64,000 bases of DNA from positions 1 to 64,000 of the IMG/VR virus record IMGVR_UViG_3300030329_004647; one strand, given 5' to 3'. This document shows positions 1 through 64,000 of this stretch, piece by piece; within the stretch, counting starts at the first letter, position 1, and every line of letters begins with the position of its first letter. Below the pieces are notes generated by a model. That model saw only the letters and a list, made by a program, of their open reading frames with translations. It did no database searches and was not told the origin of the DNA. Position numbers and translations under genes: made by a program.

Positions 1-10
1 AAATTTTTAT

Positions 11-18
11 TATATTTG
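11..18 (+). promoter_or_regulatory. Bacteroidota-type -7 promoter element
   Basis: TATATTTG matches TAnnTTTG; followed by TAGT then the ATG at 23. Confidence 0.7.
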
Positions 19-22
19 TAGT

Positions 23-946
23 ATGAATTTAGGATATGCATGTATTAATATGACTTTAGGTAATCAAAAACCAAAAATTACAACAAATAGGTCAATGATT
101 AAAAAAACCTTTCTAACGAAGGGTATGGAATACGCTGGAGAACTCGCTCTACTTAACTCTAGAGATTTATGTGAGATAGTAAAATGGAATGTGGAGAATG
201 GAATAAATTTCTTTAGAATATCTTCAGACATATTTCCATGGGCTTCTGAGTATAATATAGAAGACCTGCCTCAATATCACAGAATCAAAACAGTTCTTTC
301 TGGTTGTGGAAATTATGCTAGAGATAATGGTATTAGGTTAACTTCACACCCAGGCCCATTCAATGTCCTGGTTTCACCTAGAGAACATGTAGTACAAAAT
401 ACTATAACTGACTTAACCAATCACGGTAAAGTTTTTGATTTACTTGGTTTGGATAGAACTCCATACAATAAAATCAATATACATTGTAACGGTGTTTATG
501 GAGATAAAAAATCAGCGATGGATAGATTCTGTAAAAACTTTGAGTTACTCCCTGAATCAGCCCAAACACGTCTTACAGTTGAGAATGATGATAAGGCAAG
601 TATGTATTCGGTAAAAGACTTGATGTACATACATGAACGTATTGGTATTCCTATTGTATTTGACTATCATCACCATAAGTTTTGTACTGGTGACATGACA
701 GAACAAGAGGCACTTGAGTTAGCAATCTCAACATGGCCTAAAGGAATTACACCAGTAGTACATTACTCTGAATCAAAATCATTACACGAAAGTAATGAAA
801 AATTAAAACCACAAGCTCATTCTGATTACATTAATAACTTACCAGATACCTATGGTAACGATGTTGATATTATGGTAGAATCCAAAGCGAAAGAATTATC
901 TATCATCCCTCACTTAAGATTTAACACAGATTTAACAATTTCTTAA
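23..946 (+). CDS. uvsE: UV damage endonuclease (UvsE/UvdE family)
   Basis: LGYACIN start, FFRISSDIFP, RLTSHPGPFNVL, INIHCNGVYGDK, LTVENDDK, IVFDYHHH, VVHYSES, AHSDYI, IMVESKAKE motifs. Confidence 0.95.
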   Translation: MNLGYACINMTLGNQKPKITTNRSMIKKTFLTKGMEYAGELALLNSRDLCEIVKWNVENGINFFRISSDIFPWASEYNIEDLPQYHRIKTVLSGCGNYARDNGIRLTSHPGPFNVLVSPREHVVQNTITDLTNHGKVFDLLGLDRTPYNKINIHCNGVYGDKKSAMDRFCKNFELLPESAQTRLTVENDDKASMYSVKDLMYIHERIGIPIVFDYHHHKFCTGDMTEQEALELAISTWPKGITPVVHYSESKSLHESNEKLKPQAHSDYINNLPDTYGNDVDIMVESKAKELSIIPHLRFNTDLTIS

Positions 947-979
947 CATCGAATGCTCCAACTCCTATTACTTATTAAT

Positions 980-1069
980 ATGGAAACGGAAGTGAAAAAA
1001 ATAGATATAACTCCAGTTTTGTACGTCATAGTTATGATTGTAATGTTCACTATCGGAACATTGTTATAA
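980..1069 (+). CDS. small membrane peptide (29 aa, not in ORF track)
   Basis: METEVKKIDITPVLYVIVMIVMFTIGTLL; one hydrophobic helix, fills intergenic gap. Confidence 0.4.
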   Translation: METEVKKIDITPVLYVIVMIVMFTIGTLL

Positions 1070-1126
1070 CATTAGTAGGCCTCAGTATACGGAGGTTCAA
1101 CGACCAAAAGGGTTCCGAAAGTGTTT

Positions 1127-1149
1127 AAAGAGGTTTTACCTCTTTTTTT
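1127..1149 (+). terminator. intrinsic terminator
   Basis: AAAGAGG-TTTTA-CCTCTTT stem-loop followed by T run. Confidence 0.7.
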
Positions 1150-1160
1150 ATGCCTTTTGG

Positions 1161-1192
1161 TTTGGTAAAATGAAAAGATTTATTTATCTTTG
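1161..1192 (+). promoter_or_regulatory. Bacteroidota-type -33/-7 promoter
   Basis: TTTG (1161-1164), 20-nt spacer, TATCTTTG (1185-1192), then TAGT-ATG at 1197. Confidence 0.75.
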
Positions 1193-1196
1193 TAGT

Positions 1197-1592
1197 ATGA
1201 ATGATAGATACAACACCAAAGGTCCTAACTTAAATTTTGAGCATGACAAGGTACTTAGTTTATTTAATGAACTACTATATAAAGGTCAAATTTTAGAATG
1301 GAGAGAACAATCCAGCTCCAATTACTTTAGAGACAATTGGGGGAAGTTCAAAGTAACATCTATTAAAGTTAATAGTTGGGGCTCTATATATGTGAATCTT
1401 AGATTAATAGATGGGGAATATTACAATAGACCATTAATTAATGAGTTCACCGAACAAAAAACACAATACAAAAACAATCAAACAAAGAATCAGTGGAAAT
1501 GGGACAACCTAACAGGGCTGGTATATAAGGAATTAAGACTCATGGGAATTCCAGGGGGTAAAATTTTTATTAAAAGACTAACAATAAAATGA
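1197..1592 (+). CDS. hypothetical protein (start moved to MNDRYN at 1197)
   Basis: ORF; the upstream ATG at 1170 lies inside the promoter. Confidence 0.65.
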   Translation: MNDRYNTKGPNLNFEHDKVLSLFNELLYKGQILEWREQSSSNYFRDNWGKFKVTSIKVNSWGSIYVNLRLIDGEYYNRPLINEFTEQKTQYKNNQTKNQWKWDNLTGLVYKELRLMGIPGGKIFIKRLTIK

Positions 1593-1879
1593 AATTATTA
1601 ATTTGTAAAATATGTAACTCAGTATTTAATTTGACTAATAAGTCAAAATCTTGTGAGTGCGGGAAAACTAAAGGTAAGTACACGGATAATATTAACGCGG
1701 TGTACAGTGGTCCAGGTATCCCTATAGGGTTTGGTAATAATAGTTTATTAAACGCGATGAGATTACAAAATTATTTAAATAAAATAGAAAAAGACAACCC
1801 AAAGGTTTGTTGTAAAGGTGAAGAGTTCACAGCATTTACCATACCTCAATGGGCTGATACAATAAAAAAAGAAAAATGA
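1589..1879 (+). CDS. small Zn-binding hypothetical protein
   Basis: CxxC...CxC (CKIC, CECG); ATGA overlaps with neighbours. Confidence 0.75.
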   Translation: MKLLICKICNSVFNLTNKSKSCECGKTKGKYTDNINAVYSGPGIPIGFGNNSLLNAMRLQNYLNKIEKDNPKVCCKGEEFTAFTIPQWADTIKKEK

Positions 1880-2619
1880 AAACAAAAATATTTGAAATAG
1901 GAGGATGTGTTAGAGATGAACTACTAGGTTTACACACCAAAGATATTGATTTTACTGTGGTTATTGACCAAAGAGGTGAAAACTTAAGTGTAGACGAAGG
2001 TTGGGCATTTATGAAACACTTCCTCCTCAATGAAGGATTTAAGATTTTTTTAGAAACTAAAGATTGTTTTACTATTAGAGCGATGTTCCCTAAAGGACAT
2101 CAACATGAGGGACTTGTTGCGGATTTTGTAATGGCTAGGAAAGAAGTGGGTTACATTCCAGGGACCAGAAAACCAATCCTAGAGTTAGGTAGTTTAGAAG
2201 ATGATATGATAAGAAGAGATTTTACAGTAAATGCAATGGCTAAAGACGAACATGGAGAAATTATAGACTTATTTAATGGTCAACAACATCTGAAATGGAA
2301 ATTACTAATGACACCATTAGACCCTATGACTACTCTTATGGATGACCCACTCCGATTATTAAGAGCTTTAAGGTTTAGTATTACCAAAGGATTTACAATA
2401 GATGGTGCAGTTCGGAGAGCAATGTTTCAACCTAACTTAATGGATAAGTTAGAAAATGTAGTCTCACAAGAAAGGATAAGAGAAGAGGTTACAAAAATGA
2501 TGAAACATGACACCCTCTCTAGTCTCAGATTATTCCAAGAAATCGATAAAAGAGAACCAAGATTATTAGAAATTATATTTGGGGGTGATATGTGGCTATT
2601 ACCATCAACAAAAAAATAA
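1876..2619 (+). CDS. cca: class II tRNA nucleotidyltransferase / poly(A) polymerase family, short form
   Basis: GGCVRDELLG..KDIDF, DFVMAR, EDDMIRRDFTVNAMA, DDPLRLLRALRF, ERIREEVTKM. Confidence 0.9.
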   Translation: MKTKIFEIGGCVRDELLGLHTKDIDFTVVIDQRGENLSVDEGWAFMKHFLLNEGFKIFLETKDCFTIRAMFPKGHQHEGLVADFVMARKEVGYIPGTRKPILELGSLEDDMIRRDFTVNAMAKDEHGEIIDLFNGQQHLKWKLLMTPLDPMTTLMDDPLRLLRALRFSITKGFTIDGAVRRAMFQPNLMDKLENVVSQERIREEVTKMMKHDTLSSLRLFQEIDKREPRLLEIIFGGDMWLLPSTKK

Positions 2620-2622
2620 GAT

Positions 2623-3474
2623 ATGATAAAATATAAATTAGAAGAATACACAGACACCCTAACACTAAGACAATACAGAAAAGAAAAAACACTATTACAA
2701 GTGGAACTTCTTAAACTACAGGAATGGGTTATTAAAGAAAAGAAAAAGGTGGTTATTGTGGTAGAAGGTAGAGACACCGCGGGTAAAGGAAGTACCATTA
2801 AAAGATTTGTAGAAAAATTAATAGAACGAAAAAGTTCAGACAACCCAACATATAGAGTAGTATCCCTAGGGATTCCTAGTCCAGAAGAATCTAAAAATTG
2901 GTTTGAAAGATATGAAAAACATTTACCTAAGGAATCTGAAATTGTATTTTTTGATAGAAGTTGGTATAATAGAGCAATAGTAGAACCCGCGATGGGATAT
3001 TGTAGTGAGGGACAGTATAGAGATTTTATGGGTAGAGTTAATGAGTGGGAAAGTGAGTTAACACAAAAAGGGTTGATACTGATAAAATTTTATTTGGATA
3101 TCGATAAGGACAACCAACAAGAACGTATAACAGAAAGACAGGAGAGCCCATTAAAATATTGGAAGTTTTCTATGAATGACTTAGCAGCTTTAGGTAAGTG
3201 GGAAGCTTTTACAAAATACCAAAGCCAGATGTTTGAAAAGACATCCACCAAAAATAACCCATGGGTGGTCATAAACTCTAACAATAAACTAATAGCGAGG
3301 TTAACCGCTATTAGATATGTTTTACAGAATATAAACTATTTGGAAAAAATTCCACTTAAAGAAAAAAGATGGTCAGAAAGATTAAAAGAAATAAAAATTA
3401 AAGGAGTAGTCTTTAAAGACTTAACTGTTAAACAATACAATATATTAAAAGAATTGACACATGAAAAAAACTAA
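2623..3474 (+). CDS. ppk2: polyphosphate kinase 2 (class I-like)
   Basis: QVELLKLQEWV, EGRDTAGKG Walker A, IVFFDRSWYNRAIVEPAMGYC, LIKFYLDI, SPLKYWKFS. Confidence 0.92.
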   Translation: MIKYKLEEYTDTLTLRQYRKEKTLLQVELLKLQEWVIKEKKKVVIVVEGRDTAGKGSTIKRFVEKLIERKSSDNPTYRVVSLGIPSPEESKNWFERYEKHLPKESEIVFFDRSWYNRAIVEPAMGYCSEGQYRDFMGRVNEWESELTQKGLILIKFYLDIDKDNQQERITERQESPLKYWKFSMNDLAALGKWEAFTKYQSQMFEKTSTKNNPWVVINSNNKLIARLTAIRYVLQNINYLEKIPLKEKRWSERLKEIKIKGVVFKDLTVKQYNILKELTHEKN

Positions 3475-4009
3475 AATTATTAATTTTTTTGGTGGTCCTG
3501 GAATTGGTAAATCCACACAATCTGCAGGTCTATACTCACTTATGAAAAAAAATAACATGAGTGTAGAACTAACTTATGAGTTTCCTAAAATACTTGCTTG
3601 GGATGAAAATTTATCAGCTATTAAAGACCAGTTATATATAACGGCAAATCAACATAGAAATATAACCCGATTGTATGGTAAAGTAGATTATATTATTATA
3701 GACAGTCCTATATTATTTGGTATGGTTTATAAAAACAAATACGGAACCTCCTACCCTCAAGGAATATATGGAGAGTCTTTTGATATATTTCTACTAGACC
3801 TTTTTAATCAATATGACAATATTAATATACTTCTAAAAAGAAAAGAATTAAACTACCAAGATACAGGTAGATTCCAAGGATTAAACGAATCTAAAGAAAT
3901 AGACGATATATTAAAAAATCTTTTAGAAACTAATAGTATTCCTTATTTGGAGTTTGAGGTTTCCGATAACCTAACAAAAAAACTTTATAATAATTTATTT
4001 AATTCATAA
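3461..4009 (+). CDS. P-loop nucleotide kinase-like protein (AAA_28/NadR-like)
   Basis: IINFFGGPGIGKST Walker A; IIIDSP. Confidence 0.75.
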   Translation: MKKTKIINFFGGPGIGKSTQSAGLYSLMKKNNMSVELTYEFPKILAWDENLSAIKDQLYITANQHRNITRLYGKVDYIIIDSPILFGMVYKNKYGTSYPQGIYGESFDIFLLDLFNQYDNINILLKRKELNYQDTGRFQGLNESKEIDDILKNLLETNSIPYLEFEVSDNLTKKLYNNLFNS

Positions 4010-4017
4010 AAAAGTGT

Positions 4018-4025
4018 TATATTTG
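4018..4025 (+). promoter_or_regulatory. Bacteroidota-type -7 promoter element
   Basis: TATATTTG-TAGT-ATG(4030). Confidence 0.7.
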
Positions 4026-4029
4026 TAGT

Positions 4030-5322
4030 ATGGATGAAATTAAAGATTTAAAAAAAATACAAGAATTGGTAGATAGACTAAAGTCTACAAACTCAACTAA
4101 TGACAAAATTGATATTATTAAGGAGTATGGGGATGACTCTATGATTAAACAACTTTTAAAATATGTTTATTCTCCTTTTAAACAATATTATATAAAAAGC
4201 ACACAGTTAAAAAAACTAAAAAAATTATGTAACCCTACCTATTTTGGTAGTCTTTTTTGTATGTTAGATAATCTAACTAATAGAGTCTGGACAGGGCATA
4301 CAGCTATTGGATATGTTAATGGGTATGTTAAAAGTTTTCCAGAGTATAAAGAATTAATTTATTGTATAATCGATAAAAATTTAAAGACAAGAACGGGAGC
4401 GGACCTAATCAATAAAGCAATCCCTAAATGTGTACCAACATTTAAAGTAGCTCTTGCTAACTCTTACGACAAACAAAAGGGTAAAGTTGATTTTAATACA
4501 CAGACATGGTTCGCTTCCCAAAAGTTAGACGGAGTTAGATGTCTTGCTGTGGTTGATGAAAACGGTAAATGTAATTTTTATTCACGACAAGGTAAGACTT
4601 TTGATACTCTAGATGTGGTTAAAAACGAAATAGAGAGTCTAGGATTAACTAATGTGGTTTTTGATGGTGAAGTGTGTATAGTGGATGAAAATGGTGTAGA
4701 GAACTTCCAAGACATCATGAAAGAAATAAAAAGAAAGGACCACACCATTAAAAATCCTAAATATAAAATATTTGATTATCTTACATTAGATGAGTTTGAC
4801 AACCAACTAAGTACAAGAAATTTAAGTGTAAGATTAAGTACATGTGTAAAACCTAAATTAGGTTGTGTTGAAATGTTAGAACAGTGGAAAGTTGAGTCAG
4901 AAGACCATTTCCAAGAATTAGCAGAACTCGCCACTAAAAATAATTGGGAAGGTTTAATGTTACGTAAAGATTGTGGTTACAAGGGAAAGAGAACAAATGA
5001 GTTATTAAAAGTAAAAAAATTCTTTGATGAAGAATATGTTGTGAAAAGTGTGGAAAGCGCTATTCACAGAATTATTATAGGAGGGATAGAAGCTGAAGTT
5101 GAAATGTTAAGTAATGTTATTATCGAACACAAAGGATGCGATGTGGGAGTAGGTTCAGGATTCAATCAAGAAGAAAGAAAACTGTACTTTAAAAATCCTG
5201 AACTTATAATTGGAAAGACAATAACCGTCCAATATTTTGAAGAAACAATTAATCAAGACGGATGTCACTCACTTAGATTTCCTGTTGTCAAACACATTTA
5301 TGAAAACGGAAGAAACGTATAA
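4030..5322 (+). CDS. lig: ATP-dependent DNA ligase
   Basis: motif I QKLDGVR, VFDGEV, EGLMLRK, KRTNELLKVK, VGSGF, ITVQYFE, SLRFPV. Confidence 0.95.
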   Translation: MDEIKDLKKIQELVDRLKSTNSTNDKIDIIKEYGDDSMIKQLLKYVYSPFKQYYIKSTQLKKLKKLCNPTYFGSLFCMLDNLTNRVWTGHTAIGYVNGYVKSFPEYKELIYCIIDKNLKTRTGADLINKAIPKCVPTFKVALANSYDKQKGKVDFNTQTWFASQKLDGVRCLAVVDENGKCNFYSRQGKTFDTLDVVKNEIESLGLTNVVFDGEVCIVDENGVENFQDIMKEIKRKDHTIKNPKYKIFDYLTLDEFDNQLSTRNLSVRLSTCVKPKLGCVEMLEQWKVESEDHFQELAELATKNNWEGLMLRKDCGYKGKRTNELLKVKKFFDEEYVVKSVESAIHRIIIGGIEAEVEMLSNVIIEHKGCDVGVGSGFNQEERKLYFKNPELIIGKTITVQYFEETINQDGCHSLRFPVVKHIYENGRNV

Positions 5323-5325
5323 ACT

Positions 5326-6024
5326 ATGAATTATTTATTTGATGTAGACGGAACACTAACCCCTAGTCGATTACCTATTGATGAGGGGTTTGAATCATTC
5401 TTTCTTAGTTGGATGAAAGGTAAAAACGTTTATTTAGTAACAGGTTCCGATAAAGACAAAACAATAGAACAAGTTGGAGAAGAGATTTGGAATAGTTGTA
5501 CCAGAGTATATCAGTCATGTGGTAATGCCGTTTATGAAAAGGGAAAATTAATAAGACAGTTAGATTTTGTATTAGATACAAAATTAAAAAAACTTTTAAA
5601 CGAATTTTTATTGTGGTCTAGTTGGGAAGATAGATACCAAACTAACATCGAAGAACGTATAGGTCTTATAAATTTTAGTGTTGTAGGTAGAGATTGTCCT
5701 CAGGAGGTTAGAGAAAGATATTATAAATGGGACCTAAAAGCAAAAGAAAGAGAAACATTTTGTCAAATTATTGAAGAAAAATTTCCTGAAATCGAAGCAA
5801 GTGTAGGTGGACAAATATCAATAGACATATATCCTAAAGGTAAAAATAAAGCACAAGTTTTGGAAGAAATTGATGGTGAAATAACATTTTTTGGTGACAA
5901 GTGTGAACCAGGAGGCAATGATTATCCTATAGTTAAAATGTTATTCCCTTTAATAGATGAACACACAATACACTCCGTAAAAAATTGGAGAAATACCTGG
6001 GAAATATTAAAAAATAGGTTATGA
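5326..6024 (+). CDS. phosphomannomutase, eukaryote-type (HAD IIB)
   Basis: FDVDGTLTPSR, VTGSD, IEERIGLINFSVVGR, GGQISIDIYPKG, FFGDKCEPGGNDYPI. Confidence 0.88.
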   Translation: MNYLFDVDGTLTPSRLPIDEGFESFFLSWMKGKNVYLVTGSDKDKTIEQVGEEIWNSCTRVYQSCGNAVYEKGKLIRQLDFVLDTKLKKLLNEFLLWSSWEDRYQTNIEERIGLINFSVVGRDCPQEVRERYYKWDLKAKERETFCQIIEEKFPEIEASVGGQISIDIYPKGKNKAQVLEEIDGEITFFGDKCEPGGNDYPIVKMLFPLIDEHTIHSVKNWRNTWEILKNRL

Positions 6025-6060
6025 GTACAGAATTAATTGAAATCTTAAGTGTTGTTAACA

Positions 6061-6068
6061 TATTTATA
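6061..6068 (+). promoter_or_regulatory. TATTTATA motif (putative phage late promoter)
   Basis: recurrent motif upstream of ATG 6081. Confidence 0.5.
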
Positions 6069-6080
6069 ATAAAAAACTAA

Positions 6081-6335
6081 ATGGCACGATTAACTAACGA
6101 ACATTTGCATAGTGAAATAAAACTAGTCAAACAAGATGTGGTCTATATTAAAGACACTCAAGCAAAAATGCAAGAAGATTTAACAATGATTAAAAAAGTT
6201 TTATTAAACCCAGACAATGGAACAATCGCTAGAGTTAATCGAAACACTGATTTCAGAAAAAAAGCAAATGCTGCCTTATGGTCAATATGGGTAGCTATGA
6301 TAGGTGTAATAGCAAAGTTGATGTTCTGGAATTAA
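6081..6335 (+). CDS. coiled-coil protein with C-terminal TM helix (holin-like architecture)
   Basis: heptad-like N-terminus then ALWSIWVAMIGVIAKLMFW. Confidence 0.55.
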   Translation: MARLTNEHLHSEIKLVKQDVVYIKDTQAKMQEDLTMIKKVLLNPDNGTIARVNRNTDFRKKANAALWSIWVAMIGVIAKLMFWN

Positions 6336-6362
6336 TTATGTAATTTTACATAAAATTCTTTT

Positions 6363-6584
6363 ATGGGAAATGTTAACAGGGTCAATATTATTATAGACCA
6401 AATACAAAAACTTCAAAGAGAACTAGAACAGCACCAAGATAAGTGCCCTCATCTCCACAAAACTATTAGATATGTTAACGGTAATGACGTACGCTGGGTA
6501 TGTGATGACTGCAAACTACCAACAGACTGGCCTAGTGAAAAAGATTTAAAAAAATGGATAAACAGTGAAAAAATACAAAAATAA
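6363..6584 (+). CDS. small hypothetical protein, possible metal binder
   Basis: CPH...CDDC. Confidence 0.6.
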   Translation: MGNVNRVNIIIDQIQKLQRELEQHQDKCPHLHKTIRYVNGNDVRWVCDDCKLPTDWPSEKDLKKWINSEKIQK

Positions 6585-6864
6585 ATATTTTCGAGAAGTT
6601 TTAGAAAAAGACTTGAAAGAACAAGGCTTAGGTGTTAATATTCACTGTAAAGATGATGGAATTTACTTAACAGTACCACCATATCCAGTTACTGGAGATA
6701 AATTCAGTGATAACTATGGTAGGGAAATGTTAAAAGAAGATTATGATACCGATAAAATGGTGAAAAAAATAAAAGATTTAACAGTAGATTATGGTATTAA
6801 TATAAGTTTAAAACAAGCAGTCTACGGTGATAATATTAAAATACAACTTAACGTAAATGAATGA
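6565..6864 (+). CDS. hypothetical protein
   Basis: ORF with GTG start, coupled to neighbours. Confidence 0.6.
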   Translation: MKKYKNKYFREVLEKDLKEQGLGVNIHCKDDGIYLTVPPYPVTGDKFSDNYGREMLKEDYDTDKMVKKIKDLTVDYGINISLKQAVYGDNIKIQLNVNE

Positions 6865-7081
6865 TAAACCCCTTTATATTACCCTTATAGCTTTACTAAT
6901 AGTCTTCGGTATTGTTTGGTTATTTAGTGCATTTATATTATGGATAATGTATTCACTGTGGTGGTTAATAACAAATCATATGGTAGATAATGTAGTATTT
7001 TTTAAATGGACAACCTTATTAACAGGAATACTAATGTTGATTCCAATGATATCCAGTATCCTCCCACCAAAAAATAATTAA
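6857..7081 (+). CDS. small membrane protein
   Basis: two hydrophobic segments. Confidence 0.6.
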   Translation: MNDKPLYITLIALLIVFGIVWLFSAFILWIMYSLWWLITNHMVDNVVFFKWTTLLTGILMLIPMISSILPPKNN

Positions 7082-7089
7082 CAAAAAGG

Positions 7090-7120
7090 TTTGTAGTTCA
7101 AATTTATTTTCTTATTTTTG
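7090..7120 (+). promoter_or_regulatory. Bacteroidota-type -33/-7 promoter
   Basis: TTTG (7090-7093), 19-nt spacer, TATTTTTG (7113-7120), then TAGTAT. Confidence 0.7.
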
Positions 7121-7154
7121 TAGTATAAATAAAGACTAACTTAAATAATAAGAA

Positions 7155-7937
7155 ATGAATAACACATTAAATCAACCTTTAAACAAAGAAGACCTTCAGT
7201 CTCTCGCACCTTCAATATTTACAAATACACCTTCTAAAAAAGTCTCTAGTAAATACACTTTTATATCTACCGAAAGAGTAGTTGACGACTTAAACGTGCT
7301 GGGTTGGAAACCTTTCCAAGCTTCACAAAGAAAATCTAGAACTAAAGAAGATAGTTTATTCACCAAACATTTGGTAAGATTAAGAAATAATACTATAGGT
7401 AAAATAGGTGATTCTATTCCTGAGGTAGTTTTAACAAATTCTCACGATGGAAGAAATGCCTTTAGTCTACACGCGGGTTTATTTAGGTTGGTATGTTCTA
7501 ATGGTTTGGTAGTAGCTGACACTACCTTTGAACAAGTTAAAATAAAACACCAATGGTACTCCTTTGACGAAATACAAAGAGTTACTAGTAGTATGATAGA
7601 AAAAGTACCAAGTCTAGTAAAACATATGAGTGCGTTAGATAGGATAGAATTATCTCTAGAAGACCAAGTTATGTTTGGTAAAAAGGCTATGAAATGTAGA
7701 TGGAAAGCAGGTAATGAAAAACTAGATGTAGAAGACTTATTGGAAGCGGTAAGAGTAGCTGATTCAGGTAACTCATTATGGAAAGTATTCAACACCGTTC
7801 AAGAAAAACTTATCAAGGGTGGTTTAGTCTATAACAACCAAAAAGAAAAATATCAAAAACTTAGACCTATAGTTAATATTGACCAACAGATTAATATTAA
7901 TAAAAACTTATGGGCACTTACTGAAGAATACCTGTAA
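7155..7937 (+). CDS. DUF932/DUF945 family protein
   Basis: APSIF...SSKYTFIST, KHLVRLR, PEVVLTNSHDG, AGLFRLVCSNGLVV. Confidence 0.88.
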   Translation: MNNTLNQPLNKEDLQSLAPSIFTNTPSKKVSSKYTFISTERVVDDLNVLGWKPFQASQRKSRTKEDSLFTKHLVRLRNNTIGKIGDSIPEVVLTNSHDGRNAFSLHAGLFRLVCSNGLVVADTTFEQVKIKHQWYSFDEIQRVTSSMIEKVPSLVKHMSALDRIELSLEDQVMFGKKAMKCRWKAGNEKLDVEDLLEAVRVADSGNSLWKVFNTVQEKLIKGGLVYNNQKEKYQKLRPIVNIDQQININKNLWALTEEYL

Positions 7938-7941
7938 TAAG

Positions 7942-9666
7942 ATGGAAGAAAGAGTACTCCAGAAATATAAGTGGGAAAACTTTACTCTTGAGGAATTCGC
8001 TGACCATAACCCCATTCCATGTGATTTTAAATGGCAAAGGGGTTATACAGCGAATTTAGCTCCATCAGGTCAGGAACCAGAAATCTATACGTTTAATAGG
8101 ACTAAAAGACTTTATGAGACCACTGAAAAAGAATGGATTAAAAAGTCAGTCAACCTTTTTTGCACCGCTAGAGTTAGTAGAGTCACTTTAATTTTATCTG
8201 AAATTATAGAAAATGGTAAACCTATTAAATTAAGAGTGTGTGTTTATTATTTTACTAAAGAAAGAAAAGTAGGTAAAAGATATTTTTGGAAGAAAGCAAA
8301 TAGCGTTTATTATACTGTAAATCTAAAACAAAAAAACTTTTATGTGACTAAAAAAAATAAGTCAGGAAGACACACAAATACCACCACCACTAAAAACCCA
8401 ATAAAGTTCTTTAAAAGAGATGAGTCACTCCTAAATGGTATATTTCTACACCTTAATATACCTACTAATTTTGATAATTCTATAATACCTTATGTAGAAT
8501 TAGGTACCTACGAAACCGACGCTATGATAATGAAGCAAGAAGTAGAAACCGCCGTAGATAAAATTCTAAGTAAGTTTAAGAATAGATTAGAAGTAAAAAA
8601 TATAGGGATGAAATGTGACCTATATACCATTTTATGTAAATGGTTTATAAACAAAAGAAAAATTAAAGTACCAAACAATTGGAAGGATTATATGAGATAT
8701 TATTATCCTGGTATAAAAGAATTAAAAAAACACAATAATAAACTTATACAAACCATACTTTCGAGTTATGGATTAAAGTCTAAATCTAGTATTAGTTTAC
8801 TCCACACTAACGACTTTATTTGTCTAGATACGTACAAAATCATTAAAGATTTGGTAGGTAAACACAACATATCAAAAATCAATACTAGTTTATTTAAAGA
8901 CGAACACCTTCTAGGATTAAGTAACACAGAACAAAGATTTAAAGCTCTTAATTTAAGTAAAAAAGAGATAAAAAATATTATTAACTTACTTAACGATATT
9001 GCACATAATGGTGACCCATATGTTTTAAGAGATTTTATAGCTGACCATATCTCTATGAGAGAACAATTAAAACGAAAGACAGGAAAAACATACAGGATAA
9101 AAGCTGATACAATAAAATTGTATAACAATGAACATAGTAAATGGAGTACTAAATTATCAGAAATAAGAAAGGGGGAAAACATAGAGTATCTATATGACAA
9201 CAATTTTATTAAAATAATAACATCTCCTTATACAGATGAAGTAGGTCAAAAATTTATAATAAAACTATTAAAAACAGGACTAGATTACACTGAAGAGGGG
9301 TTAAAACAAAAAAATTGTGTTGCCACTTACATAGATAAATTTGATAGGTGTATAATATCTGTAAGAACTATGGATGATGAGAGAGTTACCTTAGAGTATG
9401 TTATTCCTCATGAACACAACCCACCCAAACTAATACAAGCTCGAGGAAAACTTAATACAATTATTCCAGATAAATTCAATAAGGTTGTACATGAAATAAC
9501 ACAAAGATTTTTACATATACACAATACTAATATATGGAAACCTACACAAATTGAAGTAAATAATTTAGTAACTGGTCTAAAAGAGATAAAAGAAGTATCA
9601 AAACCTTTAACAATTAAAAATGATTTCTTATTATATGAAGAGGAATTCGAAGATTTACCATTTTAA
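7942..9666 (+). CDS. large protein with C-terminal PcfJ-like domain (start moved to MEERV)
   Basis: EEGLKQKNCVATY...IISVR...RVTLEY...IQARGKLN; ends DLPF. Confidence 0.7.
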   Translation: MEERVLQKYKWENFTLEEFADHNPIPCDFKWQRGYTANLAPSGQEPEIYTFNRTKRLYETTEKEWIKKSVNLFCTARVSRVTLILSEIIENGKPIKLRVCVYYFTKERKVGKRYFWKKANSVYYTVNLKQKNFYVTKKNKSGRHTNTTTTKNPIKFFKRDESLLNGIFLHLNIPTNFDNSIIPYVELGTYETDAMIMKQEVETAVDKILSKFKNRLEVKNIGMKCDLYTILCKWFINKRKIKVPNNWKDYMRYYYPGIKELKKHNNKLIQTILSSYGLKSKSSISLLHTNDFICLDTYKIIKDLVGKHNISKINTSLFKDEHLLGLSNTEQRFKALNLSKKEIKNIINLLNDIAHNGDPYVLRDFIADHISMREQLKRKTGKTYRIKADTIKLYNNEHSKWSTKLSEIRKGENIEYLYDNNFIKIITSPYTDEVGQKFIIKLLKTGLDYTEEGLKQKNCVATYIDKFDRCIISVRTMDDERVTLEYVIPHEHNPPKLIQARGKLNTIIPDKFNKVVHEITQRFLHIHNTNIWKPTQIEVNNLVTGLKEIKEVSKPLTIKNDFLLYEEEFEDLPF

Positions 9667-9676
9667 AAAAATAAAT

Positions 9677-10744
9677 ATGAATAACACACAAATACAATTT
9701 TACGAACCAACATTTGCTGGAAATTTTCCATTAATGAATTATTACATTCACACGTTTAATAAAATTGCAAATATAGCAGATTTTTCAGAGTGTTTTAGAG
9801 AAGATGTTTTACAAGAAATAGAATCATCTCCATACCTGGAAAGGATTAACACTATCGAAGAAATTAATTTTGTTAATAATCAAAAAAACGAAAGAAAAAA
9901 TATTATTTACAAAGCTAAAACACAATATGGTGATGGTAAATATATGTTAAGTATTTCACATCATTCAGAGGAGTCAATTTGTAACGCTACTTTACTTTAT
10001 GATAAAAAAACAGAAGTAGAATTTTTAATTAAACTATTAAAGAAATTTTCTACAGTTAGAGAAAAAGAAGTGGGCCTTATAATCAAAGACGAATTTGGAT
10101 TAGCTGTTAGAGGTTTTAAAGTTAGTGCGGGAAAAGATTTTAAAATAGAAGACAATTACAATGAAGATTTTTTAAAAATTGATAAAAAAATTAAAAAATG
10201 TTTATCAGCTAAGAATAAAAGTGGACTACTTCTTCTTCATGGTAAACCAGGTACTGGCAAAACTACCTATATTAAACATCTAGCAGATAGTTTAAAAAAA
10301 CAAATAATTTTTGTTCCACCTATGATGGCAGGGGCAATCGGGGACCCAGGATTTATACCCTTACTCCTCAAAAATCCTGATAGTATTTTAATTATAGAAG
10401 ACGCTGAAAATGTGGTTAAAGATAGGAATGTGACAGGAAACGCAGATGTGGTATCTAATATACTAAATGTAACTGATGGTATTTTAGGAGAGTGTCTTAA
10501 GATACAGATTATAGCTACATTTAATACCGCAAAAACTCAAATAGACGCAGCTCTTCTAAGAAAAGGAAGACTATTAGCAGAATACAAGTTTGATAACTTG
10601 AGTGTAGAAAAAAGTAACAAATTACTAAAAAAACTTGGAAAAAAAGCTAAGACAAAAGAACCAATGTCTTTAGCAGATATTTATTACTATAATGAAGATA
10701 GTACAAGTACTAATAACAATAATAAAATAGGATTTTTTAATTAG
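9677..10744 (+). CDS. AAA+ ATPase (start moved to MNNTQ)
   Basis: LLLHGKPGTGKT, ILIIEDAE, IIATFN, IDAALLRKGRL. Confidence 0.9.
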   Translation: MNNTQIQFYEPTFAGNFPLMNYYIHTFNKIANIADFSECFREDVLQEIESSPYLERINTIEEINFVNNQKNERKNIIYKAKTQYGDGKYMLSISHHSEESICNATLLYDKKTEVEFLIKLLKKFSTVREKEVGLIIKDEFGLAVRGFKVSAGKDFKIEDNYNEDFLKIDKKIKKCLSAKNKSGLLLLHGKPGTGKTTYIKHLADSLKKQIIFVPPMMAGAIGDPGFIPLLLKNPDSILIIEDAENVVKDRNVTGNADVVSNILNVTDGILGECLKIQIIATFNTAKTQIDAALLRKGRLLAEYKFDNLSVEKSNKLLKKLGKKAKTKEPMSLADIYYYNEDSTSTNNNNKIGFFN

Positions 10745-10751
10745 ATAAGAT

Positions 10752-10919
10752 ATGATAAATTGGATAAATGGCTTTAACGCTGGTAACAAAAAAGAAAAAT
10801 ATAGTTTAACATTTAGACTAGGAACATTTACACTGTTCGAACTAAAAGTATCACCTTATGGTAACCCAAATGGTACGGTGCTAAGATTCATGATAATGAA
10901 TTTAGGATTTGAAATTTAA
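10752..10919 (+). CDS. small hypothetical protein (55 aa, not in ORF track)
   Basis: MINWINGFNAGNKKEKYSLTFRLGTF...LGFEI fills the gap. Confidence 0.6.
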   Translation: MINWINGFNAGNKKEKYSLTFRLGTFTLFELKVSPYGNPNGTVLRFMIMNLGFEI

Positions 10920-10924
10920 AAACT

Positions 10925-11194
10925 ATGGAAATAATAATTTATTCTTTAGAAAGTTGTCCTCATTGTGTGGAACTAAAAGAAATGTTAGAAGATGAGGGAT
11001 TATCTTTTAAGGTTAAAGATATTGATGTACACAAAAAAGAGTGGGAACAAATTAGAGAACACACAAAAGTAGATTATGTTCCTACTGTACTAATGGTTGA
11101 TAAAGAGAATAAAACTGGTTCAGTTATAGCCCCAGACCGTGATTATGACGAACTAACTGAATGCGTACAAAAAGTCAAAAACAAACTTCTCTAG
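10925..11194 (+). CDS. glutaredoxin/NrdH-like redoxin
   Basis: YSLESCPHC, YVPTV cis-Pro motif. Confidence 0.88.
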   Translation: MEIIIYSLESCPHCVELKEMLEDEGLSFKVKDIDVHKKEWEQIREHTKVDYVPTVLMVDKENKTGSVIAPDRDYDELTECVQKVKNKLL

Positions 11195-11196
11195 TA

Positions 11197-11204
11197 TATT
11201 TATA
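11197..11204 (+). promoter_or_regulatory. TATTTATA motif (putative late promoter)
   Basis: upstream of ATG 11216. Confidence 0.5.
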
Positions 11205-11215
11205 GTTAAAACTAA

Positions 11216-12781
11216 ATGTCAATTATATTAGAAAACAAAAATAAGAATTCAATTTTTTGGGACACAGTAAAAGATTTAAATGTTAATCTTAAATTTGTGG
11301 GCACTTTTGGATTTGGCATAACTGGACTGTATGGTATTGTACAAGATTTATTATTTAGAACCTTCCCAACACTTACCGAACAAGAAATAATACTCATTTT
11401 TTTAGCTTCTCTTACTTATTTTAGTTCTCATTTAATTGATAATGTTTCAGAATTAAGAAACAAAATTAAAGATAAAAAATTAGAAAAGTATGTTAATAAA
11501 ACCACAGAGGTTTTAAAAAGTTTAGAAAATGTAGGAATACAAGTTGCGAAATCAGCTGGATTTACCATAGGTTCTATGATGGAGTTAGTTGGATATGTGT
11601 TTTTATTGATTCCATTTTTAGACACGGTAACCCAAATAATACAAAATAATAGTTTTGATTTATTTACTTTAGGAACTTATTTAAAGTCTATACTTGCCTC
11701 TATAGGTATTTTTTATGTTAAAAATTTATTTAATTCTTTAGTTTTAAAATTAGCTGGGGGTAAAAAAGATGAGTTAAAAGAAAATTTTATTAAAGATATG
11801 TCACTACTAGAACATGATACGAAAAATGTCTTTAATAGGTGGAAGAAAGAAACAGATAGGGGAGGTGTAGCCCAACGGATTAATGAGGATGACCTTTACT
11901 ATTTTTTAATAGAAGACCCAAGTGAAGATAAGAGATATGTTGATTGGATGGCTAATCAGTTTGTAAGCGGGTATTGGTTAAACGTAAATAGAGAATACCT
12001 AGTTAGATTAATTAAATTATTTCATCACAATTTAGAAAGATTAACCCCTAAAAATGTAAGTAACCTAAAGGATACCTCAATCCCTGAAAAATATTTGTTA
12101 AAAATAATAGACAATCCAGATAATATAGAAAGTTACGCGGGATACCCTCACCTTGAAAAGGTATTATCTCTACTTGCAAAAAGTCAATTTAATTTATCCG
12201 AAGTTGAATTAGGGTTGGGTGAGTTTGAAGAAATGGTAGGTGAATCTAAAAAAGCTGATTTAATTATAGAATCACAAGGACTAGATATTGATGAAGCTTA
12301 CGATGTTTATTTTAATAGTCCAATCAAACACATAAAAGAACACAAAGACCCCAGAATAAACCAACCACTTCAAATAGGTGACGTAGTGGAACTAATATAT
12401 ATGGATGACCCATATAACCCTATATCACCACTAACAAGAGGTGTGGTTATGGGATTTGAACCTACTCCTGGTGAAGATAAAATTCTAGTTCGTTGGATTA
12501 TGGACGCAGAAAATGAAGAGTTTAGAAATTTTCCTATGATACCCGAGGCAGATGTTTGGAGAAAAATAGAACCATCTACGGAGTCTATAACAGAAGGGAA
12601 TCTATATGAATATGATAATGGTATGTTTGGAATTAAGTTTAAAATTTCACCCAATAAAAAGAAAGTATATATTAAGGAGGGTAAATACTACGGTGTTAAA
12701 GCTACTAAAAAACAATTAAAAGAAGACCTATTCCAAAAAATGATACATTTGTTATTAAAAAAAGAAAAATTGGTCTACTAA
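11216..12781 (+). CDS. modular protein: TM-rich module + DPS/KYxxW module + SH3-like module
   Basis: hydrophobic N-terminal third; EDPSEDKRYVDWM resembles 17058/18848; IKE|HKDPRINQPLQIGD resembles repeats in 41862. Confidence 0.75.
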   Translation: MSIILENKNKNSIFWDTVKDLNVNLKFVGTFGFGITGLYGIVQDLLFRTFPTLTEQEIILIFLASLTYFSSHLIDNVSELRNKIKDKKLEKYVNKTTEVLKSLENVGIQVAKSAGFTIGSMMELVGYVFLLIPFLDTVTQIIQNNSFDLFTLGTYLKSILASIGIFYVKNLFNSLVLKLAGGKKDELKENFIKDMSLLEHDTKNVFNRWKKETDRGGVAQRINEDDLYYFLIEDPSEDKRYVDWMANQFVSGYWLNVNREYLVRLIKLFHHNLERLTPKNVSNLKDTSIPEKYLLKIIDNPDNIESYAGYPHLEKVLSLLAKSQFNLSEVELGLGEFEEMVGESKKADLIIESQGLDIDEAYDVYFNSPIKHIKEHKDPRINQPLQIGDVVELIYMDDPYNPISPLTRGVVMGFEPTPGEDKILVRWIMDAENEEFRNFPMIPEADVWRKIEPSTESITEGNLYEYDNGMFGIKFKISPNKKKVYIKEGKYYGVKATKKQLKEDLFQKMIHLLLKKEKLVY

Positions 12782-12966
12782 ATTTCGTCGGACACCATTC
12801 TTTGTTTGTATATCGCTTTTTGTTTCATTTCTCTAAGTCTGTCTGATTTTTTGGTAAAAGCCTTTTTATCTCTTAGAGTTTTTAATTGTTTTGTCAATTT
12901 TACTTTTCTTCTAAGTGTTTTTAAGGCTCTGTTTAAATTATTTTTTTCTATTTTAACTATTAACAT
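12778..12966 (-). CDS. rpsU: ribosomal protein bS21 homologue
   Basis: MLIVKIEKNNLNRALKTLRRKV...FTKKSDRLREMKQKAIY fits the Bacteroidota bS21 pattern; 62 aa, very basic. Confidence 0.85.
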   Translation of the reverse strand: MLIVKIEKNNLNRALKTLRRKVKLTKQLKTLRDKKAFTKKSDRLREMKQKAIYKQRMVSDEI

Positions 12967-12990
12967 TTAATTCATTTTAATTTATTAGTA

Positions 12991-13662
12991 CTATTTTTTC
13001 TTTTTACTACCAATAACTTCATCAATCAAACCGTATTTAAGAGATTCATCCGCTGTCATCCAATTGTCTCTTTCTGCATCTTTCATTACTTGTTCCGCGT
13101 CTTTATCACAGTACTCTCCGAGTAACTCAAATAATGTTTTATTTATTTTTTCCCACTCCATAAAATCAATTCTAGCGTCTTGTATGTTTCCTATAGAACC
13201 ACCACTAGATTGGTGTATCATACTTCTAGAAAACCTAAGTGAAGCTCTTTTACCCTTTGCTCCCGCTCCTAAAAGTACAGCACCCATACTAGCTGCCATA
13301 CCTGTATTGATAGTAGCAATATCACATTTAACATAATTCATGACATCTATAATACTTAGTCCGGATTTTACAGAACCGCCTGGAGAGTCTATATGCATTA
13401 CAATATCACTTTTACTATCTAGATTGTCTAGAAACATAAGTTGTGCTTGTACTATTGTAGACATCCCATCATTAATTGGTCCTGCACACCAGATAATACG
13501 TTCCATCATTAATCGAGAGAATATATCCATTTGGGTTACTCTCATTTCTCTCTCCTCTAGGATAAAAGGAGTCATACTACTTTCATAGTCGTGTAACGCT
13601 AAAGAAGACACTCCTAAGTGTTTCGTTGCGTAACTTTTAAATTCATTTTTTACATTCAACAT
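12991..13662 (-). CDS. clpP: ATP-dependent Clp protease proteolytic subunit
   Basis: MDIFSRLMMERII, HIDSPGGSV, GMAASMG (catalytic Ser), MIHQ (His), ERDNWMTA, YGLIDEV. Confidence 0.96.
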   Translation of the reverse strand: MLNVKNEFKSYATKHLGVSSLALHDYESSMTPFILEEREMRVTQMDIFSRLMMERIIWCAGPINDGMSTIVQAQLMFLDNLDSKSDIVMHIDSPGGSVKSGLSIIDVMNYVKCDIATINTGMAASMGAVLLGAGAKGKRASLRFSRSMIHQSSGGSIGNIQDARIDFMEWEKINKTLFELLGEYCDKDAEQVMKDAERDNWMTADESLKYGLIDEVIGSKKKK

Positions 13663-13675
13663 AATATTATTTTTT

Positions 13676-14734
13676 TTATAAAGGTACGAAAAATTTTAAC
13701 TTATTCAAATTTTCCCACATAAAATTTGATTCACCAGATAACTCACCAAAGTAATTATTCATACAGGCATTTTTATATATAGGTTTAGATAACTCTAAAT
13801 CATTTATTATTTCAGGCATAGAAAAAGGAAAAACATCCAATATTAAACTTTTTAACCAACGTTCTTCTACAATAAGTGTTCCAAAACAATTCATAGATAT
13901 AGATATCGGTTTATCTTTAGAATCTCCCCACGCAATAGATATTAAACATTCATTTGCAAAATTTGCTCTCACCACATGTTTAGCTATATTTCTAGCTAAC
14001 AAACTTCCAGTTCTACTAAAAAAAGATGGGTCTTTCCCTACAAAATTTGGATTGGATAATTTAAGCCCATTTCTAGTAACTAAAGAGGGATTCCAAGACA
14101 AAGAAGTGCCTACGGAAACATCTGGACAAAGTTTTTTATGGGTTACTGTTCTGATATTTGGTGCTTGTCTCCCCAACTCAACACTTTTAAACACATCTGA
14201 AACTAAAGACTCAACATTTTTAATAGTTTTACTATTTTCTAAATCTAGAATCACATCGGTAAATTTAGTATTAAATCCATCAACCTCTGAAACTAACACA
14301 CACTTACCACTACGGGATATTCCTTTTTCCCAAAGGTTATGTGTAAGAAGTTGTCCTACTTTATCTTCTTTACTAATAAATTCCGCGGTTTCGGAATTTG
14401 CATAACCATACGTCACACAAGAAGGTCTTACTACTTCATCTGCAACATCATTTAAAAAACTTACATGTCTTATGGATGTGGTACCAAAATAAGATGTGTC
14501 CCCTGTGTAACCAAGAGTATCAGCTACTTCTAAAACACACTCATCAGTATCTATTTTGTTTTCAGAAAAAACTTCTCCACTAATAATAGATATTTGATTT
14601 TTGATAGTCGTTCTTACATCTAGCTTAACATCTTTAGATTTTTTTATATGACCATCTAATATTGTTTCAGAGATTGTGGATGAAACTCGGTCAGGATGTC
14701 CCGGCAAAAGATATTCAGTTATTTTTTTATACAT
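13676..14734 (-). CDS. metK: S-adenosylmethionine synthetase-like protein with degenerate active site
   Basis: GHPDR, SGEV, YGYANSET, GKDPS, ARNIAKHVV, KPIYKN retained; GAGDQG and GGPxGDxGLTGRKII signatures absent. Confidence 0.8.
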   Translation of the reverse strand: MYKKITEYLLPGHPDRVSSTISETILDGHIKKSKDVKLDVRTTIKNQISIISGEVFSENKIDTDECVLEVADTLGYTGDTSYFGTTSIRHVSFLNDVADEVVRPSCVTYGYANSETAEFISKEDKVGQLLTHNLWEKGISRSGKCVLVSEVDGFNTKFTDVILDLENSKTIKNVESLVSDVFKSVELGRQAPNIRTVTHKKLCPDVSVGTSLSWNPSLVTRNGLKLSNPNFVGKDPSFFSRTGSLLARNIAKHVVRANFANECLISIAWGDSKDKPISISMNCFGTLIVEERWLKSLILDVFPFSMPEIINDLELSKPIYKNACMNNYFGELSGESNFMWENLNKLKFFVPL

Positions 14735-14799
14735 TTTAAATTATTTAATCAAAATATAATAAAAATAACTGAATAGTCTAAATGGTAGAGATAAAAAAT

Positions 14800-15414
14800 T
14801 TATACAATATCTTTTGACTCAATCAAAGTATAAGTAAAGTTGTTGCTCCAAGTATCTCTTGCTTTTCTCATAATTTTCATAAAAAGAGTCCAATCATCAT
14901 TTGCTGCAATTACTTGACACCCTGCTGACCACTTATCTACTTTAGTAGATTTTTTACCAGCGTACTTGGTAGCTCTATGTATATTAATCCCAAATAAACC
15001 AGTCATAGTATTGTCATCACTTAAATCATAAGTACCATCTTTGTTAGCGTCTCTATAGACAGTAACAGGTCTTTGTTGGCCTAATGCTTCGTATCTTCCT
15101 TGGTGTTTTCTAATTTTATGAGAACCTTTGTATTGCCCCTCCTTAAGAACAGCGACCCCTTCCTTGCGCATTATATTCTCCACCCAATGCGTGCCGGGGT
15201 CTGTAGTACACTCAAAGCAGTAGAATTTCCATTCACCCTCTTTTTTGTATGAAACAGTTATACAGTCGTCAAAACGATTAGTGACTTTGTTTTTGGTTTC
15301 AGAGTTTCTGATACCGACGATATTAACATTATAATCGCCATTTTCGAACCATTTGTAACCTTTTTCTTTTACAGCAGATTCGATTTGTTCCCTTGTGTAA
15401 CAAGTTTTACTCAT
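14800..15414 (-). CDS. YkuD/L,D-transpeptidase-like peptidoglycan enzyme (possible endolysin)
   Basis: GINIH-x16-SAGCQV His/Cys motif; VNIVGIRN, TTDPG. Confidence 0.55.
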   Translation of the reverse strand: MSKTCYTREQIESAVKEKGYKWFENGDYNVNIVGIRNSETKNKVTNRFDDCITVSYKKEGEWKFYCFECTTDPGTHWVENIMRKEGVAVLKEGQYKGSHKIRKHQGRYEALGQQRPVTVYRDANKDGTYDLSDDNTMTGLFGINIHRATKYAGKKSTKVDKWSAGCQVIAANDDWTLFMKIMRKARDTWSNNFTYTLIESKDIV

Positions 15415-15450
15415 AATTTTTTATTTTTGTTAAGTTCTTATTTTATTTAT

Positions 15451-16545
15451 CTAACTGGTTCTCCAGTTTAGTTCATCAATAAATATTTCGTTGAAGTGAT
15501 TTTCCACTTCAGTGTTGTCAGGGTATTCAGAAACTCGTGGACACAGAAGTCCTCCATTATAGTCATTCTCTTCCATTGCCGTAACTAAAGTACCAAACCA
15601 ACTACCTTCTTCTAAATAAGGGTCAGCATAACTCTCCCATTGTTTAATAACATCCCAGAATTTATCGGTAATATCTATTTTATATTTCCAATTAGGCACC
15701 TCAACCAATTGACCTTCTTTATTTCTTCTACGACTACTCCCAGACTGAACACTTTCTCCCTGAGGTAAAATTTCTCTAACTGCATCAACATAGGTGTTAT
15801 AATATTCCCCAAGAGAAATATCATTATAAGCCGTATCAAACGTATCCCGTATAGCTCCTTCCACTTCTTCTAGCTCTTCGGTGTTTCCTATTAATACTGA
15901 CATATTATATCTGTCTTTAGCTACACTCATTATTCTATCTGGTGTGAGAATAAAACCACTCTTTCTATCACCTAATTTGTCAGCATCAACCCAAGAACCA
16001 AACTCTTCTCTAAAAGAAGAAACTTCCATATTACTAAAGTTTTCTAGTAAAAAATCTACAAGTTTTTGATAGTTTTCCTCACTCATTATGGAGTCTTCAT
16101 TAACATTTCCTACTATGTCTTCTAAACTCATACTGCCATAATGAGGTTCCCAATCTAAACCTTCTTCAGAAAATATTTGTTCAGCTAGGTCCCTACAAGG
16201 TATGTCTTGTCTATAATAACCATCTGTACTAAACAACTGTGACAAATCATTCTCATTATCTAGATATAAAAAATATTTATCACCCTCTTGTTTAACATCC
16301 CCAATATCCCTTGAAACCAAATCAAAAGCTAACTTTTCATAAGGCTTATAACTACTATCAACTAAGGGAGGGACTATTTTTAAATAATTGTCTTCGTCAA
16401 ATAAATCTACAAGTTGGTCTAGTTGGTCATTCTTCTTATAATAATCAAAAATAGAATATATATCATGACCAAATAGTTTTTCAGCATCCTCTATCGTGTC
16501 AAGTTGCTCGTAGACTAAATTCTTTATGATGTTTACCAGTTTCAT
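15451..16545 (-). CDS. acidic protein with N-terminal leader MKLVNIIKNLVYE|Q
   Basis: Asp/Glu-rich ORF; TATTTATA 4 nt before ATG. Confidence 0.75.
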   Translation of the reverse strand: MKLVNIIKNLVYEQLDTIEDAEKLFGHDIYSIFDYYKKNDQLDQLVDLFDEDNYLKIVPPLVDSSYKPYEKLAFDLVSRDIGDVKQEGDKYFLYLDNENDLSQLFSTDGYYRQDIPCRDLAEQIFSEEGLDWEPHYGSMSLEDIVGNVNEDSIMSEENYQKLVDFLLENFSNMEVSSFREEFGSWVDADKLGDRKSGFILTPDRIMSVAKDRYNMSVLIGNTEELEEVEGAIRDTFDTAYNDISLGEYYNTYVDAVREILPQGESVQSGSSRRRNKEGQLVEVPNWKYKIDITDKFWDVIKQWESYADPYLEEGSWFGTLVTAMEENDYNGGLLCPRVSEYPDNTEVENHFNEIFIDELNWRTS

Positions 16546-16549
16546 ATCC

Positions 16550-16557
16550 TATAAATA
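16550..16557 (-). promoter_or_regulatory. TATTTATA motif (putative late promoter)
   Basis: + strand TATAAATA; 4 nt from ATG 16545. Confidence 0.55.
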
Positions 16558-16572
16558 TTTCCTCTAATAAAG

Positions 16573-16596
16573 AAAAAAGTCAGATTACTCTGACTT
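16573..16596 (-). terminator. intrinsic terminator
   Basis: AAGTCAGA-GTAA-TCTGACTT then T run on minus strand. Confidence 0.7.
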
Positions 16597-16737
16597 CTTT
16601 AAAACATTATCTCTTATTTCAAGGTACCGTTTGATAGCTTTTTTAACTTTTTCAGTTCTAGACTTATCTACTGAAGGTGGTTTATATTGTGAGTTAGAAA
16701 CCTTTGACTTTTTATTTTTTTTACATCCACATCCCAT
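16585..16737 (-). CDS. small basic protein (50 aa, MGCGCK start; not in ORF track)
   Basis: MGCGCKKNKKSKVSNSQYKPPSVDKSRTEKVKKAIKRYLEIRDNVLKKSE. Confidence 0.6.
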   Translation of the reverse strand: MGCGCKKNKKSKVSNSQYKPPSVDKSRTEKVKKAIKRYLEIRDNVLKKSE

Positions 16738-16740
16738 AAC

Positions 16741-16965
16741 TTATTTTTTAATAAATTCATCAAACGCTCCATTTTTAGCAGTTTCTAAAAAAAGGTCAAA
16801 TTGTTCTTTAGTGAACCTAGTATAACCCTCCTCTTTACCACCGATTATAACGGTATCATTATCTTTATTAATATCTATACTGGGACATTTACAACTCCCA
16901 CTACCACAAAAAGTTATTTGTAAACTATTGTGTGTTTTTTCATAAGGTAAATTATTGTACATCAT
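16741..16965 (-). CDS. small Cys-containing protein, weak DUF397-like pattern
   Basis: FCGSGSCKCPSIDI...VIIG...FTKEQFDLFLETAKNGAFD; preceded by TATTTATC at 16979-16986. Confidence 0.55.
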   Translation of the reverse strand: MMYNNLPYEKTHNSLQITFCGSGSCKCPSIDINKDNDTVIIGGKEEGYTRFTKEQFDLFLETAKNGAFDEFIKK

Positions 16966-17036
16966 ACTGTATTTTTTAGATAAATATATTATTGATTAAT
17001 TATGTGTAAACCTTATACGGATAAAAATGATTGGTA

Positions 17037-17044
17037 TATTTATT
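17037..17044 (+). promoter_or_regulatory. TATTTATT motif (putative late promoter)
   Basis: upstream of ATG 17058. Confidence 0.45.
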
Positions 17045-17057
17045 ATAAACGCCTAAG

Positions 17058-18845
17058 ATGAATCTATTTGAAAATATAAAAATTTTATTAAAAGAAGATA
17101 GAGTTAGTGATGTGCTAAAAAAATATAGTAAAAACCCTAACCTATCCCAAGACCTTTTTGATGTTATAGTACAAGGTAGTAGTGAAATCGCGGGTAACCA
17201 AAAATACTTAGATTGGATTGTTAGTAGATGGTTAAAATCTAGAGCAGATAATCCAGAAACAGTTACATCATCTAAAGAAAGTGCACAAGAGGTTATCGAC
17301 GCGGTAAGAACCTTTGATAAGGTAAGAAATACTTTAGACATTAAGAACTTATACGATTATAAAACCATCACCCAATTATTTGATACTTTAAGAGCGGTAC
17401 AAAAAAAAGCAAGAAGAAATGTAAGTAGTAGAGAGGACGCTACTAAAGTTTTTGAAAATGACCAGTTTACTATTATGGTGCCAGAAAGTAAAGAAGCTTC
17501 GTGTTATTATGGTGCTGGTACAAAATGGTGTGTCGCGTCTACCGATACTGATTCTCATTATAACAATTATAAACAGTCTGGAGAACTTTACTACATAATT
17601 GATAAAACAAAACCTACATCGGACCCGACATACAAGGTAGCTCTTAATAAAAAATTAACAGGGGAGGAAGATTATTGGAATGCTATAGATAAAATGATAA
17701 CAGATACATCACTTATTGATTCTATAGTAAATAACGAAGATTTAATGAAGACAATAAGAGTACATTTTGAAGGTATTCATGGAGAAAGAGCAGCTCAGGC
17801 AGAAAGAGAAAGAAAACAAAGAGAACAAGAAAGAGCAACACAAGATGCAGAAAGAAGACAACGAGAAAGACAAAGGAGAGCACGTTTAAACGCTGAAGCA
17901 CAGACTAGAAGAGAAAATGGTGAATGGGAAGAATATGATTTAGCTCATGCATTGATGACATATTTAATTGAAAATGGTGATTGGGAAGGAAGTAGTAAAG
18001 AAGAAATACAAGACCAAATAGACACTCTAAGAGATGAAATGGAAAATGACCCAGAAGTTATAAATGACCCAGATGGTCCAAGAGCTCAGGAGTACGGGGA
18101 AGATTTAAATAATTTAGAAGAAGAATTAGAAGAGGCAGAAGATGTTTATGAGTTAATCCCAGAACCTTATGAGACTGAGGACTATGCAGGATTTGAATAT
18201 GGTGGAGCTGAATGGTTAGTGGCGACAGAGGAGGGTGCTGATGAATATGCATATGAAAGAGTAGAAAGTTTAATAGACGATATAGGATATGAAGGATTCA
18301 ATGAAGGATTTGTAGACAATCATATAGATGGTGACCAAATGGCAAATTATTATGAGGAGTGGTTTAGAGATGAGGTAGAAGAAGAACCAGACAGTTATTT
18401 AGATAATGATATCTATGGTGATGATATGGAGTTAACAAGTGAAGCAAAAGAAGAGATTGAAAAAATAAAAGATGTAATAGGGGAGTTTAATGAGGAACTA
18501 GAAGAAACCGATGACCCAATCATGAGGGAGGAACTAGAAGATAAAATACAAGATTTAGAAAGTGAGATAGAAGACCTTGAAGACGATGAAGATTCTTATG
18601 AATTTACAGACGAGGCAAAAGAAAGATATGTAGAGGGTAGAATGGACGATATAAGATATGACCCTGCTGCTTTTATGAGAGACTATGGGATGGAAAGAGA
18701 AATCGAAAACTTTATAGACCAAGAAAGTTTTATTGAGGACGTAATAAACTCTGATGGTAGAGGTCATACTATTTCTTCCTATGACGGTGAAGAAGATGAG
18801 GTAGAGTATGAAGGAGAAACATATTACATATATAGAATGAATTAA
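17058..18845 (+). CDS. leader-bearing protein with ASCYYGAGTKWC domain and hyperacidic C-terminus
   Basis: MNLFENIKILLKE|D; KVFEND..EASCYYGAGTKWC; charged helix linker; D/E-rich tail. Confidence 0.8.
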   Translation: MNLFENIKILLKEDRVSDVLKKYSKNPNLSQDLFDVIVQGSSEIAGNQKYLDWIVSRWLKSRADNPETVTSSKESAQEVIDAVRTFDKVRNTLDIKNLYDYKTITQLFDTLRAVQKKARRNVSSREDATKVFENDQFTIMVPESKEASCYYGAGTKWCVASTDTDSHYNNYKQSGELYYIIDKTKPTSDPTYKVALNKKLTGEEDYWNAIDKMITDTSLIDSIVNNEDLMKTIRVHFEGIHGERAAQAERERKQREQERATQDAERRQRERQRRARLNAEAQTRRENGEWEEYDLAHALMTYLIENGDWEGSSKEEIQDQIDTLRDEMENDPEVINDPDGPRAQEYGEDLNNLEEELEEAEDVYELIPEPYETEDYAGFEYGGAEWLVATEEGADEYAYERVESLIDDIGYEGFNEGFVDNHIDGDQMANYYEEWFRDEVEEEPDSYLDNDIYGDDMELTSEAKEEIEKIKDVIGEFNEELEETDDPIMREELEDKIQDLESEIEDLEDDEDSYEFTDEAKERYVEGRMDDIRYDPAAFMRDYGMEREIENFIDQESFIEDVINSDGRGHTISSYDGEEDEVEYEGETYYIYRMN

Positions 18846-18847
18846 TT

Positions 18848-20386
18848 ATGAAGGGATTAGATAAAATATTATTAGAAGGTAGGGTTGAAGATGCTAAGAA
18901 CTTACTGAACAAAACTTATGACGACATGGATTACGTCGAAGATATTGTTAGTGACTTTGTAGATGGAGACCCATCAGGTAATAACAAATACTTAATGTGG
19001 ATGGCAAAAGCTGTACAGGAGGAATATATGAATATAACCGATATTATAGAGTTGGTTACAGACTATCATAAACTTTTACCCAAAATCACCAATGCTTTAG
19101 CGATAAAAGTATTCGGTGCAGAGGCAGACTCAAACGCGATAGTTTCACCCAAAAGTATAGACTCCTACAAAACAGTAGAAGATTTATATAAAATAGTTGA
19201 TGCCGCGAAACAACTAGAAAGTAGAAAAGAAGTAGCGACCCAAGCAAAATCAGGAGCTAATAAAATATATGAAGATGAAAGATGGTTAGTGGTCAGACCA
19301 GACACTAGAGATGCATCCTGTTATTATGGTGCAGGCACAAAATGGTGTACCGCTATGAAAAATGCTGAACATTTTGATAACTACAATAAAAAAGGAAGAC
19401 TTTATTATTTGATTGATAAAAGTAGAGACCTAGGAAGATATTATAAAGTAGCTTTATACAAAGAGTTCGGTGCGGGGGGAAGAGATGAGTATTGGAATGT
19501 GGGTGAATGGTATGATGAATTAGATGATAGACTAACTAGTGATATGTTAGAGGTAATAGTAGCTTTACTACCTGAAAAGTTAGGTTCCCGTATTCTGCAA
19601 GACTTTAGAAAAGAGGAGGAAGAAAACGTACTATCAAGACCAACAGCACAAGAATTTGGTAAGAAATTTATAACATGGGTTGGAAATAAATACCCAGATG
19701 GGGACTTAATAACGAGTTTAAGTGGTCCATGGGCATTACAAGCATTTGTTCATGAAGGTGAGGAACCTTATATCTCACTGTCCGCAAGAAAATATGAGGG
19801 ATATGTTAATGTGGCTATTTTTGATGATGCTAATCCAGATGAAATAGTTGTAGATTTAAATGTTGAAGCATCTGCACATGAAAGAGAGAATTACTTTGAA
19901 ATGTCCGAGAGCGTAAGATACGGTACCCCTGAATTTGAGAGTAAATTTTGGAGATTCGACCTCAATGACGAGTTTACCGAAAGGAATTTTGAAACGTTCT
20001 ATACTCAGTTAATATATTGGTGGATTAAAAATAAAATTTTAAATAGTGATAAGGTAATAGAAAGAGTGGATTTAGATGAAGTATACTGGCAACAAGGAGG
20101 ACATAGTGGACGAAGTTTAAGATTTCATTATCCACCTCGAAAAGGAACAATGACACAATTATTTACAGATTATGTAATTAATAATCCAGGAAGAACAAGA
20201 CAACAATTTTATCAAGACGTTCTCAAAAAAAATCATACACCAGGTCATAATACTACATTTTTTGGTGGAATAATATCTTCAGGTATTGTAAGAGGAGAAA
20301 GAGGTCCTGGGAGAGGAAGAGGAATGCAATTCTACAAAGGACCTAACTACGATGCGTGGACTCAAGGGAAATTAAAAAGAGTATAG
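18848..20386 (+). CDS. paralogue of 17058 with different C-terminus
   Basis: MKGLDKILLE|G; DPSGNNKYLMW; DASCYYGAGTKWC..YYLIDK..YKVAL. Confidence 0.8.
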   Translation: MKGLDKILLEGRVEDAKNLLNKTYDDMDYVEDIVSDFVDGDPSGNNKYLMWMAKAVQEEYMNITDIIELVTDYHKLLPKITNALAIKVFGAEADSNAIVSPKSIDSYKTVEDLYKIVDAAKQLESRKEVATQAKSGANKIYEDERWLVVRPDTRDASCYYGAGTKWCTAMKNAEHFDNYNKKGRLYYLIDKSRDLGRYYKVALYKEFGAGGRDEYWNVGEWYDELDDRLTSDMLEVIVALLPEKLGSRILQDFRKEEEENVLSRPTAQEFGKKFITWVGNKYPDGDLITSLSGPWALQAFVHEGEEPYISLSARKYEGYVNVAIFDDANPDEIVVDLNVEASAHERENYFEMSESVRYGTPEFESKFWRFDLNDEFTERNFETFYTQLIYWWIKNKILNSDKVIERVDLDEVYWQQGGHSGRSLRFHYPPRKGTMTQLFTDYVINNPGRTRQQFYQDVLKKNHTPGHNTTFFGGIISSGIVRGERGPGRGRGMQFYKGPNYDAWTQGKLKRV

Positions 20387-23300
20387 ATGGGAAATTATGG
20401 TTATTTAAGATACGCACCTGAACTACTAAGAAGAACATTTAGTTATTTAGAATTTTGTTCTGGATGTGTTTTCGAGTCAGATATAGACTATACAACTTTT
20501 AGTGGTACAGCTATGGGTTTATATTCGAGTGGATTTACACCTTGTGATAAACAAGCTATTGATTACACTACTTTTTATATACTAGACCTAGTCAATGCAT
20601 CGATAACAGGTTCTACTTTTGACAATGAGTATTGGACAGGAAATAGTGGTAACATAATAGCTTCATCCACTACCGTTACTAATGTAGGTATTGGTACGGT
20701 TTCTCCTAATACTAAATTAACGGTTAATGGAGTTGTGTCAAGTACTACAAGTATGGCAGCTCACAATTTTGTATCTACGGGTGCCAGTAACCCATCCGCG
20801 GGATACACATTTAACTCACTATATTTAAGATTCCAGACTGCATATACTAGTACTTACATAGGATTCAGTGTTCCAAGTGGTTTTGACACCAACAGTACGA
20901 AAAACACTGTAGTTGGTCATGGAGCTATGGGAAATGCGACTTTAAACACCGCCACTGATAATACTGGTTTGGGGTATAGAACTTTCTATGATATTACTAG
21001 TGGTGATAGAAATGTAGCTATAGGAAAAACAGCTTCATATAATTTGACAAGTGGTGGTGATAATGTACACGTAGGAGCAAACGCTGGGTTCACAAGTAGT
21101 GTGGGTAATTATAATGTATTTATCGGTTCAGCTGCTGGTTATTATAGTGATGGGGTTGGAACCAATGCTAATACAGCTGTTGGTAGGAATGCTATGCTTA
21201 ACAGTAAGGCTGGTAAACACAATACCACTATGGGACACAACTCCATGTATGGAAATGGGGCATTTCCAGGTGGTACAGGTAATACAGCTATGGGAAGTAA
21301 TAGTTTATCCGCTATACGTGATGGTAAGTATAATACCACAATTGGTTTTGATGCGGGAGACTCGATTACTACGGGAAGTGGTAACACTACTTTAGGTGCT
21401 GGGGCAGGTGATAATATAGTAAATGGTTCTCATAATATTGCTATTGGGAGTGGAACTACTATTTTAGACGGTAGTGAAAGTTGGAGACTAAATATAGGTA
21501 ACATAATTTATGGTAGAGATTTATCTAGTATAAATAGTATAAATGCTGTAGGTATAGGAACACAAGACCCTACAAATAGACTACATGTTGTTGGACATGA
21601 AGAAGAAGACAATCCACTACGACTAGAAACACTCAGTACAGGAAGAGGTAATATAGTTGTAGCTGACGCACAAGGAGTTCTATATAAATCTCAAACCAGT
21701 AGTGGTCATACAGCAGGATTCTGGACTGCAGCTACTGGTGTAATATCGAATAGTGGGTTAACTGGTAACAGTGTAGCGGTAGGTACCAACTCACCTAATT
21801 CTTTATTTGAAGTAAAAGACTACATTACGTTTTATACTGGGTCCTCAGAAGCAAACACGTTCATAGGTTATCATAGTGGAATGAACTACAATGACGATAT
21901 GGAAAAAAATGTAGGGATAGGACACCAAGTCATGGCCTTAGCTGCAAAAACAACAGGTATAAATGCACCTCAGGAAAATACAGCTGTTGGATACCACTCT
22001 TTAAAACACATTACACAGGGAAAACTGAATACCGCTATAGGTACAGACTCATTACAAGAGTTAACTACAGGTCAATATAATGTAGGTATAGGTGCAGGAG
22101 CAGGAAGTGGAGTAACCACTCAAGAATACAATATTGCAATAGGTAGTCTGACTTTACGAAACATGGATGGTACAGCAGCAGGAAGACCTGCTCGTCACAA
22201 TATAGCGATTGGACATAATAGTCAAACCTACAACCCTTTAGGTGTTTTTAACACATGTGTTGGTGGTTTTACTTTAGGTAACACATTTGGTAATGCAGGT
22301 GGTAGTGGTAACACTGTAATGGGATATGGTGCTCTAAAAACCCAAGGTGGTAATTATAATGTTGCTATCGGTTTAGAAGTAGGTAGGGCTGTAACTGTGG
22401 GGAGTGGGAATACTCTACTGGGTTATAAAGTAGCGGACAACCTTACAACAGGAAACCATAATATTATAATAGGATACGATATAGACGCGGTTGAGATTGA
22501 TACAGACAACTCATTAAATATAGGAAAAGCAATCTATGGAACAGGAATAGGTTCGTATGGTGCTAAGATAGGGATAAATACCACTACACCTAACATCGTA
22601 GGACTTCAAGTAGCTGGTGATATTAGTGGTAGTACGATTAGTGCCAATACTAGTGTGTACGCTCAAGAAACAATGACAGCTCAAACTATTGCTTCAGTTA
22701 CCACACTATCGGCTATGGGTGACACTCACACACATGGGGACATCTATGTGGACGAAGATAAAAAAATCTATTTCGACTCAACGGACACTTATATATACGC
22801 AAACACTAATACCTTCGAAAATTTATTAATAGGAGCGGATAATAATATAATACTAGAACCAGATAATGACTTAACAATTAAAGTGGGAGGCACACAATAC
22901 GCTAGGTTTTTTGGTGCAGAGAAAAAAGTTAGAATAGGTACCACATCTAGTACATCACCAATAGCAGAATTAGAAGTAGTGGGTACGGTAAGTGCCGACA
23001 CTGCTATAATAAATGATAAAGTGGGTATTGCTACGGGAACTCCTATGACCGCTTTACACGTCGTTAATGATTATGGAAACGGTATCGGTACACCAGATTG
23101 GGGGTTGGACGAGGGTCAAGGTGGTGGAGAAGTTTTAAAATATGGTAGATTTAATAGTGCAATAACGGCAGAAGGACTAATTGTTATGTTAGTTAATAGT
23201 GGTGGTACTTCCGCGTGGTATAAAGCAGATGCTAGAAACCCTGCTGATACTAGAATTGCTCACCTAGTAGGTGTCGCGTTAGATACTTACGATAGTGGTG

Positions 23301-23572
23301 ACGTTAATAAAACAGCTACAGTTTTACTTAGAGGTTTTGTTAGAATTGATAGTACTTTATGGAATGGAACAACAGCTAACAGTAGTAGAGGTTCACAAGT
23401 TTATGTTTCTCCAGACGCTAATGGTGAATGGACTAATGATGTGTCTGATTTTGATACAACTAACGATGTAATGCGTGGAATGGGTAATTTAATTGTAAGA
23501 GACCCTAGTTCACCTAATGATTATTTTATTTGGTTTAATCCAGACCAAAACTATATTAAAATTCAAGCTTAA
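20387..23572 (+). CDS. putative tail fibre / receptor-binding protein with NTAxG beta-helix-type repeats
   Basis: many NxAxG/NTxxG repeats, VGIGTxxP motifs; C-terminal domain paralogous to 35344. Confidence 0.7.
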   Translation: MGNYGYLRYAPELLRRTFSYLEFCSGCVFESDIDYTTFSGTAMGLYSSGFTPCDKQAIDYTTFYILDLVNASITGSTFDNEYWTGNSGNIIASSTTVTNVGIGTVSPNTKLTVNGVVSSTTSMAAHNFVSTGASNPSAGYTFNSLYLRFQTAYTSTYIGFSVPSGFDTNSTKNTVVGHGAMGNATLNTATDNTGLGYRTFYDITSGDRNVAIGKTASYNLTSGGDNVHVGANAGFTSSVGNYNVFIGSAAGYYSDGVGTNANTAVGRNAMLNSKAGKHNTTMGHNSMYGNGAFPGGTGNTAMGSNSLSAIRDGKYNTTIGFDAGDSITTGSGNTTLGAGAGDNIVNGSHNIAIGSGTTILDGSESWRLNIGNIIYGRDLSSINSINAVGIGTQDPTNRLHVVGHEEEDNPLRLETLSTGRGNIVVADAQGVLYKSQTSSGHTAGFWTAATGVISNSGLTGNSVAVGTNSPNSLFEVKDYITFYTGSSEANTFIGYHSGMNYNDDMEKNVGIGHQVMALAAKTTGINAPQENTAVGYHSLKHITQGKLNTAIGTDSLQELTTGQYNVGIGAGAGSGVTTQEYNIAIGSLTLRNMDGTAAGRPARHNIAIGHNSQTYNPLGVFNTCVGGFTLGNTFGNAGGSGNTVMGYGALKTQGGNYNVAIGLEVGRAVTVGSGNTLLGYKVADNLTTGNHNIIIGYDIDAVEIDTDNSLNIGKAIYGTGIGSYGAKIGINTTTPNIVGLQVAGDISGSTISANTSVYAQETMTAQTIASVTTLSAMGDTHTHGDIYVDEDKKIYFDSTDTYIYANTNTFENLLIGADNNIILEPDNDLTIKVGGTQYARFFGAEKKVRIGTTSSTSPIAELEVVGTVSADTAIINDKVGIATGTPMTALHVVNDYGNGIGTPDWGLDEGQGGGEVLKYGRFNSAITAEGLIVMLVNSGGTSAWYKADARNPADTRIAHLVGVALDTYDSGDVNKTATVLLRGFVRIDSTLWNGTTANSSRGSQVYVSPDANGEWTNDVSDFDTTNDVMRGMGNLIVRDPSSPNDYFIWFNPDQNYIKIQA

Positions 23573-23574
23573 TT

Positions 23575-23946
23575 ATGCCAGACATTGAAGATTTAAACTC
23601 AAAAGATTTTTGTGATAATGTTGTTTCAATAAATGGAATGCAACTAGCTAATATCGTTTCTATTAATACGTTATTACAAGATTGTGTAACTTGTGCTGAA
23701 ATCATTCTAGGACCATCTCATTTTAGTTGTGGTAGAGCGTGTGTAGCAGAATGTACTGCACACTACACAGATGGTGATACCGCAGCTAACCTAGTAACGG
23801 GGGACCATATATATGAAAATGAGGAATGTACTTGTCCAGGTAACACAAGTAATATATATTATTCCAATAAATGTGGGGGAAGAAGTGGTGTTTGTTATAC
23901 CATTAATCCGGCGGATTGTGAAATTATTAGTGTAACCTCTTGTTAA
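23575..23946 (+). CDS. Cys-rich fibre partner protein
   Basis: paralogue of 37388 (NGxxLANI, CxTC, TDG, YYSNxCGxRSG). Confidence 0.7.
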   Translation: MPDIEDLNSKDFCDNVVSINGMQLANIVSINTLLQDCVTCAEIILGPSHFSCGRACVAECTAHYTDGDTAANLVTGDHIYENEECTCPGNTSNIYYSNKCGGRSGVCYTINPADCEIISVTSC

Positions 23947-23947
23947 T

Positions 23948-24493
23948 ATGATTATGAAAAGTTATACGTTTTTAGAGGATAAAATATTAGATGAGACAAG
24001 TGCCGAAGTAATGATGTCTTGGGAGACACCTATGATGAAAAAACATGCAGAAGTAGTAACTGAAAATGGTGGTGATATTTTAGAAATAGGTTTTGGGATG
24101 GGAATTTGCTCTGATTTTATCCAACAACACACAATTAATTCACATACTATTATTGAAATACACGACCAAGTATTTGAAAAACTTTTAGAATGGGCAAAAG
24201 ATAAACCTAATGTTATACCAGTTAAAGGGGATTGGTTAAATAGTATACCCCCTAAAAAGTATGATGGTATAATGTTTGATACTTGGAAAGATAATAGGAA
24301 TATTAAATTTAAAAAAATAATACGTAAATACGTTAAAGAAGGAACTATTTTTACATTTTATAATTCTTATCAAAGTGAATGTAATGGATATAATTATGAC
24401 GCAGAATATACGGTCTTAGATGTTGAACCCGATAAACAAGATAAAAAATACTTCACACATAAAAAATATTATTTACCCAAAGTAATTTTTTAA
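23948..24493 (+). CDS. class I SAM methyltransferase, GAMT/Rmt2-like
   Basis: VMMSWETPMMKKHA, GDILEIGFGMGI, HTIIEIH, KGDW, YDGIMFDTW. Confidence 0.85.
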   Translation: MIMKSYTFLEDKILDETSAEVMMSWETPMMKKHAEVVTENGGDILEIGFGMGICSDFIQQHTINSHTIIEIHDQVFEKLLEWAKDKPNVIPVKGDWLNSIPPKKYDGIMFDTWKDNRNIKFKKIIRKYVKEGTIFTFYNSYQSECNGYNYDAEYTVLDVEPDKQDKKYFTHKKYYLPKVIF

Positions 24494-24838
24494 TTATTTC
24501 CAAAAAATTTGAATAGAAACTAAACACACGGATAAGATTAATGAAATCATAGTTTTAGTGTTGATTCCTTCACCTTTTAAAACCCAAGTTAATATAGAAA
24601 AAATAATAATTCCACAGGCAAACGCTATAAATCTTTGAGGCCATAAAAGACCACCAAAACCAGCTACACCTTGTCTAGTCGCCTCTAAAAATATCCAACT
24701 AATAGGTAATCCAAAAAGTATTAAAATCCATTCATATTTTTTAAAAGAGTCCCAAACAAATTGTCCATTTAATTGTAACCAGACCATTGTTTGAGCAACT
24801 AAAAAAATCAATATAGCAAAAAGTATGTTCTTATTCAT
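24494..24838 (-). CDS. 4-TM small membrane protein (DMT/SMR-like topology)
   Basis: four hydrophobic segments in 114 aa. Confidence 0.65.
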   Translation of the reverse strand: MNKNILFAILIFLVAQTMVWLQLNGQFVWDSFKKYEWILILFGLPISWIFLEATRQGVAGFGGLLWPQRFIAFACGIIIFSILTWVLKGEGINTKTMISLILSVCLVSIQIFWK

Positions 24839-24876
24839 GAGTATTCTTATATTTGTTTTAAAAGTGTTAAAAAATT

Positions 24877-25065
24877 ATGAAAATATCAACATATATACTT
24901 GAAAATGATTTAGAAAAACTTTATAAATTCTTAGAGAGGAAAATTACTACTCCCCCTGTCGTGTATTTTAATACTCAAATTTCAGATATAAATTTTACGA
25001 AAGAAGTAGTAAACGTCCATATAAACTACAATGATTATGTCAGAATCAAAGACCAACAAAATTAA
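24877..25065 (+). CDS. hypothetical protein
   Basis: ORF. Confidence 0.5.
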   Translation: MKISTYILENDLEKLYKFLERKITTPPVVYFNTQISDINFTKEVVNVHINYNDYVRIKDQQN

Positions 25066-25297
25066 TTTAATCATAGAGGAAAATCCAGAAGCCCTATTAG
25101 CCGATGGTTTTGATAAAGCGATAATAGGAATGTGCCACCAAGCTGCACAATCTCCTGTTGTAGCATATGATTATGAAAAATGTATAAATATTTTAATGGA
25201 GGATATGTCTAGAAGAGACGCGTTAGAATATATGGAGTTTAATGTAGTAGGTGCATATATGGGACTAAATGGTCCTGTATTTATAAAAGTGTTATGA
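25031..25297 (+). CDS. hypothetical phage protein (LADGFD motif)
   Basis: LLADGFDKAIIG...VVAYDYEKC...EYMEFNVVGAYMG. Confidence 0.7.
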   Translation: MIMSESKTNKINLIIEENPEALLADGFDKAIIGMCHQAAQSPVVAYDYEKCINILMEDMSRRDALEYMEFNVVGAYMGLNGPVFIKVL

Positions 25298-25572
25298 AAA
25301 TAGTTAGTGATAATTTAGAAGAAGCTATAAAATTAATAGAGACTCCTACCCATGAAATGTATCTTCACATATTTGATTCCTTCATTATGTATCATTTTTC
25401 TAAAAACGAAATAGAAGTAACAAAGTTTGTAGTTAAAGAACCTTATTTAGTTATTGATTTTATTATTAATAAAAAAAATTACAAAGCTGTTGGTGAAAAA
25501 TTACTAACTTATTTTGAAAAAACTGAAGAATTTGAATATTGTAAATCTGTTTTCGATATTTTAAAAAACTAA
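25294..25572 (+). CDS. hypothetical protein
   Basis: C-terminal LLTYFEKTEEFEYC resembles LIKHFESLNQYEKC of 41425. Confidence 0.6.
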   Translation: MKIVSDNLEEAIKLIETPTHEMYLHIFDSFIMYHFSKNEIEVTKFVVKEPYLVIDFIINKKNYKAVGEKLLTYFEKTEEFEYCKSVFDILKN

Positions 25573-25578
25573 TCTTCC

Positions 25579-25586
25579 TATTTATA
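25579..25586 (+). promoter_or_regulatory. TATTTATA motif (putative late promoter)
   Basis: upstream of ATG 25599. Confidence 0.45.
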
Positions 25587-25598
25587 TAAAAAATTAAA

Positions 25599-25979
25599 AT
25601 GAAAACAAAAACTGCTGGAATACTTGTAATATGTAAAGAAAACTCAAAACTTTTTTTAGTGAAAAGAGCTCCACATCATTTTTATCATGCCAATGAATGG
25701 TCCATACCATCAGGACATTTAGATGATGGTGAAAAATACAAAGAAGCTGCGATAAGAGAACTTAAAGAAGAGACACAAATAGAAAATGTTGAAGACATAT
25801 CTTTTTTAGGTGCATTAGAAAATGAAGAAAGAAGGTTTGAAATTTTTAAAGGATACGTTCCTAATGAAATCAATCCAGTATTAGACCATGAACACACCGA
25901 TTACGGTTGGTACTCTATATATAATATTCCTTCACCCATGGGACAAAGTTTAAAAAAAGTAATACAAAGAGCTTTGTAA
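25599..25979 (+). CDS. NUDIX hydrolase
   Basis: Nudix box GHLDDGEKYKEAAIRELKEETQI. Confidence 0.92.
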   Translation: MKTKTAGILVICKENSKLFLVKRAPHHFYHANEWSIPSGHLDDGEKYKEAAIRELKEETQIENVEDISFLGALENEERRFEIFKGYVPNEINPVLDHEHTDYGWYSIYNIPSPMGQSLKKVIQRAL

Positions 25980-26022
25980 AAACATAACCACAAAGATAAA
26001 AGTCCGTAAACTTCATTGATGA

Positions 26023-26030
26023 TATTTATC
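26023..26030 (+). promoter_or_regulatory. TATTTATC motif (putative late promoter) heading the envelope operon
   Basis: upstream of ATG 26046. Confidence 0.45.
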
Positions 26031-26045
26031 ATATAAAAGACAGTT

Positions 26046-29000
26046 ATGCGAAATTTTCTATTAATTATATTATGTTTTATATCGTTTGGAGTTGTAGCAC
26101 AGAACGATTCGTGGTTAAACCTACAAATCCAATTTGATAACTATCCTGAAGAATTAGACTGGAAATTATTTCAATTAGACACTTTAGCACCGAACAATAT
26201 TCTTGTCGCAGAGGGCGGACCTTACTACTCAACACCAAACCAACATTTACTTAATGTTTTTATACCTAACTTACATTCTAATGAAACTTACATATTAGAA
26301 GTCCATGACTCATTTGGGGACGGGTTAAGTTGGCCTAATAATGGGTATGTTTATTTGTCTAATATTTGTACGGACACCATATCATATGTGGAGGGAGACT
26401 TTGGTCCTTTTTTTACAGACACATTAACTGTTTCACCATGTAATTCCCCACCATTAGGTTGTCCAGATACATTAGCACTTAACTACGATTCTCTTGCGCA
26501 ATACACAGACATGAGTGTATGTACTTATCCTCCTTGTACTTCAGGTTTAGACACTCTATATGTTGAACCTATATGTGATAATGGGGTTTCAAAATTATAC
26601 TGGCAGTGGTCAGACCAAACAGATACAAATCCTAATTGTGGGATTATCGGTTATTATAGAGGAACAGACCTAAATAACCTCCCTTTTTATCCTTGGCCAA
26701 GTAACTGGCCCCAAGGAGGATTAACAACAACTATTAACCAAACATCACAAGGACAAATGCATTATTTTTATGCGATGTTAGGTGATTCTACTTTAACTGA
26801 CACTCTATCCATAATGCCTATACAATGCATATTAGGATGTACCGACCCTACAGCGATGAATTATAATCCATGGGCAAATGAAGATGACGGTAACTGTCAA
26901 AGCGCACAAGGAAGTTGTAATTACGGAGAAACATGTGTGAGAGTAATAGTAACACCAGATTCTTATGGAGAAGAAACTTATTGGTCACTAACCGATACTA
27001 TTACAGGAACCGTATTAGGTTCTGTGAATCCTGGTTTCTACTCAACACCAGGAGTTCCAGTAACCACTAATGTATGTGCACCTGAAAATTCAGTATTAGA
27101 ATTTACATTAAACGACCAATATGGAGACGGTATGTGTGGAACTTGTTGGGGTGGAATAGATGGTTCGGTGTTAGTAGAAGCTTGTGGTGATACTATAGCA
27201 CACATTGGACCTCCTACACCTATGGATTTTGGAAGTGATACAACGTTTGTTGCGGTTCCAGCACCAGTGTGTACAACAACAGGACCTACAGTAGGTTGTA
27301 TGGACCCAGGTTATGTCGAATACCTCCCAACAGCAACACAACAAAATCCAGGAGATTGTGTAACACCCGTTCAGTTGGGTTGTGTTGACCCAATGGCTTT
27401 TAATTATGACTCCACAGCCAATCAACAACTTATAACACCTAGCTGTACTTATACGTTAAGGTTATTAGATGGTGCTGGTGATGGATGGTTCGGTTCTTGG
27501 ATAGGAATCACACAAGGAGATTCTATTATTGGTGATTTTACTATGACACAAGGAGACACTCTAGACATTCCAATAGTATTAGACGCAATAAAACCAGCAA
27601 AAATATATTTCTTTACACTAGGAAATTCAGTATCAACAGCTAGTCAATGTGGTGTTCAACTAATAAACCCAATGGGACAAGTTACATTTTACGCTGGTTC
27701 TAATCCATGGACAGACCCTATTATTCCATTTCCTTTTATATACACCACAATTCAAGATTGTGGAAACAGTTGTGTACCTACAATTCCAGGATGTATGGAT
27801 TCTACCGCATACAATTATAATCCAGGAGCAAATGTACCAGATACAGTGTTTCCGTGTTTTTACAATCCAGGGTGTATAAGTCCTGCTTATTTAGAATACC
27901 ATACTTATTTAGATTCTGTTGGTGTTGCTCCAGATTTTCTGGACCCATTTTCTTGTCAGAACCTTGCAATTTTTGGTTGTATGGACTCAACTCAATTTAA
28001 TTACGACCAATATGCTACTGTTAATTGGACTTCCGCGACCGATTCATCAGACCCGTGTGTCCCTATGATATATGGTTGTACAGACGCCACAGCTTTAAAT
28101 TATGACCCATTGGCTAATACAGAAAATTATACGTGTATACTACCAATATATGGGTGTACGGATTCAACAGCTTTTAATTTTAACCCATTAGCGAATACAA
28201 ATAATGGAACTTGTATTGCTGTAATAGAAGGGTGTACTGACCCTACAGCTATGAATTATAATCCTAACGCTAATACAGATGATTTTAGTTGTATAGCTTA
28301 CATTTACGGTTGTACCGACTCCACGATGTGGAATTATAATCCATTAGCAAACACAGATAACGGAACCTGTGAACCTTTTGTTTATGGTTGTACGGATGTT
28401 ATAGCAGCTAACTTTGACCCATTAGCAAACACAAATAACAATACATGTTATTATAATCCAGGTTGTACCGACCCACTTTATGTAGAATTTTATAATCAAG
28501 GATTTACCGCTGACTTTGACGATGGTAGTTGTTTGACCCTAGTTGTATATGGTTGTACCGATAACACTATGTTTAATTATGACCCAACCGCAAATGTAGA
28601 TAATGGTAGTTGTGAACCTTTTGTGTATGGGTGTATAGACTCTACTATGTTTAACTATGACCCATTAGCTAACACGGATAATGGTACGTGTGTACCTTTT
28701 ATTTACGGGTGTATGGACGCCACAATGTTTAATTACGACCCATTAGCCAATACAAATCAAGTGAGTGAAACAGATATCTCCAACCCATGTATACCAATTA
28801 TATATGGATGTACCGACTCAACAGCATTTAATTATGACCCTTATGCAAATACAGATAACGGAACTTGTGAAGCAGTGGTATACGGATGTACAGATGAATA
28901 CGATTTTCCAGCATACCTAGATTCAACTTATATAAATTATTTACCAGGATTTTCAACGGTTACCACTTACAATGTTGATGTCACAGCAAATACAGACGAC

Positions 29001-29417
29001 GGGAGTTGTCTATATTATGATGAAAATAGTGTAACAGGACCAGGTACACCTTATTGGTTAAATGATTCATGTTACGCTTGGGTAGTATATGATGTTGACC
29101 CATACTGTATGACAAATCAATGGGATGCTTTTTGTCAATCACAATATGATTATTGTGAATTTGGAACACCAATTGGATTAAATGAAATGACACGTGACCA
29201 AGTTTTGATTTTTCCTAATCCAACTAATGACTTAGTAACTATTAGGTCTAAAGAATCAGTAGATGTAAATATTTATGACTTCTTAGGTAATTTAATATTT
29301 GAATTAAAATCAATACAAGAAGAAAAGGTGGACCTGCGACCTTATTCTTCCGGTATTTATAATATACAACTTACTTACAAAGGTATAATTATAAATCATA
29401 AAGTAGTTAAACAATGA
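26046..29417 (+). CDS. T9SS-secreted Cys-repeat protein
   Basis: Sec signal peptide; about 18 GCxDxxAxNYxPxA..C repeats; C-terminal IFPNPTN..IYDFLGN..SGIYNI..KVVKQ sorting domain. Confidence 0.88.
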   Translation: MRNFLLIILCFISFGVVAQNDSWLNLQIQFDNYPEELDWKLFQLDTLAPNNILVAEGGPYYSTPNQHLLNVFIPNLHSNETYILEVHDSFGDGLSWPNNGYVYLSNICTDTISYVEGDFGPFFTDTLTVSPCNSPPLGCPDTLALNYDSLAQYTDMSVCTYPPCTSGLDTLYVEPICDNGVSKLYWQWSDQTDTNPNCGIIGYYRGTDLNNLPFYPWPSNWPQGGLTTTINQTSQGQMHYFYAMLGDSTLTDTLSIMPIQCILGCTDPTAMNYNPWANEDDGNCQSAQGSCNYGETCVRVIVTPDSYGEETYWSLTDTITGTVLGSVNPGFYSTPGVPVTTNVCAPENSVLEFTLNDQYGDGMCGTCWGGIDGSVLVEACGDTIAHIGPPTPMDFGSDTTFVAVPAPVCTTTGPTVGCMDPGYVEYLPTATQQNPGDCVTPVQLGCVDPMAFNYDSTANQQLITPSCTYTLRLLDGAGDGWFGSWIGITQGDSIIGDFTMTQGDTLDIPIVLDAIKPAKIYFFTLGNSVSTASQCGVQLINPMGQVTFYAGSNPWTDPIIPFPFIYTTIQDCGNSCVPTIPGCMDSTAYNYNPGANVPDTVFPCFYNPGCISPAYLEYHTYLDSVGVAPDFLDPFSCQNLAIFGCMDSTQFNYDQYATVNWTSATDSSDPCVPMIYGCTDATALNYDPLANTENYTCILPIYGCTDSTAFNFNPLANTNNGTCIAVIEGCTDPTAMNYNPNANTDDFSCIAYIYGCTDSTMWNYNPLANTDNGTCEPFVYGCTDVIAANFDPLANTNNNTCYYNPGCTDPLYVEFYNQGFTADFDDGSCLTLVVYGCTDNTMFNYDPTANVDNGSCEPFVYGCIDSTMFNYDPLANTDNGTCVPFIYGCMDATMFNYDPLANTNQVSETDISNPCIPIIYGCTDSTAFNYDPYANTDNGTCEAVVYGCTDEYDFPAYLDSTYINYLPGFSTVTTYNVDVTANTDDGSCLYYDENSVTGPGTPYWLNDSCYAWVVYDVDPYCMTNQWDAFCQSQYDYCEFGTPIGLNEMTRDQVLIFPNPTNDLVTIRSKESVDVNIYDFLGNLIFELKSIQEEKVDLRPYSSGIYNIQLTYKGIIINHKVVKQ

Positions 29418-30016
29418 GACACATAAACACATTTGTAAAAGCTAACCTCACAGTAGTTTACTTAGGAATATTATTAATATTTTTTGCACTGATGTTAACT
29501 GCTTGTGAAAAAGACCCAATAGAACCCTATAATCCTCCTGAGGCTATTAATCCAGATGAAATAAAAGGCAATTGGGAAATAACTAACTTTTATTTATTAG
29601 AGGAAGGGTTTAGAATTGATTTATCTGCGTGGGTAGTATATGTAAATGATTCTGTAGCAGATATAGGTACTATAATCTTTAATGACGAAGGAAACGCAAA
29701 TTTTGATTTGATATATGGTACCAGAGCAGAAGGTTATGACTCCCAAATGAGATGGGGAGATAACTTTAATTCCGCTTTACAAGACAGTTCTACTTTAGGT
29801 TGGAACTGGAGAGCTGAAAAACCTTTGTGTAACACCACTGAGTATAATTATGATTATAACCCAGCACAATATTTTTTAGGAATGAACTTAGAAGATTGGA
29901 CTACAACTTATAAAACAGAAAATAAATGGATAATTGAAAATACAAGACATTATAATGATGAATTAGAATTGACGGGAGAACACTTCCAGTACCGTCGTTT
30001 AACTTTAGAAAGATAA
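29414..30016 (+). CDS. lipoprotein, lipocalin-like
   Basis: lipobox LTA|C EKD; IKGNWEIT motif. Confidence 0.75.
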   Translation: MRHINTFVKANLTVVYLGILLIFFALMLTACEKDPIEPYNPPEAINPDEIKGNWEITNFYLLEEGFRIDLSAWVVYVNDSVADIGTIIFNDEGNANFDLIYGTRAEGYDSQMRWGDNFNSALQDSSTLGWNWRAEKPLCNTTEYNYDYNPAQYFLGMNLEDWTTTYKTENKWIIENTRHYNDELELTGEHFQYRRLTLER

Positions 30017-30020
30017 ATTT

Positions 30021-30407
30021 ATGACAACTACAAAAACACAAGGATTTTTACAAAAAATTGACCCACAAATGTGGTTAACTTTAATAGGCTTTGTATTCAC
30101 CCTAGGACTTATTTATGGAGAGTTTCAACAAATGAAAAATCAAATACAAATATTTGAAGAAAAACAAAAACTTTTTGATGAAGATTTTGAGAATGAAACC
30201 AAAATGGTACTTGAAAAATTTGAAACATTAGAAGAAAAACTACAACTTGAAATTGAAACGGTAGAACAAAGATTAGATAAAAAGATTAAAACAATAAATA
30301 CTCTAGAAGATAAAGTATTTGATATTACAAAAGAAATAGATGTTGAGTTTAAGAAAATAGAAATGCAAATAAAAAATTTAGGAGGCCATGATATAACTAA
30401 AGAATAA
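30021..30407 (+). CDS. membrane-anchored coiled-coil protein
   Basis: TM WLTLIGFVFTLGLIY then heptads. Confidence 0.7.
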   Translation: MTTTKTQGFLQKIDPQMWLTLIGFVFTLGLIYGEFQQMKNQIQIFEEKQKLFDEDFENETKMVLEKFETLEEKLQLEIETVEQRLDKKIKTINTLEDKVFDITKEIDVEFKKIEMQIKNLGGHDITKE

Positions 30408-30408
30408 T

Positions 30409-31521
30409 ATGAAAAATATACTTTTAATATTAACTCTATTACCACTTCTTTCTTTTGGACAAACAGACTCACTTAATTTACAACTTAAACAGGATTGGTT
30501 TAAAACCAACGTATTTGATGGGCTAGAGATTTATTTAGCGGGTAGTTATGGTAGACCTAATGATTTTTCTGACCAAACACTATTAGATGATTATGGATTT
30601 ACTATAGGTTTTAAGAAAAAAGCTAGTGAACTGTGTATAACTTGTCCAAAAAATGAATTTGGTAGAAAAGATGAAGAATTAAAAGCAGATGAAGATAAAG
30701 AATCATATGCTTTTAATAAACAAGGTTTAGAGTATAGAATTACCTGGAGTTATTTTAGAGACGATAATAAACCCTTTAAAGAAGACAGACAGTCTGTTAG
30801 ATACACTAAATTATTTAAAAAATGGGGTGTATGGGCTGAAGTAGACCATAGAAATACTATTTTTGATGATATTTCAGAATCAGGGTCCAATCAAGAATAT
30901 GTAAAAGGAGGTATAAGATTATTATTTAGAGCAACAGATTGGTTAAATATTACTGGTGGGGTAAATGCTAGAACAAACCCATTCGTATCATATACTAATG
31001 AGTTTATTAATTGGTATGAGGGAGCTTCTTGGGATACTGAGTCGTCTGCACAAAACGTATTTTATGATTTTAATGGTGATGGTAGTTGGGAAGATACAGA
31101 ATTAGTAGGTACTTACACAGAAATATTAGACCCTGTGTTAAATGAACCTTATGTTACAAATGCATATAATGCAAAAAAAGAAATTTGGGTTGCATCATCA
31201 TCACCTGTAATAGGTTTAGATATTCTTACCGAATCAAGCATCTACTTTTTTAATTTATTTGTTAACATTTATCCTTACCCTTATGATGTCATCACACCTG
31301 AAGTTGAATATGTTTACTCTGGTAATGACGTGGAATTAAAAGCATTTGGTATGGAAGCTGATTGGGCTCCTACTGAATCAATTACAGAATTTGATGCTGG
31401 GTTAGTTATAGGTTTAAAACTTGGTAAAAACTTTTCCGCTGAATTAAACGGAGAAATATCTAATTACTATGGAGTCTATAACTACAGGACTCAAATTGGA
31501 TTAAAATACAAATTAAAGTAA
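30409..31521 (+). CDS. putative outer-membrane beta-barrel protein
   Basis: signal peptide MKNILLILTLLPLLSFG; alternating beta-strand pattern; C-terminal YRTQIGLKYKLK. Confidence 0.65.
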   Translation: MKNILLILTLLPLLSFGQTDSLNLQLKQDWFKTNVFDGLEIYLAGSYGRPNDFSDQTLLDDYGFTIGFKKKASELCITCPKNEFGRKDEELKADEDKESYAFNKQGLEYRITWSYFRDDNKPFKEDRQSVRYTKLFKKWGVWAEVDHRNTIFDDISESGSNQEYVKGGIRLLFRATDWLNITGGVNARTNPFVSYTNEFINWYEGASWDTESSAQNVFYDFNGDGSWEDTELVGTYTEILDPVLNEPYVTNAYNAKKEIWVASSSPVIGLDILTESSIYFFNLFVNIYPYPYDVITPEVEYVYSGNDVELKAFGMEADWAPTESITEFDAGLVIGLKLGKNFSAELNGEISNYYGVYNYRTQIGLKYKLK

Positions 31522-31522
31522 A

Positions 31523-33928
31523 ATGCAAATCAACAAGTATCCCACCGCGACCATCTTTGGTGTATATATTCTATTTCTATTATTTCTACTATTCAACTCA
31601 ACACAATTAGTAGCTCAAACTATAACCATACAAGACCAACAAACCTTAGAACCCATCCCCTTTGCGAATATTTCGTCCTACCAGTTGTTAATAACAGAAA
31701 CAGCTAATGGGTTTGTTACAGATTCAGTTAGGGTTGGTACAACAACAGACATCAATGGTCATGCTGATATTTCAGACTGGTCCGATGATATGTTACTACA
31801 TATATCATTTCTTGGTTATGAAAAAAGAAAGATAACTAAAGGAGAGATATTAAAAAAGAATAATGTTATTTTCTTAAGAGAGACCGCACAGTTTTTAGAA
31901 CAAGTGGTAATATCTGCTAGTAAGTTTAGAGAAAAAAGAGAAGATGTGGCTTATTCTATAGAATCTTTAGATAGAAAAACCATAGAAAACGCAAATGTAA
32001 CACAAACTCCAGACCTTCTTACAAAAACTAATGGAGTAACAATTCAAAAGTCACAATTAGGTGGAGGTTCCCCAATCATAAGAGGATTTGAAGCTAATAG
32101 AGTTCTATTAGTAGTTGATGGTGTTAGAATGAATAACGCGATTTATCGTTCTGGTCACTTACAAAATTCTTTAACAATTGACCCTAATGCAGTAGAAATA
32201 GTGGAAGTGGTATTTGGTCCTTCATCCACGATTTATGGGAGTGATGCGTTAGGAGGGGTAATACATTTTTATACACGTAAACCACAATTTAGTAAGAATG
32301 ATAAAATATTTACCCAAACAAAGGTTGTGAGTCGTATGTCTCTTGCTGATGAAGGAATGTCTACTCATATAGATTATAACATAGGAGGTAAAAATGTTGC
32401 TAATTTTACCAGTTTAACATATACTAGTTTTGGGGATTTGAGGATGGGTCAAAACAGAAATCATGGGTATGATGATTGGGGGTTGGCAAACTATTACATT
32501 AACGAGAACGACGAAATGGTGGAAAATGAGAATTCTCATATACAAGTAGGTACAGGTTATGAACAATATGATTTACTTAATAATCTTACATGGAAAGCAA
32601 CTCCAGAAATAATTTTAAGATGGAACACCCAACTATCCACTACTACAAATATACCTAGATATGATAACCTACAAGATTATAATGATGGTGAGTTAAAATG
32701 GAGTGAATGGCACTACGGACCTCAGACTAGATTTTTTACTTCACTACAAGGTAATGTATATAAACAAACTAAATTTTATGATAATTTTAGAGTAACATCC
32801 GCATATCAATTCATTAAAGAGGATAGAATAACAAGAAAGTATCAATCAGAGGATTATAATAACACATATGTAGATGTACACGTATCCAGTATTAATTTTG
32901 ACCTTTCAAAGAAAAAACTTTTATACGGGTTTGAGTTTGTTAATAACCAAGTAATATCTACCTCAACGGCAGGAACTCAACCAAGATATCCTTCAGGTGG
33001 AAGTGACTTAACATCAATCGCAGCTTATACAACATATAAACATCACTTTTCAGAAAAATTCTTAATTGCGGGTGGGTTAAGATATTCTTCCATATTTGCA
33101 AACATGTCTTTTAACAATGATGACCCTGTATTTGTTACTGATGAAATAAATGCAACAAACGGCGCACTTACGGGAAATATAAATAGTGTTTGGAAACCAG
33201 GGAATGGGTGGAAATTCGATGTTGTTGGAAGTACAGGTTTTAGAAGTCCAAACATTGATGACTACGGTAAAGTCTTTGTTAAAAGAGGTGACATGGTTAT
33301 CCCTAATCCAGACCTTACACCAGAATATGCTTATAATACAGAAGGTACTTTGACTAAAACTTGGTCCAACATATCCTTAGCTGGAACAATATATAATACA
33401 TGGTTAAGAGATGCTATCACCAAACAAGATTTAGGGTATAGTCAAATACATGAAGACGAAGAAGTAAATGTGCAAACCCTGATGAATACTGAGGAAGCCT
33501 ATGTTAGAGGTATTTCTTTAGTTGGGAAATACGAACCAGTAGAAGAACTTTATTTTGAATCCTCATTTAACCTACAAAAAGGATATGATATATCAAATGA
33601 TGAACCTCTTGGTCATATTCCACCCGCATATGGTAAATTTTTAACTAGATTTAAACTTAAAAAATTTGAAGGAAGGGTTTGGTACGATTACGCTTTACCT
33701 AAATTATTAGAGAATTCTAATGGGGCGACGGACAATATTGATTTAGCGACTGATGAAGGTTGGCCTTTTTGGTATACACTTAATTTAAGTATGACCTATA
33801 ATATAAACAAAGGTCTTACAATGCAAATAGGGTTGGAAAATTTAATGGACCTACACTATAGAACATTCGCTTCTGGTCTTTCAGCACCAGGAAGAAATGT
33901 GATAATAAAAGCACAATATAAATTTTAA
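31523..33928 (+). CDS. TonB-dependent receptor (Bacteroidota type, N-terminal CarboxypepD_reg-like domain)
   Basis: EQVVISAS, GGGSPIIRGFEANRVLLVVDGVRMNN, FGPSSTIYGSDALGGVI, FRSPNIDD, C-terminal PGRNVIIKAQYKF. Confidence 0.95.
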   Translation: MQINKYPTATIFGVYILFLLFLLFNSTQLVAQTITIQDQQTLEPIPFANISSYQLLITETANGFVTDSVRVGTTTDINGHADISDWSDDMLLHISFLGYEKRKITKGEILKKNNVIFLRETAQFLEQVVISASKFREKREDVAYSIESLDRKTIENANVTQTPDLLTKTNGVTIQKSQLGGGSPIIRGFEANRVLLVVDGVRMNNAIYRSGHLQNSLTIDPNAVEIVEVVFGPSSTIYGSDALGGVIHFYTRKPQFSKNDKIFTQTKVVSRMSLADEGMSTHIDYNIGGKNVANFTSLTYTSFGDLRMGQNRNHGYDDWGLANYYINENDEMVENENSHIQVGTGYEQYDLLNNLTWKATPEIILRWNTQLSTTTNIPRYDNLQDYNDGELKWSEWHYGPQTRFFTSLQGNVYKQTKFYDNFRVTSAYQFIKEDRITRKYQSEDYNNTYVDVHVSSINFDLSKKKLLYGFEFVNNQVISTSTAGTQPRYPSGGSDLTSIAAYTTYKHHFSEKFLIAGGLRYSSIFANMSFNNDDPVFVTDEINATNGALTGNINSVWKPGNGWKFDVVGSTGFRSPNIDDYGKVFVKRGDMVIPNPDLTPEYAYNTEGTLTKTWSNISLAGTIYNTWLRDAITKQDLGYSQIHEDEEVNVQTLMNTEEAYVRGISLVGKYEPVEELYFESSFNLQKGYDISNDEPLGHIPPAYGKFLTRFKLKKFEGRVWYDYALPKLLENSNGATDNIDLATDEGWPFWYTLNLSMTYNINKGLTMQIGLENLMDLHYRTFASGLSAPGRNVIIKAQYKF

Positions 33929-33933
33929 AAATA

Positions 33934-34107
33934 ATGAATTGGAATAAAATTGGACTTAAAGTAATGGATTACTTGAAAGACTATGGACATCACGCACTTC
34001 TATTATTCGCTGGTTGGGAGTTAAAATCAGCTGATTGGATGGTGTTTGCTTGTTCTATCACAATCTGGGCACTTGTTAACGAAGTTAGAAAGTATACTAG
34101 AAATTAA
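33934..34107 (+). CDS. small membrane protein (57 aa, not in ORF track)
   Basis: MNWNKIGLKVMDYLKDYGHHALLLFAGWE...; similar to 34133. Confidence 0.6.
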   Translation: MNWNKIGLKVMDYLKDYGHHALLLFAGWELKSADWMVFACSITIWALVNEVRKYTRN

Positions 34108-34110
34108 TAA

Positions 34111-34118
34111 TATTTATA
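34111..34118 (+). promoter_or_regulatory. TATTTATA motif (putative late promoter)
   Basis: upstream of ATG 34133. Confidence 0.5.
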
Positions 34119-34132
34119 ATAAAAATAAAAAA

Positions 34133-34321
34133 ATGGATACAGTATTAAATTATATCAAAAATTATGCAGGACACTTACTATTATTTGGTTACACTTGTGA
34201 AGTTATAAGTGGTGACCATTTAGTCGCACAAGCTTTACTATTAGGATGGATAGTATGGAGAGAGTGGAGATGTAAATGTTCAGCTTGTAAAGGAGATAGT
34301 ACGTGTTGTAAAAGTAAATAA
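34133..34321 (+). CDS. small membrane protein with Cys-rich tail (start moved to MDTVL)
   Basis: VLNYIKNYAGHLLLF...CKCSAC..CC. Confidence 0.6.
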   Translation: MDTVLNYIKNYAGHLLLFGYTCEVISGDHLVAQALLLGWIVWREWRCKCSACKGDSTCCKSK

Positions 34322-34324
34322 ATT

Positions 34325-34513
34325 ATGACTATAGCTAGAATTATTATCACTATGGGGGTTCTAGCAATATTTGCATGGTTAGTTTACCTTATATTTTTTG
34401 AGGAGGTTACGGGTACCACTCGTGACCTTCTTTTTATTTTGGTAGGTGGATTCCTCAGTTCATTCCAAAATATAATAGACTATTGGTTTAAAAAAGAAAA
34501 AAAACATGTCTAA
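34325..34513 (+). CDS. 2-TM holin-like protein
   Basis: two TM helices, RDLLFILVGG...IIDYWF, basic C-terminus. Confidence 0.5.
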   Translation: MTIARIIITMGVLAIFAWLVYLIFFEEVTGTTRDLLFILVGGFLSSFQNIIDYWFKKEKKHV

Positions 34514-34838
34514 CGGAACAGGATACAACACATCACAAGGAGGGACGGATTGCACATGGATTACTGCTGATGATTTATGGAGTCAAGCATTTTATACTTG
34601 GTTAAACGCTTGTTATTCTGATGGAGGAGGTAAAACAGCTCAACTTACAAGAATAAGAAAGGGTAAAAAAGATTTCCAAAGAAAGTTTATAAAACTTTTA
34701 TGTGAAATAAAAGGGGAAACATATGAGGAAACAAAATATTTTCGTCCTAACATCAACGTAACCGCAAAAGATGTGGACTTAGTGGGAAAAGAATTGAAAA
34801 AGATAAATTTAAATATATTTATAAATAAAAAGAAATAA
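34506..34838 (+). CDS. hypothetical protein
   Basis: ORF coupled to neighbours. Confidence 0.65.
   Translation: MSNGTGYNTSQGGTDCTWITADDLWSQAFYTWLNACYSDGGGKTAQLTRIRKGKKDFQRKFIKLLCEIKGETYEETKYFRPNINVTAKDVDLVGKELKKINLNIFINKKK
34816..34823 (+). promoter_or_regulatory. TATTTATA motif (putative late promoter)
   Basis: upstream of ATG 34838. Confidence 0.45.
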
Positions 34839-35308
34839 TGTATACACTTTTTTCAGACAAACCAAACCTATTCGAATGTACTATACAACTTGAGGGTGCA
34901 AGCCTATCTCAAGCAAGTGCACGATTAATTATTGAGAGTGATGAAAACTCTTTAGTATTTGAAGGAGAAATAGATAAAAATGGGGTATGTCTCATTCCTA
35001 TTAAAAAACTTAAAAGTGTTGTTAGTGAAAATGGGAATATGAAACTAGAGGTTATAGCGGATGATATGTATTTTAATCCCTGGTCATCTGATTATGAATT
35101 GACACAGTCTAAAAAAGTTACAGTTGAAGTTAAAAACCCGACAGAAAAACCGAAACTTTTTGAAAGTAATAAACCAAAAGTTAACGTGACCTTTAAAAAA
35201 CCAATCAAGAAACAAAAAGTTTCACGAAAAACCGTTTCAGAATCAAAATCTAAGTCAACTTTCACCAACAAAGACCTAGAAAAACTTCTAAAACGTCTAC
35301 GTGGATAA
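34838..35308 (+). CDS. hypothetical (possible structural) protein
   Basis: beta-rich N-terminus, basic C-terminus. Confidence 0.7.
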   Translation: MYTLFSDKPNLFECTIQLEGASLSQASARLIIESDENSLVFEGEIDKNGVCLIPIKKLKSVVSENGNMKLEVIADDMYFNPWSSDYELTQSKKVTVEVKNPTEKPKLFESNKPKVNVTFKKPIKKQKVSRKTVSESKSKSTFTNKDLEKLLKRLRG

Positions 35309-35343
35309 TTTACTTTCATAACTATAGGGATAACTTTTAAGTT

Positions 35344-37386
35344 ATGGCAGATTTATCCAATCTTAAAATATCAAGTACCTTTCCAAGAGTCTTACAAAGA
35401 GACCCTGACACTGGTCAGTTACAAAACTTGGTGGGAAATAAACCAACTAATCTTATTATTCAAGATACTACATTAAGATATGTAGATGGTAATCAACAAA
35501 ACAATTATATATTAACATCTGACGCTGATGGTAATGCAAGATGGGCAGTTAATTCTGGTGGTGGAGGAAGTACCGATATCTATTGGTCAGCAAATACCAC
35601 AAACACCACACCTAGTATAACACCATCTGGGACTAGTGTAGCTACACCTATTTTAGTTAAGAATGACATAAGTGGAGCTACTGATTTATATTTAGGTAAT
35701 TCTACCGCTAATGTTGTAGATACCTATACAGCTTCTACTATTTCTGCTTATGATAAACTAACAATTAAGGGAAGACGTGTTGACAATGATTTTATAGTAT
35801 TACAACAGGATGAAGTTAAATTGTTTCTGGATGGAACGGAATCAATAGTGTTTAGAAGTGGCACTCACCCTAGTGGGAGTGCTGACTACATTTTTAATTC
35901 TGCTAGCCAAGATATTGATTTCGCGATTAATGGACCTACAAATACAAACTTCAAAGTCAGTGTTTCGAGAGATGCTATAAGGATGAAAGACCACGTAACA
36001 GTTGGAGGAGCATCTTTTGTTTCTTGGAATAATATGGAAAATTGGGGACTTGCGGTAACAGGAACATCATACTTAGTATCAGGAGGAACCAACGGATTAG
36101 ATAAAAACGCGATAACAACGAGTGGTAATACTCACATACACGGTTCACTTAGTGCCAACACAAATGTTACTGTAGATGGAACTCTATCCGCTAACACCAT
36201 CTCAAGTAAGAATATAAATGAATCAATTCTAACAATCCAATCTGATGAGGTAAAAATAGCAAGTCACGGTGGAAGTCCTGAATATCTAAATATTAAAGAT
36301 GATGTTATTAAATTTTATATTGATAATTCAGAAGCGGTTACCTTTGACAAGTCAAACTCACAATATCTCTTTAACGCTGCTCAACAAGATTACGATTTTG
36401 TAATTGGTGGAAGTACAGGAATTAACACATTCCAGGTAGACGTAAGTGCGAACCTAGCTAGATTTAGAGACCACCTAACAATAGGTACTTCTCTTGGTAT
36501 ATCCAGCCAAATAGGGATAAGGTTTGGATTATCAGTAACTGGAACTTCTTATTTAATTTCAGGTGGTACTCAAGGTGCTGATAAAAACGCAATAACAACA
36601 AGTGGAAATACACATATACATGGTGTGATGAGTGCTAATACCGCTGCATATGCACCTTTCTTAACGACAGACTATGTTATAGCAAATTCGTCAAATGGTC
36701 TGTGGTTAAAAGAAGACGGTGGTAGAGGTATAGAAATTCAAGATGGAGGAAATATTGCAATTGGTGGTACAGGACAAAACGCCAATGAACAATTAACAGT
36801 TAGTGCGGGAATATCTGGAGTTACCGTTTATTCCAAAACTGATATGTACGCGGGAGTTACAGGTAGAATGAGTGGTGGTACAGTAGTAGCTGCTACGAGT
36901 TTATCAGCGATGAGTGAGACAACCATAGACGGTAATCTTAATTTAAATGGTTATGTAAAATATAAACAACCCGCATTTTTGGATAATAATGCTGGTTCAG
37001 GAGAAATAGCATATTTTGGTATTGCACAAGGAGGTTCAACCACTAAAGGAAAATTATACTATCTCCAAACAAATGGTGCTTGGGATGAAGTTCAGGCAAA
37101 TGCTTCTAGTAATGATGGTAATAGTCAATTATTAGGTATTGCTCTAGGTTCCACACCAGCTTCTAATGGAATGTTGTTAAGAGGGTTTTTTGATATGAAT
37201 AGTCATTTTACTGGTACTTTTGATGAGGGAATACCAGTATATATTGATGATAATAACTCGGGTTACATAACAGTCACCCAACCAGCTGGAAACAATGAAT
37301 TTGTTAGAGTAGTAGGATATTGTACCAATACCGCAAACGTTATTTATTTTAATCCAGATGGAACTTACATAACAGTGAACGCGTAA
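35344..37386 (+). CDS. putative tail fibre / structural protein with internal duplication
   Basis: two copies of ...GLxVTGTSYLxSGGTxGxDKNAITTSGNTHIHG; C-terminal domain paralogous to 20387. Confidence 0.7.
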   Translation: MADLSNLKISSTFPRVLQRDPDTGQLQNLVGNKPTNLIIQDTTLRYVDGNQQNNYILTSDADGNARWAVNSGGGGSTDIYWSANTTNTTPSITPSGTSVATPILVKNDISGATDLYLGNSTANVVDTYTASTISAYDKLTIKGRRVDNDFIVLQQDEVKLFLDGTESIVFRSGTHPSGSADYIFNSASQDIDFAINGPTNTNFKVSVSRDAIRMKDHVTVGGASFVSWNNMENWGLAVTGTSYLVSGGTNGLDKNAITTSGNTHIHGSLSANTNVTVDGTLSANTISSKNINESILTIQSDEVKIASHGGSPEYLNIKDDVIKFYIDNSEAVTFDKSNSQYLFNAAQQDYDFVIGGSTGINTFQVDVSANLARFRDHLTIGTSLGISSQIGIRFGLSVTGTSYLISGGTQGADKNAITTSGNTHIHGVMSANTAAYAPFLTTDYVIANSSNGLWLKEDGGRGIEIQDGGNIAIGGTGQNANEQLTVSAGISGVTVYSKTDMYAGVTGRMSGGTVVAATSLSAMSETTIDGNLNLNGYVKYKQPAFLDNNAGSGEIAYFGIAQGGSTTKGKLYYLQTNGAWDEVQANASSNDGNSQLLGIALGSTPASNGMLLRGFFDMNSHFTGTFDEGIPVYIDDNNSGYITVTQPAGNNEFVRVVGYCTNTANVIYFNPDGTYITVNA

Positions 37387-37387
37387 T

Positions 37388-37747
37388 ATGGCAGAACAAG
37401 GAGGAATAGACGGTAGAGATATGTGTTCTTCAGTTAAAGATATGAACGGTGTGTTACTAGCTAATATTAAAGGAATTGGAGGTAGAGATAGGACAGCATG
37501 TACAACTTGTGAGTCAGTTAGTTTAGCAGGTAATAGAATTGCATCGACAGCGTGTGCTCTTGCTTGTGATACCTTCTTCACGGATGGAACCCCCTCTAAT
37601 CTACAATTAGGGGATAAGATATTTAGTAATGCGGAATGTACTGAATTAGCAGCAAGAAATTACTACTCTAATAGGTGTGGAGCAAGAAGTGGTAATGTTT
37701 ATTTAATTGATTCTAATGGAGCAATAACTAATATTGCTTCATGTTAA
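37388..37747 (+). CDS. Cys-rich fibre partner protein
   Basis: paralogue of 23575. Confidence 0.7.
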   Translation: MAEQGGIDGRDMCSSVKDMNGVLLANIKGIGGRDRTACTTCESVSLAGNRIASTACALACDTFFTDGTPSNLQLGDKIFSNAECTELAARNYYSNRCGARSGNVYLIDSNGAITNIASC

Positions 37748-37750
37748 TAA

Positions 37751-37758
37751 TATTTATA
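37751..37758 (+). promoter_or_regulatory. TATTTATA motif (putative late promoter)
   Basis: upstream of ATG 37770. Confidence 0.5.
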
Positions 37759-37769
37759 GTATAAAAGAT

Positions 37770-38336
37770 ATGGGGTTAGATATTTCAGCAGTTTCAAAAT
37801 TACAACCAGTAGATTTACCAGAAGGCATAGAACTATGGAGTGATGAGTATTATGATTGGGAGGATAAACAACCTAGTAGTGTATGGAATCTTCATCCTCA
37901 TACCTATTTTGAGGAACAATTCCAAGGTCTAGAAGAAGGGCCACATATTTTTTTAGGTCCTACTTATACTCATAGAGCAGGTTCTTATTCAGGTTACAAT
38001 CAATGGAGAGATTGGTTAGCACAAGCAGCTTACGGAAAACGTATAGAGGATGTGTGGAACGATATAGATTCTAGTGGTTATGGTGGTCCATTTGCTGAAC
38101 TAATTAACTTTCCTGATAATGAAGGTACTATAGGTCCTGTAGCATCTGAAAAACTTTACCGTGACTTTGTTATGTTAGAAGATGATATAATGGATGAGGT
38201 GGATTCATGGTATCTAAAACAACATCCCACAAATACAATAGGTCTAGAGGATTTTAAGTGGTTCCAGTCAAAATACAAAGATTGGAAAGAAACATTCAAA
38301 ATAGCATCTGATGATGGTGCTGTATTTTTTCATTAA
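37770..38336 (+). CDS. hypothetical acidic protein (start moved to MGLDIS)
   Basis: ORF after promoter motif. Confidence 0.7.
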   Translation: MGLDISAVSKLQPVDLPEGIELWSDEYYDWEDKQPSSVWNLHPHTYFEEQFQGLEEGPHIFLGPTYTHRAGSYSGYNQWRDWLAQAAYGKRIEDVWNDIDSSGYGGPFAELINFPDNEGTIGPVASEKLYRDFVMLEDDIMDEVDSWYLKQHPTNTIGLEDFKWFQSKYKDWKETFKIASDDGAVFFH

Positions 38337-38396
38337 AAACTTTTATTAAGTATTGGAATATTAACATACTTTTTTTATGTTTATTAAAAAACATAA

Positions 38397-39119
38397 ATGA
38401 AAGAAGTTTGTATATTAGGAGACGGCCAATTAGGAAAAGAAATACAAGAACAAACAGGATGGAAATGTATTTCTCGTAAAAAAGATGGTTTTGACATAAC
38501 CAAACCCGAAGAATGGGATAAACATTTATTAAAAGTAGAGTTTGGTGCAATCCAACATTGTCCTTATAGTGTTATTGTAAATTGTATAGCAGATACAGAT
38601 ACATACTCAAATAAGAGAGATTCCCATTGGAATATAAATTATAAAGGAGTTGATGACTTAGTAGAATTTTGTAATAAATGGAAAATTAAATTAATACACA
38701 TATCTACTGATTATCTTTATGGTGGAGGTCTACCCAATAAAACAGAAAATGAGGTCCCATCTCATTGTGAAAACTGGTATAGTTATACTAAATTATTGGG
38801 AGACGCTCACGTACAACTAAAATCTAAAAATTATTTAGTAATACGATGTTCTTTTAAACCTTCCCCTTTTCCTTTTGAAAAAGCTTTTAATGATGTAACT
38901 GGAAACTTTGACTATACCGATAAAATTGCTAAATTAATTATTAAACTTATAACTAATAAAGCAACAGGAATATTTAATGTTGGTACAGAAGCTAAAACAT
39001 TATATGAATTGGCTATTAAAACTAATCCAAAAGTCCTCCCAACCACTAGGAGAGGAACACCTTTCCCTAATTCCGTGTTAATGAACATATCAAAAATGAA
39101 AAATTTCTTGAAAATTTAG
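38397..39119 (+). CDS. rmlD: dTDP-4-dehydrorhamnose reductase-like SDR
   Basis: ILGDGQLGKEI, IVNCIA, KLIHISTDYLY, YSYTK (YxxxK), YLVIR. Confidence 0.8.
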   Translation: MKEVCILGDGQLGKEIQEQTGWKCISRKKDGFDITKPEEWDKHLLKVEFGAIQHCPYSVIVNCIADTDTYSNKRDSHWNINYKGVDDLVEFCNKWKIKLIHISTDYLYGGGLPNKTENEVPSHCENWYSYTKLLGDAHVQLKSKNYLVIRCSFKPSPFPFEKAFNDVTGNFDYTDKIAKLIIKLITNKATGIFNVGTEAKTLYELAIKTNPKVLPTTRRGTPFPNSVLMNISKMKNFLKI

Positions 39120-39160
39120 TTTTTTTTTATTAAATTGTATTATATAAAATAGTATAAAGT

Positions 39161-39535
39161 ATGCAAGGAAAAACTAACAAACAAAAAGAAGACGCGATGA
39201 GAGGATTCGTGATAGGAATATTTGGAATTATAGTGGTTCTTATTTTTTTATCTTTTAAAAATGAATTCACTAAAATGAAACAACAAAAAATAAATGAACT
39301 AAATAAAAGTGGGGTATATACTACACACTTAGATTCTATTTTTAAAAAAGATAGTTTAAGATTAGATAGTTTATCGTTAAAGTTAGATAAACTTAATAAA
39401 ACTCTGGATAGTTTAGATTTAATTTTTCCAGACACTGTAGATACTTTAGAAGTTGATAATTGGAACCAAGGTGATTGTCCTGGTGATGAGTACAAAATGT
39501 GGATAGGTGAAAATGGAGATACTATATGGGAATAA
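39161..39535 (+). CDS. membrane-anchored hypothetical protein
   Basis: N-terminal TM helix. Confidence 0.65.
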   Translation: MQGKTNKQKEDAMRGFVIGIFGIIVVLIFLSFKNEFTKMKQQKINELNKSGVYTTHLDSIFKKDSLRLDSLSLKLDKLNKTLDSLDLIFPDTVDTLEVDNWNQGDCPGDEYKMWIGENGDTIWE

Positions 39536-39619
39536 TGATAGGAATTGGATTTGTAATACTACTAATATATGGTTATAAAACTGGATTTAGTGATGGACAA
39601 GAATAAAATAAAATAAAAA

Positions 39620-39829
39620 ATGGGACAATGGGAAGATTTTTGGTGGGAAACTCACTATGAATTAGAAAAACTGGGATTAAAAAAAGAATTTGATGCACAG
39701 TTAGAAAAAATGAACTACCAAGACAAACATAAATATAAAGATGCTAGAGCGAGATGGAGTTACGCTTTAGATAAAATAAAAAAATTAAATGATAAAAAAG
39801 AAACAAAAAATGTTCAGGAAGAAAAGTAA
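39620..39829 (+). CDS. hypothetical protein
   Basis: ORF. Confidence 0.6.
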   Translation: MGQWEDFWWETHYELEKLGLKKEFDAQLEKMNYQDKHKYKDARARWSYALDKIKKLNDKKETKNVQEEK

Positions 39830-40193
39830 ATATGATAGAAGAAGAGCTTTAGATTGTAAGTTAGTAGAAAAAAGTAAAAAAAATGCTGGTTATTACAAAT
39901 ATATGGTTACTATCGGAGAGAAAGACGGAACAACACATAAACAACCAGCCTACGGGAGGGATATGCAAGACGCGTTATCTAGGCTAATTAATACGGAAAG
40001 AACAGTTAAGGTTGAAAAGAAATTAGAAACTAATATGTTTTGGGTGTTCTTAATATGGGTAATCGTTATGGGTTGGCCCGCAGTAGTTGCAGACCATCAA
40101 ACCCCTTGGTTTTTAGCTTATTCATTTGCATCAGTACTTTTGATGTTTATTGGAGCAGCTGCGTGGTATAATTATTTAAGTAAAAATAAATAA
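39789..40193 (+). CDS. membrane protein with two C-terminal TM helices
   Basis: PAYGRDMQDAL, then 2 TM. Confidence 0.65.
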   Translation: MIKKKQKMFRKKSKYDRRRALDCKLVEKSKKNAGYYKYMVTIGEKDGTTHKQPAYGRDMQDALSRLINTERTVKVEKKLETNMFWVFLIWVIVMGWPAVVADHQTPWFLAYSFASVLLMFIGAAAWYNYLSKNK

Positions 40194-40195
40194 AA

Positions 40196-40420
40196 ATGGA
40201 TTTAGGACAACAAACACAAATATCAATTGATATGGATAAAACCACACCTTACGTATGTGAAAAATGTGGAGGTGAGTTTTTTGAAGAAATTATTTGTATG
40301 AGAAAAGTATCTAAACTTCTAAGTGGGTCATTAGACGACAGTCTAATACCAATGAAAACATATAGATGTTCAGAATGTAAACATATAAATGAAGATTTTA
40401 AATTAGATAAAACAAAGTAA
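40196..40420 (+). CDS. Zn-ribbon protein
   Basis: CEKC...CSEC. Confidence 0.7.
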   Translation: MDLGQQTQISIDMDKTTPYVCEKCGGEFFEEIICMRKVSKLLSGSLDDSLIPMKTYRCSECKHINEDFKLDKTK

Positions 40421-40490
40421 AATGATTTGGTACACGACAACAACATGGGGAGATTATGAAGTAGTCTACCAATATATAGAAGATTAAAGT

Positions 40491-40697
40491 ATGGGATTTC
40501 ATAAACGTTATATAGATAACAATCAGATTATAGAAATGTATAAAGTAGGAGGTATAGAGAAAGTGTACGATTGGTACACTAAAGGAGTTGATGCAATAAT
40601 TACAGAAACGGGATTAGCTTCAGACATTAGTGACTTGATTGGACATAAAGACGATAAAGATAAAATAGATACACTAATAACAAATTCAAAATCATGA
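40491..40697 (+). CDS. hypothetical protein
   Basis: ORF starting MGFHKRYI. Confidence 0.6.
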   Translation: MGFHKRYIDNNQIIEMYKVGGIEKVYDWYTKGVDAIITETGLASDISDLIGHKDDKDKIDTLITNSKS

Positions 40698-40948
40698 AAG
40701 AAAGAGAAAGATTCTATATTGTAATTAAATGGCACTACAACCCAACAACAAATGAAGTTGGGAAGAAAAAGAACTTACCCGTATTAATGTTTGATTCCAA
40801 TGGTGACCCGTTAGAATTTAATTCTTTGGATTCAGCGAATGAATTTTTAGAAATAATGAACATAAACACCAACCAAGGATTTAGATATGAAGTTAGAGAA
40901 ATAGGTAGGCGTTTTACCGAAATAAAAACCACACAACACGACACTTAA
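40694..40948 (+). CDS. hypothetical protein
   Basis: ORF with ATGA overlap. Confidence 0.6.
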   Translation: MKERERFYIVIKWHYNPTTNEVGKKKNLPVLMFDSNGDPLEFNSLDSANEFLEIMNINTNQGFRYEVREIGRRFTEIKTTQHDT

Positions 40949-41040
40949 ATAATGAGAAAGTTTTTTAGAAATATAAAAGCGTGGTGGATAAAATTTAAAA
41001 GAAAACACATAATAAGAAGAGCACCAGATAATTGGGATAT

Positions 41041-41421
41041 ATGAAAACAATAATTTGCGATATTGACGGTACATTAGTTACCTATAAAAAAGATACATTA
41101 GGGATTGTAAAGACACCCCATGATGTATTACCTGGAGTTATAAAACACATGAATAGATGGGAAAATGAAGGGTGTAAAATAATTTTAATGACAGGAAGAA
41201 GAGAAAATCTTAGAAAAATAACAGAGGAAGAGCTGACAAAATTAGGCATACCATTTGACCAATTAATTATGGGATGTGCAGATTCGGGAAGGGTTCTAAT
41301 AAATGACGAAGGAAGTAAAGTAAAGGCACATGCAGTTTCACTTCCTAGAGATAAAGGGTTTAATGATTACGACTGGAGAGAGGTAGGTCTTACAAAATTA
41401 AAATTAAGAAAAAACAATTAA
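41041..41421 (+). CDS. HAD-family phosphatase (cap-less, Pnkp-phosphatase-like)
   Basis: IICDIDGTL, LMTGR, FDQLIMG, VLIND. Confidence 0.85.
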   Translation: MKTIICDIDGTLVTYKKDTLGIVKTPHDVLPGVIKHMNRWENEGCKIILMTGRRENLRKITEEELTKLGIPFDQLIMGCADSGRVLINDEGSKVKAHAVSLPRDKGFNDYDWREVGLTKLKLRKNN

Positions 41422-41424
41422 TTA

Positions 41425-41649
41425 ATGTCAATAAGGAGGTATAATAGAATATACGATTTCGTAATTAAAAACGAGGATGAAAGATATAAGATAGCTACAG
41501 AATGGTGTAACCCCAAAGAATTGCCTCCGTATATATTATTAGATAAATTAATTAAACACTTTGAATCTTTAAACCAATATGAAAAGTGTTCTACACTATT
41601 AAAAATTAAATGTTGGCGTGCAAAACAAGATAAAAAATACAATTTATAG
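41425..41649 (+). CDS. hypothetical protein
   Basis: C-terminus resembles 25294. Confidence 0.55.
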   Translation: MSIRRYNRIYDFVIKNEDERYKIATEWCNPKELPPYILLDKLIKHFESLNQYEKCSTLLKIKCWRAKQDKKYNL

Positions 41650-41845
41650 ATACCTAGATAACAACCTTTTACCTAGTTTGTTAGAAAGACCTACAGACTT
41701 TTCTTATCACTTATCTCTTTTCACAATAAACAACCAAAAATCATTTTTAAGAAAATGGGCGTCCACCCATAACTTGTTACTACACTTTGATATTAAAGGA
41801 AAAATCACTTGGTTAGATAAAACTGGTTCCTCACTTCTGATGTGA
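41618..41845 (+). CDS. hypothetical protein
   Basis: ORF. Confidence 0.45.
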   Translation: MQNKIKNTIYRYLDNNLLPSLLERPTDFSYHLSLFTINNQKSFLRKWASTHNLLLHFDIKGKITWLDKTGSSLLM

Positions 41846-41848
41846 TGA

Positions 41849-41856
41849 TATTTATT
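41849..41856 (+). promoter_or_regulatory. TATTTATT motif (putative late promoter)
   Basis: 5 nt before ATG 41862. Confidence 0.45.
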
Positions 41857-41861
41857 TGTAT

Positions 41862-44800
41862 ATGAAATCCAAAACTACATACTATACAGACGACTGGAAG
41901 GAGAAACTCGTAGATGACTTCTATACTGAATATTACCCCAAACCAAGACTAGAACAATCTATTTTTAAGTATTTAGATAATTTATATTATATAAGTGAGG
42001 ACGAAATATTTGGTACTATCTATAGAAAATCTGACGATTACTTTATGGGTAAAACTCAAATCACCGATGATTTACAAAATTTATTTGGTTTAACCTTACC
42101 TAATCTTTTAAAGATAGGTCCAGGGGAAGATGATTATATTGAACCCGCTAGAAATCCAATCCCTAGAAGGGTTTTAAATAATTGGATGAAAAGTAAACGA
42201 AATACAGAAAGACTTCAGAAAGAATCAATAGTAAAAGATAGTATTGTTTGTGATAATTGTGGATGGAACTGGAAAATAAAAGATGGTGGTGATGATTTAT
42301 ATATTTGTCACAAATGTAATCATAATAACACCCCTTTAAATGAACATAAAGAATCTAAAATAAATCCACAGTTAATGATAGGTGATGAAATCACTGTAGT
42401 TGATGTTGATGAAAGTTTTGGTACACTCCATACACCAGAACGATATAAAGATTATGTGGTTATAGGTAGACGACACAGACAACCAGAAAATTGGGAAGGA
42501 CCCGATGCGGATACTAGTTATTATGTGATAGAACCATTAAGTGGTTATAGTGATAAGGAAACATTAGGTCGTATGTTATCTGGTGGTGGAAGAAAAAGAG
42601 AAGAACAACTCCACCCAACAGATAAATGGATGTTAAGAAAAGGATTTTTAAGAGGAGAACATTTAACTGAACAAAAATCACTAAAAAATAATTTACTTAA
42701 TGTAGAATTAGAAGAAGGTGATAAAATACTTGTAGTGAGTAGAAAGGAGACACCAGCAGGATATAGAGAACCCTTACCAGACCACGACGTAGAGTTATTC
42801 ACCACCTATGTGGTTATAGAGAAAAGATATAGTGGGCATAAAGCAAAACACCCTTACCATTATTTCTTATTACCAGAGGAACAGTATGAGATTTTTATAA
42901 ACGACCCATATGATGATAGTGTAGATAAATCGGTAAAATCATTATTCCCTTGGATACACGATTGGATTTTAGATAATGAAGATATAATGACTGAACATAA
43001 AGAATCAAAAATTAATCCTGAGTTAGAAGTAGATGACATCATAAGAATAATTGATGTTGATGGGGAACATGATAGAAAACCAGAAAAATTTAAGTTATAT
43101 AGAGTAGCGTATAAGGGAAATAAACCAATTGGACATGGGTACTCGTGGGAAACAGAACCTAGAATATGGTATGATATAGTACCAACAGACCTTGACTACG
43201 ATACAGTAAGAACTTTTGATTCAAGGGGCACACCAATGTATCACAGTAAAAGTTTATATCCTGGAGATACATGGATTAAAATGGATGAAGTTATTAGTGA
43301 ACAGAGTGCTGATAGTCCAGGTGACAACATAAGTGATGATGATGAAGAATACGTAGACAATACACCGTTTACCAAAAAAGAAATTTTAATCTTAAATCAA
43401 TTACACAAAAAATTAACTAAAGATGAATTACACTCTCTTGTTATTGATACACCAGGAAAAGGAAGTTCGGATTACTACCAACACCAAGCTAAGTTTTGGG
43501 AAGTTATGAAATTATTTGGGATGGATTATAAAAATGACGCTCCCTACCAGACTAGAATTTCACAGTACGCTAAATGGGCATTAGACAATTGGACTCCAGA
43601 AGGTGATTATGGAAAGATTGGAAATCCCCTAAAAGTACCACTTAAATGGTACAATGTATCGAGAGAGGAAACAGGTACTCAAGTAGAGTATAAATCTGGT
43701 GAGGCAGAGGTACTAGGGTTTGATTATGATAATGCAGAAGAGAGAGCTAATAATGAATTTTGGGAATGGGGTGGAGAAATGGAACCATTTGATTATGGAG
43801 ACTATGAGGCACACGATAGTGAAATTACAGGTATTGACTTTGTTAGATTGGATGAAGCGAAAAGAATAGTGAAGGTGTTAAATGAACAAGATGAATCAGG
43901 TTTAGAAAGACAAATAATTCAAGCGGAAACTGAAGACTTCCAAGAACTTATGTATGAGGTTTTGAGAAGAGTTAGACAGATTCCGTTGGATAAAACAGTA
44001 TCACCTAGAAGAATTAAAGAAATTTTAAGTGATGACGGAGTAAGTTTCGACCTCTATCAAGGAGCAGACCTTAATGAGGAAATACATAGAGAATACAATA
44101 GAGTAAGATTTTATGAATATAGTCAACAACTTTTAAAAGCTGCACATTCAAAAGGAGTAAGAGGTCACTATTTTGAAGGTTTATTAGCAGGATTATTTAA
44201 TGGTGAAGTTGTTAGTCCGATGGAAGGGGAAATGACCGACCCAAAAGAAGATGTCCTTATTAATGGTATTAACTACTCAGCTAAATTGGTACGTGCTCAA
44301 GATAAAAAATGGGGAACATCCAGTTTACTAGGGGGATTTAAAAAAGCAATAATTCAAAGACTAGTGGATAGAGACATCGAAGTACCTGATGAATTATTGA
44401 AACGAAAGTTAGAGGTTAAAACTCTTAATGAGTTAGTAGTTTTATTTCCCGAAGGAGACCCAGATAGAGAGTCTTTTCAAGTTAGACATATGGAATTGTT
44501 TTTAAAAGATTCATCTGTAGACAGAAAGTATAAAGAGATAACAATGAACTATGCTTTTACCAGTAAATCAGAAGAGGAAATAGGTATAGAATTACATTGG
44601 ATTTTTGGATTAATATGGGGTACCAATGAGACTTTTGAAGGAGAAGAATTACCTACTACTAATTTAAAATATTATTTAATGGATACTCCTAGTTTAATAG
44701 ATGGAATACTCGATGGTGATATTCATTTTACAAAAGGTAGAAACATTAGGGAAATTAGAATATCGGAAAAAAGCATGATAGACTCAAATGGGGCTAGTGA

Positions 44801-45815
44801 ACACTCAATCATATTTCCAGTGATTACAAGACAAGACCTTAAAAATTTATTATATGACGAAAAGTCAGAAGAAATGGTTTATAAGGTAATGGGTATATTT
44901 AAAGACTTCAGACCAGGTACTGAAAAATATATGCATCATAAAATAGCTGATGTAATCGCTGATAATCCACAAGAGTTTATTAAAAGGTTACAAGATTTAT
45001 TTCCAGAAAAGAAAATCACAAAAGAAACTTTTTCCAGAATTATAGAAAATATAGATACTACAGAAATAAAATATGCTATAGACCAACAATATAGAACTGA
45101 ACCTGATTTAAAATCTGATATTATACAATCAATACTTGGAGACGAAGAAACAACTGAGGATACTTTTTATTTAAACCCACAAGGTGTAGAATTAAACGTA
45201 CCACCAATCAAAATAGCACAAAAGGTTAGTGATATTAATGATTATGGTGAGATTAATTTTGAAATGCAGGGTGGAAACGGTATCGCTTATTTTACAGATA
45301 AAGACTTAGTAATAAAACTTACAACTGATGAATCTGAATATCACACAGCGACTAAACTACTAGGAACAGAAAATAAACATATTGCTAATGTGTTAGAAAG
45401 TGCAAAAATTAACACTTCACATATAAAAGGTGACCTTTTTATGATAGTAACAGAAGCTTTACATATGACCAAAGAGATGGAAGAAATATGGCACAAATGC
45501 TGTTGTTCAGAAACAGACCCAATTTATATAGATTATACTCAAGAACCAGCTAGACCTATATCACCAGTATCAGAACATGCAATATGTCAACCTATATATG
45601 ATAATATTATATCAATAATTAGTGATTTAACGTCACATGGAATAACTTGGAGTGATATTGGGATAGATAATCTAGGTATTAAAAATGGAAAACTAGCCTT
45701 AATAGACTTAGGAGATAGTCAAGGTGGGTCACTTAAAGGTAAAATACTAACATTAGAAAGGAGAAATGATTTAATACAAAGAGAACTTTTATATGAAGAT
45801 GTATTCCCTAACTAA
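41862..45815 (+). CDS. polyprotein 1: Zn ribbon, 3 SH3-like repeats, acidic domain, nuclease-like and protein-kinase-like domains
   Basis: modules delimited by LNE|H, LTE|Q, MTE|H, ISE|Q, LNE|Q, IIE|N; kinase motifs GGNGIAY, VIK, DIGIDN, IDLG. Confidence 0.8.
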   Translation: MKSKTTYYTDDWKEKLVDDFYTEYYPKPRLEQSIFKYLDNLYYISEDEIFGTIYRKSDDYFMGKTQITDDLQNLFGLTLPNLLKIGPGEDDYIEPARNPIPRRVLNNWMKSKRNTERLQKESIVKDSIVCDNCGWNWKIKDGGDDLYICHKCNHNNTPLNEHKESKINPQLMIGDEITVVDVDESFGTLHTPERYKDYVVIGRRHRQPENWEGPDADTSYYVIEPLSGYSDKETLGRMLSGGGRKREEQLHPTDKWMLRKGFLRGEHLTEQKSLKNNLLNVELEEGDKILVVSRKETPAGYREPLPDHDVELFTTYVVIEKRYSGHKAKHPYHYFLLPEEQYEIFINDPYDDSVDKSVKSLFPWIHDWILDNEDIMTEHKESKINPELEVDDIIRIIDVDGEHDRKPEKFKLYRVAYKGNKPIGHGYSWETEPRIWYDIVPTDLDYDTVRTFDSRGTPMYHSKSLYPGDTWIKMDEVISEQSADSPGDNISDDDEEYVDNTPFTKKEILILNQLHKKLTKDELHSLVIDTPGKGSSDYYQHQAKFWEVMKLFGMDYKNDAPYQTRISQYAKWALDNWTPEGDYGKIGNPLKVPLKWYNVSREETGTQVEYKSGEAEVLGFDYDNAEERANNEFWEWGGEMEPFDYGDYEAHDSEITGIDFVRLDEAKRIVKVLNEQDESGLERQIIQAETEDFQELMYEVLRRVRQIPLDKTVSPRRIKEILSDDGVSFDLYQGADLNEEIHREYNRVRFYEYSQQLLKAAHSKGVRGHYFEGLLAGLFNGEVVSPMEGEMTDPKEDVLINGINYSAKLVRAQDKKWGTSSLLGGFKKAIIQRLVDRDIEVPDELLKRKLEVKTLNELVVLFPEGDPDRESFQVRHMELFLKDSSVDRKYKEITMNYAFTSKSEEEIGIELHWIFGLIWGTNETFEGEELPTTNLKYYLMDTPSLIDGILDGDIHFTKGRNIREIRISEKSMIDSNGASEHSIIFPVITRQDLKNLLYDEKSEEMVYKVMGIFKDFRPGTEKYMHHKIADVIADNPQEFIKRLQDLFPEKKITKETFSRIIENIDTTEIKYAIDQQYRTEPDLKSDIIQSILGDEETTEDTFYLNPQGVELNVPPIKIAQKVSDINDYGEINFEMQGGNGIAYFTDKDLVIKLTTDESEYHTATKLLGTENKHIANVLESAKINTSHIKGDLFMIVTEALHMTKEMEEIWHKCCCSETDPIYIDYTQEPARPISPVSEHAICQPIYDNIISIISDLTSHGITWSDIGIDNLGIKNGKLALIDLGDSQGGSLKGKILTLERRNDLIQRELLYEDVFPN

Positions 45816-45820
45816 GTATT

Positions 45821-45828
45821 TATTTATA
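45821..45828 (+). promoter_or_regulatory. TATTTATA motif (putative late promoter)
   Basis: tandem TATTTATTTATA before ATG 45839. Confidence 0.5.
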
Positions 45829-45838
45829 TATCAAATAT

Positions 45839-48800
45839 ATGGCCAATACTACATTACATAAAAACAAAATATCTAGAGAAGACCTATTAAGCTTCTACAA
45901 TACCCCAATACCACAGATAGGGGACAGAATACAAATTTTAGAAACCACTAACGTTGTTGAATCAGGTGAGGTTTTTAATGTTAAAGGTGTACACAGAACA
46001 TCCCAAGGTGTCTTTATAAAATTACAAGAAATTAAAGATAGGTTACCTTTATATTTACATGATGAAGAGACGGTAGAAAATACAACTAAAATTCGTATAT
46101 TAAATCCAAAAAATTTCAACAGCCCTCCACAGTCTTTACTAGAAAAAGGTGATTTTATAATGGTAGAAAATACCCCTTCACCTTTATATGTACTTAAACA
46201 AGACAACCATATTGTAGAAACATTAAGTTTACATCCACTAGGTTTGGATATTAAGAAGATAAATTTAAATGAAAGAAAACATAAATTGTTAAAAGAAAAT
46301 GAGGAAAAGACAACTAAATCTAAAATTTATGACAACCCTGAAGTAAAGGTTGATGACAAAGTACAAATTTTACATGTTCACCATCCTAATAGTTTTAATA
46401 AAAAGTATATTGGTGAAACAGGTATAGTAAAAAGAATTAGTCAGAATGAAAGTGAAGTTCACATAGCGGTAGATTTTGGAGAAGATGATTATAGAAGAAT
46501 AGGTAGTGATGTTGTATACCCTATGTTTAAGATAAAAGGAAAGGTACTAGGTGATTTATACCTACGTGACGGTTCCCCTGAACAAGTTTGGGTAGATAGG
46601 GATTTAGTTAGAATAGTACCAGAACCCATCGTTGAACAAAAAGAAAAAGAAGTAAGTCCTGACCTCCAACTAGGAGATAGAATAATGACTTGGGACATAA
46701 CACCAGACGATACACCACCAGGAGGTCTACGTGCTGAAGATGACTGGGAACCACCCAGTACTTTCATAGCTACAGTAATATCGGTATGTGAAGATTGTTA
46801 TAACCCAAAATATGAAAATGGAATAAAGTATGTGGTAAGGATTGATGATACTGGTGAAGAGGTCGGTCTATATGGGGGTGAAATAGTAGAGGACCAGATG
46901 TCAACTAAATTTTCTACAGAATATACCCCAATAACTTATGAAGGTAGAGATAAGTGGATAAAATTACCTAAGTTAGATATTACAGAAGAATCAGATATAT
47001 TTGGACAAGGATTAATGGACCCTATTGAACCTGAGGAGTTTGAGGGTACGGATAAAGATTGGGAAGAGTTAATTAGTGGTATAGAAGAACCAGCAGATGA
47101 ACCTGAATATGAATATGAAGGAGGTAAAACCGACCCAGAAAAAGGGTTTGTTGCCCCATCTAAAGAAGTTACAGATAATATATGTAAAGTTAAAGGATTT
47201 TGTGAAGCTCAAGGACCTATTACATTTGGTCAACTAAAAGAATTAGTTGAAGAAGCAACATCCAAAAGAATCCAAGCAGATATGGGAAGAGGAGCATTCA
47301 AGACTCTATGGAGAATTGTTCCATTCTTTGTCCCTCAAATACTATTACCAGCTATCGGTGTTACAATAACAAGAGCCATCAACAAATTAGTTACTCCAGC
47401 TTTAAAAGATACAAGAGGGTATAAAGAATGGTGGGGAAAAGTTGTATTAAAAGCTATGGATATTGCAGAAGGAGATTACATCCCTGACCTTGCTATGGGT
47501 GATGACCCTATAAGTAAAGTATTCTTTATTTCTGATGGTTTACTACAAATGATTAAAGATAAATACAAACTTAAATTTGCGAGATATGTTGCAGATGTTG
47601 CAGCATCCAAACCAGATGATGAACCAGTTCCAGATTGGTTCGTGGATAATTTACTAAGAGATTACTTAAATCAAAAATTCTTATTAGACCCACCATTACC
47701 CATAAGACAATCAACGAATGATTTAGAAGGAATAGAATTGGAGGAAGATTTAAGAAATTGGGGATATAAAGATGGTAAAATAGGACCACTTAAAGAACAG
47801 ACAGAAGTAGAAGTTGTGGATGATAATATAGGGGGTTTAGATAAGGCAGGTGGTTATGTAGAAAATAGAAAATTTACACCCAAAGAATGTAAAATATTAA
47901 AACTACTATCTAATAGATTTGAGTTTGATGAGTTGCAGAAATTAGTAAATGTAGATTCACATGCATTATCTGGTGAATTCCAGAATAAATGGGGAGACAC
48001 CATGAAATTAATTGGAGAACCTCTTGGTTCAAATGAAACATGGGGTAAATCACTTAGATGGGCATCTTGGATTATTGATAATTACGACTATGTGAGTAGT
48101 ACAGGTGATGGGTTTTGTGATATAGAGAAACCCTTAATAAGATATCCATCTATGTACGAAGTACGGGGAGATGATTCAGGATGGGAAAGAATATATAGAA
48201 GTGGTTATATTGAGGTTCCTGCTTTTGATGAGGATGATGCTTACGATAAAGCTGACAACCATTGGTTTGATTACGAACCAGAGATGGAAACCTCTGATTA
48301 TGGTGATTATGAATCCGATGATGATTTAGAATTAGCGGAACCAGAACACATTAAGACTTTAAAAGAACAACAACTACCATTTAATTCAGACAATAAAAAT
48401 ATAGAAAGAGACCATCCTAAAGGTGAACCTGATTGGTCTATTAGAAGAGGTAGACAACATTATGCTATGAATGTTAAGGATACTAAAAGTGAACCAGTAA
48501 CAGCACTTAATAATTATCTAGTTAAAAACTCACCATTTAACTTTTTAGGTTTTGATTATTATCTAACCGCAGTTCCAGGTAGAATGCCAAACCAAGCTAA
48601 TGTAGATATATTTGTACCTATGTTGGATACAGGATATAATGCTGATAAATTATGGACTACAAGATTTTCACCAGTGGTTAATTTAGATATACATGATGAT
48701 GAGGGTCCATACTTAGAATCTACAATTGAATTTCTCCACCAAATTAGAGCAGATGAAAAATGGCCAGAATATTATATGTATGATGAGGTTAGAGATAAAT

Positions 48801-56415: not shown

Positions 56416-57417
56416 ATGAGACAATCAAAAATACTACAAATTATACGGGAAGAAATAGACCACCAAGAAAACGGACTTATTTTTGAGGGAGTAAATTCTT
56501 ATACCCCTACAAAGGGATATAGGAATAACCAACTTATAGAAGTTTATGATAGTAAGGGTAAACAACTTATTAATGAAGGAATGATTGATACTGTACAAAG
56601 TGTTTTAGATTATGCGGGATTTATTCCTGGTATTGGAGACCTTTTAGATGGGGTAAACGCTTTAATTTATATGATAAGAAAAAAGTATTTTTTAGGTGTA
56701 ACTTCTTTAGTTGCGGTTATTCCAGCTGTAGGAAGTGTGATAGCAGCACCATTTAAAGCAGCACACAAATTATTAGGTAAGGCAGCGAATAAATTAGGGA
56801 GTATTTTAGGTAAAATGGTTTCTAATGGTAAGAGTGCAGCTTCAGAATTGATAAAATTGTTACAAAGTGGTGGAACCAAACTTAAAGGGGTGACTGATAA
56901 AATTTATAAAGCTATTTCTAAAAATGTATCTAAAATAAACTCATTCTTAGATAAAGTCATACCAACACTAAATAATAAAATAAAAGATTATTCATGGGGT
57001 TATTTTGCATTACCAAATGCATTTGTTAAATCAGGAAACGCTATCATTAAACAAATGAAACAATTTTTTACACAATTAGGTAAACCAGCGTCCTATCAAG
57101 TTAGTAAAAAAGTAGCAAAGAGTGAGGTAAAGAAAGAACTTAAACCAGAAGAAAAAAAGACTAATTATAAAAACTATATAGCAAAATTAAGTAAAAAATA
57201 CAATGTACTCCGATATGGTAAAGAAAATGATTGGGGACAAAATAGATATGCGTTTTATAATAAAGATTGGCATTTTATTTGTCCAGATGGTTCTACGGGA
57301 AAAGCTTGTACCACTAGTAAAACCAAAGAGTTTACTCATGGTATTGTAAAACTCGCTGACGATAATAAAGCTAAGATAGCTCTAAAAAATTATATGGACG
57401 CTAAAAAAACAGCTTAA
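56416..57417 (+). CDS. leader-bearing protein with pre-toxin TG-like domain
   Basis: INE|GMIDTVQSVLDYAGFIPGIGDLLDGVNALIY...LVAVIPAVG; basic C-terminus. Confidence 0.7.
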   Translation: MRQSKILQIIREEIDHQENGLIFEGVNSYTPTKGYRNNQLIEVYDSKGKQLINEGMIDTVQSVLDYAGFIPGIGDLLDGVNALIYMIRKKYFLGVTSLVAVIPAVGSVIAAPFKAAHKLLGKAANKLGSILGKMVSNGKSAASELIKLLQSGGTKLKGVTDKIYKAISKNVSKINSFLDKVIPTLNNKIKDYSWGYFALPNAFVKSGNAIIKQMKQFFTQLGKPASYQVSKKVAKSEVKKELKPEEKKTNYKNYIAKLSKKYNVLRYGKENDWGQNRYAFYNKDWHFICPDGSTGKACTTSKTKEFTHGIVKLADDNKAKIALKNYMDAKKTA

Positions 57418-58512
57418 ATGAAAGATATAATTAAAAAAATATTAAGAGAACAAATTTCTACTGAATTAGAACAAGACCTTAATGCTTTTCATCCAGATTT
57501 ATTTGAATTAGAAGAAGGTAAAAAGAAGAAGAAAAAAAAGAAAAAAGCTAAGAGAGACGCTTGTTATCATAAAGTTAAAAGTAGATATAAGGTTTGGCCT
57601 TCAGCTTATGCTTCAGGAGCTCTTGTTAAATGTAGAAAGGTTGGAGCAAAAAATTGGGGTAATAGTACAAAAGAAGGGGTTAAGTTAGATGAAGGAATGT
57701 ATGGTATGTCAGAACCATTAGATTATGTTGTAGTAGATATGAGAAATTTAAGACCACTCATGATGAACTATGGAGATGGTCAATATTATGAAAAATGGCA
57801 AACAGAATTAGACGCTCAAAAATCAGCAGACGACTTAAATAGAGCTTACCAAAAAACATATGGTGCGGTAGAAGGACCCCATGTTGTTATGTATAAATCT
57901 GATTACTTTACTGAAAAAAGAAAAGAAGATATGATGGAGGGTAAGAAGAGAAAGTTAACCAAAAAACCTAGTTCAGAAACAAGTTTAAGAGATTGGTTTG
58001 GTAGAAAAGGTGCTAAAGGAAGTACTGGAGGTTGGGTAGATTGTAACGCACCAGATGGGAAAGGTGGTTATAAATCTTGTGGAAGAAAAGAAGGTGAAAG
58101 TAGAAAAAAATACCCAGCATGTAGACCTACACCAGCTGCATGTAAAAGTAAAGGAAAAGGAAAAAAGTGGGGTAAAAAGAGTAAAAATGAATCTATAACA
58201 GAACAATATGGTAATTTTGTTAGATGGGGTGAGTTAATAACCGAGGCAGAGTATAAAGGTAGAAAAGTAAAACTTAATAAACCAACTAGAGGTGATGTTA
58301 AGAAGTTTAAGGTTTATGTTAAAAACGATAAAGGTAATGTAGTTAAAGTTAACTTTGGTCATGGAGGTACTTCGGCAAAAAAGAGAGGAGAAAAAACAAT
58401 GAGAATTAAAAAAAGTAATCCTGAAAGAAGGAAAGCTTTTAGAGCGAGACATAATTGTGACAACCCAGGACCAAAATGGAAAGCTAGATATTGGTCATGT
58501 AAAGCTTGGTAA
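57418..58512 (+). CDS. leader-bearing fusion of small basic Cys-containing modules
   Basis: MKDIIKKILRE|Q; WPSAYASGALVKC; GGWVDC..KYPACRP; EAEYKGRKVKLNKP..RARHNC..RYWSCKAW. Confidence 0.75.
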   Translation: MKDIIKKILREQISTELEQDLNAFHPDLFELEEGKKKKKKKKKAKRDACYHKVKSRYKVWPSAYASGALVKCRKVGAKNWGNSTKEGVKLDEGMYGMSEPLDYVVVDMRNLRPLMMNYGDGQYYEKWQTELDAQKSADDLNRAYQKTYGAVEGPHVVMYKSDYFTEKRKEDMMEGKKRKLTKKPSSETSLRDWFGRKGAKGSTGGWVDCNAPDGKGGYKSCGRKEGESRKKYPACRPTPAACKSKGKGKKWGKKSKNESITEQYGNFVRWGELITEAEYKGRKVKLNKPTRGDVKKFKVYVKNDKGNVVKVNFGHGGTSAKKRGEKTMRIKKSNPERRKAFRARHNCDNPGPKWKARYWSCKAW

Positions 58513-58514
58513 CT

Positions 58515-59108
58515 ATGAAACTCCTAGATGTGTTATCGGAACAAATAGAAAGTAATTCTAATCAAGTAGAAAAAAGACTTAGAACACTATTCAGTGCAAT
58601 GCAGGACATCAAAGGAATAGACAACGTCGTGGGGTGTATATCATCAGAAAAATCTAGAGAAAATTGTATGGGTCGTCAGGGGTATATTGTAACCCAAACT
58701 GAGGTTTTGTCATTATTAAGATTATTTGGATATAATGCTTTGGATAAGATGAGATTTGACCAATTTGACATGTTTTATTGGTTAGCTACTTGTTTTATAG
58801 CGAACGGTGGTTACGCAAGGACTTTTAGTCAAGGACCTCTAGAGGCAGTTAATTTAGAAATAAATGTGAGAGAAATGCAAGCTGAATATGATGAAGAACG
58901 TATAGAAACAAGAGAGGGATGGGGTGATTTATATGATATGAGTGATGATGAGGATGCTAAACAATATTATTTAGATAATTTTGAGAGTTTAATGACGGAT
59001 AATGAACACCTAGATGATGATTGGGGTGATATAATAGATGTAAGAAACCCACAGGTAGTTGCACATAGAATAATAAAACTCAACCCTGAATGGATAGGAC
59101 TAAAATGA
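58515..59108 (+). CDS. leader-bearing acidic-domain protein (start moved to MKLLDVLSE|Q)
   Basis: LLRLFG...acidic tail resembles the SDTLKLYG family. Confidence 0.7.
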   Translation: MKLLDVLSEQIESNSNQVEKRLRTLFSAMQDIKGIDNVVGCISSEKSRENCMGRQGYIVTQTEVLSLLRLFGYNALDKMRFDQFDMFYWLATCFIANGGYARTFSQGPLEAVNLEINVREMQAEYDEERIETREGWGDLYDMSDDEDAKQYYLDNFESLMTDNEHLDDDWGDIIDVRNPQVVAHRIIKLNPEWIGLK

Positions 59109-59821
59109 AAGATTTAATTAAAAAAATATTAAAAGAAGAATTGTTAACTGAATCTGCGTTTACACAAGAAATTGCTGTAGACCTATGGAAAAATGTTCTT
59201 GCGTATCCACAAAATAGAACTAAAAAAACTTATGATTACTTAGATTATGTTGATGGAGAAACAGCATTTGGTGCTTTACACTGGACTACCAGTGGATTTC
59301 CACAACTCTATGAGATTATGGGTAATACTATAACTAAACATTATTTTGGTAAAACTGTAGAAGAAATGATAGAGTTTAGTAAGAGTGTAAATGGTGAAGA
59401 ATTAGAGTATGAATGGTGGGAAGACGGTATGAACGACTTTATAAATGGACCTTACAACGAATCCGTCCAAAATCAAGCAATCCATGATAAATTCAGTCAA
59501 AAATTTGCTAGGAGTAAATATGGTGGTGTAATAAATAAATGGACAACACTAAGAGAATTTGCTATAGGAATGTCTTTAATTAATTCTGCTCCGGCGTGTT
59601 TTTTAAGAGGAAAACAATATGGGTGGGACGCTGAAGAAATGATGAGAGATTATTGTAAAGGTACTGGAGAGAAAAGTAATATTCCATCTTCTGAAGAATC
59701 CGGCTGTTATAAAACAAGGGGGTGTAGAAGTAGATGTGAAAACATCAATAAATTTTATCCAGCGCCTAGTAAAAGTGGTTATGTCTGGTCTGACGAAGAA
59801 CATGATAAGTATTGTTCATGA
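59105..59821 (+). CDS. leader-bearing protein, possible lysozyme-like fold
   Basis: MKDLIKKILKE|E; DGETAFGALHWT motif; Cys-rich C-terminus. Confidence 0.6.
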   Translation: MKDLIKKILKEELLTESAFTQEIAVDLWKNVLAYPQNRTKKTYDYLDYVDGETAFGALHWTTSGFPQLYEIMGNTITKHYFGKTVEEMIEFSKSVNGEELEYEWWEDGMNDFINGPYNESVQNQAIHDKFSQKFARSKYGGVINKWTTLREFAIGMSLINSAPACFLRGKQYGWDAEEMMRDYCKGTGEKSNIPSSEESGCYKTRGCRSRCENINKFYPAPSKSGYVWSDEEHDKYCS

Positions 59822-60354
59822 GACGGTTAATCCAAAGAATACTCCTAGAAGAAACAACCTCTAAAGTTTTATTAGTTTTCGGTGGTATAAATCAAGCTAC
59901 TCCAGAATGGATGGGGAATCAAATTCCTAGTAGAATTAAAAATCAGTACGATAAAATAATCCTCAAAAGTTATAGAAGTAGAGATTTGTTAGAATCAATA
60001 GACTCTCTTAAAGAAATGAAAAACACCAATATTAGTGTAGTAGGTTTTTCACAAGGAGGTCTCAATACCTACAGATTAGCCAATAGTGGTGTAAAGTTAG
60101 ACTTTCTAGGTTTAATAGACCCATCAGTTAAAAGTGACTGGTCATTAAAAGGATTTCCTTCCGGTCGAAATTCTGTGTTATTCTACAATAATAAAAACTG
60201 GGGTAAACAGTACTATGACAAATACATTGTGTGGAGAAATGAATTAGCGGAAGAGATGAGAAGTAGTGGTATGGAAGTAGTAGAAGAAGATTTAAATCCA
60301 CATATAAATGACCATATGTTATTCCCTAGAGAATTTTTTAATAGGTTTATGTAG
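59818..60354 (+). CDS. leader-bearing alpha/beta hydrolase
   Basis: MRRLIQRILLE|E; nucleophile elbow VVGFSQGG; LIDPS; C-terminal His. Confidence 0.75.
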   Translation: MRRLIQRILLEETTSKVLLVFGGINQATPEWMGNQIPSRIKNQYDKIILKSYRSRDLLESIDSLKEMKNTNISVVGFSQGGLNTYRLANSGVKLDFLGLIDPSVKSDWSLKGFPSGRNSVLFYNNKNWGKQYYDKYIVWRNELAEEMRSSGMEVVEEDLNPHINDHMLFPREFFNRFM

Positions 60355-60465
60355 TAAAAGGGGTAGGGGAAATTCAATGGTTCCGGTTGTTGTTTTATTA
60401 TAGATAATTCGAGTATCGACAATCCCCTCAGGTTTACCACTACGTGGTCGTTACATTCACTTCGT

Positions 60466-61038
60466 TCATTTCACTAAACTTTCGGGAATTATCAATTCTC
60501 CAATTATCATTAGAAATAAACATATTATCAGAAAAATAATTCCCATCATAAAATATAGTTTTAAATTTAATATTGTACCAATAAATTTATTATCCCTATA
60601 GTGACCAGAAAAAGCATCTAGTTTTTCAGCTTGTTTAAAAACAGAAACCTTAATATCTAAATCTATTCCTTCGTTTAAGAATATTAACATAGCAGCTCTG
60701 TGAAAACCATCTAATATATTCCCATCTTCATTTACGGTGATATAATGATATTTTTCTGGGTCATAACCATTATCTAAAATACTATTATATAATTCTTCCC
60801 AGTTATATGTGGTTCTACCTTTTTTCCTAGCATCTTTAGTTAAAGATATTATGTTTTCTTTTTTTCCCTCTACATTTTCTGATATAAACTTTAAATGAGC
60901 TCTAAGTGTGTGATTCTTTTCTTTTAGTTCTGATAGTTTATATGTACGGTATTCAGAATGCATTTTACTAAAGAAATCAACTTTAATATTTTGCCAATAC
61001 CCCCTTTTAAGTTTTTTCCATATAGATTTTATACTCAT
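60466..61038 (-). CDS. ParB/Srx-like domain protein with C-terminal TM helix
   Basis: LYNSILDNGY...ITVNEDGNILDGFHR. Confidence 0.7.
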   Translation of the reverse strand: MSIKSIWKKLKRGYWQNIKVDFFSKMHSEYRTYKLSELKEKNHTLRAHLKFISENVEGKKENIISLTKDARKKGRTTYNWEELYNSILDNGYDPEKYHYITVNEDGNILDGFHRAAMLIFLNEGIDLDIKVSVFKQAEKLDAFSGHYRDNKFIGTILNLKLYFMMGIIFLIICLFLMIIGELIIPESLVK

Positions 61039-61409
61039 TTTAATAACTTTTTTAGTTTTCTAGTTATATCTTTTATCTGTGTTTTTAATTTTCCACGATT
61101 ATTTTTTACTTTCAATAGTTGTTTAAACACCCACTCCAAGGTAAGATAACATAAAATAGGCCACACAATCGACCAAACTATATACAATACAAACCAACTG
61201 TCAGTTAAATCAGTATTACTCATATCAACATATTTACCCCAGGATAATGATATTATATCTATTAGACACATTAATACCATCACAGGTATTACTAATCTTC
61301 TAAATGTTTTTACAGGATGAAATTTAAAGGACCTTTTTAAGTTCTTTATTCCAGACCATAAGGTATCCAATATGTACTCCGTGTCTATGTCTCTACCTTT
61401 CCACTTCAT
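61035..61409 (-). CDS. 2-TM membrane protein
   Basis: two hydrophobic segments. Confidence 0.65.
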   Translation of the reverse strand: MKWKGRDIDTEYILDTLWSGIKNLKRSFKFHPVKTFRRLVIPVMVLMCLIDIISLSWGKYVDMSNTDLTDSWFVLYIVWSIVWPILCYLTLEWVFKQLLKVKNNRGKLKTQIKDITRKLKKLLK

Positions 61410-61416
61410 ATCTTTA

Positions 61417-61491
61417 CTAATCCCAAAACTCTGTAATAAAGTCCATAAAATCGTCCCACCATTCTCCTAATTTATCTAATAAATTCTCCAT
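61417..61491 (-). CDS. 24-aa peptide (not in ORF track)
   Basis: MENLLDKLGEWWDDFMDFITEFWD, amphipathic, fills gap in operon. Confidence 0.4.
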   Translation of the reverse strand: MENLLDKLGEWWDDFMDFITEFWD

Positions 61492-61495
61492 ATAA

Positions 61496-61795
61496 TTATC
61501 TATTTCCTGTTATAATGTTAAGTAAATACTTAAGAGCAAAGATGGTTATAAATAAACCACTTATCACTAATAAAGCGTCCCACAACTTTAACCACAATGC
61601 TGGGTCAGTAATACCATCAGGACATGTATTACACGGTGTTCCATCTCCAAAGTCTTCGTTAATTTGTTTAGTAATATTATACTCTTCAAATGGGTTCCAA
61701 CCAAAGGTAAAACTTATGATACTTAGAACCAAAGGTAGTAACATAAATATGGAAAAATTAATCCAAAATAGTTTAGTTTTTAATAGTTTTATCAT
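61496..61795 (-). CDS. 2-TM membrane protein with CxxC loop
   Basis: TM-CNTC-TM. Confidence 0.65.
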   Translation of the reverse strand: MIKLLKTKLFWINFSIFMLLPLVLSIISFTFGWNPFEEYNITKQINEDFGDGTPCNTCPDGITDPALWLKLWDALLVISGLFITIFALKYLLNIITGNR

Positions 61796-61799
61796 AATA

Positions 61800-61830
61800 C
61801 AAATATACTATATAATTAGGTCAAGTCAAA
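61800..61830 (-). promoter_or_regulatory. Bacteroidota-type -33/-7 promoter
   Basis: TTTG (61830-61827), 19 nt, TATATTTG (61807-61800), TATT, ATG 61795. Confidence 0.75.
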
Positions 61831-61839
61831 GTTTTTTCG

Positions 61840-61847
61840 TATATTTG
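61840..61847 (+). promoter_or_regulatory. Bacteroidota-type -7 element (divergent)
   Basis: TATATTTG before gene 61893. Confidence 0.6.
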
Positions 61848-61892
61848 TATATAGAAAGTAAGTAAGTATTAACCCTTTAAAATTTATCAATC

Positions 61893-62216
61893 ATGACATA
61901 CAACAAGATATCCAATCAATACAATGAAATTAAGGAAATAATTAATATAATCAAGGGTAATATTAATTCACTAAAATCACAGTTAGGTATGTGTGAAGCA
62001 CAGATAACATTCGGGGATAAGAGAGTAAAAACAAAATATAGAAAAGAAGAAACTTACTTAGTAAAGAAACTTAAACAAGAGATGTGTGACTTAAGAATGT
62101 ACAAGGACGGTATTACATTACTAAAGAAATATAAAAACGTAGGAGAAATGTTAGGGGTCGTAGTAAAGGTAAAGATATTCTCAAATGACGGGGTATTAAA
62201 AGTAATAACTAAATAA
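61893..62216 (+). CDS. hypothetical coiled-coil protein
   Basis: ORF after promoter. Confidence 0.6.
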   Translation: MTYNKISNQYNEIKEIINIIKGNINSLKSQLGMCEAQITFGDKRVKTKYRKEETYLVKKLKQEMCDLRMYKDGITLLKKYKNVGEMLGVVVKVKIFSNDGVLKVITK

Positions 62217-62345
62217 TAGTCACTCTATAGAAGAATATAATAAAAGGGAATAAGAACAACTCAATAATGAGTATATATAATATTCCCTTTTTTAATGCCT
62301 ATAAGAATAAGGTATTAGTAATTCTTCAACTAACAGACTATATGA

Positions 62346-62555
62346 TTAATTACTTTCTTCTTTATTGTCATTCTCCATATCTTCTAATGTACGACCATCC
62401 CTTTCAGGAATCCATATACTTTCATCCTTCCATACAGAACCATAGTGTTCTTTTATCCATTTGTTATAGTAGTATTCATCATCCATATAATCATCATTGG
62501 AATCATACGTATATCCAGTATCGTTTGATAGAAGAAATTGTTTAGTTTTACTCAT
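62346..62555 (-). CDS. small acidic protein
   Basis: ORF after promoter 62593-62624. Confidence 0.55.
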   Translation of the reverse strand: MSKTKQFLLSNDTGYTYDSNDDYMDDEYYYNKWIKEHYGSVWKDESIWIPERDGRTLEDMENDNKEESN

Positions 62556-62592
62556 AGTGTATATGTATATTTCGTTTATAAATAGTTGTATA

Positions 62593-62624
62593 CAAAGATA
62601 CGAAAATAGTCCTAAACAACCAAA
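62593..62624 (-). promoter_or_regulatory. Bacteroidota-type -33/-7 promoter
   Basis: TTTG, 20 nt, TATCTTTG. Confidence 0.7.
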
Positions 62625-62971
62625 GAAAATAAGTTTAAAAACATTAGTCTTTTGGTTGAAGGTAAGTACCCCGCTCCTTGCAATATAAAGAGGTTTTTAG
62701 AGAGTTTCTAGATATTTATATATAGTTACTTAACTAACCCATAACCTATTCCATAACCCCCTTATTTTATCGTATTCCACATATTACCACTTTCTACCAC
62801 CATTTACCACTATAATTCCCTATAGTGATATTGTTAGAGGGAATTTCACACAATATGACACTATGTATATAGGAGGTAAAAACCGTCAAAGGGTCTGTGT
62901 CGTCCGCGAAGTGTGACTGACATTCTGACAAAGTCAAGTATTTCGACCACTATTTACTAACAAAATTCCCC

Positions 62972-62986
62972 CTGACAATGTGTCAG
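62972..62986. repeat. inverted repeat CTGACA-N3-TGTCAG (operator-like)
   Basis: perfect 6-bp arms; further CTGACA copies at 62917 and 62925. Confidence 0.55.
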
Positions 62987-63150
62987 AAGGGTTTTATAAA
63001 GGGAAAATATATGGTACCATAACGGGTAGTTACTAACAACGACAAATAGTCATGTGTTTTATTTGGCCATGTCAAAAAAAAGTTGTACCTTTAGGTTGTG
63101 GGAGGGTGGGTAGTATACTATTAAAAAGGAGTTTAGGGACAAAAAAAATA

Positions 63151-63540
63151 TCACCATCTGTGATATCTTTTCTTCGGTGGGTATACATCTGTACAACTAG
63201 AGTCCTTACCGAACTTAATCGTCTTAAGTTTTACACTAGTAGGGAATCCCCATAGACGGGTCCAAGAACTTACTAAGTTACCCACACCATTATATTCTCT
63301 ACGTAGGAAAGTTCTAATATCTTTAATCCCATAAGTGTGACATCCTCTCCATCCCCCATTAACACATTGTACTTCAGCATGTACAGTGATATCCACTTCT
63401 GTGTAAGGTCTACCCCATCTTGGGTTTACTTGTCTCGCTCTAGTTACTCTTACGTTAAGGTTTCTAATATACCCTCCGTCGTTCCCCCTCAGCAGGGAGG
63501 TCTGTAGTTTCTTATTTAATTGTCTCTTGGTCATATTCAT
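63151..63540 (-). CDS. hypothetical basic protein
   Basis: ORF starting 4 nt after promoter. Confidence 0.65.
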   Translation of the reverse strand: MNMTKRQLNKKLQTSLLRGNDGGYIRNLNVRVTRARQVNPRWGRPYTEVDITVHAEVQCVNGGWRGCHTYGIKDIRTFLRREYNGVGNLVSSWTRLWGFPTSVKLKTIKFGKDSSCTDVYPPKKRYHRW

Positions 63541-63544
63541 ACTG

Positions 63545-63576
63545 TAAAGATACGAATTTAATTCCGTACTACCAAA
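63545..63576 (-). promoter_or_regulatory. Bacteroidota-type promoter (variant -7)
   Basis: TTTG, 20 nt, TATCTTTA, CAGT, ATG 63540. Confidence 0.65.
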
Positions 63577-63641
63577 ATAATATGGGGTTTTTTTAAAATA
63601 AAAAGCAGGGTGTCCCCTTATGGTCCGTCCACATCTTAATA

Positions 63642-63673
63642 CAAAGATACAAAAAATATTTTAACTATACAAA
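63642..63673 (-). promoter_or_regulatory. Bacteroidota-type -33/-7 promoter
   Basis: TTTG, 20 nt, TATCTTTG. Confidence 0.65.
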
Positions 63674-63738
63674 TTTTTAGGGTAGTATTTAAATTGGGAC
63701 TGACGGGTAATAACATTAACACTAAGAATAATAATATA

Positions 63739-63876
63739 CCCCCTGCTTCCCCTATATATAATCTCCAAATGGCTCCCCCCTTATATATCCCCTATGCTGC
63801 CCCCTTATTTAGGGGGCCCCTCCCCCCGCTCCGTATCCCCTCTTACATATAGGTTTTGGGCGGGTGTTTAGGGGGG
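63739..63876. repeat. C-run/G-run island
   Basis: eight C runs of 4-6 nt, GCCCCC-TTATTTA-GGGGGC hairpin, G6 run. Confidence 0.7.
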
Positions 63877-64000
63877 TCAATGCTCTCTGTGAAATATGAC
63901 CCTATATTTTAATTTAATGCTTATACCCTTAAAAAAATTTTTATAGAATTTTTTAGAAAAAATGGACTTCTTATTATAGATTAGTTATTATTACTTTATA

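Follow-up and report, generated by a model that had tools for sequence, protein, structure and literature searches.

Proteins that travel with phage DNA into the host are best described for T4 and for several giant phages. The T4 prohead serine protease gp21 (MEROPS S77) cleaves behind L/I-X-E, and proteins reach the head by means of a capsid targeting sequence of 10 residues (PMC9026906). The internal proteins IPI, IPII and IPIII and the Alt protein are each a single module that loses one leader; ipII and ipIII start with MKTYQEFIAE/A (the slash marks the cut here and below). In gp22, gp67 and gp68, gp21 cuts one polypeptide at many L/I-x-E sites (17 motifs in the 269 residues of gp22) and so turns it into scaffold debris, most of which leaves the head. 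In phiKZ, 201phi2-1 and SPN3US (S80 gp175, gp245), head or ejected proteins are also cut after the Glu of a three-residue motif, at several places (PMC5694885, PMC10052503). At P3 these phiKZ-type S80 enzymes favour Ala or Ser (A-X-E, S/A-X-E), and their cuts mostly trim or fragment N-terminal propeptides to leave one mature product. Polyvalent proteins (Iyer, Burroughs, Anand, de Souza and Aravind, 2017) are large phage proteins with 2-15 unrelated, effector-type domains in mosaic architectures. In the model proposed for them they travel with the DNA and an embedded metallopeptidase (MPTase) separates the functional units, with no junction motif defined (PMC5512222).

The window, the whole 64,000-nucleotide stretch of DNA analysed here (IMGVR_UViG_3300030329_004647), encodes a large protein, polyprotein 1, that combines features of these systems. 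We consider it likely to be a polyprotein of effectors that is packaged in the virion; the phage is an uncultured, marine, T4-like giant with a genome of about 280 kb and a host that is probably a member of the Bacteroidota. As in T4, the phage encodes an S77 protease within a T4-type head module, the junction sites follow the Ile/Leu-x-Glu grammar and are predicted to be accessible, and neighbouring genes bear N-terminal leaders of 9-13 residues ending in an Ile/Leu-x-Glu type motif; the small proteins behind these leaders are diverse, evolve fast and are presumably injected. In contrast to the T4 internal proteins, polyprotein 1 is a 150-kDa precursor of about seven modules with a site at every junction. 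Its leader remnants are internal, and the N-terminal targeting sequence of about 10 residues typical of gp21 substrates is absent from it and present in 12 neighbouring genes. The P1' residue is His, Gln, Asn or Ser, compared with Ala at the T4 sites read. Unlike the debris of gp22, gp67 and gp68, its fragments are predicted folded domains, including kinase-like and nuclease-like ones. Its junctions have Ile or Leu, and not the Ala, Ser or Gly of phiKZ-type ejection proteins, at P3, and each fragment is a conserved, independently shuffled module. With about seven modules and 100 shuffled relatives it resembles a polyvalent protein, but it has no MPTase and carries a prohead-protease motif at its junctions. 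None of its modules has a Pfam match beyond a weak zinc ribbon, so no polyvalent signature domain was found. The best reading is that a T4-style targeting-and-processing system has been extended to a polyprotein of injected effectors.

Table 1. Features of the polyprotein 1 locus and of the same phage genome. Positions are counted from the first nucleotide of the window, except for the prohead protease.
Feature	Residues	Nucleotides	Strand	Remarks
Polyprotein 1 ORF	1-1317	41862-45815	+	Uninterrupted, 1317 aa from ATG; stop codon included
N-terminal domain	1-117	41862-42212	+	BLAST breakpoints q109-126; helical, low confidence in AF2
Leader remnant and CxxC...CxxC zinc ribbon	118-161	42213-42344	+	Up to LNE/H; Pfam DZR weak, E 0.028
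LNE/H site	159-161	42336-42344		In frame
SH3-like beta module 1	162-270	42345-42671	+	Up to LTE/Q; alignment A3; AF2 beta block 176-258
LTE/Q site	268-270	42663-42671		In frame
SH3-like beta module 2	271-378	42672-42995	+	Up to MTE/H; internal repeat HMM, E 1e-14 to 1e-44
MTE/H site	376-378	42987-42995		In frame
SH3-like beta module 3	379-480	42996-43301	+	Up to ISE/Q; start duplicates module 1 start (DNA repeat D1)
ISE/Q site	478-480	43293-43301		In frame
Acidic alpha/beta domain	481-665	43302-43856	+	Up to LDE/A; pI 4.4; AF2 block 505-663
LDE/A site	663-665			Further site, upstream of AKRIVKVLNE/Q
Internal leader copy AKRIVKVLNE/Q	666-675	43857-43886	+	Leader matches elsewhere; pLDDT<50
LNE/Q site	673-675	43878-43886		In frame
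Nuclease-like alpha/beta module	676-1062	43887-45047	+	Up to IIE/N; AF2 block about 715-1005
IIE/N site	1060-1062	45039-45047		In frame
Protein-kinase-like module	1063-1317	45048-45812	+	ESM Atlas, Foldseek, BFVD, readable motifs
Polyprotein 2, second adjacent polyprotein	1-1787	45839-51202	+	Junction grammar as in polyprotein 1; acidic domain in common
Nine leader-bearing genes		51752-60354	+	First [LIV]xE Glu at residue 8-12; starts 51752, 53336, 54728, 56183, 56416, 57418, 58515, 59105, 59818
Leader-bearing gene		15451-16545	-	
Leader-bearing gene		17058-18845	+	
Leader-bearing gene		18848-20386	+	
ClpP		12991-13662		Cellular-type, E 5e-60
Prohead protease, Peptidase_S77 (PF03420)		L223:17996-18697		Between Portal_T4 and Gp23

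The original prediction had named six protease sites in polyprotein 1, and all six are in frame where it had placed them; LDE/A is a seventh. The P1' residues are mostly His, Gln, Asn or Ser, and one of the seven sites has Met at P3. The ORF has an alternative TTG start at 41856. On inspection, its N-terminus (MKSKTTYYTDDW...) carries no leader. Between the N-terminal domain and the zinc ribbon only a degenerate site (LQKE/S) is present, in a leader remnant that reads RLQKE/SIVKD (about residues 114-118). The internal leader-like copy AKRIVKVLNE/Q is present as predicted. It matches N-terminal leaders of other genes, AKNIVKMLLE/Q in three relatives (P0024, P0012, P0021) and GRIVKRVIME/Q in the window gene starting at 56183. 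The duplicated module start E/HKESKINP was also borne out at the DNA level, where 42341-42411 aligns with 42992-43062 at 75% identity across 71 nt.

Pfam and PHROG searches with the whole of polyprotein 1 and with each of its seven pieces gave only the weak zinc-ribbon match. No match was found for polyprotein 1 among PDB sequences, for polyprotein 1 and the gene at 53336 by tblastn among INPHARED phages, or, at significance, for alignments A1, A3 and A4 in PDB profile searches. The N-terminal domain occurs in about 27 relatives, always N-terminal, and is a candidate for prohead targeting or anchoring. Foldseek matched SH3-like module 1 weakly to SH3, Tudor and eL21-type barrels, and its best ESM Atlas score was an uninformative 0.76. 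The acidic domain is paralogous to residues 662-828 of polyprotein 2 (34% identity, E 4e-17); its family comprises 98 representative clusters, in which its position within the proteins is highly variable. The nuclease-like module has an AF2 block with pLDDT mostly 80-94. In the ESM Atlas it scored 0.95 to free-standing viral clusters (273-347 aa) and only 0.85 to restriction-endonuclease families, and the best BFVD match, a free-standing 293-aa phage protein (E 4e-12), is placed on this module by its aligned length. As a PD-(D/E)xK candidate it is no more than a weak lead. The C-terminal module scored 0.96 to Pkinase, OspG, YrbL and RIO-type clusters in the ESM Atlas. Nearly all of its best 50 Foldseek PDB matches are protein kinases (probability about 0.8-1.0, E only 7e-3), BFVD matches of polyprotein 1 include phage protein kinases, and GGNGIAYF, VIKL, DIGIDN and IDLG can be read in it by eye, without a catalytic alignment. 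Of the module names given earlier, kinase-like is supported by ESM Atlas, Foldseek and BFVD, and SH3-like and nuclease-like are weakly supported by Foldseek and the ESM Atlas.

Besides its own entry, polyprotein 1 has 100 relatives with shuffled module content, in which its modules occur as subsets, in other orders and with other partners (PAP2, DUF192, AAA_33, SET). None of the NCBI cluster members found for these relatives has a functional name; a few read 'hypothetical protein'. The comparison of related loci suggested with the original prediction also found modules as free-standing genes. The zinc ribbon stands directly behind a full leader in L010/L011 (55 aa), L124, L070 and L134, and the acidic domain is free-standing with a leader in P0128; in these genes the N-terminal leader follows the pattern MKxLIKKILxE. 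The acidic domain also occurs twice in the leader-bearing window gene 53336-54706. The nuclease-like module is N-terminal, behind the leader ...AKNIVKMLLE/Q, in the three relatives named above. Together with the separate blocks in the AlphaFold2 (AF2) models, these rearrangements agree with the predicted modular architecture. The proposal that it arose by fusion of formerly separate leader-bearing genes is supported at three junctions only (zinc ribbon, acidic, nuclease-like); the SH3-like repeats look rather like a tandem duplication.

The signal for the sites lies in their position and not in their number. Bare [LIM]xE is not enriched in polyprotein 1 (19 observed versus 23.9 +/- 4.2 in shuffles). 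This count would suit an alternative that we regard as unlikely, in which polyprotein 1 is packaged uncleaved as a multidomain 'polyvalent' protein and [IL]xE is an inherited structural cap or linker at module ends. [LIM]xE[QH] is enriched (5 versus 1.4 expected, P about 0.014), as it is in polyprotein 2 (7 versus 1.5 expected). Within the modules, [LI]xE occurs less often than expected (9 copies versus 19, z -2.7), which argues against an uncleaved protein; the non-leader proteins of the window contain 113 copies versus 84 expected. The placement is far from random, because homology breakpoints, conservation, predicted linkers and interior depletion all point to the same positions. BLAST breakpoints in the 100 relatives cluster at q159-172, 265-279, 376-383, 472-481, 655-675 and 1049-1068, which are the sites. 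The seven junction motifs persist in 53-96% of the divergent contexts aligned, and 11 of the 12 interior copies in 12-37% of relatives (the other in 57%, n=7). Among non-identical internal SH3-like starts in relatives, [IL]xE stands 4-8 residues before the NPxL anchor in 103 of 109 (14% in the control), with a spacer of exactly 6 residues in 71 of the 103; five of the remaining six have the motif with a longer spacer. The P3 residue over the 103 junctions is I in 54, L in 48 and M in 1. These module copies are homologous, so 103/109 does not represent 103 independent events, and the conservation could partly reflect ancestry, which would fit an uncleaved protein. The motif is nevertheless kept at the ends of unrelated modules (SH3-like, acidic, nuclease-like, kinase-like, zinc ribbon) while the flanking linkers vary. 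Where a module is free-standing, its start codon comes immediately behind the position of the Glu; all 8 proteins that begin with an SH3-like module have Met at P1'.

Structure prediction, another check proposed, gave separate folded blocks, and every site falls within a pLDDT<50 segment or at its edge; no predicted domain straddles any site, so that this refuting result, named with the original prediction, did not occur. SH3-like module 1 is flanked by low-pLDDT segments 154-165 and 262-277, while modules 2 (block 288-370) and 3 (block 393-473) are followed by linkers 373-382 and 476-489 at pLDDT<50. Six of the seven junction Glu residues lie in such segments and the seventh at a segment edge, compared with only 3 of 12 interior ones (hypergeometric P, by hand, 0.0024 if the edge case is counted and 0.017 if not). 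Mean pLDDT in the N-half model is a modest 62.8, and a low value does not prove that a linker is flexible. A motif in low-confidence segments, outside the folded cores, argues against a structural cap. N4 virion RNA polymerase and some other polyvalent proteins are packaged unprocessed (PMC5512222), but the motif here is the known specificity of a protease family that this phage encodes.

A walk along the genome, contiguous with the window (overlaps 99.9-100% identical), reached a T4-type head module about 71 kb downstream, with terminase, Portal_T4, Peptidase_S77, a scaffold-like protein and the Gp23 capsid protein. The S77 protease shares 34% identity with T4 gp21 (E 1e-23) and retains ELNHP and SSRG-GS; its cleavage specificity is extrapolated from T4. 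The scaffold-like protein contains 20 Phi-x-E motifs, and the N-terminus of Gp23 reads ...HLINE/ATAAD. In the relatives L004-L007, a leader-bearing gene that contains a zinc ribbon and a polyprotein 2-like module is found immediately downstream of an S77 protease and the Gp23 capsid gene. The 10 kb upstream of the window hold metabolic genes only. A gp21-family protease gene in the head cluster of the same genome lends weight to the prediction that polyprotein 1 is cut in the head, although cleavage itself is deduced from sequence.

Another protease might cut the junctions, perhaps after injection: a zincin-like HExxH domain as in polyprotein 2 and many relatives, a SprT-like protein, or ClpP with a Clp unfoldase. 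Embedded metallopeptidases have been proposed to process polyvalent proteins (PMC5512222); polyprotein 2 has the motif HEHTH, and relatives have HEYTH, HELVHH or HEMIHH. ClpP is encoded in the window and adjoins leader-gene arrays in 11 of 120 loci among the matches listed, and further products of this genome are a Clp ATPase (unfoldase) and a SprT-like protein. We consider this explanation improbable. Glu at P1 combined with Ile or Leu at P3 is a signature of the gp21-type serine proteases; zincins mainly read P1', and ClpP degrades processively rather than at defined sites. In this phage, as in T4, the motif also occurs in the propeptide of the capsid protein and in the scaffold, and no HExxH motif was found in polyprotein 1 itself. 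ClpP was rejected as the main maturation protease, as it is cellular-type, a Clp unfoldase is present and a true S77 enzyme is encoded in the same genome.

For polyprotein 1 as a cleaved, packaged precursor, we infer packaging, cleavage, ejection and effector function in the following order. The precursor would be built into the prohead core, probably via its N-terminal domain. A point against this step is that polyprotein 1 lacks an MKxLIKKILxE leader at its N-terminus to bring it into the prohead. The activated prohead protease would then cut after each junction Glu and set free about seven proteins of 12-45 kDa: the N-terminal domain with the zinc ribbon, three SH3-like units, the acidic domain and the nuclease-like and kinase-like proteins. 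The internal leader copy would be released as a 10-residue peptide. The fragments would remain in the head with the DNA and be ejected into the host, like the T4 internal proteins. A single gene thus probably serves to fill the capsid with many small proteins.

The genes around polyprotein 1 bear on its location. It lies in one block with polyprotein 2, in which residues 1595-1756 form an AAA_33/zeta-toxin-like kinase, and with the nine leader-bearing genes, including one (54728-56170) with a leader followed by M23 peptidase, PG_binding_1 and SLT domains. The window contains 12 leaders of 9-13 residues ending in Phi-x-E. It is very improbable that polyprotein 1 is a cytoplasmic multidomain enzyme whose linkers resemble protease sites by chance: the missing N-terminal leader, the lack of matches to structural-protein families and a T4 late-promoter consensus (TATAAATA) not enriched in the window (21 versus 18 expected) would fit, but its modules are shared with leader-bearing genes of a block that includes a leader-M23-SLT cell-wall hydrolase, polyprotein 2 relatives adjoin a capsid gene, and the conserved junctions and depleted interiors would be difficult to account for in a protein that never met the protease. 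In one relative (P0043), a tandem pair of giant ORFs occurs as here, with head genes absent within 10 kb. The leader-bearing gene at 17058 resembles, from its N-terminus onward, a structural protein of Pseudomonas phage PA5oct detected by mass spectrometry.

If polyprotein 1 is processed as proposed, the T4 scheme, in which a protein has a single leader and is cut once, would widen to true polyproteins. With them, giant phages might load many small effectors (kinase-like, nuclease-like, binding modules) in fixed ratios, all of a size that can pass the tail. The 'polyvalent protein' class would be tied to a concrete processing enzyme and cleavage site, junction motif and leader would give a sequence rule to predict injected cargo of uncultured T4-like phages from metagenomes, and polyprotein 1 would be a natural template for packing several protein cargoes in T4-type capsid vectors. 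We lean somewhat towards a more general view, in which widespread aquatic T4-like phages use a combinatorial packaging grammar, [leader]-module-[IL]xE or module-[IL]xE-module. Any small protein could be added to the cargo as a tagged gene or as a polyprotein bead, and the prohead protease would act like a viral polyprotein protease. If this view is right, it would be the first polyprotein route for injected effectors to be described in tailed dsDNA phages. The leader pattern alone was found in at least 120 IMG/VR stretches.

The modules of P1, the 1317-aa putative polyprotein, meet at [LIM]xE sites. All sites named in the original prediction are in frame at the coordinates it assigned to them, and the internal leader-like copy that it had reported, AKRIVKVLNE/Q (the slash marks the proposed cut), is present. 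The two E/HKESKINP module starts reflect a true DNA duplication (42341-42411 versus 42992-43062, 75% identity over 71 nt). In P1, which is rich in Glu, Leu and Ile, a tripeptide such as [LIM]xE is common. The motif is not enriched in P1 (19 copies versus 23.9 +/- 4.2 in shuffles), so its bare count has no value as proof and the case depends on where the motif is placed. The junction-type form [LIM]xE[QH], with Gln or His after the Glu, is moderately enriched in P1 (5 versus 1.4) and in the adjacent second polyprotein, P2 (7 versus 1.5). Inside the P1 modules [LI]xE is scarce, with 9 copies observed and 19 expected (z -2.7); the non-leader proteins of the window have an excess (113 versus 84). 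Such interior scarcity would be expected if selection acts against exposed interior copies.

Features of P1, the window and the continuing genome (positions are window nucleotides unless marked aa, which are P1 residues)
Feature	Position	Strand	Remarks
P1 ORF	41862-45815	+	uninterrupted, 1317 codons from ATG; alternative TTG six bases upstream
LNE/H site	aa 159-161		in frame
LTE/Q site	aa 268-270		in frame
MTE/H site	aa 376-378		in frame
ISE/Q site	aa 478-480		in frame
LDE/A, further site	aa 663-665		directly before AKRIVKVLNE/Q
LNE/Q site	aa 673-675		in frame
IIE/N site	aa 1060-1062, nt 45039-45047		in frame
Predicted folded blocks, beta-rich	aa 176-258, 288-370, 393-473		AlphaFold2
Predicted folded block, alpha/beta acidic	aa 505-663		AlphaFold2
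Predicted folded block, alpha/beta	about aa 715-1005		AlphaFold2
Predicted folded block	about aa 1105-1295		AlphaFold2
Nuclease-like module (tentative)	aa 676-1062		matches free-standing viral proteins, 273-347 aa
Kinase-like module	aa 1063-1317		ESM Atlas 0.96 to Pkinase/OspG/YrbL/RIO clusters
P2	45839-51202	+	1787 aa; starts 23 nt after P1
Leader-bearing genes, twelve in total	15451-20386 (three), 51752-60354 (nine)		consensus MKxLIKKILxE
ClpP	12991-13662	-	PF00574, E 5e-60, cellular-type
T9SS C-terminal sorting domain protein	within 26046-33928		1123 aa
Lipoprotein-like ORFs	within 26046-33928
TonB-dependent receptor	within 26046-33928		801 aa, Plug plus beta-barrel
More leader genes, 1426-aa ORF, Clp-type unfoldase, SprT-like protein, HSP70	about 83-110 kb
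The same Clp-type unfoldase (ClpA/B/C-type AAA+)	about 98.7-100.7 kb (L221:46-2070)
T4-type head module	about 111-119.6 kb		fetched locus ends within capsid gene
Peptidase_S77 gene	about 116.6-117.3 kb (L223:17996-18697)

Comparison with relatives placed the sites at module boundaries. Besides P1's own entry, a search of 5.8 billion proteins found 100 relatives (736-2254 aa). These have only subsets of P1 in common, in differing order and joined to further partners (PAP2, DUF192, AAA_33 and SET among them); some of the modules also occur as free-standing genes. Reordered or free-standing modules are what the original prediction had proposed to look for. BLAST breakpoints against P1 cluster at residues 159-172, 265-279, 376-383, 472-481, 655-675 and 1049-1068, coinciding with the predicted sites. 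We gathered 117 non-identical SH3-like module starts from the relatives, 109 of them internal. [IL]xE lies 4-8 residues upstream of the conserved NPxL anchor in 103 of the 109, versus 14% at random positions in the same proteins; the spacer is exactly six residues in 71, and five of the other six starts carry the motif farther upstream. At these junctions the P3 residue is Ile (54), Leu (48) or Met (1), and P1' residues include His (60), Gln (13), Asn (9) and Ser (9). The residues ahead of the motif come from whichever module precedes (...DRKTISE, ...FLRGEHLTE, ...DWILDNEDIITE, ...RDKYLKE), indicating that every module type closes with it. It also closes the acidic domain (F-x-R-[MLV]-D-E/) and the nuclease-like and kinase-like modules in relatives. 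All eight proteins that start with an SH3-like module begin M-x5-NPxL, which places the start codon exactly at P1'. Alignment with divergent relatives shows the seven P1 junction motifs retained in 53-96% of contexts; 11 of its 12 interior copies are retained in 12-37%, and the other in 57% of only seven contexts. A main weakness of these junction statistics is that module copies are not independent observations.

Two AlphaFold2 runs on alignments of homologous segments together covered the whole of P1, with a mean pLDDT of 62.8 for residues 1-675 and 73.5 for residues 676-1317. Glu161, Glu270, Glu378, Glu480 and Glu675 lie inside segments with pLDDT<50 (154-165, 262-277, 373-382, 476-489 and 666-675, respectively), Glu665 is at the edge of the last of these, and Glu1062 is inside a low-confidence segment (1054-1099). 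Of the 12 interior Glu residues, just 3 are in low-confidence segments, and two of these 3 are beside a junction or within the C-terminal tail. In these models none of the predicted domains straddles a site, so the models do not give the result named beforehand as counting against the sites. Since the model of the N-terminal half is only of moderate quality, the structures are supportive rather than proof.

None of the P1 modules gave a significant match in sequence searches of Pfam, PHROG or PDB. The proposed kinase-like domain is supported by ESM Atlas, Foldseek and BFVD in agreement: the top 50 Foldseek matches in the PDB are almost all kinases (E from 7e-3, probability about 0.8-1.0), and the BFVD matches include phage kinases. 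The nuclease identity of the preceding module is tentative, with restriction-endonuclease families scoring just 0.85; a BFVD match to a 293-aa phage protein (E 4e-12) probably belongs to this module. Three beta-rich blocks stand where three SH3-like units had been proposed, and their fold matches to SH3, Tudor, PWWP and eL21-type barrels (E 0.05-0.8) faintly suggest such an identity. The putative Zn ribbon is assigned from its CxxC...CxxC pattern, the Pfam match being 0.028. The acidic domain belongs to a small family (98 representative clusters in a set of 1.84 billion proteins) and occupies highly variable places in proteins of 38-2340 aa. The 117-aa N-terminal domain of P1 is always N-terminal in about 27 relatives.

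The leader-bearing genes of the window, nine of them in succession downstream of P2, begin with short sequences such as MKTLIKKILRE/T, MKDIIKKILRE/Q, MKDLIKKILKE/E and VKNLIKQILKE/Q, and in 12/12 these end in hydrophobic-x-Glu at residue 9-13. The leaders are analogous to the capsid targeting sequence of T4, whose ipII and ipIII begin MKTYQEFIAE/A in the T4 record. A degenerate DNA search pattern encoding M-K-x-[LI]-I-K-[KQ]-I-L-[KR]-E matched at least 120 IMG/VR stretches. Together with other fetched loci, these contain 237 leader ORFs (median 160 aa), so the system is widespread.

Several P1 modules exist in leader-bearing form. Genes of 55 aa encode the Zn ribbon in two loci (L010 and L011; MKYILNHVTYIFE/K...CDNCGWNW...), and it comes directly after a canonical leader in three others (L124, with MKSLIKKILRE/AIVDNKVICDVCGW, L070 and L134); P1 keeps the leader remnant RLQKE/SIVKDSIVCDNCGW at the corresponding place. 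The acidic domain is found twice in the leader gene at 53336-54706, and alone after a leader in the protein P0128 (MKRIVRLTE/SDLSRIVRRVL...LNE/D). The nuclease-like module comes first in the relatives P0024, P0012 and P0021, behind MGNIMYKELYE/Q...AKNIVKMLLE/Q, the latter part of which matches the internal leader of P1. Because a leader in mid-protein has no obvious role, these sequences argue for fusion of formerly separate leader-bearing genes at three P1 junctions. The predicted origin by fusion applies there; tandem duplication fits the three SH3-like units better.

Among the other leader-bearing genes, the one at 54728-56170 joins a leader to M23 peptidase, PG_binding_1 and SLT transglycosylase domains. 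Phages carry enzymes of this type in the particle, and the product is likely a particle-borne cell-wall-degrading enzyme. The product of 57418-58512 contains nine Lys in a row and basic segments rich in Cys; its N-terminal and C-terminal parts are found again in a capsid-adjacent polyprotein-like gene of more distant relatives (L004-L007), another case of module shuffling. Two paralogous genes lie at 17058-20386 (595 and 512 aa). The first has weak similarity (23% identity) to a structural protein of the Pseudomonas jumbo phage PA5oct, detected by mass spectrometry, whose N-terminus MKLFE/VFTLYE/D resembles a leader.

P2 has an acidic domain in common with P1 (34% identity, E 4e-17) and ends in an AAA_33/zeta-toxin-like kinase; its hydrophobic central module is also in the capsid-adjacent gene of L004-L007. 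In a 28,972-bp ENA contig (L219), the P1 relative P0043 (1192 aa, with a PAP2 domain at its end) lies downstream of another giant ORF of 2258 aa, which starts with the leader MKNKKDNMLQE/Q and then the nuclease-like module; its stop is 3 nt from the next start. With this second pair, tandem polyproteins are a conserved arrangement.

The window covers the initial 64 kb of the 232-kb contig IMGVR_UViG_3300030329_004647, and the same phage was also assembled as about 280 kb contigs from a JGI sample and a Tara Oceans run. The G+C content is about 32%, and no close cultured relative was found. A genome walk by exact-protein look-ups, in which successive loci overlap at 99.9-100% nucleotide identity, led to a head module in the order terminase, Portal_T4, three small genes, Peptidase_S77, scaffold-like protein and Gp23 capsid protein. 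The S77 protease shares 34% identity with T4 gp21 (E 1e-23), with the ELNHP and SSRG-GS motifs conserved, and its N-terminal LLIE/ resembles that of the T4 enzyme. The scaffold-like protein (473 aa) contains 20 hydrophobic-x-Glu motifs. The capsid protein begins MGALLE/S...VIKE/D...QLFE/NQATHLINE/ATAAD; T4 gp23 has ...SFLTE/AEIGG at the corresponding place. The same cluster (Portal_T4 7e-77, Peptidase_S77 2e-24, Gp23 6e-73) is present in L004-L007, one of which comes from a 297-kb contig; there it lies directly upstream of a leader-bearing gene that joins the Zn ribbon to a P2-like module.

In T4, gp21 cleaves after L/I-X-E, the 10-residue targeting sequence of IPIII is enough to bring about encapsidation, and processing of the T4 targeting sequence is blocked by an Asp in place of its Glu (PMC9026906). 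The P1-type junctions do not match the preference for Ala or Ser at P3 seen in the S80 enzymes phiKZ gp175 and SPN3US gp245 (PMC5694885, PMC10052503); both of these enzymes have been expressed in E. coli for cleavage tests. In the best-supported reading, P1 would enter the prohead core and the S77 protease would cut it after each junction Glu, giving predicted products of about 19, 13, 13, 12, 21.5, 45 and 29 kDa and a 10-residue peptide; the fragments would remain with the DNA and then be ejected into the host. We infer packaging, cleavage and ejection, as well as the functions of the fragments. The working principle would be that of the T4 internal-protein system (capsid targeting sequence and gp21), the difference being a precursor with many modules and internal leader remnants. 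P1 is also similar in appearance to the polyvalent proteins described by Iyer et al. (PMC5512222), but the MPTase proposed for those is absent from P1, whose junctions follow a defined motif instead; that P1 is an uncleaved polyvalent protein with the motif as a structural linker is unlikely. Cutting by another protease, with the zincin-like HEHTH motif at about residue 1166 of P2, the SprT-like protein and ClpP as candidates, is less probable still. The main weaknesses of cleavage by the S77 protease are that this enzyme's specificity is an extrapolation from T4 and that P1 has no N-terminal leader. Its 117-aa N-terminal domain may serve in place of one. A non-virion P1 seems very improbable. 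No description of such an arrangement came up in a full-text search on phage polyproteins linked with prohead proteases.

Host-like genes at 26046-33928 form an outer-membrane cluster, in which the T9SS sorting-domain protein and the TonB-dependent receptor point to a Bacteroidota host. ClpP homologues lie within 0-3 kb of MKxLIKKILKE-leader arrays in 11 of 120 related loci. Auxiliary metabolic genes are many. The window has SAM-synthetase-like, PPK2, UvdE, ATP-dependent DNA ligase and CCA-adding enzyme genes (at 13676-14734 on the minus strand and in 1-6024), and the flanking loci L015 and L016 have glutamine synthetase, PEP-utilising enzyme, thioredoxin/glutaredoxin and PAP2 phosphatase genes.

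Follow-up and report, generated by a model that had tools for sequence, protein, structure and literature searches.

At the C terminus of a 1317-residue protein from an uncultivated T4-like jumbo phage, ~255 residues constitute, as judged from sequence and an AF2 model, a minimal protein-kinase-like (PKL) domain, which ranks among the smallest kinase folds with a full catalytic set. The gene lies in a 64,000-nucleotide stretch of DNA (hereafter, the window) taken from positions 1 to 64,000 of the 232-kb IMG/VR record IMGVR_UViG_3300030329_004647. Considering all of the evidence below, the explanation we regard as best, and as moderately probable, is that of a PKL domain devoid of a C-lobe and carried by a polyvalent protein, which would transfer phosphate, perhaps to host targets after delivery from the phage head.

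The underlying open frame (41856..45815, plus strand) is stop-free over 1324 aa. Its mechanically assigned start is a TTG at 41856; initiation at the ATG at 41862 yields 1317 aa, the same product as database protein P0001 (Table 1). The region 45048-45815, described in an initial annotation as a protein-kinase-like domain at the end of a polyprotein, corresponds to the C terminus of this product. The term polyprotein holds insofar as the protein is multi-modular, with at least six modules, of which the kinase is the sole identifiable one; the cleavage it implies is putative. Searches of Pfam, PHROG, and NCBIfam returned zero matches to any part of the 1317 aa. The conserved junction closing the N-terminal module reads LNE (codons 42336-42344). 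The module spanning residues 495-667 accompanies the kinase domain in 41 of 41 close homologues, in varying order, and it is the part (500-667) over which an AF2 model of residues 485-1060 is confident; confidence in the ~395-aa module is low. Foldseek comparison of module 495-667 to the PDB and AFDB gave no significant fold match, and atlas searches with this and the N-terminal module produced scores of 0.6-0.7 and no lead. No further copies of the kinase domain were found in the same phage genome.

Table 1 Features of the kinase-bearing gene and its neighbour (window coordinates)
Feature	Position	Strand	Remark
Whole gene, 1317-aa multi-module ("polyvalent") protein	41862..45815	+	likely start ATG 41862
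N-terminal module, kept in nearly all homologues	41862..42344	+	ends at P-[LIVM]-[NK]-E junction
Zinc-ribbon-like insertion, CxxC...CxxC	42249..42317	+	missing from aligned homologues
Three internal repeats, ~110 aa each	42341..43300	+	linkers (L/M)-x-E-HKESKINP between repeats
Conserved module, residues 495-667, ending R-L-D-E	43338..43856	+	homologue alignment
~395-aa module, closest relatives only	43857..45038	+	inserted between 495-667 module and kinase domain
Junction I-I-E (codons 45039-45047), then helical lead-in	45039..45161	+	low model confidence
Ordered kinase-like core: N-lobe, hinge, helix E, catalytic loop, DFG strands	45162..45725	+	
Glycine-rich loop MQGGNGIAY	45264..45290	+	homologue alignments
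Beta3 Lys (VIK)	45315..45317	+	73/73 domain copies
Helix-C Glu (SEY)	45336..45338	+	73/73 domain copies
Cys-Cys-Cys	45498..45506	+	with fourth Cys and His, invariant in close family only
Catalytic loop D-I-G-I-D-N	45654..45671	+	Asp 72/73, Asn 73/73
D-L-G, DFG equivalent	45705..45713	+	Asp 73/73, Gly 67/73
Tail, disordered and poorly conserved	45726..45812	+	AF2, homologue alignment
Neighbouring giant protein, 1787 aa	45839..51202	+	profile matches at C-terminus

The kinase motifs lie exactly where they had been annotated, with MQGGNGIAY at 45264, the catalytic Asp at 45654, and IDLG at 45702. VIKLT begins at 45309 and DESEY at 45327 (conserved Glu, codon 45336); WSDIGIDNL spans 45648-45674, its Asn being codon 45669, and IDLGD begins at 45702. 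Together these supply a complete catalytic set, consisting of the Gly-rich loop, beta3 Lys, helix-C Glu, Asp, Asn at +5, and DFG Asp, and the proposal that they are PKL core motifs is borne out by their invariance or near-invariance in homologues. They are invariant across 31 homologues of 42-71% identity, and among 73 domain copies with a mean column identity of 21%, the second glycine-loop Gly is likewise invariant. The pattern far exceeds chance expectation. In the window copy, the first Gly of GxGxxG is lost, and its catalytic loop has neither a His at D-2 nor a Lys at D+2; across the 73 copies, the D-2 column is occupied by Ser, Trp, or Phe, and Lys never occurs at D+2. From the motifs and the modelled fold, we consider it highly likely that the domain binds Mg-ATP and transfers phosphate. 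A pseudokinase or ATP-binding regulatory module incapable of transfer, such as a sensor or scaffold within the giant protein, would fit the missing substrate-binding lobe and the lost first Gly. Pseudokinases typically lose residues of the catalytic set, however, and the Lys, Glu, Asp, Asn, and Asp of this set are kept in 72-73 of 73 divergent copies, which makes this reading very improbable.

The predicted structure points in the same direction as the motifs. The AF2 model has pLDDT >85 across residues 60-230 of the modelled segment and displays the bilobal PKL arrangement, in which five strands and helix C make up the N-lobe and are followed by the hinge, helix E, the catalytic loop, and the DFG strands. 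The initial annotation had named a fold comparison as a check on its proposal, and Foldseek with this model returned a protein-kinase fold: each of the best 50 PDB matches is a protein kinase or a kinase domain, with 227 matches at E<=1e-3. VIA-align scores the model at Z 11.8 against the PKR kinase domain, with 196 chains at Z>=8, and neighbours in AFDB, BFVD, and the ESM Atlas are kinases or uncharacterised phage proteins. When a family profile was searched against PDB sequences, TTK was recovered (E 2.6e-8) in an alignment that brings the catalytic loops and DFG motifs into register. The ordered domain ends ~6 residues past DLG. It has neither an activation segment nor helices F-I, and the tail beyond it contains nothing able to provide those helices.

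Canonical Ser/Thr kinases (PF00069; PKR, TTK, bacterial YabT) are thus the best structural and profile matches, aligning in register over the N-lobe, catalytic loop, and DFG region, whereas the present domain lacks their activation segment, APE, helices F-I, HRD His/Arg, and Lys at D+2. The PF00069 HMM did not match the window protein at E<=1, nor did any Pfam kinase model match it above threshold; one of 73 relatives matches PF00069 at E<=0.01, and the best relative scores 24.7 bits against a cut-off of 31.7. Another point of reference is OspG/NleH (PF22303), very small kinase domains (~200 aa) with a reduced C-lobe that pathogens deliver into a target cell. In a comparison of language-model features OspG/NleH scored 0.96, which places it with the closest named clusters; the window protein was unmatched by the PF22303 HMM. 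As these are bacterial type III effectors in eukaryotic cells, the likeness is one of fold economy.

With no lobe for substrate docking, the kinase would either depend on its partner modules to select targets or be promiscuous. We lean slightly toward proteins, of host or phage, as the targets instead of small molecules. The absence of the HRD His/Arg and of a Lys at D+2, together with APH or ABC1 being the best match for some distant members, makes a non-protein substrate possible. Rio, Bud32, APH, and ChoK types likewise lack these residues. The PKL fold could accordingly serve here to phosphorylate small molecules, nucleotides, or RNA ends, in the manner of APH, ChoK, or Kdo kinases; candidate substrates would be signalling nucleotides, precursors of the cell envelope, and RNA ends bearing a 5'-OH. 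Several observations fit such an activity: distant members match APH (3.7e-8) and ABC1 (3.5e-6), relatives are partnered with Acb1/2H phosphoesterase, NUDIX, CCA-adding enzyme, and Tpt1 domains, the adjoining ORF carries a polynucleotide-kinase-like P-loop kinase, and APH, Kdo, and YrbL clusters occur among the atlas neighbours. The substrate pocket of APH/ChoK enzymes, however, is built from a C-terminal helical subdomain that is absent from the AF2 model. The APH/ChoK HMM (PF01636) did not match the window protein and found one of 73 copies at E<=0.01, and the top structural and sequence matches are to eukaryote-like protein kinases, not APH. Moreover, Iyer et al. judged analogous kinases of polyvalent proteins to be nearer to protein kinases (PMC5512222). 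We therefore consider a non-protein substrate quite unlikely, and the caveat in the initial annotation, that this could be a small-molecule kinase of the APH type, has lost ground.

Iyer et al. (2017, PMC5512222) predicted that polyvalent proteins from phages of Bacteroidetes and Verrucomicrobia include kinases without a C-lobe, and the present domain is of this kind, set apart from the corresponding family, Kinase-PolyVal (PF18762), by HMM and by description. Both families belong to the Ser/Thr/Tyr-kinase superfamily, have dispensed with the entire C-terminal subdomain but not with the residues for ATP binding and phosphotransfer, and occur in giant multi-domain phage proteins as well as stand-alone; the present family probably also shares the tie to Bacteroidetes-type phages, and the activity of both is predicted. 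The PF18762 HMM matched neither the window protein (E<=1) nor the 73 family members (E<=0.01), and it found nothing in six frames of the phage genome (E<=10) or in five related jumbo-phage genomes (E<=1). One relative approached it at E 0.018, in the Gly-loop region only. The signature His preceding the catalytic Asp in PF18762 is not conserved in the 73 copies, so the present family has no His-to-Asp insert, and the signature Gln of the last N-lobe strand is found in 18 of 73 copies only. A Glu N-terminal to strand 2 at the ATP site is a further trait described for PF18762; in the 73 copies, no Glu stands out as conserved immediately ahead of the Gly loop, a stretch that may or may not correspond to that site. 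Distant relatives are clearly polyvalent proteins as defined, joining disparate domains in one polypeptide.

Phage kinases with characterized roles offer a second comparison. The T7 kinase (T7K) phosphorylates host proteins broadly and disarms defences (PMC13645617), and JSS1_004 is a phage kinase that serves as a broad anti-defence weapon (PMC12345140); both work as expressed early proteins. T7 gp0.7, which the initial annotation had invoked as a precedent, remains useful as a functional model. Like the present domain it is a phage-encoded atypical PKL kinase, and the structural neighbours of the domain include T7-like phage kinases, at rank 42. Kinship is another matter, and we rejected it: T7K homologues carry DPV in place of DFG, whereas the present domain has DLG, and sequence searches revealed no connection between the two. 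T7K homologues are also usually followed by a C-terminal shut-off (SO) domain, are found mostly in Autographiviridae, and are early-expressed and not packaged, while the present domain derives from a T4-like jumbo phage and is C-terminal in its protein with no domain after it.

The family to which the domain belongs is, by these sequence searches, large and phage-restricted. It comprises 628 clusters at 50% identity (representatives at E<=1e-3) in metagenomic phage contigs, and its 59 IMG/VR loci include many on contigs of 200-500 kb; a length-restricted profile search contributed close fragments only. Two pattern scans, the first based on a stand-alone relative and the second on a subfamily profile, covered 185,579 genomes of cellular species and yielded no member, and tblastn of the whole protein and of a distant family domain against 50,697 GenBank phage records gave no match. 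In a cluster look-up, no source names a member as a kinase. Members occur stand-alone or within giant proteins, often in tandem, and the partner domains of relatives are ART-PolyVal, Acb1/2H phosphoesterase, NUDIX, GNAT, PolyA_pol/CCA-adding, HD, and Tpt1, which by sequence include counter-defence and RNA-repair-type enzymes. By analogy with the characterized phage kinases, members of the family probably phosphorylate host targets. These results point to a second phage kinase family, unrelated to T7K/JSS1_004 and much larger (at least the number of clusters given above), found only in uncultivated, often jumbo, phages and without a Pfam, NCBIfam, or PHROG model. As a kinase fold of the smallest class with a full catalytic set, it could reveal how targets are chosen without a substrate-binding lobe, and its tandem arrays beside known counter-defence enzymes make the hypothesis of an early-injected effector directly testable with a single small domain that is easy to express.

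The genomic setting bears on how the protein might reach its targets. The phage encodes T9SS sorting domains and a SusC-like receptor, which suggest that its host is probably a member of the Bacteroidota. Tail-spike-like genes and a transglycosylase/M23 peptidase (lysin) gene run in the same direction as the kinase-bearing gene within one long block; the immediate neighbours of the latter are small ORFs without assigned function, a TonB receptor, and a T9SS-tagged protein. A SOD is among the neighbouring genes in a relative. A Gp23-type capsid protein and a Peptidase_S77 (T4-type) prohead protease are also encoded in the genome, and the head genes lie ~65-75 kb from the gene. T4 Alt and internal proteins, along with the ejection proteins of giant phages, provide the model for enzymes packaged in the head, processed by a gp21-type prohead protease, and injected with DNA. 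The present protein resembles them only in the conserved [LIVM]-x-E found at three of its module junctions. Across the whole protein, [LI]-x-E occurs 15 times versus ~21 expected, and a general enrichment was accordingly rejected; it is only the junction placement and conservation of [LIVM]-x-E that stand out.

On analogy with T4, we tentatively propose, while regarding it as somewhat doubtful, that the polyprotein is packed into the head, that the T4-type prohead protease possibly cuts it at the conserved [LIVM]-x-Glu junctions, and that the modules would then enter the cell with DNA to bring about an early change in host factors or defences. Delivery with DNA is the published hypothesis for polyvalent proteins (PMC5512222). 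The suggestion in the initial annotation of a virion-delivered kinase that could act before phage expression starts agrees with this hypothesis, as well as with the conserved junctions, the T4-type prohead protease, and the nearby tail-spike-like and lysin genes. An opposing view, which we hold to be somewhat improbable, is that the kinase is made in the cytoplasm during infection and never packaged, as is T7 gp0.7, with the giant protein serving as an intracellular multi-enzyme scaffold. This would accord with searches in which no MuF, portal, or other virion-anchoring domain was found, with the distance to the head genes, with the auxiliary type of the neighbouring genes (the SOD of the relative included), and with the early expression of the T7 kinase and JSS1_004. 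It sits less well with the co-directional block shared with tail-spike-like and transglycosylase/M23 genes, with the polyvalent architecture of the relatives and its published interpretation, and with conserved [LIVM]-x-E junctions in a genome that encodes a T4-type prohead protease.

A stronger form of head delivery, which we deem unlikely, would have the product be a true head-packaged polyprotein that S77 cuts inside the capsid, freeing a ~29-kDa kinase to be ejected with the other modules. Lacking a C-lobe, the free kinase would be unregulated and promiscuous. The junctions would double as recombination joints for module swap or insertion, as might be exemplified by the ~395-aa insertion between R-L-D-E and I-I-E. 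If true, this would mean that T4-like jumbo phages possess a cassette system for injecting effectors, distinct from the polyvalent proteins processed by metallopeptidases that have been reported to date.

Two further features accompany the domain. The 1787-aa protein encoded immediately downstream bears at its C terminus (nt 50621-51106) a kinase of the P-loop AAA_33 / zeta-toxin / polynucleotide-kinase-like type. Within the kinase core itself, the Cys-Cys-Cys motif, together with the fourth Cys and the His, forms a candidate metal site.

The kinase-like region (45048-45815) forms the C-terminal 255 codons of one uninterrupted + strand frame, 41856..45815, and an identical database protein of 1317 amino acids starts at the ATG at 41862. 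Read in this frame, every kinase motif claimed in the initial annotation lies where it had been placed (table). The phage genome holds a single copy of the domain.

Structure prediction and profile comparison place the domain among protein kinases. AlphaFold2 (AF2), run on an alignment of close homologues (A1), gave a confident core at residues 50-237 of the modelled segment, with pLDDT mostly 85-96. A Foldseek search, which the initial annotation had proposed as a check on a protein-kinase-like (PKL) fold, returned only protein kinases or kinase domains as its best 50 PDB matches, with 227 matches at E<=1e-3. With VIA-align the kinase domain of PKR matched at Z 11.8 across 146 residues, and 196 chains reached Z>=8; AFDB clusters, BFVD and ESM Atlas agree with a kinase fold, the closest neighbours there being small, uncharacterised proteins from marine phages that are uncultured. 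The profile of an alignment of divergent domain copies (A2) matched PDB sequences led by TTK (E 2.6e-8), with ~1060 distinct sequences at E<=1; the 60 matches listed are all protein kinases save one CDK-like chain under a different deposited name, and the profile aligns with solved kinases in register at both catalytic loop and DFG. The kinase-like core first read from the motifs is thus borne out by a complete catalytic set and by the fold recovered with AF2, Foldseek, VIA-align and the A2 profile. In A1 and the AF2 model the ordered chain stops ~6 residues past D-L-G, the DFG equivalent, so that the activation segment, APE motif and helices F-I are all missing; the last 30 residues show disorder and little conservation.

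Features of the kinase protein and of the phage genome (nucleotide positions unless marked as residues)
Feature	Position	Strand	Basis or remark
Conserved N-terminal module	about residues 3-163	+	BLAST against homologues
Zinc-ribbon-like CxxC...CxxC insertion, only in this phage	42249-42317	+	comparison with homologues
Three tandem ~110-aa repeats with 'E-HKESKINP' linkers between	42341-43300	+	repeat number differs among homologues
Conserved module	residues 495-667	+	joins kinase domain in 41/41 close homologues, in either order
~395-aa module	between 495-667 module and kinase domain	+	closest relatives only
Gly-rich loop MQGGNGIAY	45264	+	motif read in frame
beta3 VIK	45309-45317	+	motif read in frame
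Glu of D-E-S-E-Y	45336	+	motif read in frame
Catalytic loop W-S-D-I-G-I-D-N	from 45648; Asp 45654, Asn 45669	+	motif read in frame
I-D-L-G (DFG equivalent)	45702	+	motif read in frame
1787-aa giant ORF adjoining kinase gene	45839-51202		no family match outside C-terminal domain
T9SS C-terminal sorting domain protein, 1123 aa	26046-29417		
SusC-like TonB-dependent receptor (Plug + barrel + CarboxypepD_reg)	31523-33928		
Large terminase	about 111 kb of record		
T4 gp21-type prohead protease (Peptidase_S77)	116.7-117.2 kb (116713-117174) of record		
Gp23-type major capsid protein	119-120.6 kb of record		

The motif pattern is no chance resemblance. A word-indexed search found 41 homologues at 42-71% identity across the kinase region, and A1 contains the invariant blocks GG-G-A-FT, V-K-T-D-SEY-TA, ES...H, E-L, CCC, W-D-G--N-G and DLG. 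Exhaustive profile searching reached 628 representative proteins at E<=1e-3 (141 at E<=1e-10), from whose matches the 73 complete domain copies of A2 were drawn (mean column identity 21%). Only five A2 columns are invariant, the Gly-loop Gly, beta3 Lys, helix-C Glu, catalytic-loop Asn and DFG Asp, and these are the columns that would be expected of a kinase; the catalytic Asp is kept in 72 of the 73 copies. The catalytic loop departs from the Ser/Thr-kinase norm: no His or Arg precedes the Asp, the position two before it (D-2) being Ser in 38 copies, Trp in 11 and Phe in 8, and Lys never occurs at D+2 in the 73 copies. Cys-Cys-Cys at 45498-45506, a fourth Cys close to 45585 and a His at about 45420, in an insert between hinge and helix E, are invariant in the close family and absent from the wider one; this insert might be a metal site.

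Distant members either stand alone (190-280 aa) or are giants (1000-2400 aa) in which the domain occurs two to five times in tandem, alongside ART-PolyVal, Acb1-like 2H phosphoesterase, NUDIX, GNAT, poly(A)/CCA nucleotidyltransferase and HD domains and weak Tpt1 signals. In IMG/VR a subfamily profile matched 59 loci, many of them on 200-500 kb contigs and some in complete genomes with terminal repeats; searched as one pattern, it had no match in 185,579 cellular species genomes. BLAST of 50,697 GenBank phage records found no family member, and public sources hold no name for any. The domain combines a PKL fold and a full set of catalytic residues, kept by strong purifying selection, with restriction to phages and a polyvalent context, and its reading as a kinase is sound. 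New here are a kinase family that current domain libraries do not detect, its very large size and confinement to uncultivated, often jumbo, phages, and its tandem arrays.

Monophyletic Ser/Thr/Tyr-type kinase domains were predicted in polyvalent proteins by Iyer et al. 2017 (PMC5512222), chiefly in (pro)phages from Bacteroidetes, where some copies stand alone, and from Verrucomicrobia-Chlamydia; these lost the entire C-terminal subdomain, retained the active site and were proposed, by analogy with T7, to phosphorylate host proteins once injected with DNA. Our domain matches that description in kind. However, the corresponding Pfam model, Kinase-PolyVal (PF18762), matched neither the 1317-aa protein, nor the 73 family copies (E<=0.01), nor the phage genome in six frames (E<=10), nor five related jumbo-phage genomes; one relative gave E 0.018 across the Gly loop. 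Two published signatures are also missing, the Gln conserved in the final N-lobe strand and the insert that separates a conserved His from the Asp. On these model searches and signatures we treat the family as a separate, larger sequence family of the same kind rather than as a demonstrated member of PF18762. Kinship with the T7 gp0.7 kinase was rejected, since its members carry DPV in place of DFG, where our domain has DLG, and differ in architecture; the likeness to OspG-type minimal effector kinases is a structural analogy only.

Pfam, PHROG and NCBIfam had no match anywhere along the 1317-aa protein, which BLAST against homologues resolved into modules. A second AF2 job was confident for residues 500-667 only, and fold searches with them gave no match. 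In one branch of close relatives (P0033-P0042, on contigs up to 277 kb) the kinase domain lies near the N-terminus, at about residues 200-450, with the 495-667-type module further on and DUF192 (PF02643) at the protein end, an arrangement that shows shuffled module order.

Very probably the domain binds Mg-ATP, which would be held by the Gly loop, the Lys-Glu pair, the Asn and the DLG Asp, while the loop Asp would transfer the gamma-phosphate. On balance we favour a protein as acceptor, because the retained core is nearer to protein kinases than to APH/ChoK and has no counterpart of the helical pocket found in small-molecule kinases; a different acceptor stays in contention, since the catalytic loop is atypical and partner domains are directed at RNA and nucleotides.

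The kinase might, tentatively and on circumstantial grounds, be packaged and delivered with the DNA as part of the 1317-aa protein. One hint is the block from 17 to 60 kb, wholly on the + strand, that unites the kinase gene with tail-spike-like genes and a transglycosylase/M23 peptidase gene. Others are the gp21 homologue in the genome and a hydrophobic-x-Glu conserved at three module junctions (42336-42344, 43848-43856 and 45039-45047): P-[LIVM]-[NK]-E ends the N-terminal module of nearly every homologue regardless of the next module, R-[LM]-D-E ends the 495-667 module, and 26 of 29 homologues have [LIVM]-x-E ahead of the kinase module. T4 gp21 protease cleaves after (L/I)-x-E, and the junction motif together with Peptidase_S77 may reflect proteolytic processing inside the head. 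Against delivery count the lack of overall enrichment of the motif within the protein, the failure to find a MuF domain and the distance of the head genes from the kinase gene. Delivery with host takeover is a reasonable hypothesis, already published for such domains by analogy; what is new is a kinase-bearing protein of a T4-like lineage whose module junctions resemble prohead-protease sites.

The IMG/VR record spans 232 kb (CheckV completeness 72%), and the window is its first 64 kb. The C-terminus of the adjoining 1787-aa ORF (50621-51106) resembles P-loop AAA_33/zeta-toxin/polynucleotide kinases (Pfam 7.4e-11; phrog_505), so that two adjacent giant proteins each close with a kinase of different fold. 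The host is probably a member of the Bacteroidota, given the T9SS sorting domain, the SusC-like receptor and the order of their genes, which is repeated in a related 181-kb contig; the two proteins suggest that the phage may remodel its host's outer membrane. Two paralogous ~550-aa ORFs (phrog_17056) followed by a 1061-aa tail-spike/virion-structural-like protein (phrog_6002, 3.5e-38) occupy 17058-23572 and are likely a receptor-binding module. At 54728-56170, a 480-aa protein pairs an M23-type metallopeptidase with a lytic transglycosylase domain, as is typical of virion-associated cell-wall-degrading proteins. A 680-aa ORF (35344-37386) resembles the Gp23 capsid family weakly and below threshold (E 0.006, model residues 266-319), a likeness that may be chance or mark a distant capsid-fold protein. 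Auxiliary genes at 23-946, 4030-5322, 12991-14734 (-) and 38397-39119 encode UvdE UV endonuclease, ATP-dependent DNA ligase, ClpP, SAM synthetase and an RmlD/epimerase-like protein, the ClpP protease and SAM synthetase genes both lying on the - strand.

What the first reader, a model, noticed from the sequence alone, without database searches (positions are those of the whole stretch)
45839..51202. Polyprotein 2 (1787 aa): nine or more modules with the same junction grammar
Seen: junctions LKE|N (46289), IVE|Q (46628), ITE|E (46979), LKE|Q (47789, 48359), IKE|H (49055), LTE|Q (49472), LEE|Q (50267), LRE|E (50588). The modules include SH3-like units, a hydrophobic-helix module (LWRIVPFFVPQILLPAIGVTIT), acidic domains shared with polyprotein 1 and gene 53336, an HExxH unit and a P-loop kinase. 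Module types are shared with polyprotein 1 but in different order and number. Inference: a shuffling cassette system for effector accretion.
Basis: partly seen in the sequence, partly recalled or inferred. Interest (0 to 1): 0.8.

Follow-up and report, generated by a model that had tools for sequence, protein, structure and literature searches.

The report
Cut-site-delimited cargo polyprotein of jumbo phage
This 1787-residue gene of a ~280 kb marine T4-like phage strings together ten independent protein modules, each separated by the short Leu/Ile-x-Glu motif that T4-type head proteases cut, so it is most likely a precursor chopped into separate injected proteins inside the phage head.

Summary
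All nine junction coordinates are exact. Bare [LI]xE is not enriched (33 vs 27 expected), but [LI]xE-Q is (5 vs 0.85), and comparison with relatives gives stronger support. Pieces cut at the junctions match over 30 other giant proteins end to end, in different orders and numbers. In 39 of 55 module starts defined by homology, [LIVM]xE lies just upstream (background 2.5%) although the flanking sequence is unrelated. Several modules also exist as stand-alone genes. Their 6-14-residue N-terminal leaders, most often M-K-x-L-I-K-K-I-L-K/R-E, end at the position that is a junction in the window's gene. At least eight neighbouring genes carry this leader, and so do at least 130 genes in viral metagenome contigs. 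The same genome encodes a T4 gp21-type prohead protease, and its major capsid protein has LINE|A aligned with T4's FLTE|A cut site. Best reading: the junctions are T4-style head-protease sites and the leader is a counterpart of T4's capsid-targeting sequence. The gene is then a precursor of head-packaged proteins, including a zincin and a P-loop kinase. Cleavage and packaging are inferred, not shown. This is a new variant of two known ideas: T4 internal proteins and phage 'polyvalent proteins'. The 'SH3-like' label is unverified, and junction 1 has no comparative support.

The parts
45839..51202 (+). pp2: 1787-aa multi-module precursor gene (ten modules, B1-B10)
45839..46297 (+). module B1 (aa 1-153), ends LKE|N; beta-rich, function unknown; this junction has no comparative support
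46298..46636 (+). module B2 (aa 154-266), ends IVE|Q (alternative cut at VPE 260-262, where homologues have LKE|Q)
46637..46987 (+). module B3 (aa 267-383), small beta module related to pp1 modules A2-A4 (hhalign 92%, E 7e-7); ends ITE|E, with Glu383 nearly invariant
46988..47797 (+). module B4 (aa 384-653): acidic linker plus helical domain with hydrophobic helix; more than 50 homologues, many stand-alone with an N-terminal leader; ends LKE|Q inside a low-pLDDT linker
47798..48367 (+). module B5 (aa 654-843): well-folded alpha/beta domain (pLDDT ~90), paralogous to pp1 483-677 and gene 53336 aa 12-210; recurs in most long homologues; no PDB or BFVD fold match; ends LKE|Q
48368..49063 (+). module B6 (aa 844-1075), function unknown; stand-alone homologue P0008 (217 aa, 88% identity) starts MKTLKE|QQLPF; ends IKE|H
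49064..49480 (+). module B7 (aa 1076-1214): minimal HExxH zincin (invariant H1166, E1167, H1170, plus Q, Y, E, E, W); ends LTE|Q
49481..50275 (+). module B8 (aa 1215-1479): acidic, Cys-rich, function unknown; ends LEE|Q
50276..50596 (+). module B9 (aa 1480-1586), function unknown; ends LRE|E
50597..51199 (+). module B10 (aa 1587-1787): P-loop kinase (AAA_33 / zeta-toxin-like); stand-alone 221-aa gene in relatives L003/L004 (84% identity) with leader MRNLIKKILRE|E
41856..45815 (+). pp1: 1319-aa sister precursor; modules A1-A7 cut at LNE163, LTE272, MTE380, ISE482, LNE677, IIE1064; A7 (aa 1065-1319) is protein-kinase-like
53336..54706 (+). gene 53336 (456 aa): leader MKNLIKQILKE|Q followed by a B5-type module
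54728..56170 (+). leader MKTLIKKILRE|T plus M23 peptidase, peptidoglycan-binding and SLT lytic transglycosylase domains
53088..53339 (+). 83-aa gene with leader MKARIKKILRE|F
56183..56413 (+). 76-aa gene with long-type leader MKKIKLTEETLGRIVKRVIME|Q
56416..57417 (+). 333-aa gene with leader MRQSKILQIIRE|E and hydrophobic segments
57418..58512 (+). 364-aa very basic protein with leader MKDIIKKILRE|Q (phrog_727 domain)
58515..59108 (+). 197-aa gene with short leader MKLLDVLSE|Q
59105..59821 (+). 238-aa gene with leader MKDLIKKILKE|E
59818..60354 (+). 178-aa gene with leader MRRLIQRILLE|E
51752..52615 (+). 287-aa gene with third leader type (..NRIRGLHLTE|SKDKRLTSVLCE|Q), shared with the 855-aa gene next to the capsid gene
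17058..18845 (+). 595-aa gene with leader MNLFENIKILLKE|D; its GTKWC core motif recurs in the C-terminal module of pp3

Best explanation
pp2, with its sisters pp1 and a third 1426-aa gene about 40 kb downstream, is a precursor of proteins that are packaged in the phage head.

Shown:
- The gene is a chain of ten autonomous modules.
- Each boundary carries hydrophobic(P3)-x-Glu(P1), usually followed by Q, E or H.
- The same modules occur in relatives in other orders, or as single genes.
- Those single genes carry a short N-terminal leader, most often M-K-x-L-I-K-K-I-L-K/R-E, which ends in the same motif at the homologous position.
- The same genome encodes a T4 gp21-family (Peptidase_S77) prohead protease.
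- Its gp23-type capsid protein has ..HLINE|A aligned with T4's FLTE|A site.

Inferred:
- The leader works like T4's capsid-targeting sequence, bringing proteins into the scaffold core of the prohead.
- The prohead protease then cuts after the Glu of every exposed junction. This would remove leaders from the single genes and split the giant genes into roughly ten products of 11-31 kDa each.
- The products stay in the head and enter the host with the DNA. Candidate activities are a zincin peptidase, a P-loop kinase, a protein kinase (in pp1), and a cell-wall hydrolase from the neighbouring gene.
- Gene fusion and fission at leader/junction sites would explain the shuffling.
For: Junction grammar:
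- 39 of 55 homology-defined module starts are preceded by [LIVM]xE, vs a 2.5% background. P3 is L 26 and I 17 of 55; P1 is E 42 of 55.
- Before the 'DIFGQG' start of B4, eleven unrelated upstream contexts all end in hydrophobic-x-E. Before the 'QQFPFNP' start of B6, six of six do.

Modularity:
- Modules match homologues end to end (B3 1-117/117, A2 1-109/109, B10 1-201/201) in more than 30 proteins with different architectures.
- The L005 protein combines pp1 and pp2 modules.
- pp3 shares a module with L005.

Fusion and fission:
- The kinase is a stand-alone gene with leader MRNLIKKILRE|E in L003/L004.
- B6 is stand-alone as MKTLKE|QQLPF, and B4 and B7 occur stand-alone with leaders.

Leader:
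- At least 8 window genes carry it.
- The DNA pattern has 3 exact window matches vs 0.00 expected.
- In IMG/VR there are at least 120 stretches; 132 of 139 matches open ORFs of 60 aa or more.

Protease in the same genome:
- The Tara scaffold is 99.99% identical to the window and to a piece of the window's own contig.
- It carries terminase, Portal_T4, Peptidase_S77, a 473-aa acidic scaffold-like protein and Gp23.
- The protease is 34% identical to T4 gp21 (1e-23).
- The capsid protein's HLINE|A aligns with T4 FLTE|A.

Clade:
- 79 of 80 related capsid proteins keep [LIM]xE|[AST] at that place, and 66 of the 80 loci have an S77 protease alongside.

T4 precedent:
- Read from the T4 record: ipII/ipIII MKTYQEFIAE|A and gp24 MAKINELLRE|S.
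- CTS function and cleavage after Glu are described in PMC5694885.

Structure: the junction at 651-653 lies in the only long low-confidence linker of the model.
Against: - No proteomic or N-terminal sequencing data exist, so neither cleavage nor head location has been observed.
- pp1 and pp2 lack the canonical leader at their own N-termini, so how they would be targeted is unknown.
- pp2 has 45 [LIVM]xE sites, and bare [LI]xE is at chance level. Specificity must therefore depend on accessibility or on P1'.
- Junction 1 is not conserved in the one homologue that spans it. Two homologues have IIED|Q (Asp at P1) at junction 8, and two have PKE at junction 4.
- P1' here is mostly Q, E or H. At the T4 sites read here and in the capsid proteins of this clade, P1' is A, S or T.
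- The leader-bearing cluster lies about 60 kb from the head genes and next to tail-fibre genes.
- The statistics over homologues are not phylogenetically independent.
Confidence: 0.62

Rival explanations
1. The giant genes are uncleaved multidomain 'polyvalent' proteins. The [LI]xE-Q junctions would be relics of the N-terminal leaders of the genes that fused, or a generic helix-capping linker. They would mark fusion points without being cut.
For: Polyvalent phage proteins with 2-15 domains are well documented, and some, such as the N4 virion RNA polymerase, are packaged unprocessed (PMC5512222). The homology between junction and leader is what a fusion history alone would predict. Bare [LI]xE is not enriched.
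Against: Relics should decay. Instead P3 and P1 are kept in 39 of 55 boundaries between proteins only 30-50% identical, while the surrounding residues are unrelated. A protease with matching specificity is encoded in the same genome.
Confidence: 0.17
2. Processing is real but carried out by another protease. Candidates are the embedded HExxH zincin (acting in cis or in trans, perhaps after ejection into the host, as proposed for polyvalent proteins) or the phage ClpP.
For: pp2 and pp3 each hold an HExxH module. Iyer et al. proposed embedded metallopeptidases as releasing enzymes. The window encodes a full-length ClpP, and the genome has a ClpB-like ATPase.
Against: pp1 has no HExxH, and only 13 of 32 long homologues do. 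B7-type zincins themselves carry leaders as stand-alone genes, like other cargo. Cleavage after Glu with L/I at P3 is the signature of the gp21 family and is kept in this clade's capsid protein. ClpP is a processive degrader and has no known site specificity (own knowledge).
Confidence: 0.1
3. The leader and junction motif target these proteins somewhere other than the head interior, for example the tail lumen or baseplate, the host membrane, or a secretion route. Alternatively the conserved 5' sequence acts at the RNA level as a translation signal.
For: The cluster sits beside tail-fibre genes. It includes a cell-wall hydrolase and a protein with a weak tape-measure-like hit. The leaders are A-rich at the DNA level.
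Against: Internal junctions keep the peptide motif where translation initiation is irrelevant. The leaders show synonymous variation: CTA/TTA, ATT/ATC/ATA and AGA/AAA/CGG. Leader-bearing genes also flank the head genes in this genome and in relatives. The leader is charged and amphipathic, not a signal peptide.
Confidence: 0.08

Closest known systems
T4 internal proteins (IPI-III), Alt and gp24, with a capsid-targeting sequence removed by prohead protease gp21
   Same: A short 10-11-residue amphipathic N-terminal leader ending in L/I-x-Glu (T4 MKTYQEFIAE|A and MAKINELLRE|S, vs MKNLIKKILKE| here). A gp21-family protease and gp23-family capsid protein with an aligned cut site in the same genome. 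Highly variable cargo behind a conserved leader. (PMC5694885)
   Different: Many more leader-bearing genes: at least 20 candidates in about 140 kb. At least three leader types. Cargo modules concatenated into 1300-1800-aa genes with the cut motif at every joint, which I did not find described for T4. P1' is mostly Q, E or H rather than A or S.
Polyvalent proteins of phages and conjugative elements (Iyer, Burroughs, Anand, de Souza, Aravind 2017, PMC5512222)
   Same: Giant multidomain, virion-associated proteins that mix peptidase, kinase and unknown domains. Extensive domain shuffling. Solo versions of the domains exist. Release of domains by proteolysis has been proposed.
   Different: In that work, release is attributed to embedded metallopeptidase domains and no sequence rule for the boundaries is given. 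Here a defined junction motif matches the morphogenetic protease, and most modules have no Pfam family. Whether the kinase or zincin here belong to their specific clades was not tested.
Ejection / inner-body proteins of phiKZ-like giant phages (phiKZ, 201phi2-1, SPN3US), processed by a gp21-related protease
   Same: Many head-internal proteins cut after Glu, sometimes at several sites within one protein (SPN3US gp53). Conserved N-termini among paralogues. (PMC5694885, PMC10052503)
   Different: Motif A/S/G-x-E rather than L/I-x-E. Long propeptides (over 100 residues) that are discarded, rather than chains of retained modules. A different phage lineage: this phage's capsid protein is closest to Far-T4-type phages such as Flavobacterium phage immuto, Microcystis phage Mel-JY01 and Rhodothermus RM378.
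Polyproteins of RNA viruses and retroviruses
   Same: One translation product, with defined cut sites between functional units and a virus-encoded protease.
   Different: Here the strategy would serve cargo loading in a DNA phage, not genome expression. The protease is encoded separately. There is no homology.

Membership tests
Substrates of T4 gp21-type (Peptidase_S77) prohead protease | A gp21-family protease is encoded in the same genome | tested here: met
   L309 10664-11365: 233 aa, Pfam PF03420, 34% identity to T4 gp21 (1e-23). It lies on a scaffold 99.99% identical to the window.
Substrates of T4 gp21-type (Peptidase_S77) prohead protease | Cleavage motif L/I-x-Glu at the proposed sites | tested here: met
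   All nine pp2 junctions have L/I at P3 and E at P1, as do 39 of 55 homologous boundaries. The capsid protein of the same genome has LINE|A aligned with T4 FLTE|A.
Substrates of T4 gp21-type (Peptidase_S77) prohead protease | Actual cleavage at these sites in virions | not testable with these tools
   Requires virion mass spectrometry or N-terminal sequencing.
T4-type capsid-targeting-sequence (CTS) proteins | Short conserved N-terminal leader shared by otherwise unrelated proteins and ending in the protease motif | tested here: met
   At least 8 window genes. 139 IMG/VR matches, of which 132 open ORFs. T4 leaders for comparison.
T4-type capsid-targeting-sequence (CTS) proteins | The leader directs the protein into the prohead core | not testable with these tools
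   Needs reporter fusions in a cultured relative.
T4-type capsid-targeting-sequence (CTS) proteins | pp2 itself carries the leader at its N-terminus | tested here: not met
   pp2 begins MANTTLHKNKISRED.. and pp1 begins MKSKTTYYTDDW... Some homologous polyproteins do begin with a leader (P0012/P0013: MYTLKEIRKILNIQE|Q).
Polyvalent proteins (Iyer et al. 2017) | Several unrelated domains in one phage- or plasmid-borne polypeptide, with solo versions and variable architectures | tested here: met
Polyvalent proteins (Iyer et al. 2017) | Presence of their signature domains (MuF, their MPTase clade, the C-terminally truncated kinase clade, ART, etc.) | tested here: inconclusive
   Pfam finds only AAA_33. 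The zincin and protein-kinase-like modules rest on atlas leads and motif reading. Clade membership was not tested.
Zincin metallopeptidase (module B7) | HExxH plus a third zinc ligand, conserved across the family | tested here: met
   Invariant H91, E92, H95 and downstream E116/E123 in 25 sequences. The fold is not verified, and there is no sequence match in the PDB.
SH3-like fold (modules B1-B3) | Five-stranded small beta-barrel | tested here: inconclusive
   The AF2 model is beta-rich but has mean pLDDT 51.

The most novel reading that the evidence does not exclude
A large clade of Far-T4-type phages, with hundreds of contigs in marine and freshwater viromes, may use a universal 'address plus cut site' peptide grammar. 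Under this grammar any protein module could be loaded into the capsid either as a separate leader-tagged gene or as a bead on a giant polyprotein that the head protease separates. Fusion and fission at these sites would give a combinatorial, rapidly evolving arsenal of injected proteins. It would be a DNA-phage counterpart of the viral polyprotein strategy, and it would let cargo be read directly from sequence.
Probability: 0.45. Interest if true: 0.8.

Novelty: new variant of a known kind. Interest (0 to 1): 0.7.

Why it matters
If the junctions are cut, the injected protein repertoire of a very abundant group of uncultured aquatic phages could be predicted from sequence alone: look for the leader or the junction motif. 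That would mark dozens of proteins of unknown function per genome as early host-takeover or counter-defence candidates. It would also explain how giant ORFs arise in jumbo phages, by fusion at leader sites, and show that a morphogenetic protease can double as a polyprotein-processing enzyme. The short leader could become a packaging tag for phages of Bacteroidota, as the T4 CTS did for T4. A cultured relative, Flavobacterium phage immuto, shows similar leaders, so the idea can be tested directly.

Tried and rejected
- Pfam and PHROG scans of whole proteins and of single modules found only AAA_33 in pp2.
- A PDB profile search with the zincin alignment gave nothing.
- Foldseek of the B4+B5 model against PDB and BFVD gave no match at E<=0.001.
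- One large MAFFT alignment of six module families on a 1200-aa query misaligned the fragments and was dropped.
- ClpP (12991-13662) was considered as the head protease. It is a full-length canonical ClpP next to SAM synthetase and far from the head genes, and a true S77 protease exists elsewhere, so I rejected it.
- Finding this genome's head genes through relatives failed. The capsid gene of L236/L298 belongs to another phage: an exact 32-mer from its S77 protease gene does not hit this contig.
- Walking upstream of the window found only metabolic genes. One look-up was lost to an off-by-one stop codon.
- The leader strings were not found in the paper library I could search.
- Reads and RNA tools were not used, because they cannot show proteolysis.
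Full report
**What the window is.** The window is the first 64 kb of IMG/VR contig 3300030329_004647, which is 232 kb long; window and contig coordinates coincide. The same phage occurs in Tara Oceans and JGI assemblies as contigs of 279-280 kb. GC content is about 32%. Genes with a type-IX-secretion sorting domain and a TonB-dependent receptor point to a Bacteroidota host. The capsid protein is closest to Microcystis phage Mel-JY01, Flavobacterium phage immuto and Rhodothermus phage RM378, at 34-42% identity. This is therefore a distant T4-type ('Far-T4') jumbo phage.

**Checking the observation.** ORF 45839-51202 encodes 1787 residues without a stop. All nine junction coordinates are the first base of the stated motif.

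Bare [LI]xE is at chance level: 33 observed against 27.5 expected. The fuller motif is not at chance. [LI]xE-Q occurs 5 times against 0.85 expected (P~0.0008), with similar excess in pp1 and in gene 53336. In 32 long homologues, [LI]xE[QH] occurs 85 times against 26 expected.

**Junctions coincide with domain boundaries defined without using the motif.**
- A search of 1.8 billion representative proteins with residues 384-1583 gave 252 hits. Their matched ranges fall into blocks whose edges are the junctions.
- 27.6% of informative HSP starts lie within 6 residues of the nine junctions. For random [LIVM]xE sites the figure is 8%, and 0 of 5000 random sets reach the observed value.
- I cut pp1 and pp2 at the junctions (modules A1-A7 and B1-B10). 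The pieces match other proteins from first to last residue, for example B3 1-117/117, A2 1-109/109 and B10 1-201/201. They do so in more than 30 different architectures.
- At 55 homology-defined module starts in those proteins, 39 are directly preceded by [LIVM]xE, against a 2.5% background. P3 is L or I in 43 of 55 and P1 is E in 42 of 55. This count is not corrected for relatedness.
- Before the 'DIFGQG' start of B4, eleven unrelated upstream sequences all end in hydrophobic-x-E. Before 'QQFPFNP' of B6, six of six do.
- An AlphaFold model of residues 384-843 (mean pLDDT 74) has one long low-confidence linker, at residues 642-667. It contains LKE|Q 651-653 and lies between a helical domain and a confident alpha/beta domain.
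- Junction 1 (151-153) is the exception: the single homologue spanning it lacks the motif. At junction 2 the homologues' LKE|Q aligns four residues upstream, at VPE 260-262.

**Junctions are homologous to N-terminal leaders.**
- In relatives L003 and L004 the pp2 C-terminal kinase is a separate 221-aa gene (84% identity). It begins MRNLIKKILRE|E.., which aligns with the pp2 junction ..ERLLRE|E.
- B6 exists alone as MKTLKE|QQLPF.. (P0008, 88% identity). B4 and B7 exist alone behind leaders such as MSYLIKKIIKE|E and MNTSIKNILTE|E.
- In the window at least eight genes start with the same 11-residue leader, M-K-x-L-I-K-K-I-L-K/R-E. They are at 17058, 53088, 53336, 54728, 56416, 57418, 59105 and 59818. 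Synonymous codon differences show that the conservation is at the peptide level.
- The degenerate DNA pattern for the leader has 3 exact matches in the window against 0.00 expected.
Of 139 matches, 132 open ORFs of 60 aa or more, encoding very diverse proteins, often several per contig and often on contigs of 200-380 kb.
- Two further leader types occur: M..IKLTE..L..h..VhKE| and ..NRIRGLHLTESKDKRLTSVLxE|.

**The protease.** No head genes lie in the window. The ClpP at 12991-13662 is a canonical ClpP beside SAM synthetase. I walked along Tara scaffold_5. This scaffold is 99.99% identical to the window over 9235 nt, and to a piece of the window's own contig over 8376 nt.

The walk reached the head block at about contig 111-121 kb. 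In order it holds a terminase, Portal_T4, three small genes, Peptidase_S77 (233 aa), a 473-aa acidic scaffold-like protein with 20 [LIM]xE sites, and a Gp23 capsid protein. The protease is 34% identical to T4 gp21 (1e-23). The capsid protein's ..HLINE|ATAADNSGSF.. aligns with T4 gp23 ..FLTE|AEIGG... That is T4's maturation cut by my own knowledge, and the T4 record notes that gp23 is cleaved by gp21.

In 80 related capsid loci, 79 keep [LIM]xE|[AST] at that place and 66 have an S77 protease within 6 kb. Loci retrieved only by the leader pattern also carry S77, Gp23, Portal_T4 or T4-type sheath genes. T4's own leaders, read from its record, are MKTYQEFIAE|A (ipII, ipIII) and MAKINELLRE|S (gp24). 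Their role as capsid-targeting sequences, and cleavage after Glu by gp21-type proteases, are described in PMC5694885.

**Module content.**
- B10 is an AAA_33 / zeta-toxin-like P-loop kinase.
- B7 is a minimal HExxH zincin with invariant H, E, H, Q, Y, E, E, W. The atlas gives M78/SprT-like leads.
- pp1 module A7 is protein-kinase-like, by atlas and by G-loop, VIK, DxxxxN and DLG motifs.
- B5, A5 and the N-terminal domain of gene 53336 are paralogues. This domain recurs in most long homologues and has no fold match.
- B3 is related to pp1 modules A2-A4 (hhalign 92%, E 7e-7).
- 'SH3-like' could not be verified.
- The neighbouring leader-bearing genes include an M23 + SLT cell-wall hydrolase and a very basic protein.
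- A third giant gene (1426 aa, about contig 90.8-95.1 kb) has the same junctions, a second HExxH, and a module 48% identical to part of the L005 polyprotein.

**Interpretation.** The most economical reading is a T4-style system of capsid targeting and proteolytic maturation. In it, cargo modules can be separate leader-tagged genes or can be concatenated with the cut motif at each joint. The shown parts are the grammar, the modularity, the fusion/fission relationships, and the presence of a matching protease and capsid cut site. Encapsidation, cleavage and injection are inferred.

Points against:
- pp1 and pp2 lack the leader at their own N-termini.
- P1' differs from that of the capsid site.
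- Many non-junction [LI]xE sites exist.
- No proteomic data are available.

Rivals are uncleaved polyvalent proteins with relic junctions, processing by the embedded zincin or by ClpP, and targeting to somewhere other than the head. Against the zincin: pp1 has none and only 13 of 32 long homologues have one.

**Relation to what is known.** The concept overlaps with T4 internal proteins, with the ejection proteins of phiKZ-like phages (PMC10052503, PMC5694885), and with the 'polyvalent proteins' of Iyer et al. (PMC5512222). Iyer et al. proposed release of domains by embedded peptidases but gave no boundary rule. I found no paper containing the leader strings in the library I could search. I rate the finding a new variant of a known kind. 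A cultured relative, Flavobacterium phage immuto, has the same head gene order, an S77 protease, a capsid ..QIVSE|ANV site and leader-like N-termini (MKKSQLRQIIKE|A, MKKLIRIVE|A). It offers a direct experimental test.

Noticed in passing
window 12991-13662 (-), 13676-14734 (-); L308 1979-4003 and 4345-6201: The phage encodes a full-length ClpP next to a SAM synthetase. About 100 kb into the contig it also has a ClpB-like AAA+ ATPase and a DnaK/HSP70, making a chaperone/protease set of unknown role.
   Followed up: partly
window 26046-29417 and 31523-33928: A 1123-aa protein with a type-IX-secretion C-terminal sorting domain and an 801-aa TonB-dependent receptor (Plug plus barrel) sit within the tail-fibre region of the phage.
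   Followed up: no
L060, L041, L115, L025, L061: Relatives carry 136-200-aa ORFs built from two permuted conserved segments of the gp23 capsid protein (about residues 247-308 followed by about 100-131). These miniature gp23-like proteins have no obvious function.
   Followed up: partly
L216 5652-9932 (-), about contig 90.8-95.1 kb: A third giant multi-module gene (1426 aa) has junctions RLVE|Q, VLTE|H, RLRE|Q, PIQE|Q and QLTE|Q and a second HExxH. Its C-terminal module shares the GTKWC motif with window genes 17058 and 18848.
   Followed up: partly
window 51752-52615 and 56183-56413; L309 14822-17389; L011 10001, 14596, 18112: Two further conserved N-terminal leader types exist besides MKxLIKKILKE. 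One is a ~21-residue M..IKLTE..L..h..VhKE. The other is a ~33-residue ..NRIRGLHLTESKDKRLTSVLxE, shared by a window gene and the 855-aa gene next to the capsid gene.
   Followed up: partly
window 41856-42344 (pp1 module A1); L099: A CxxC...CxxC zinc ribbon (CDNCGWNWKIKDGGDDLYICHKCNH) in pp1 recurs directly behind a canonical leader in an unrelated contig.
   Followed up: no
window 57418-58512: A very basic leader-bearing protein with a run of eleven Lys and a Cys-containing domain (DACYHKVKSRYKVWPSAYASGALVKCR). The domain is also present in Pelagibacter phages (79% DNA identity over 110 nt) and in Flavobacterium phage immuto.
   Followed up: partly
L012, L013, L215 (flanks of the window in the same genome): The genome has many auxiliary metabolic genes: glutamine synthetase, pyruvate phosphate dikinase, PPK2, thioredoxin/glutaredoxin, PAP2, dTDP-sugar isomerase and DeoC.
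   Followed up: no
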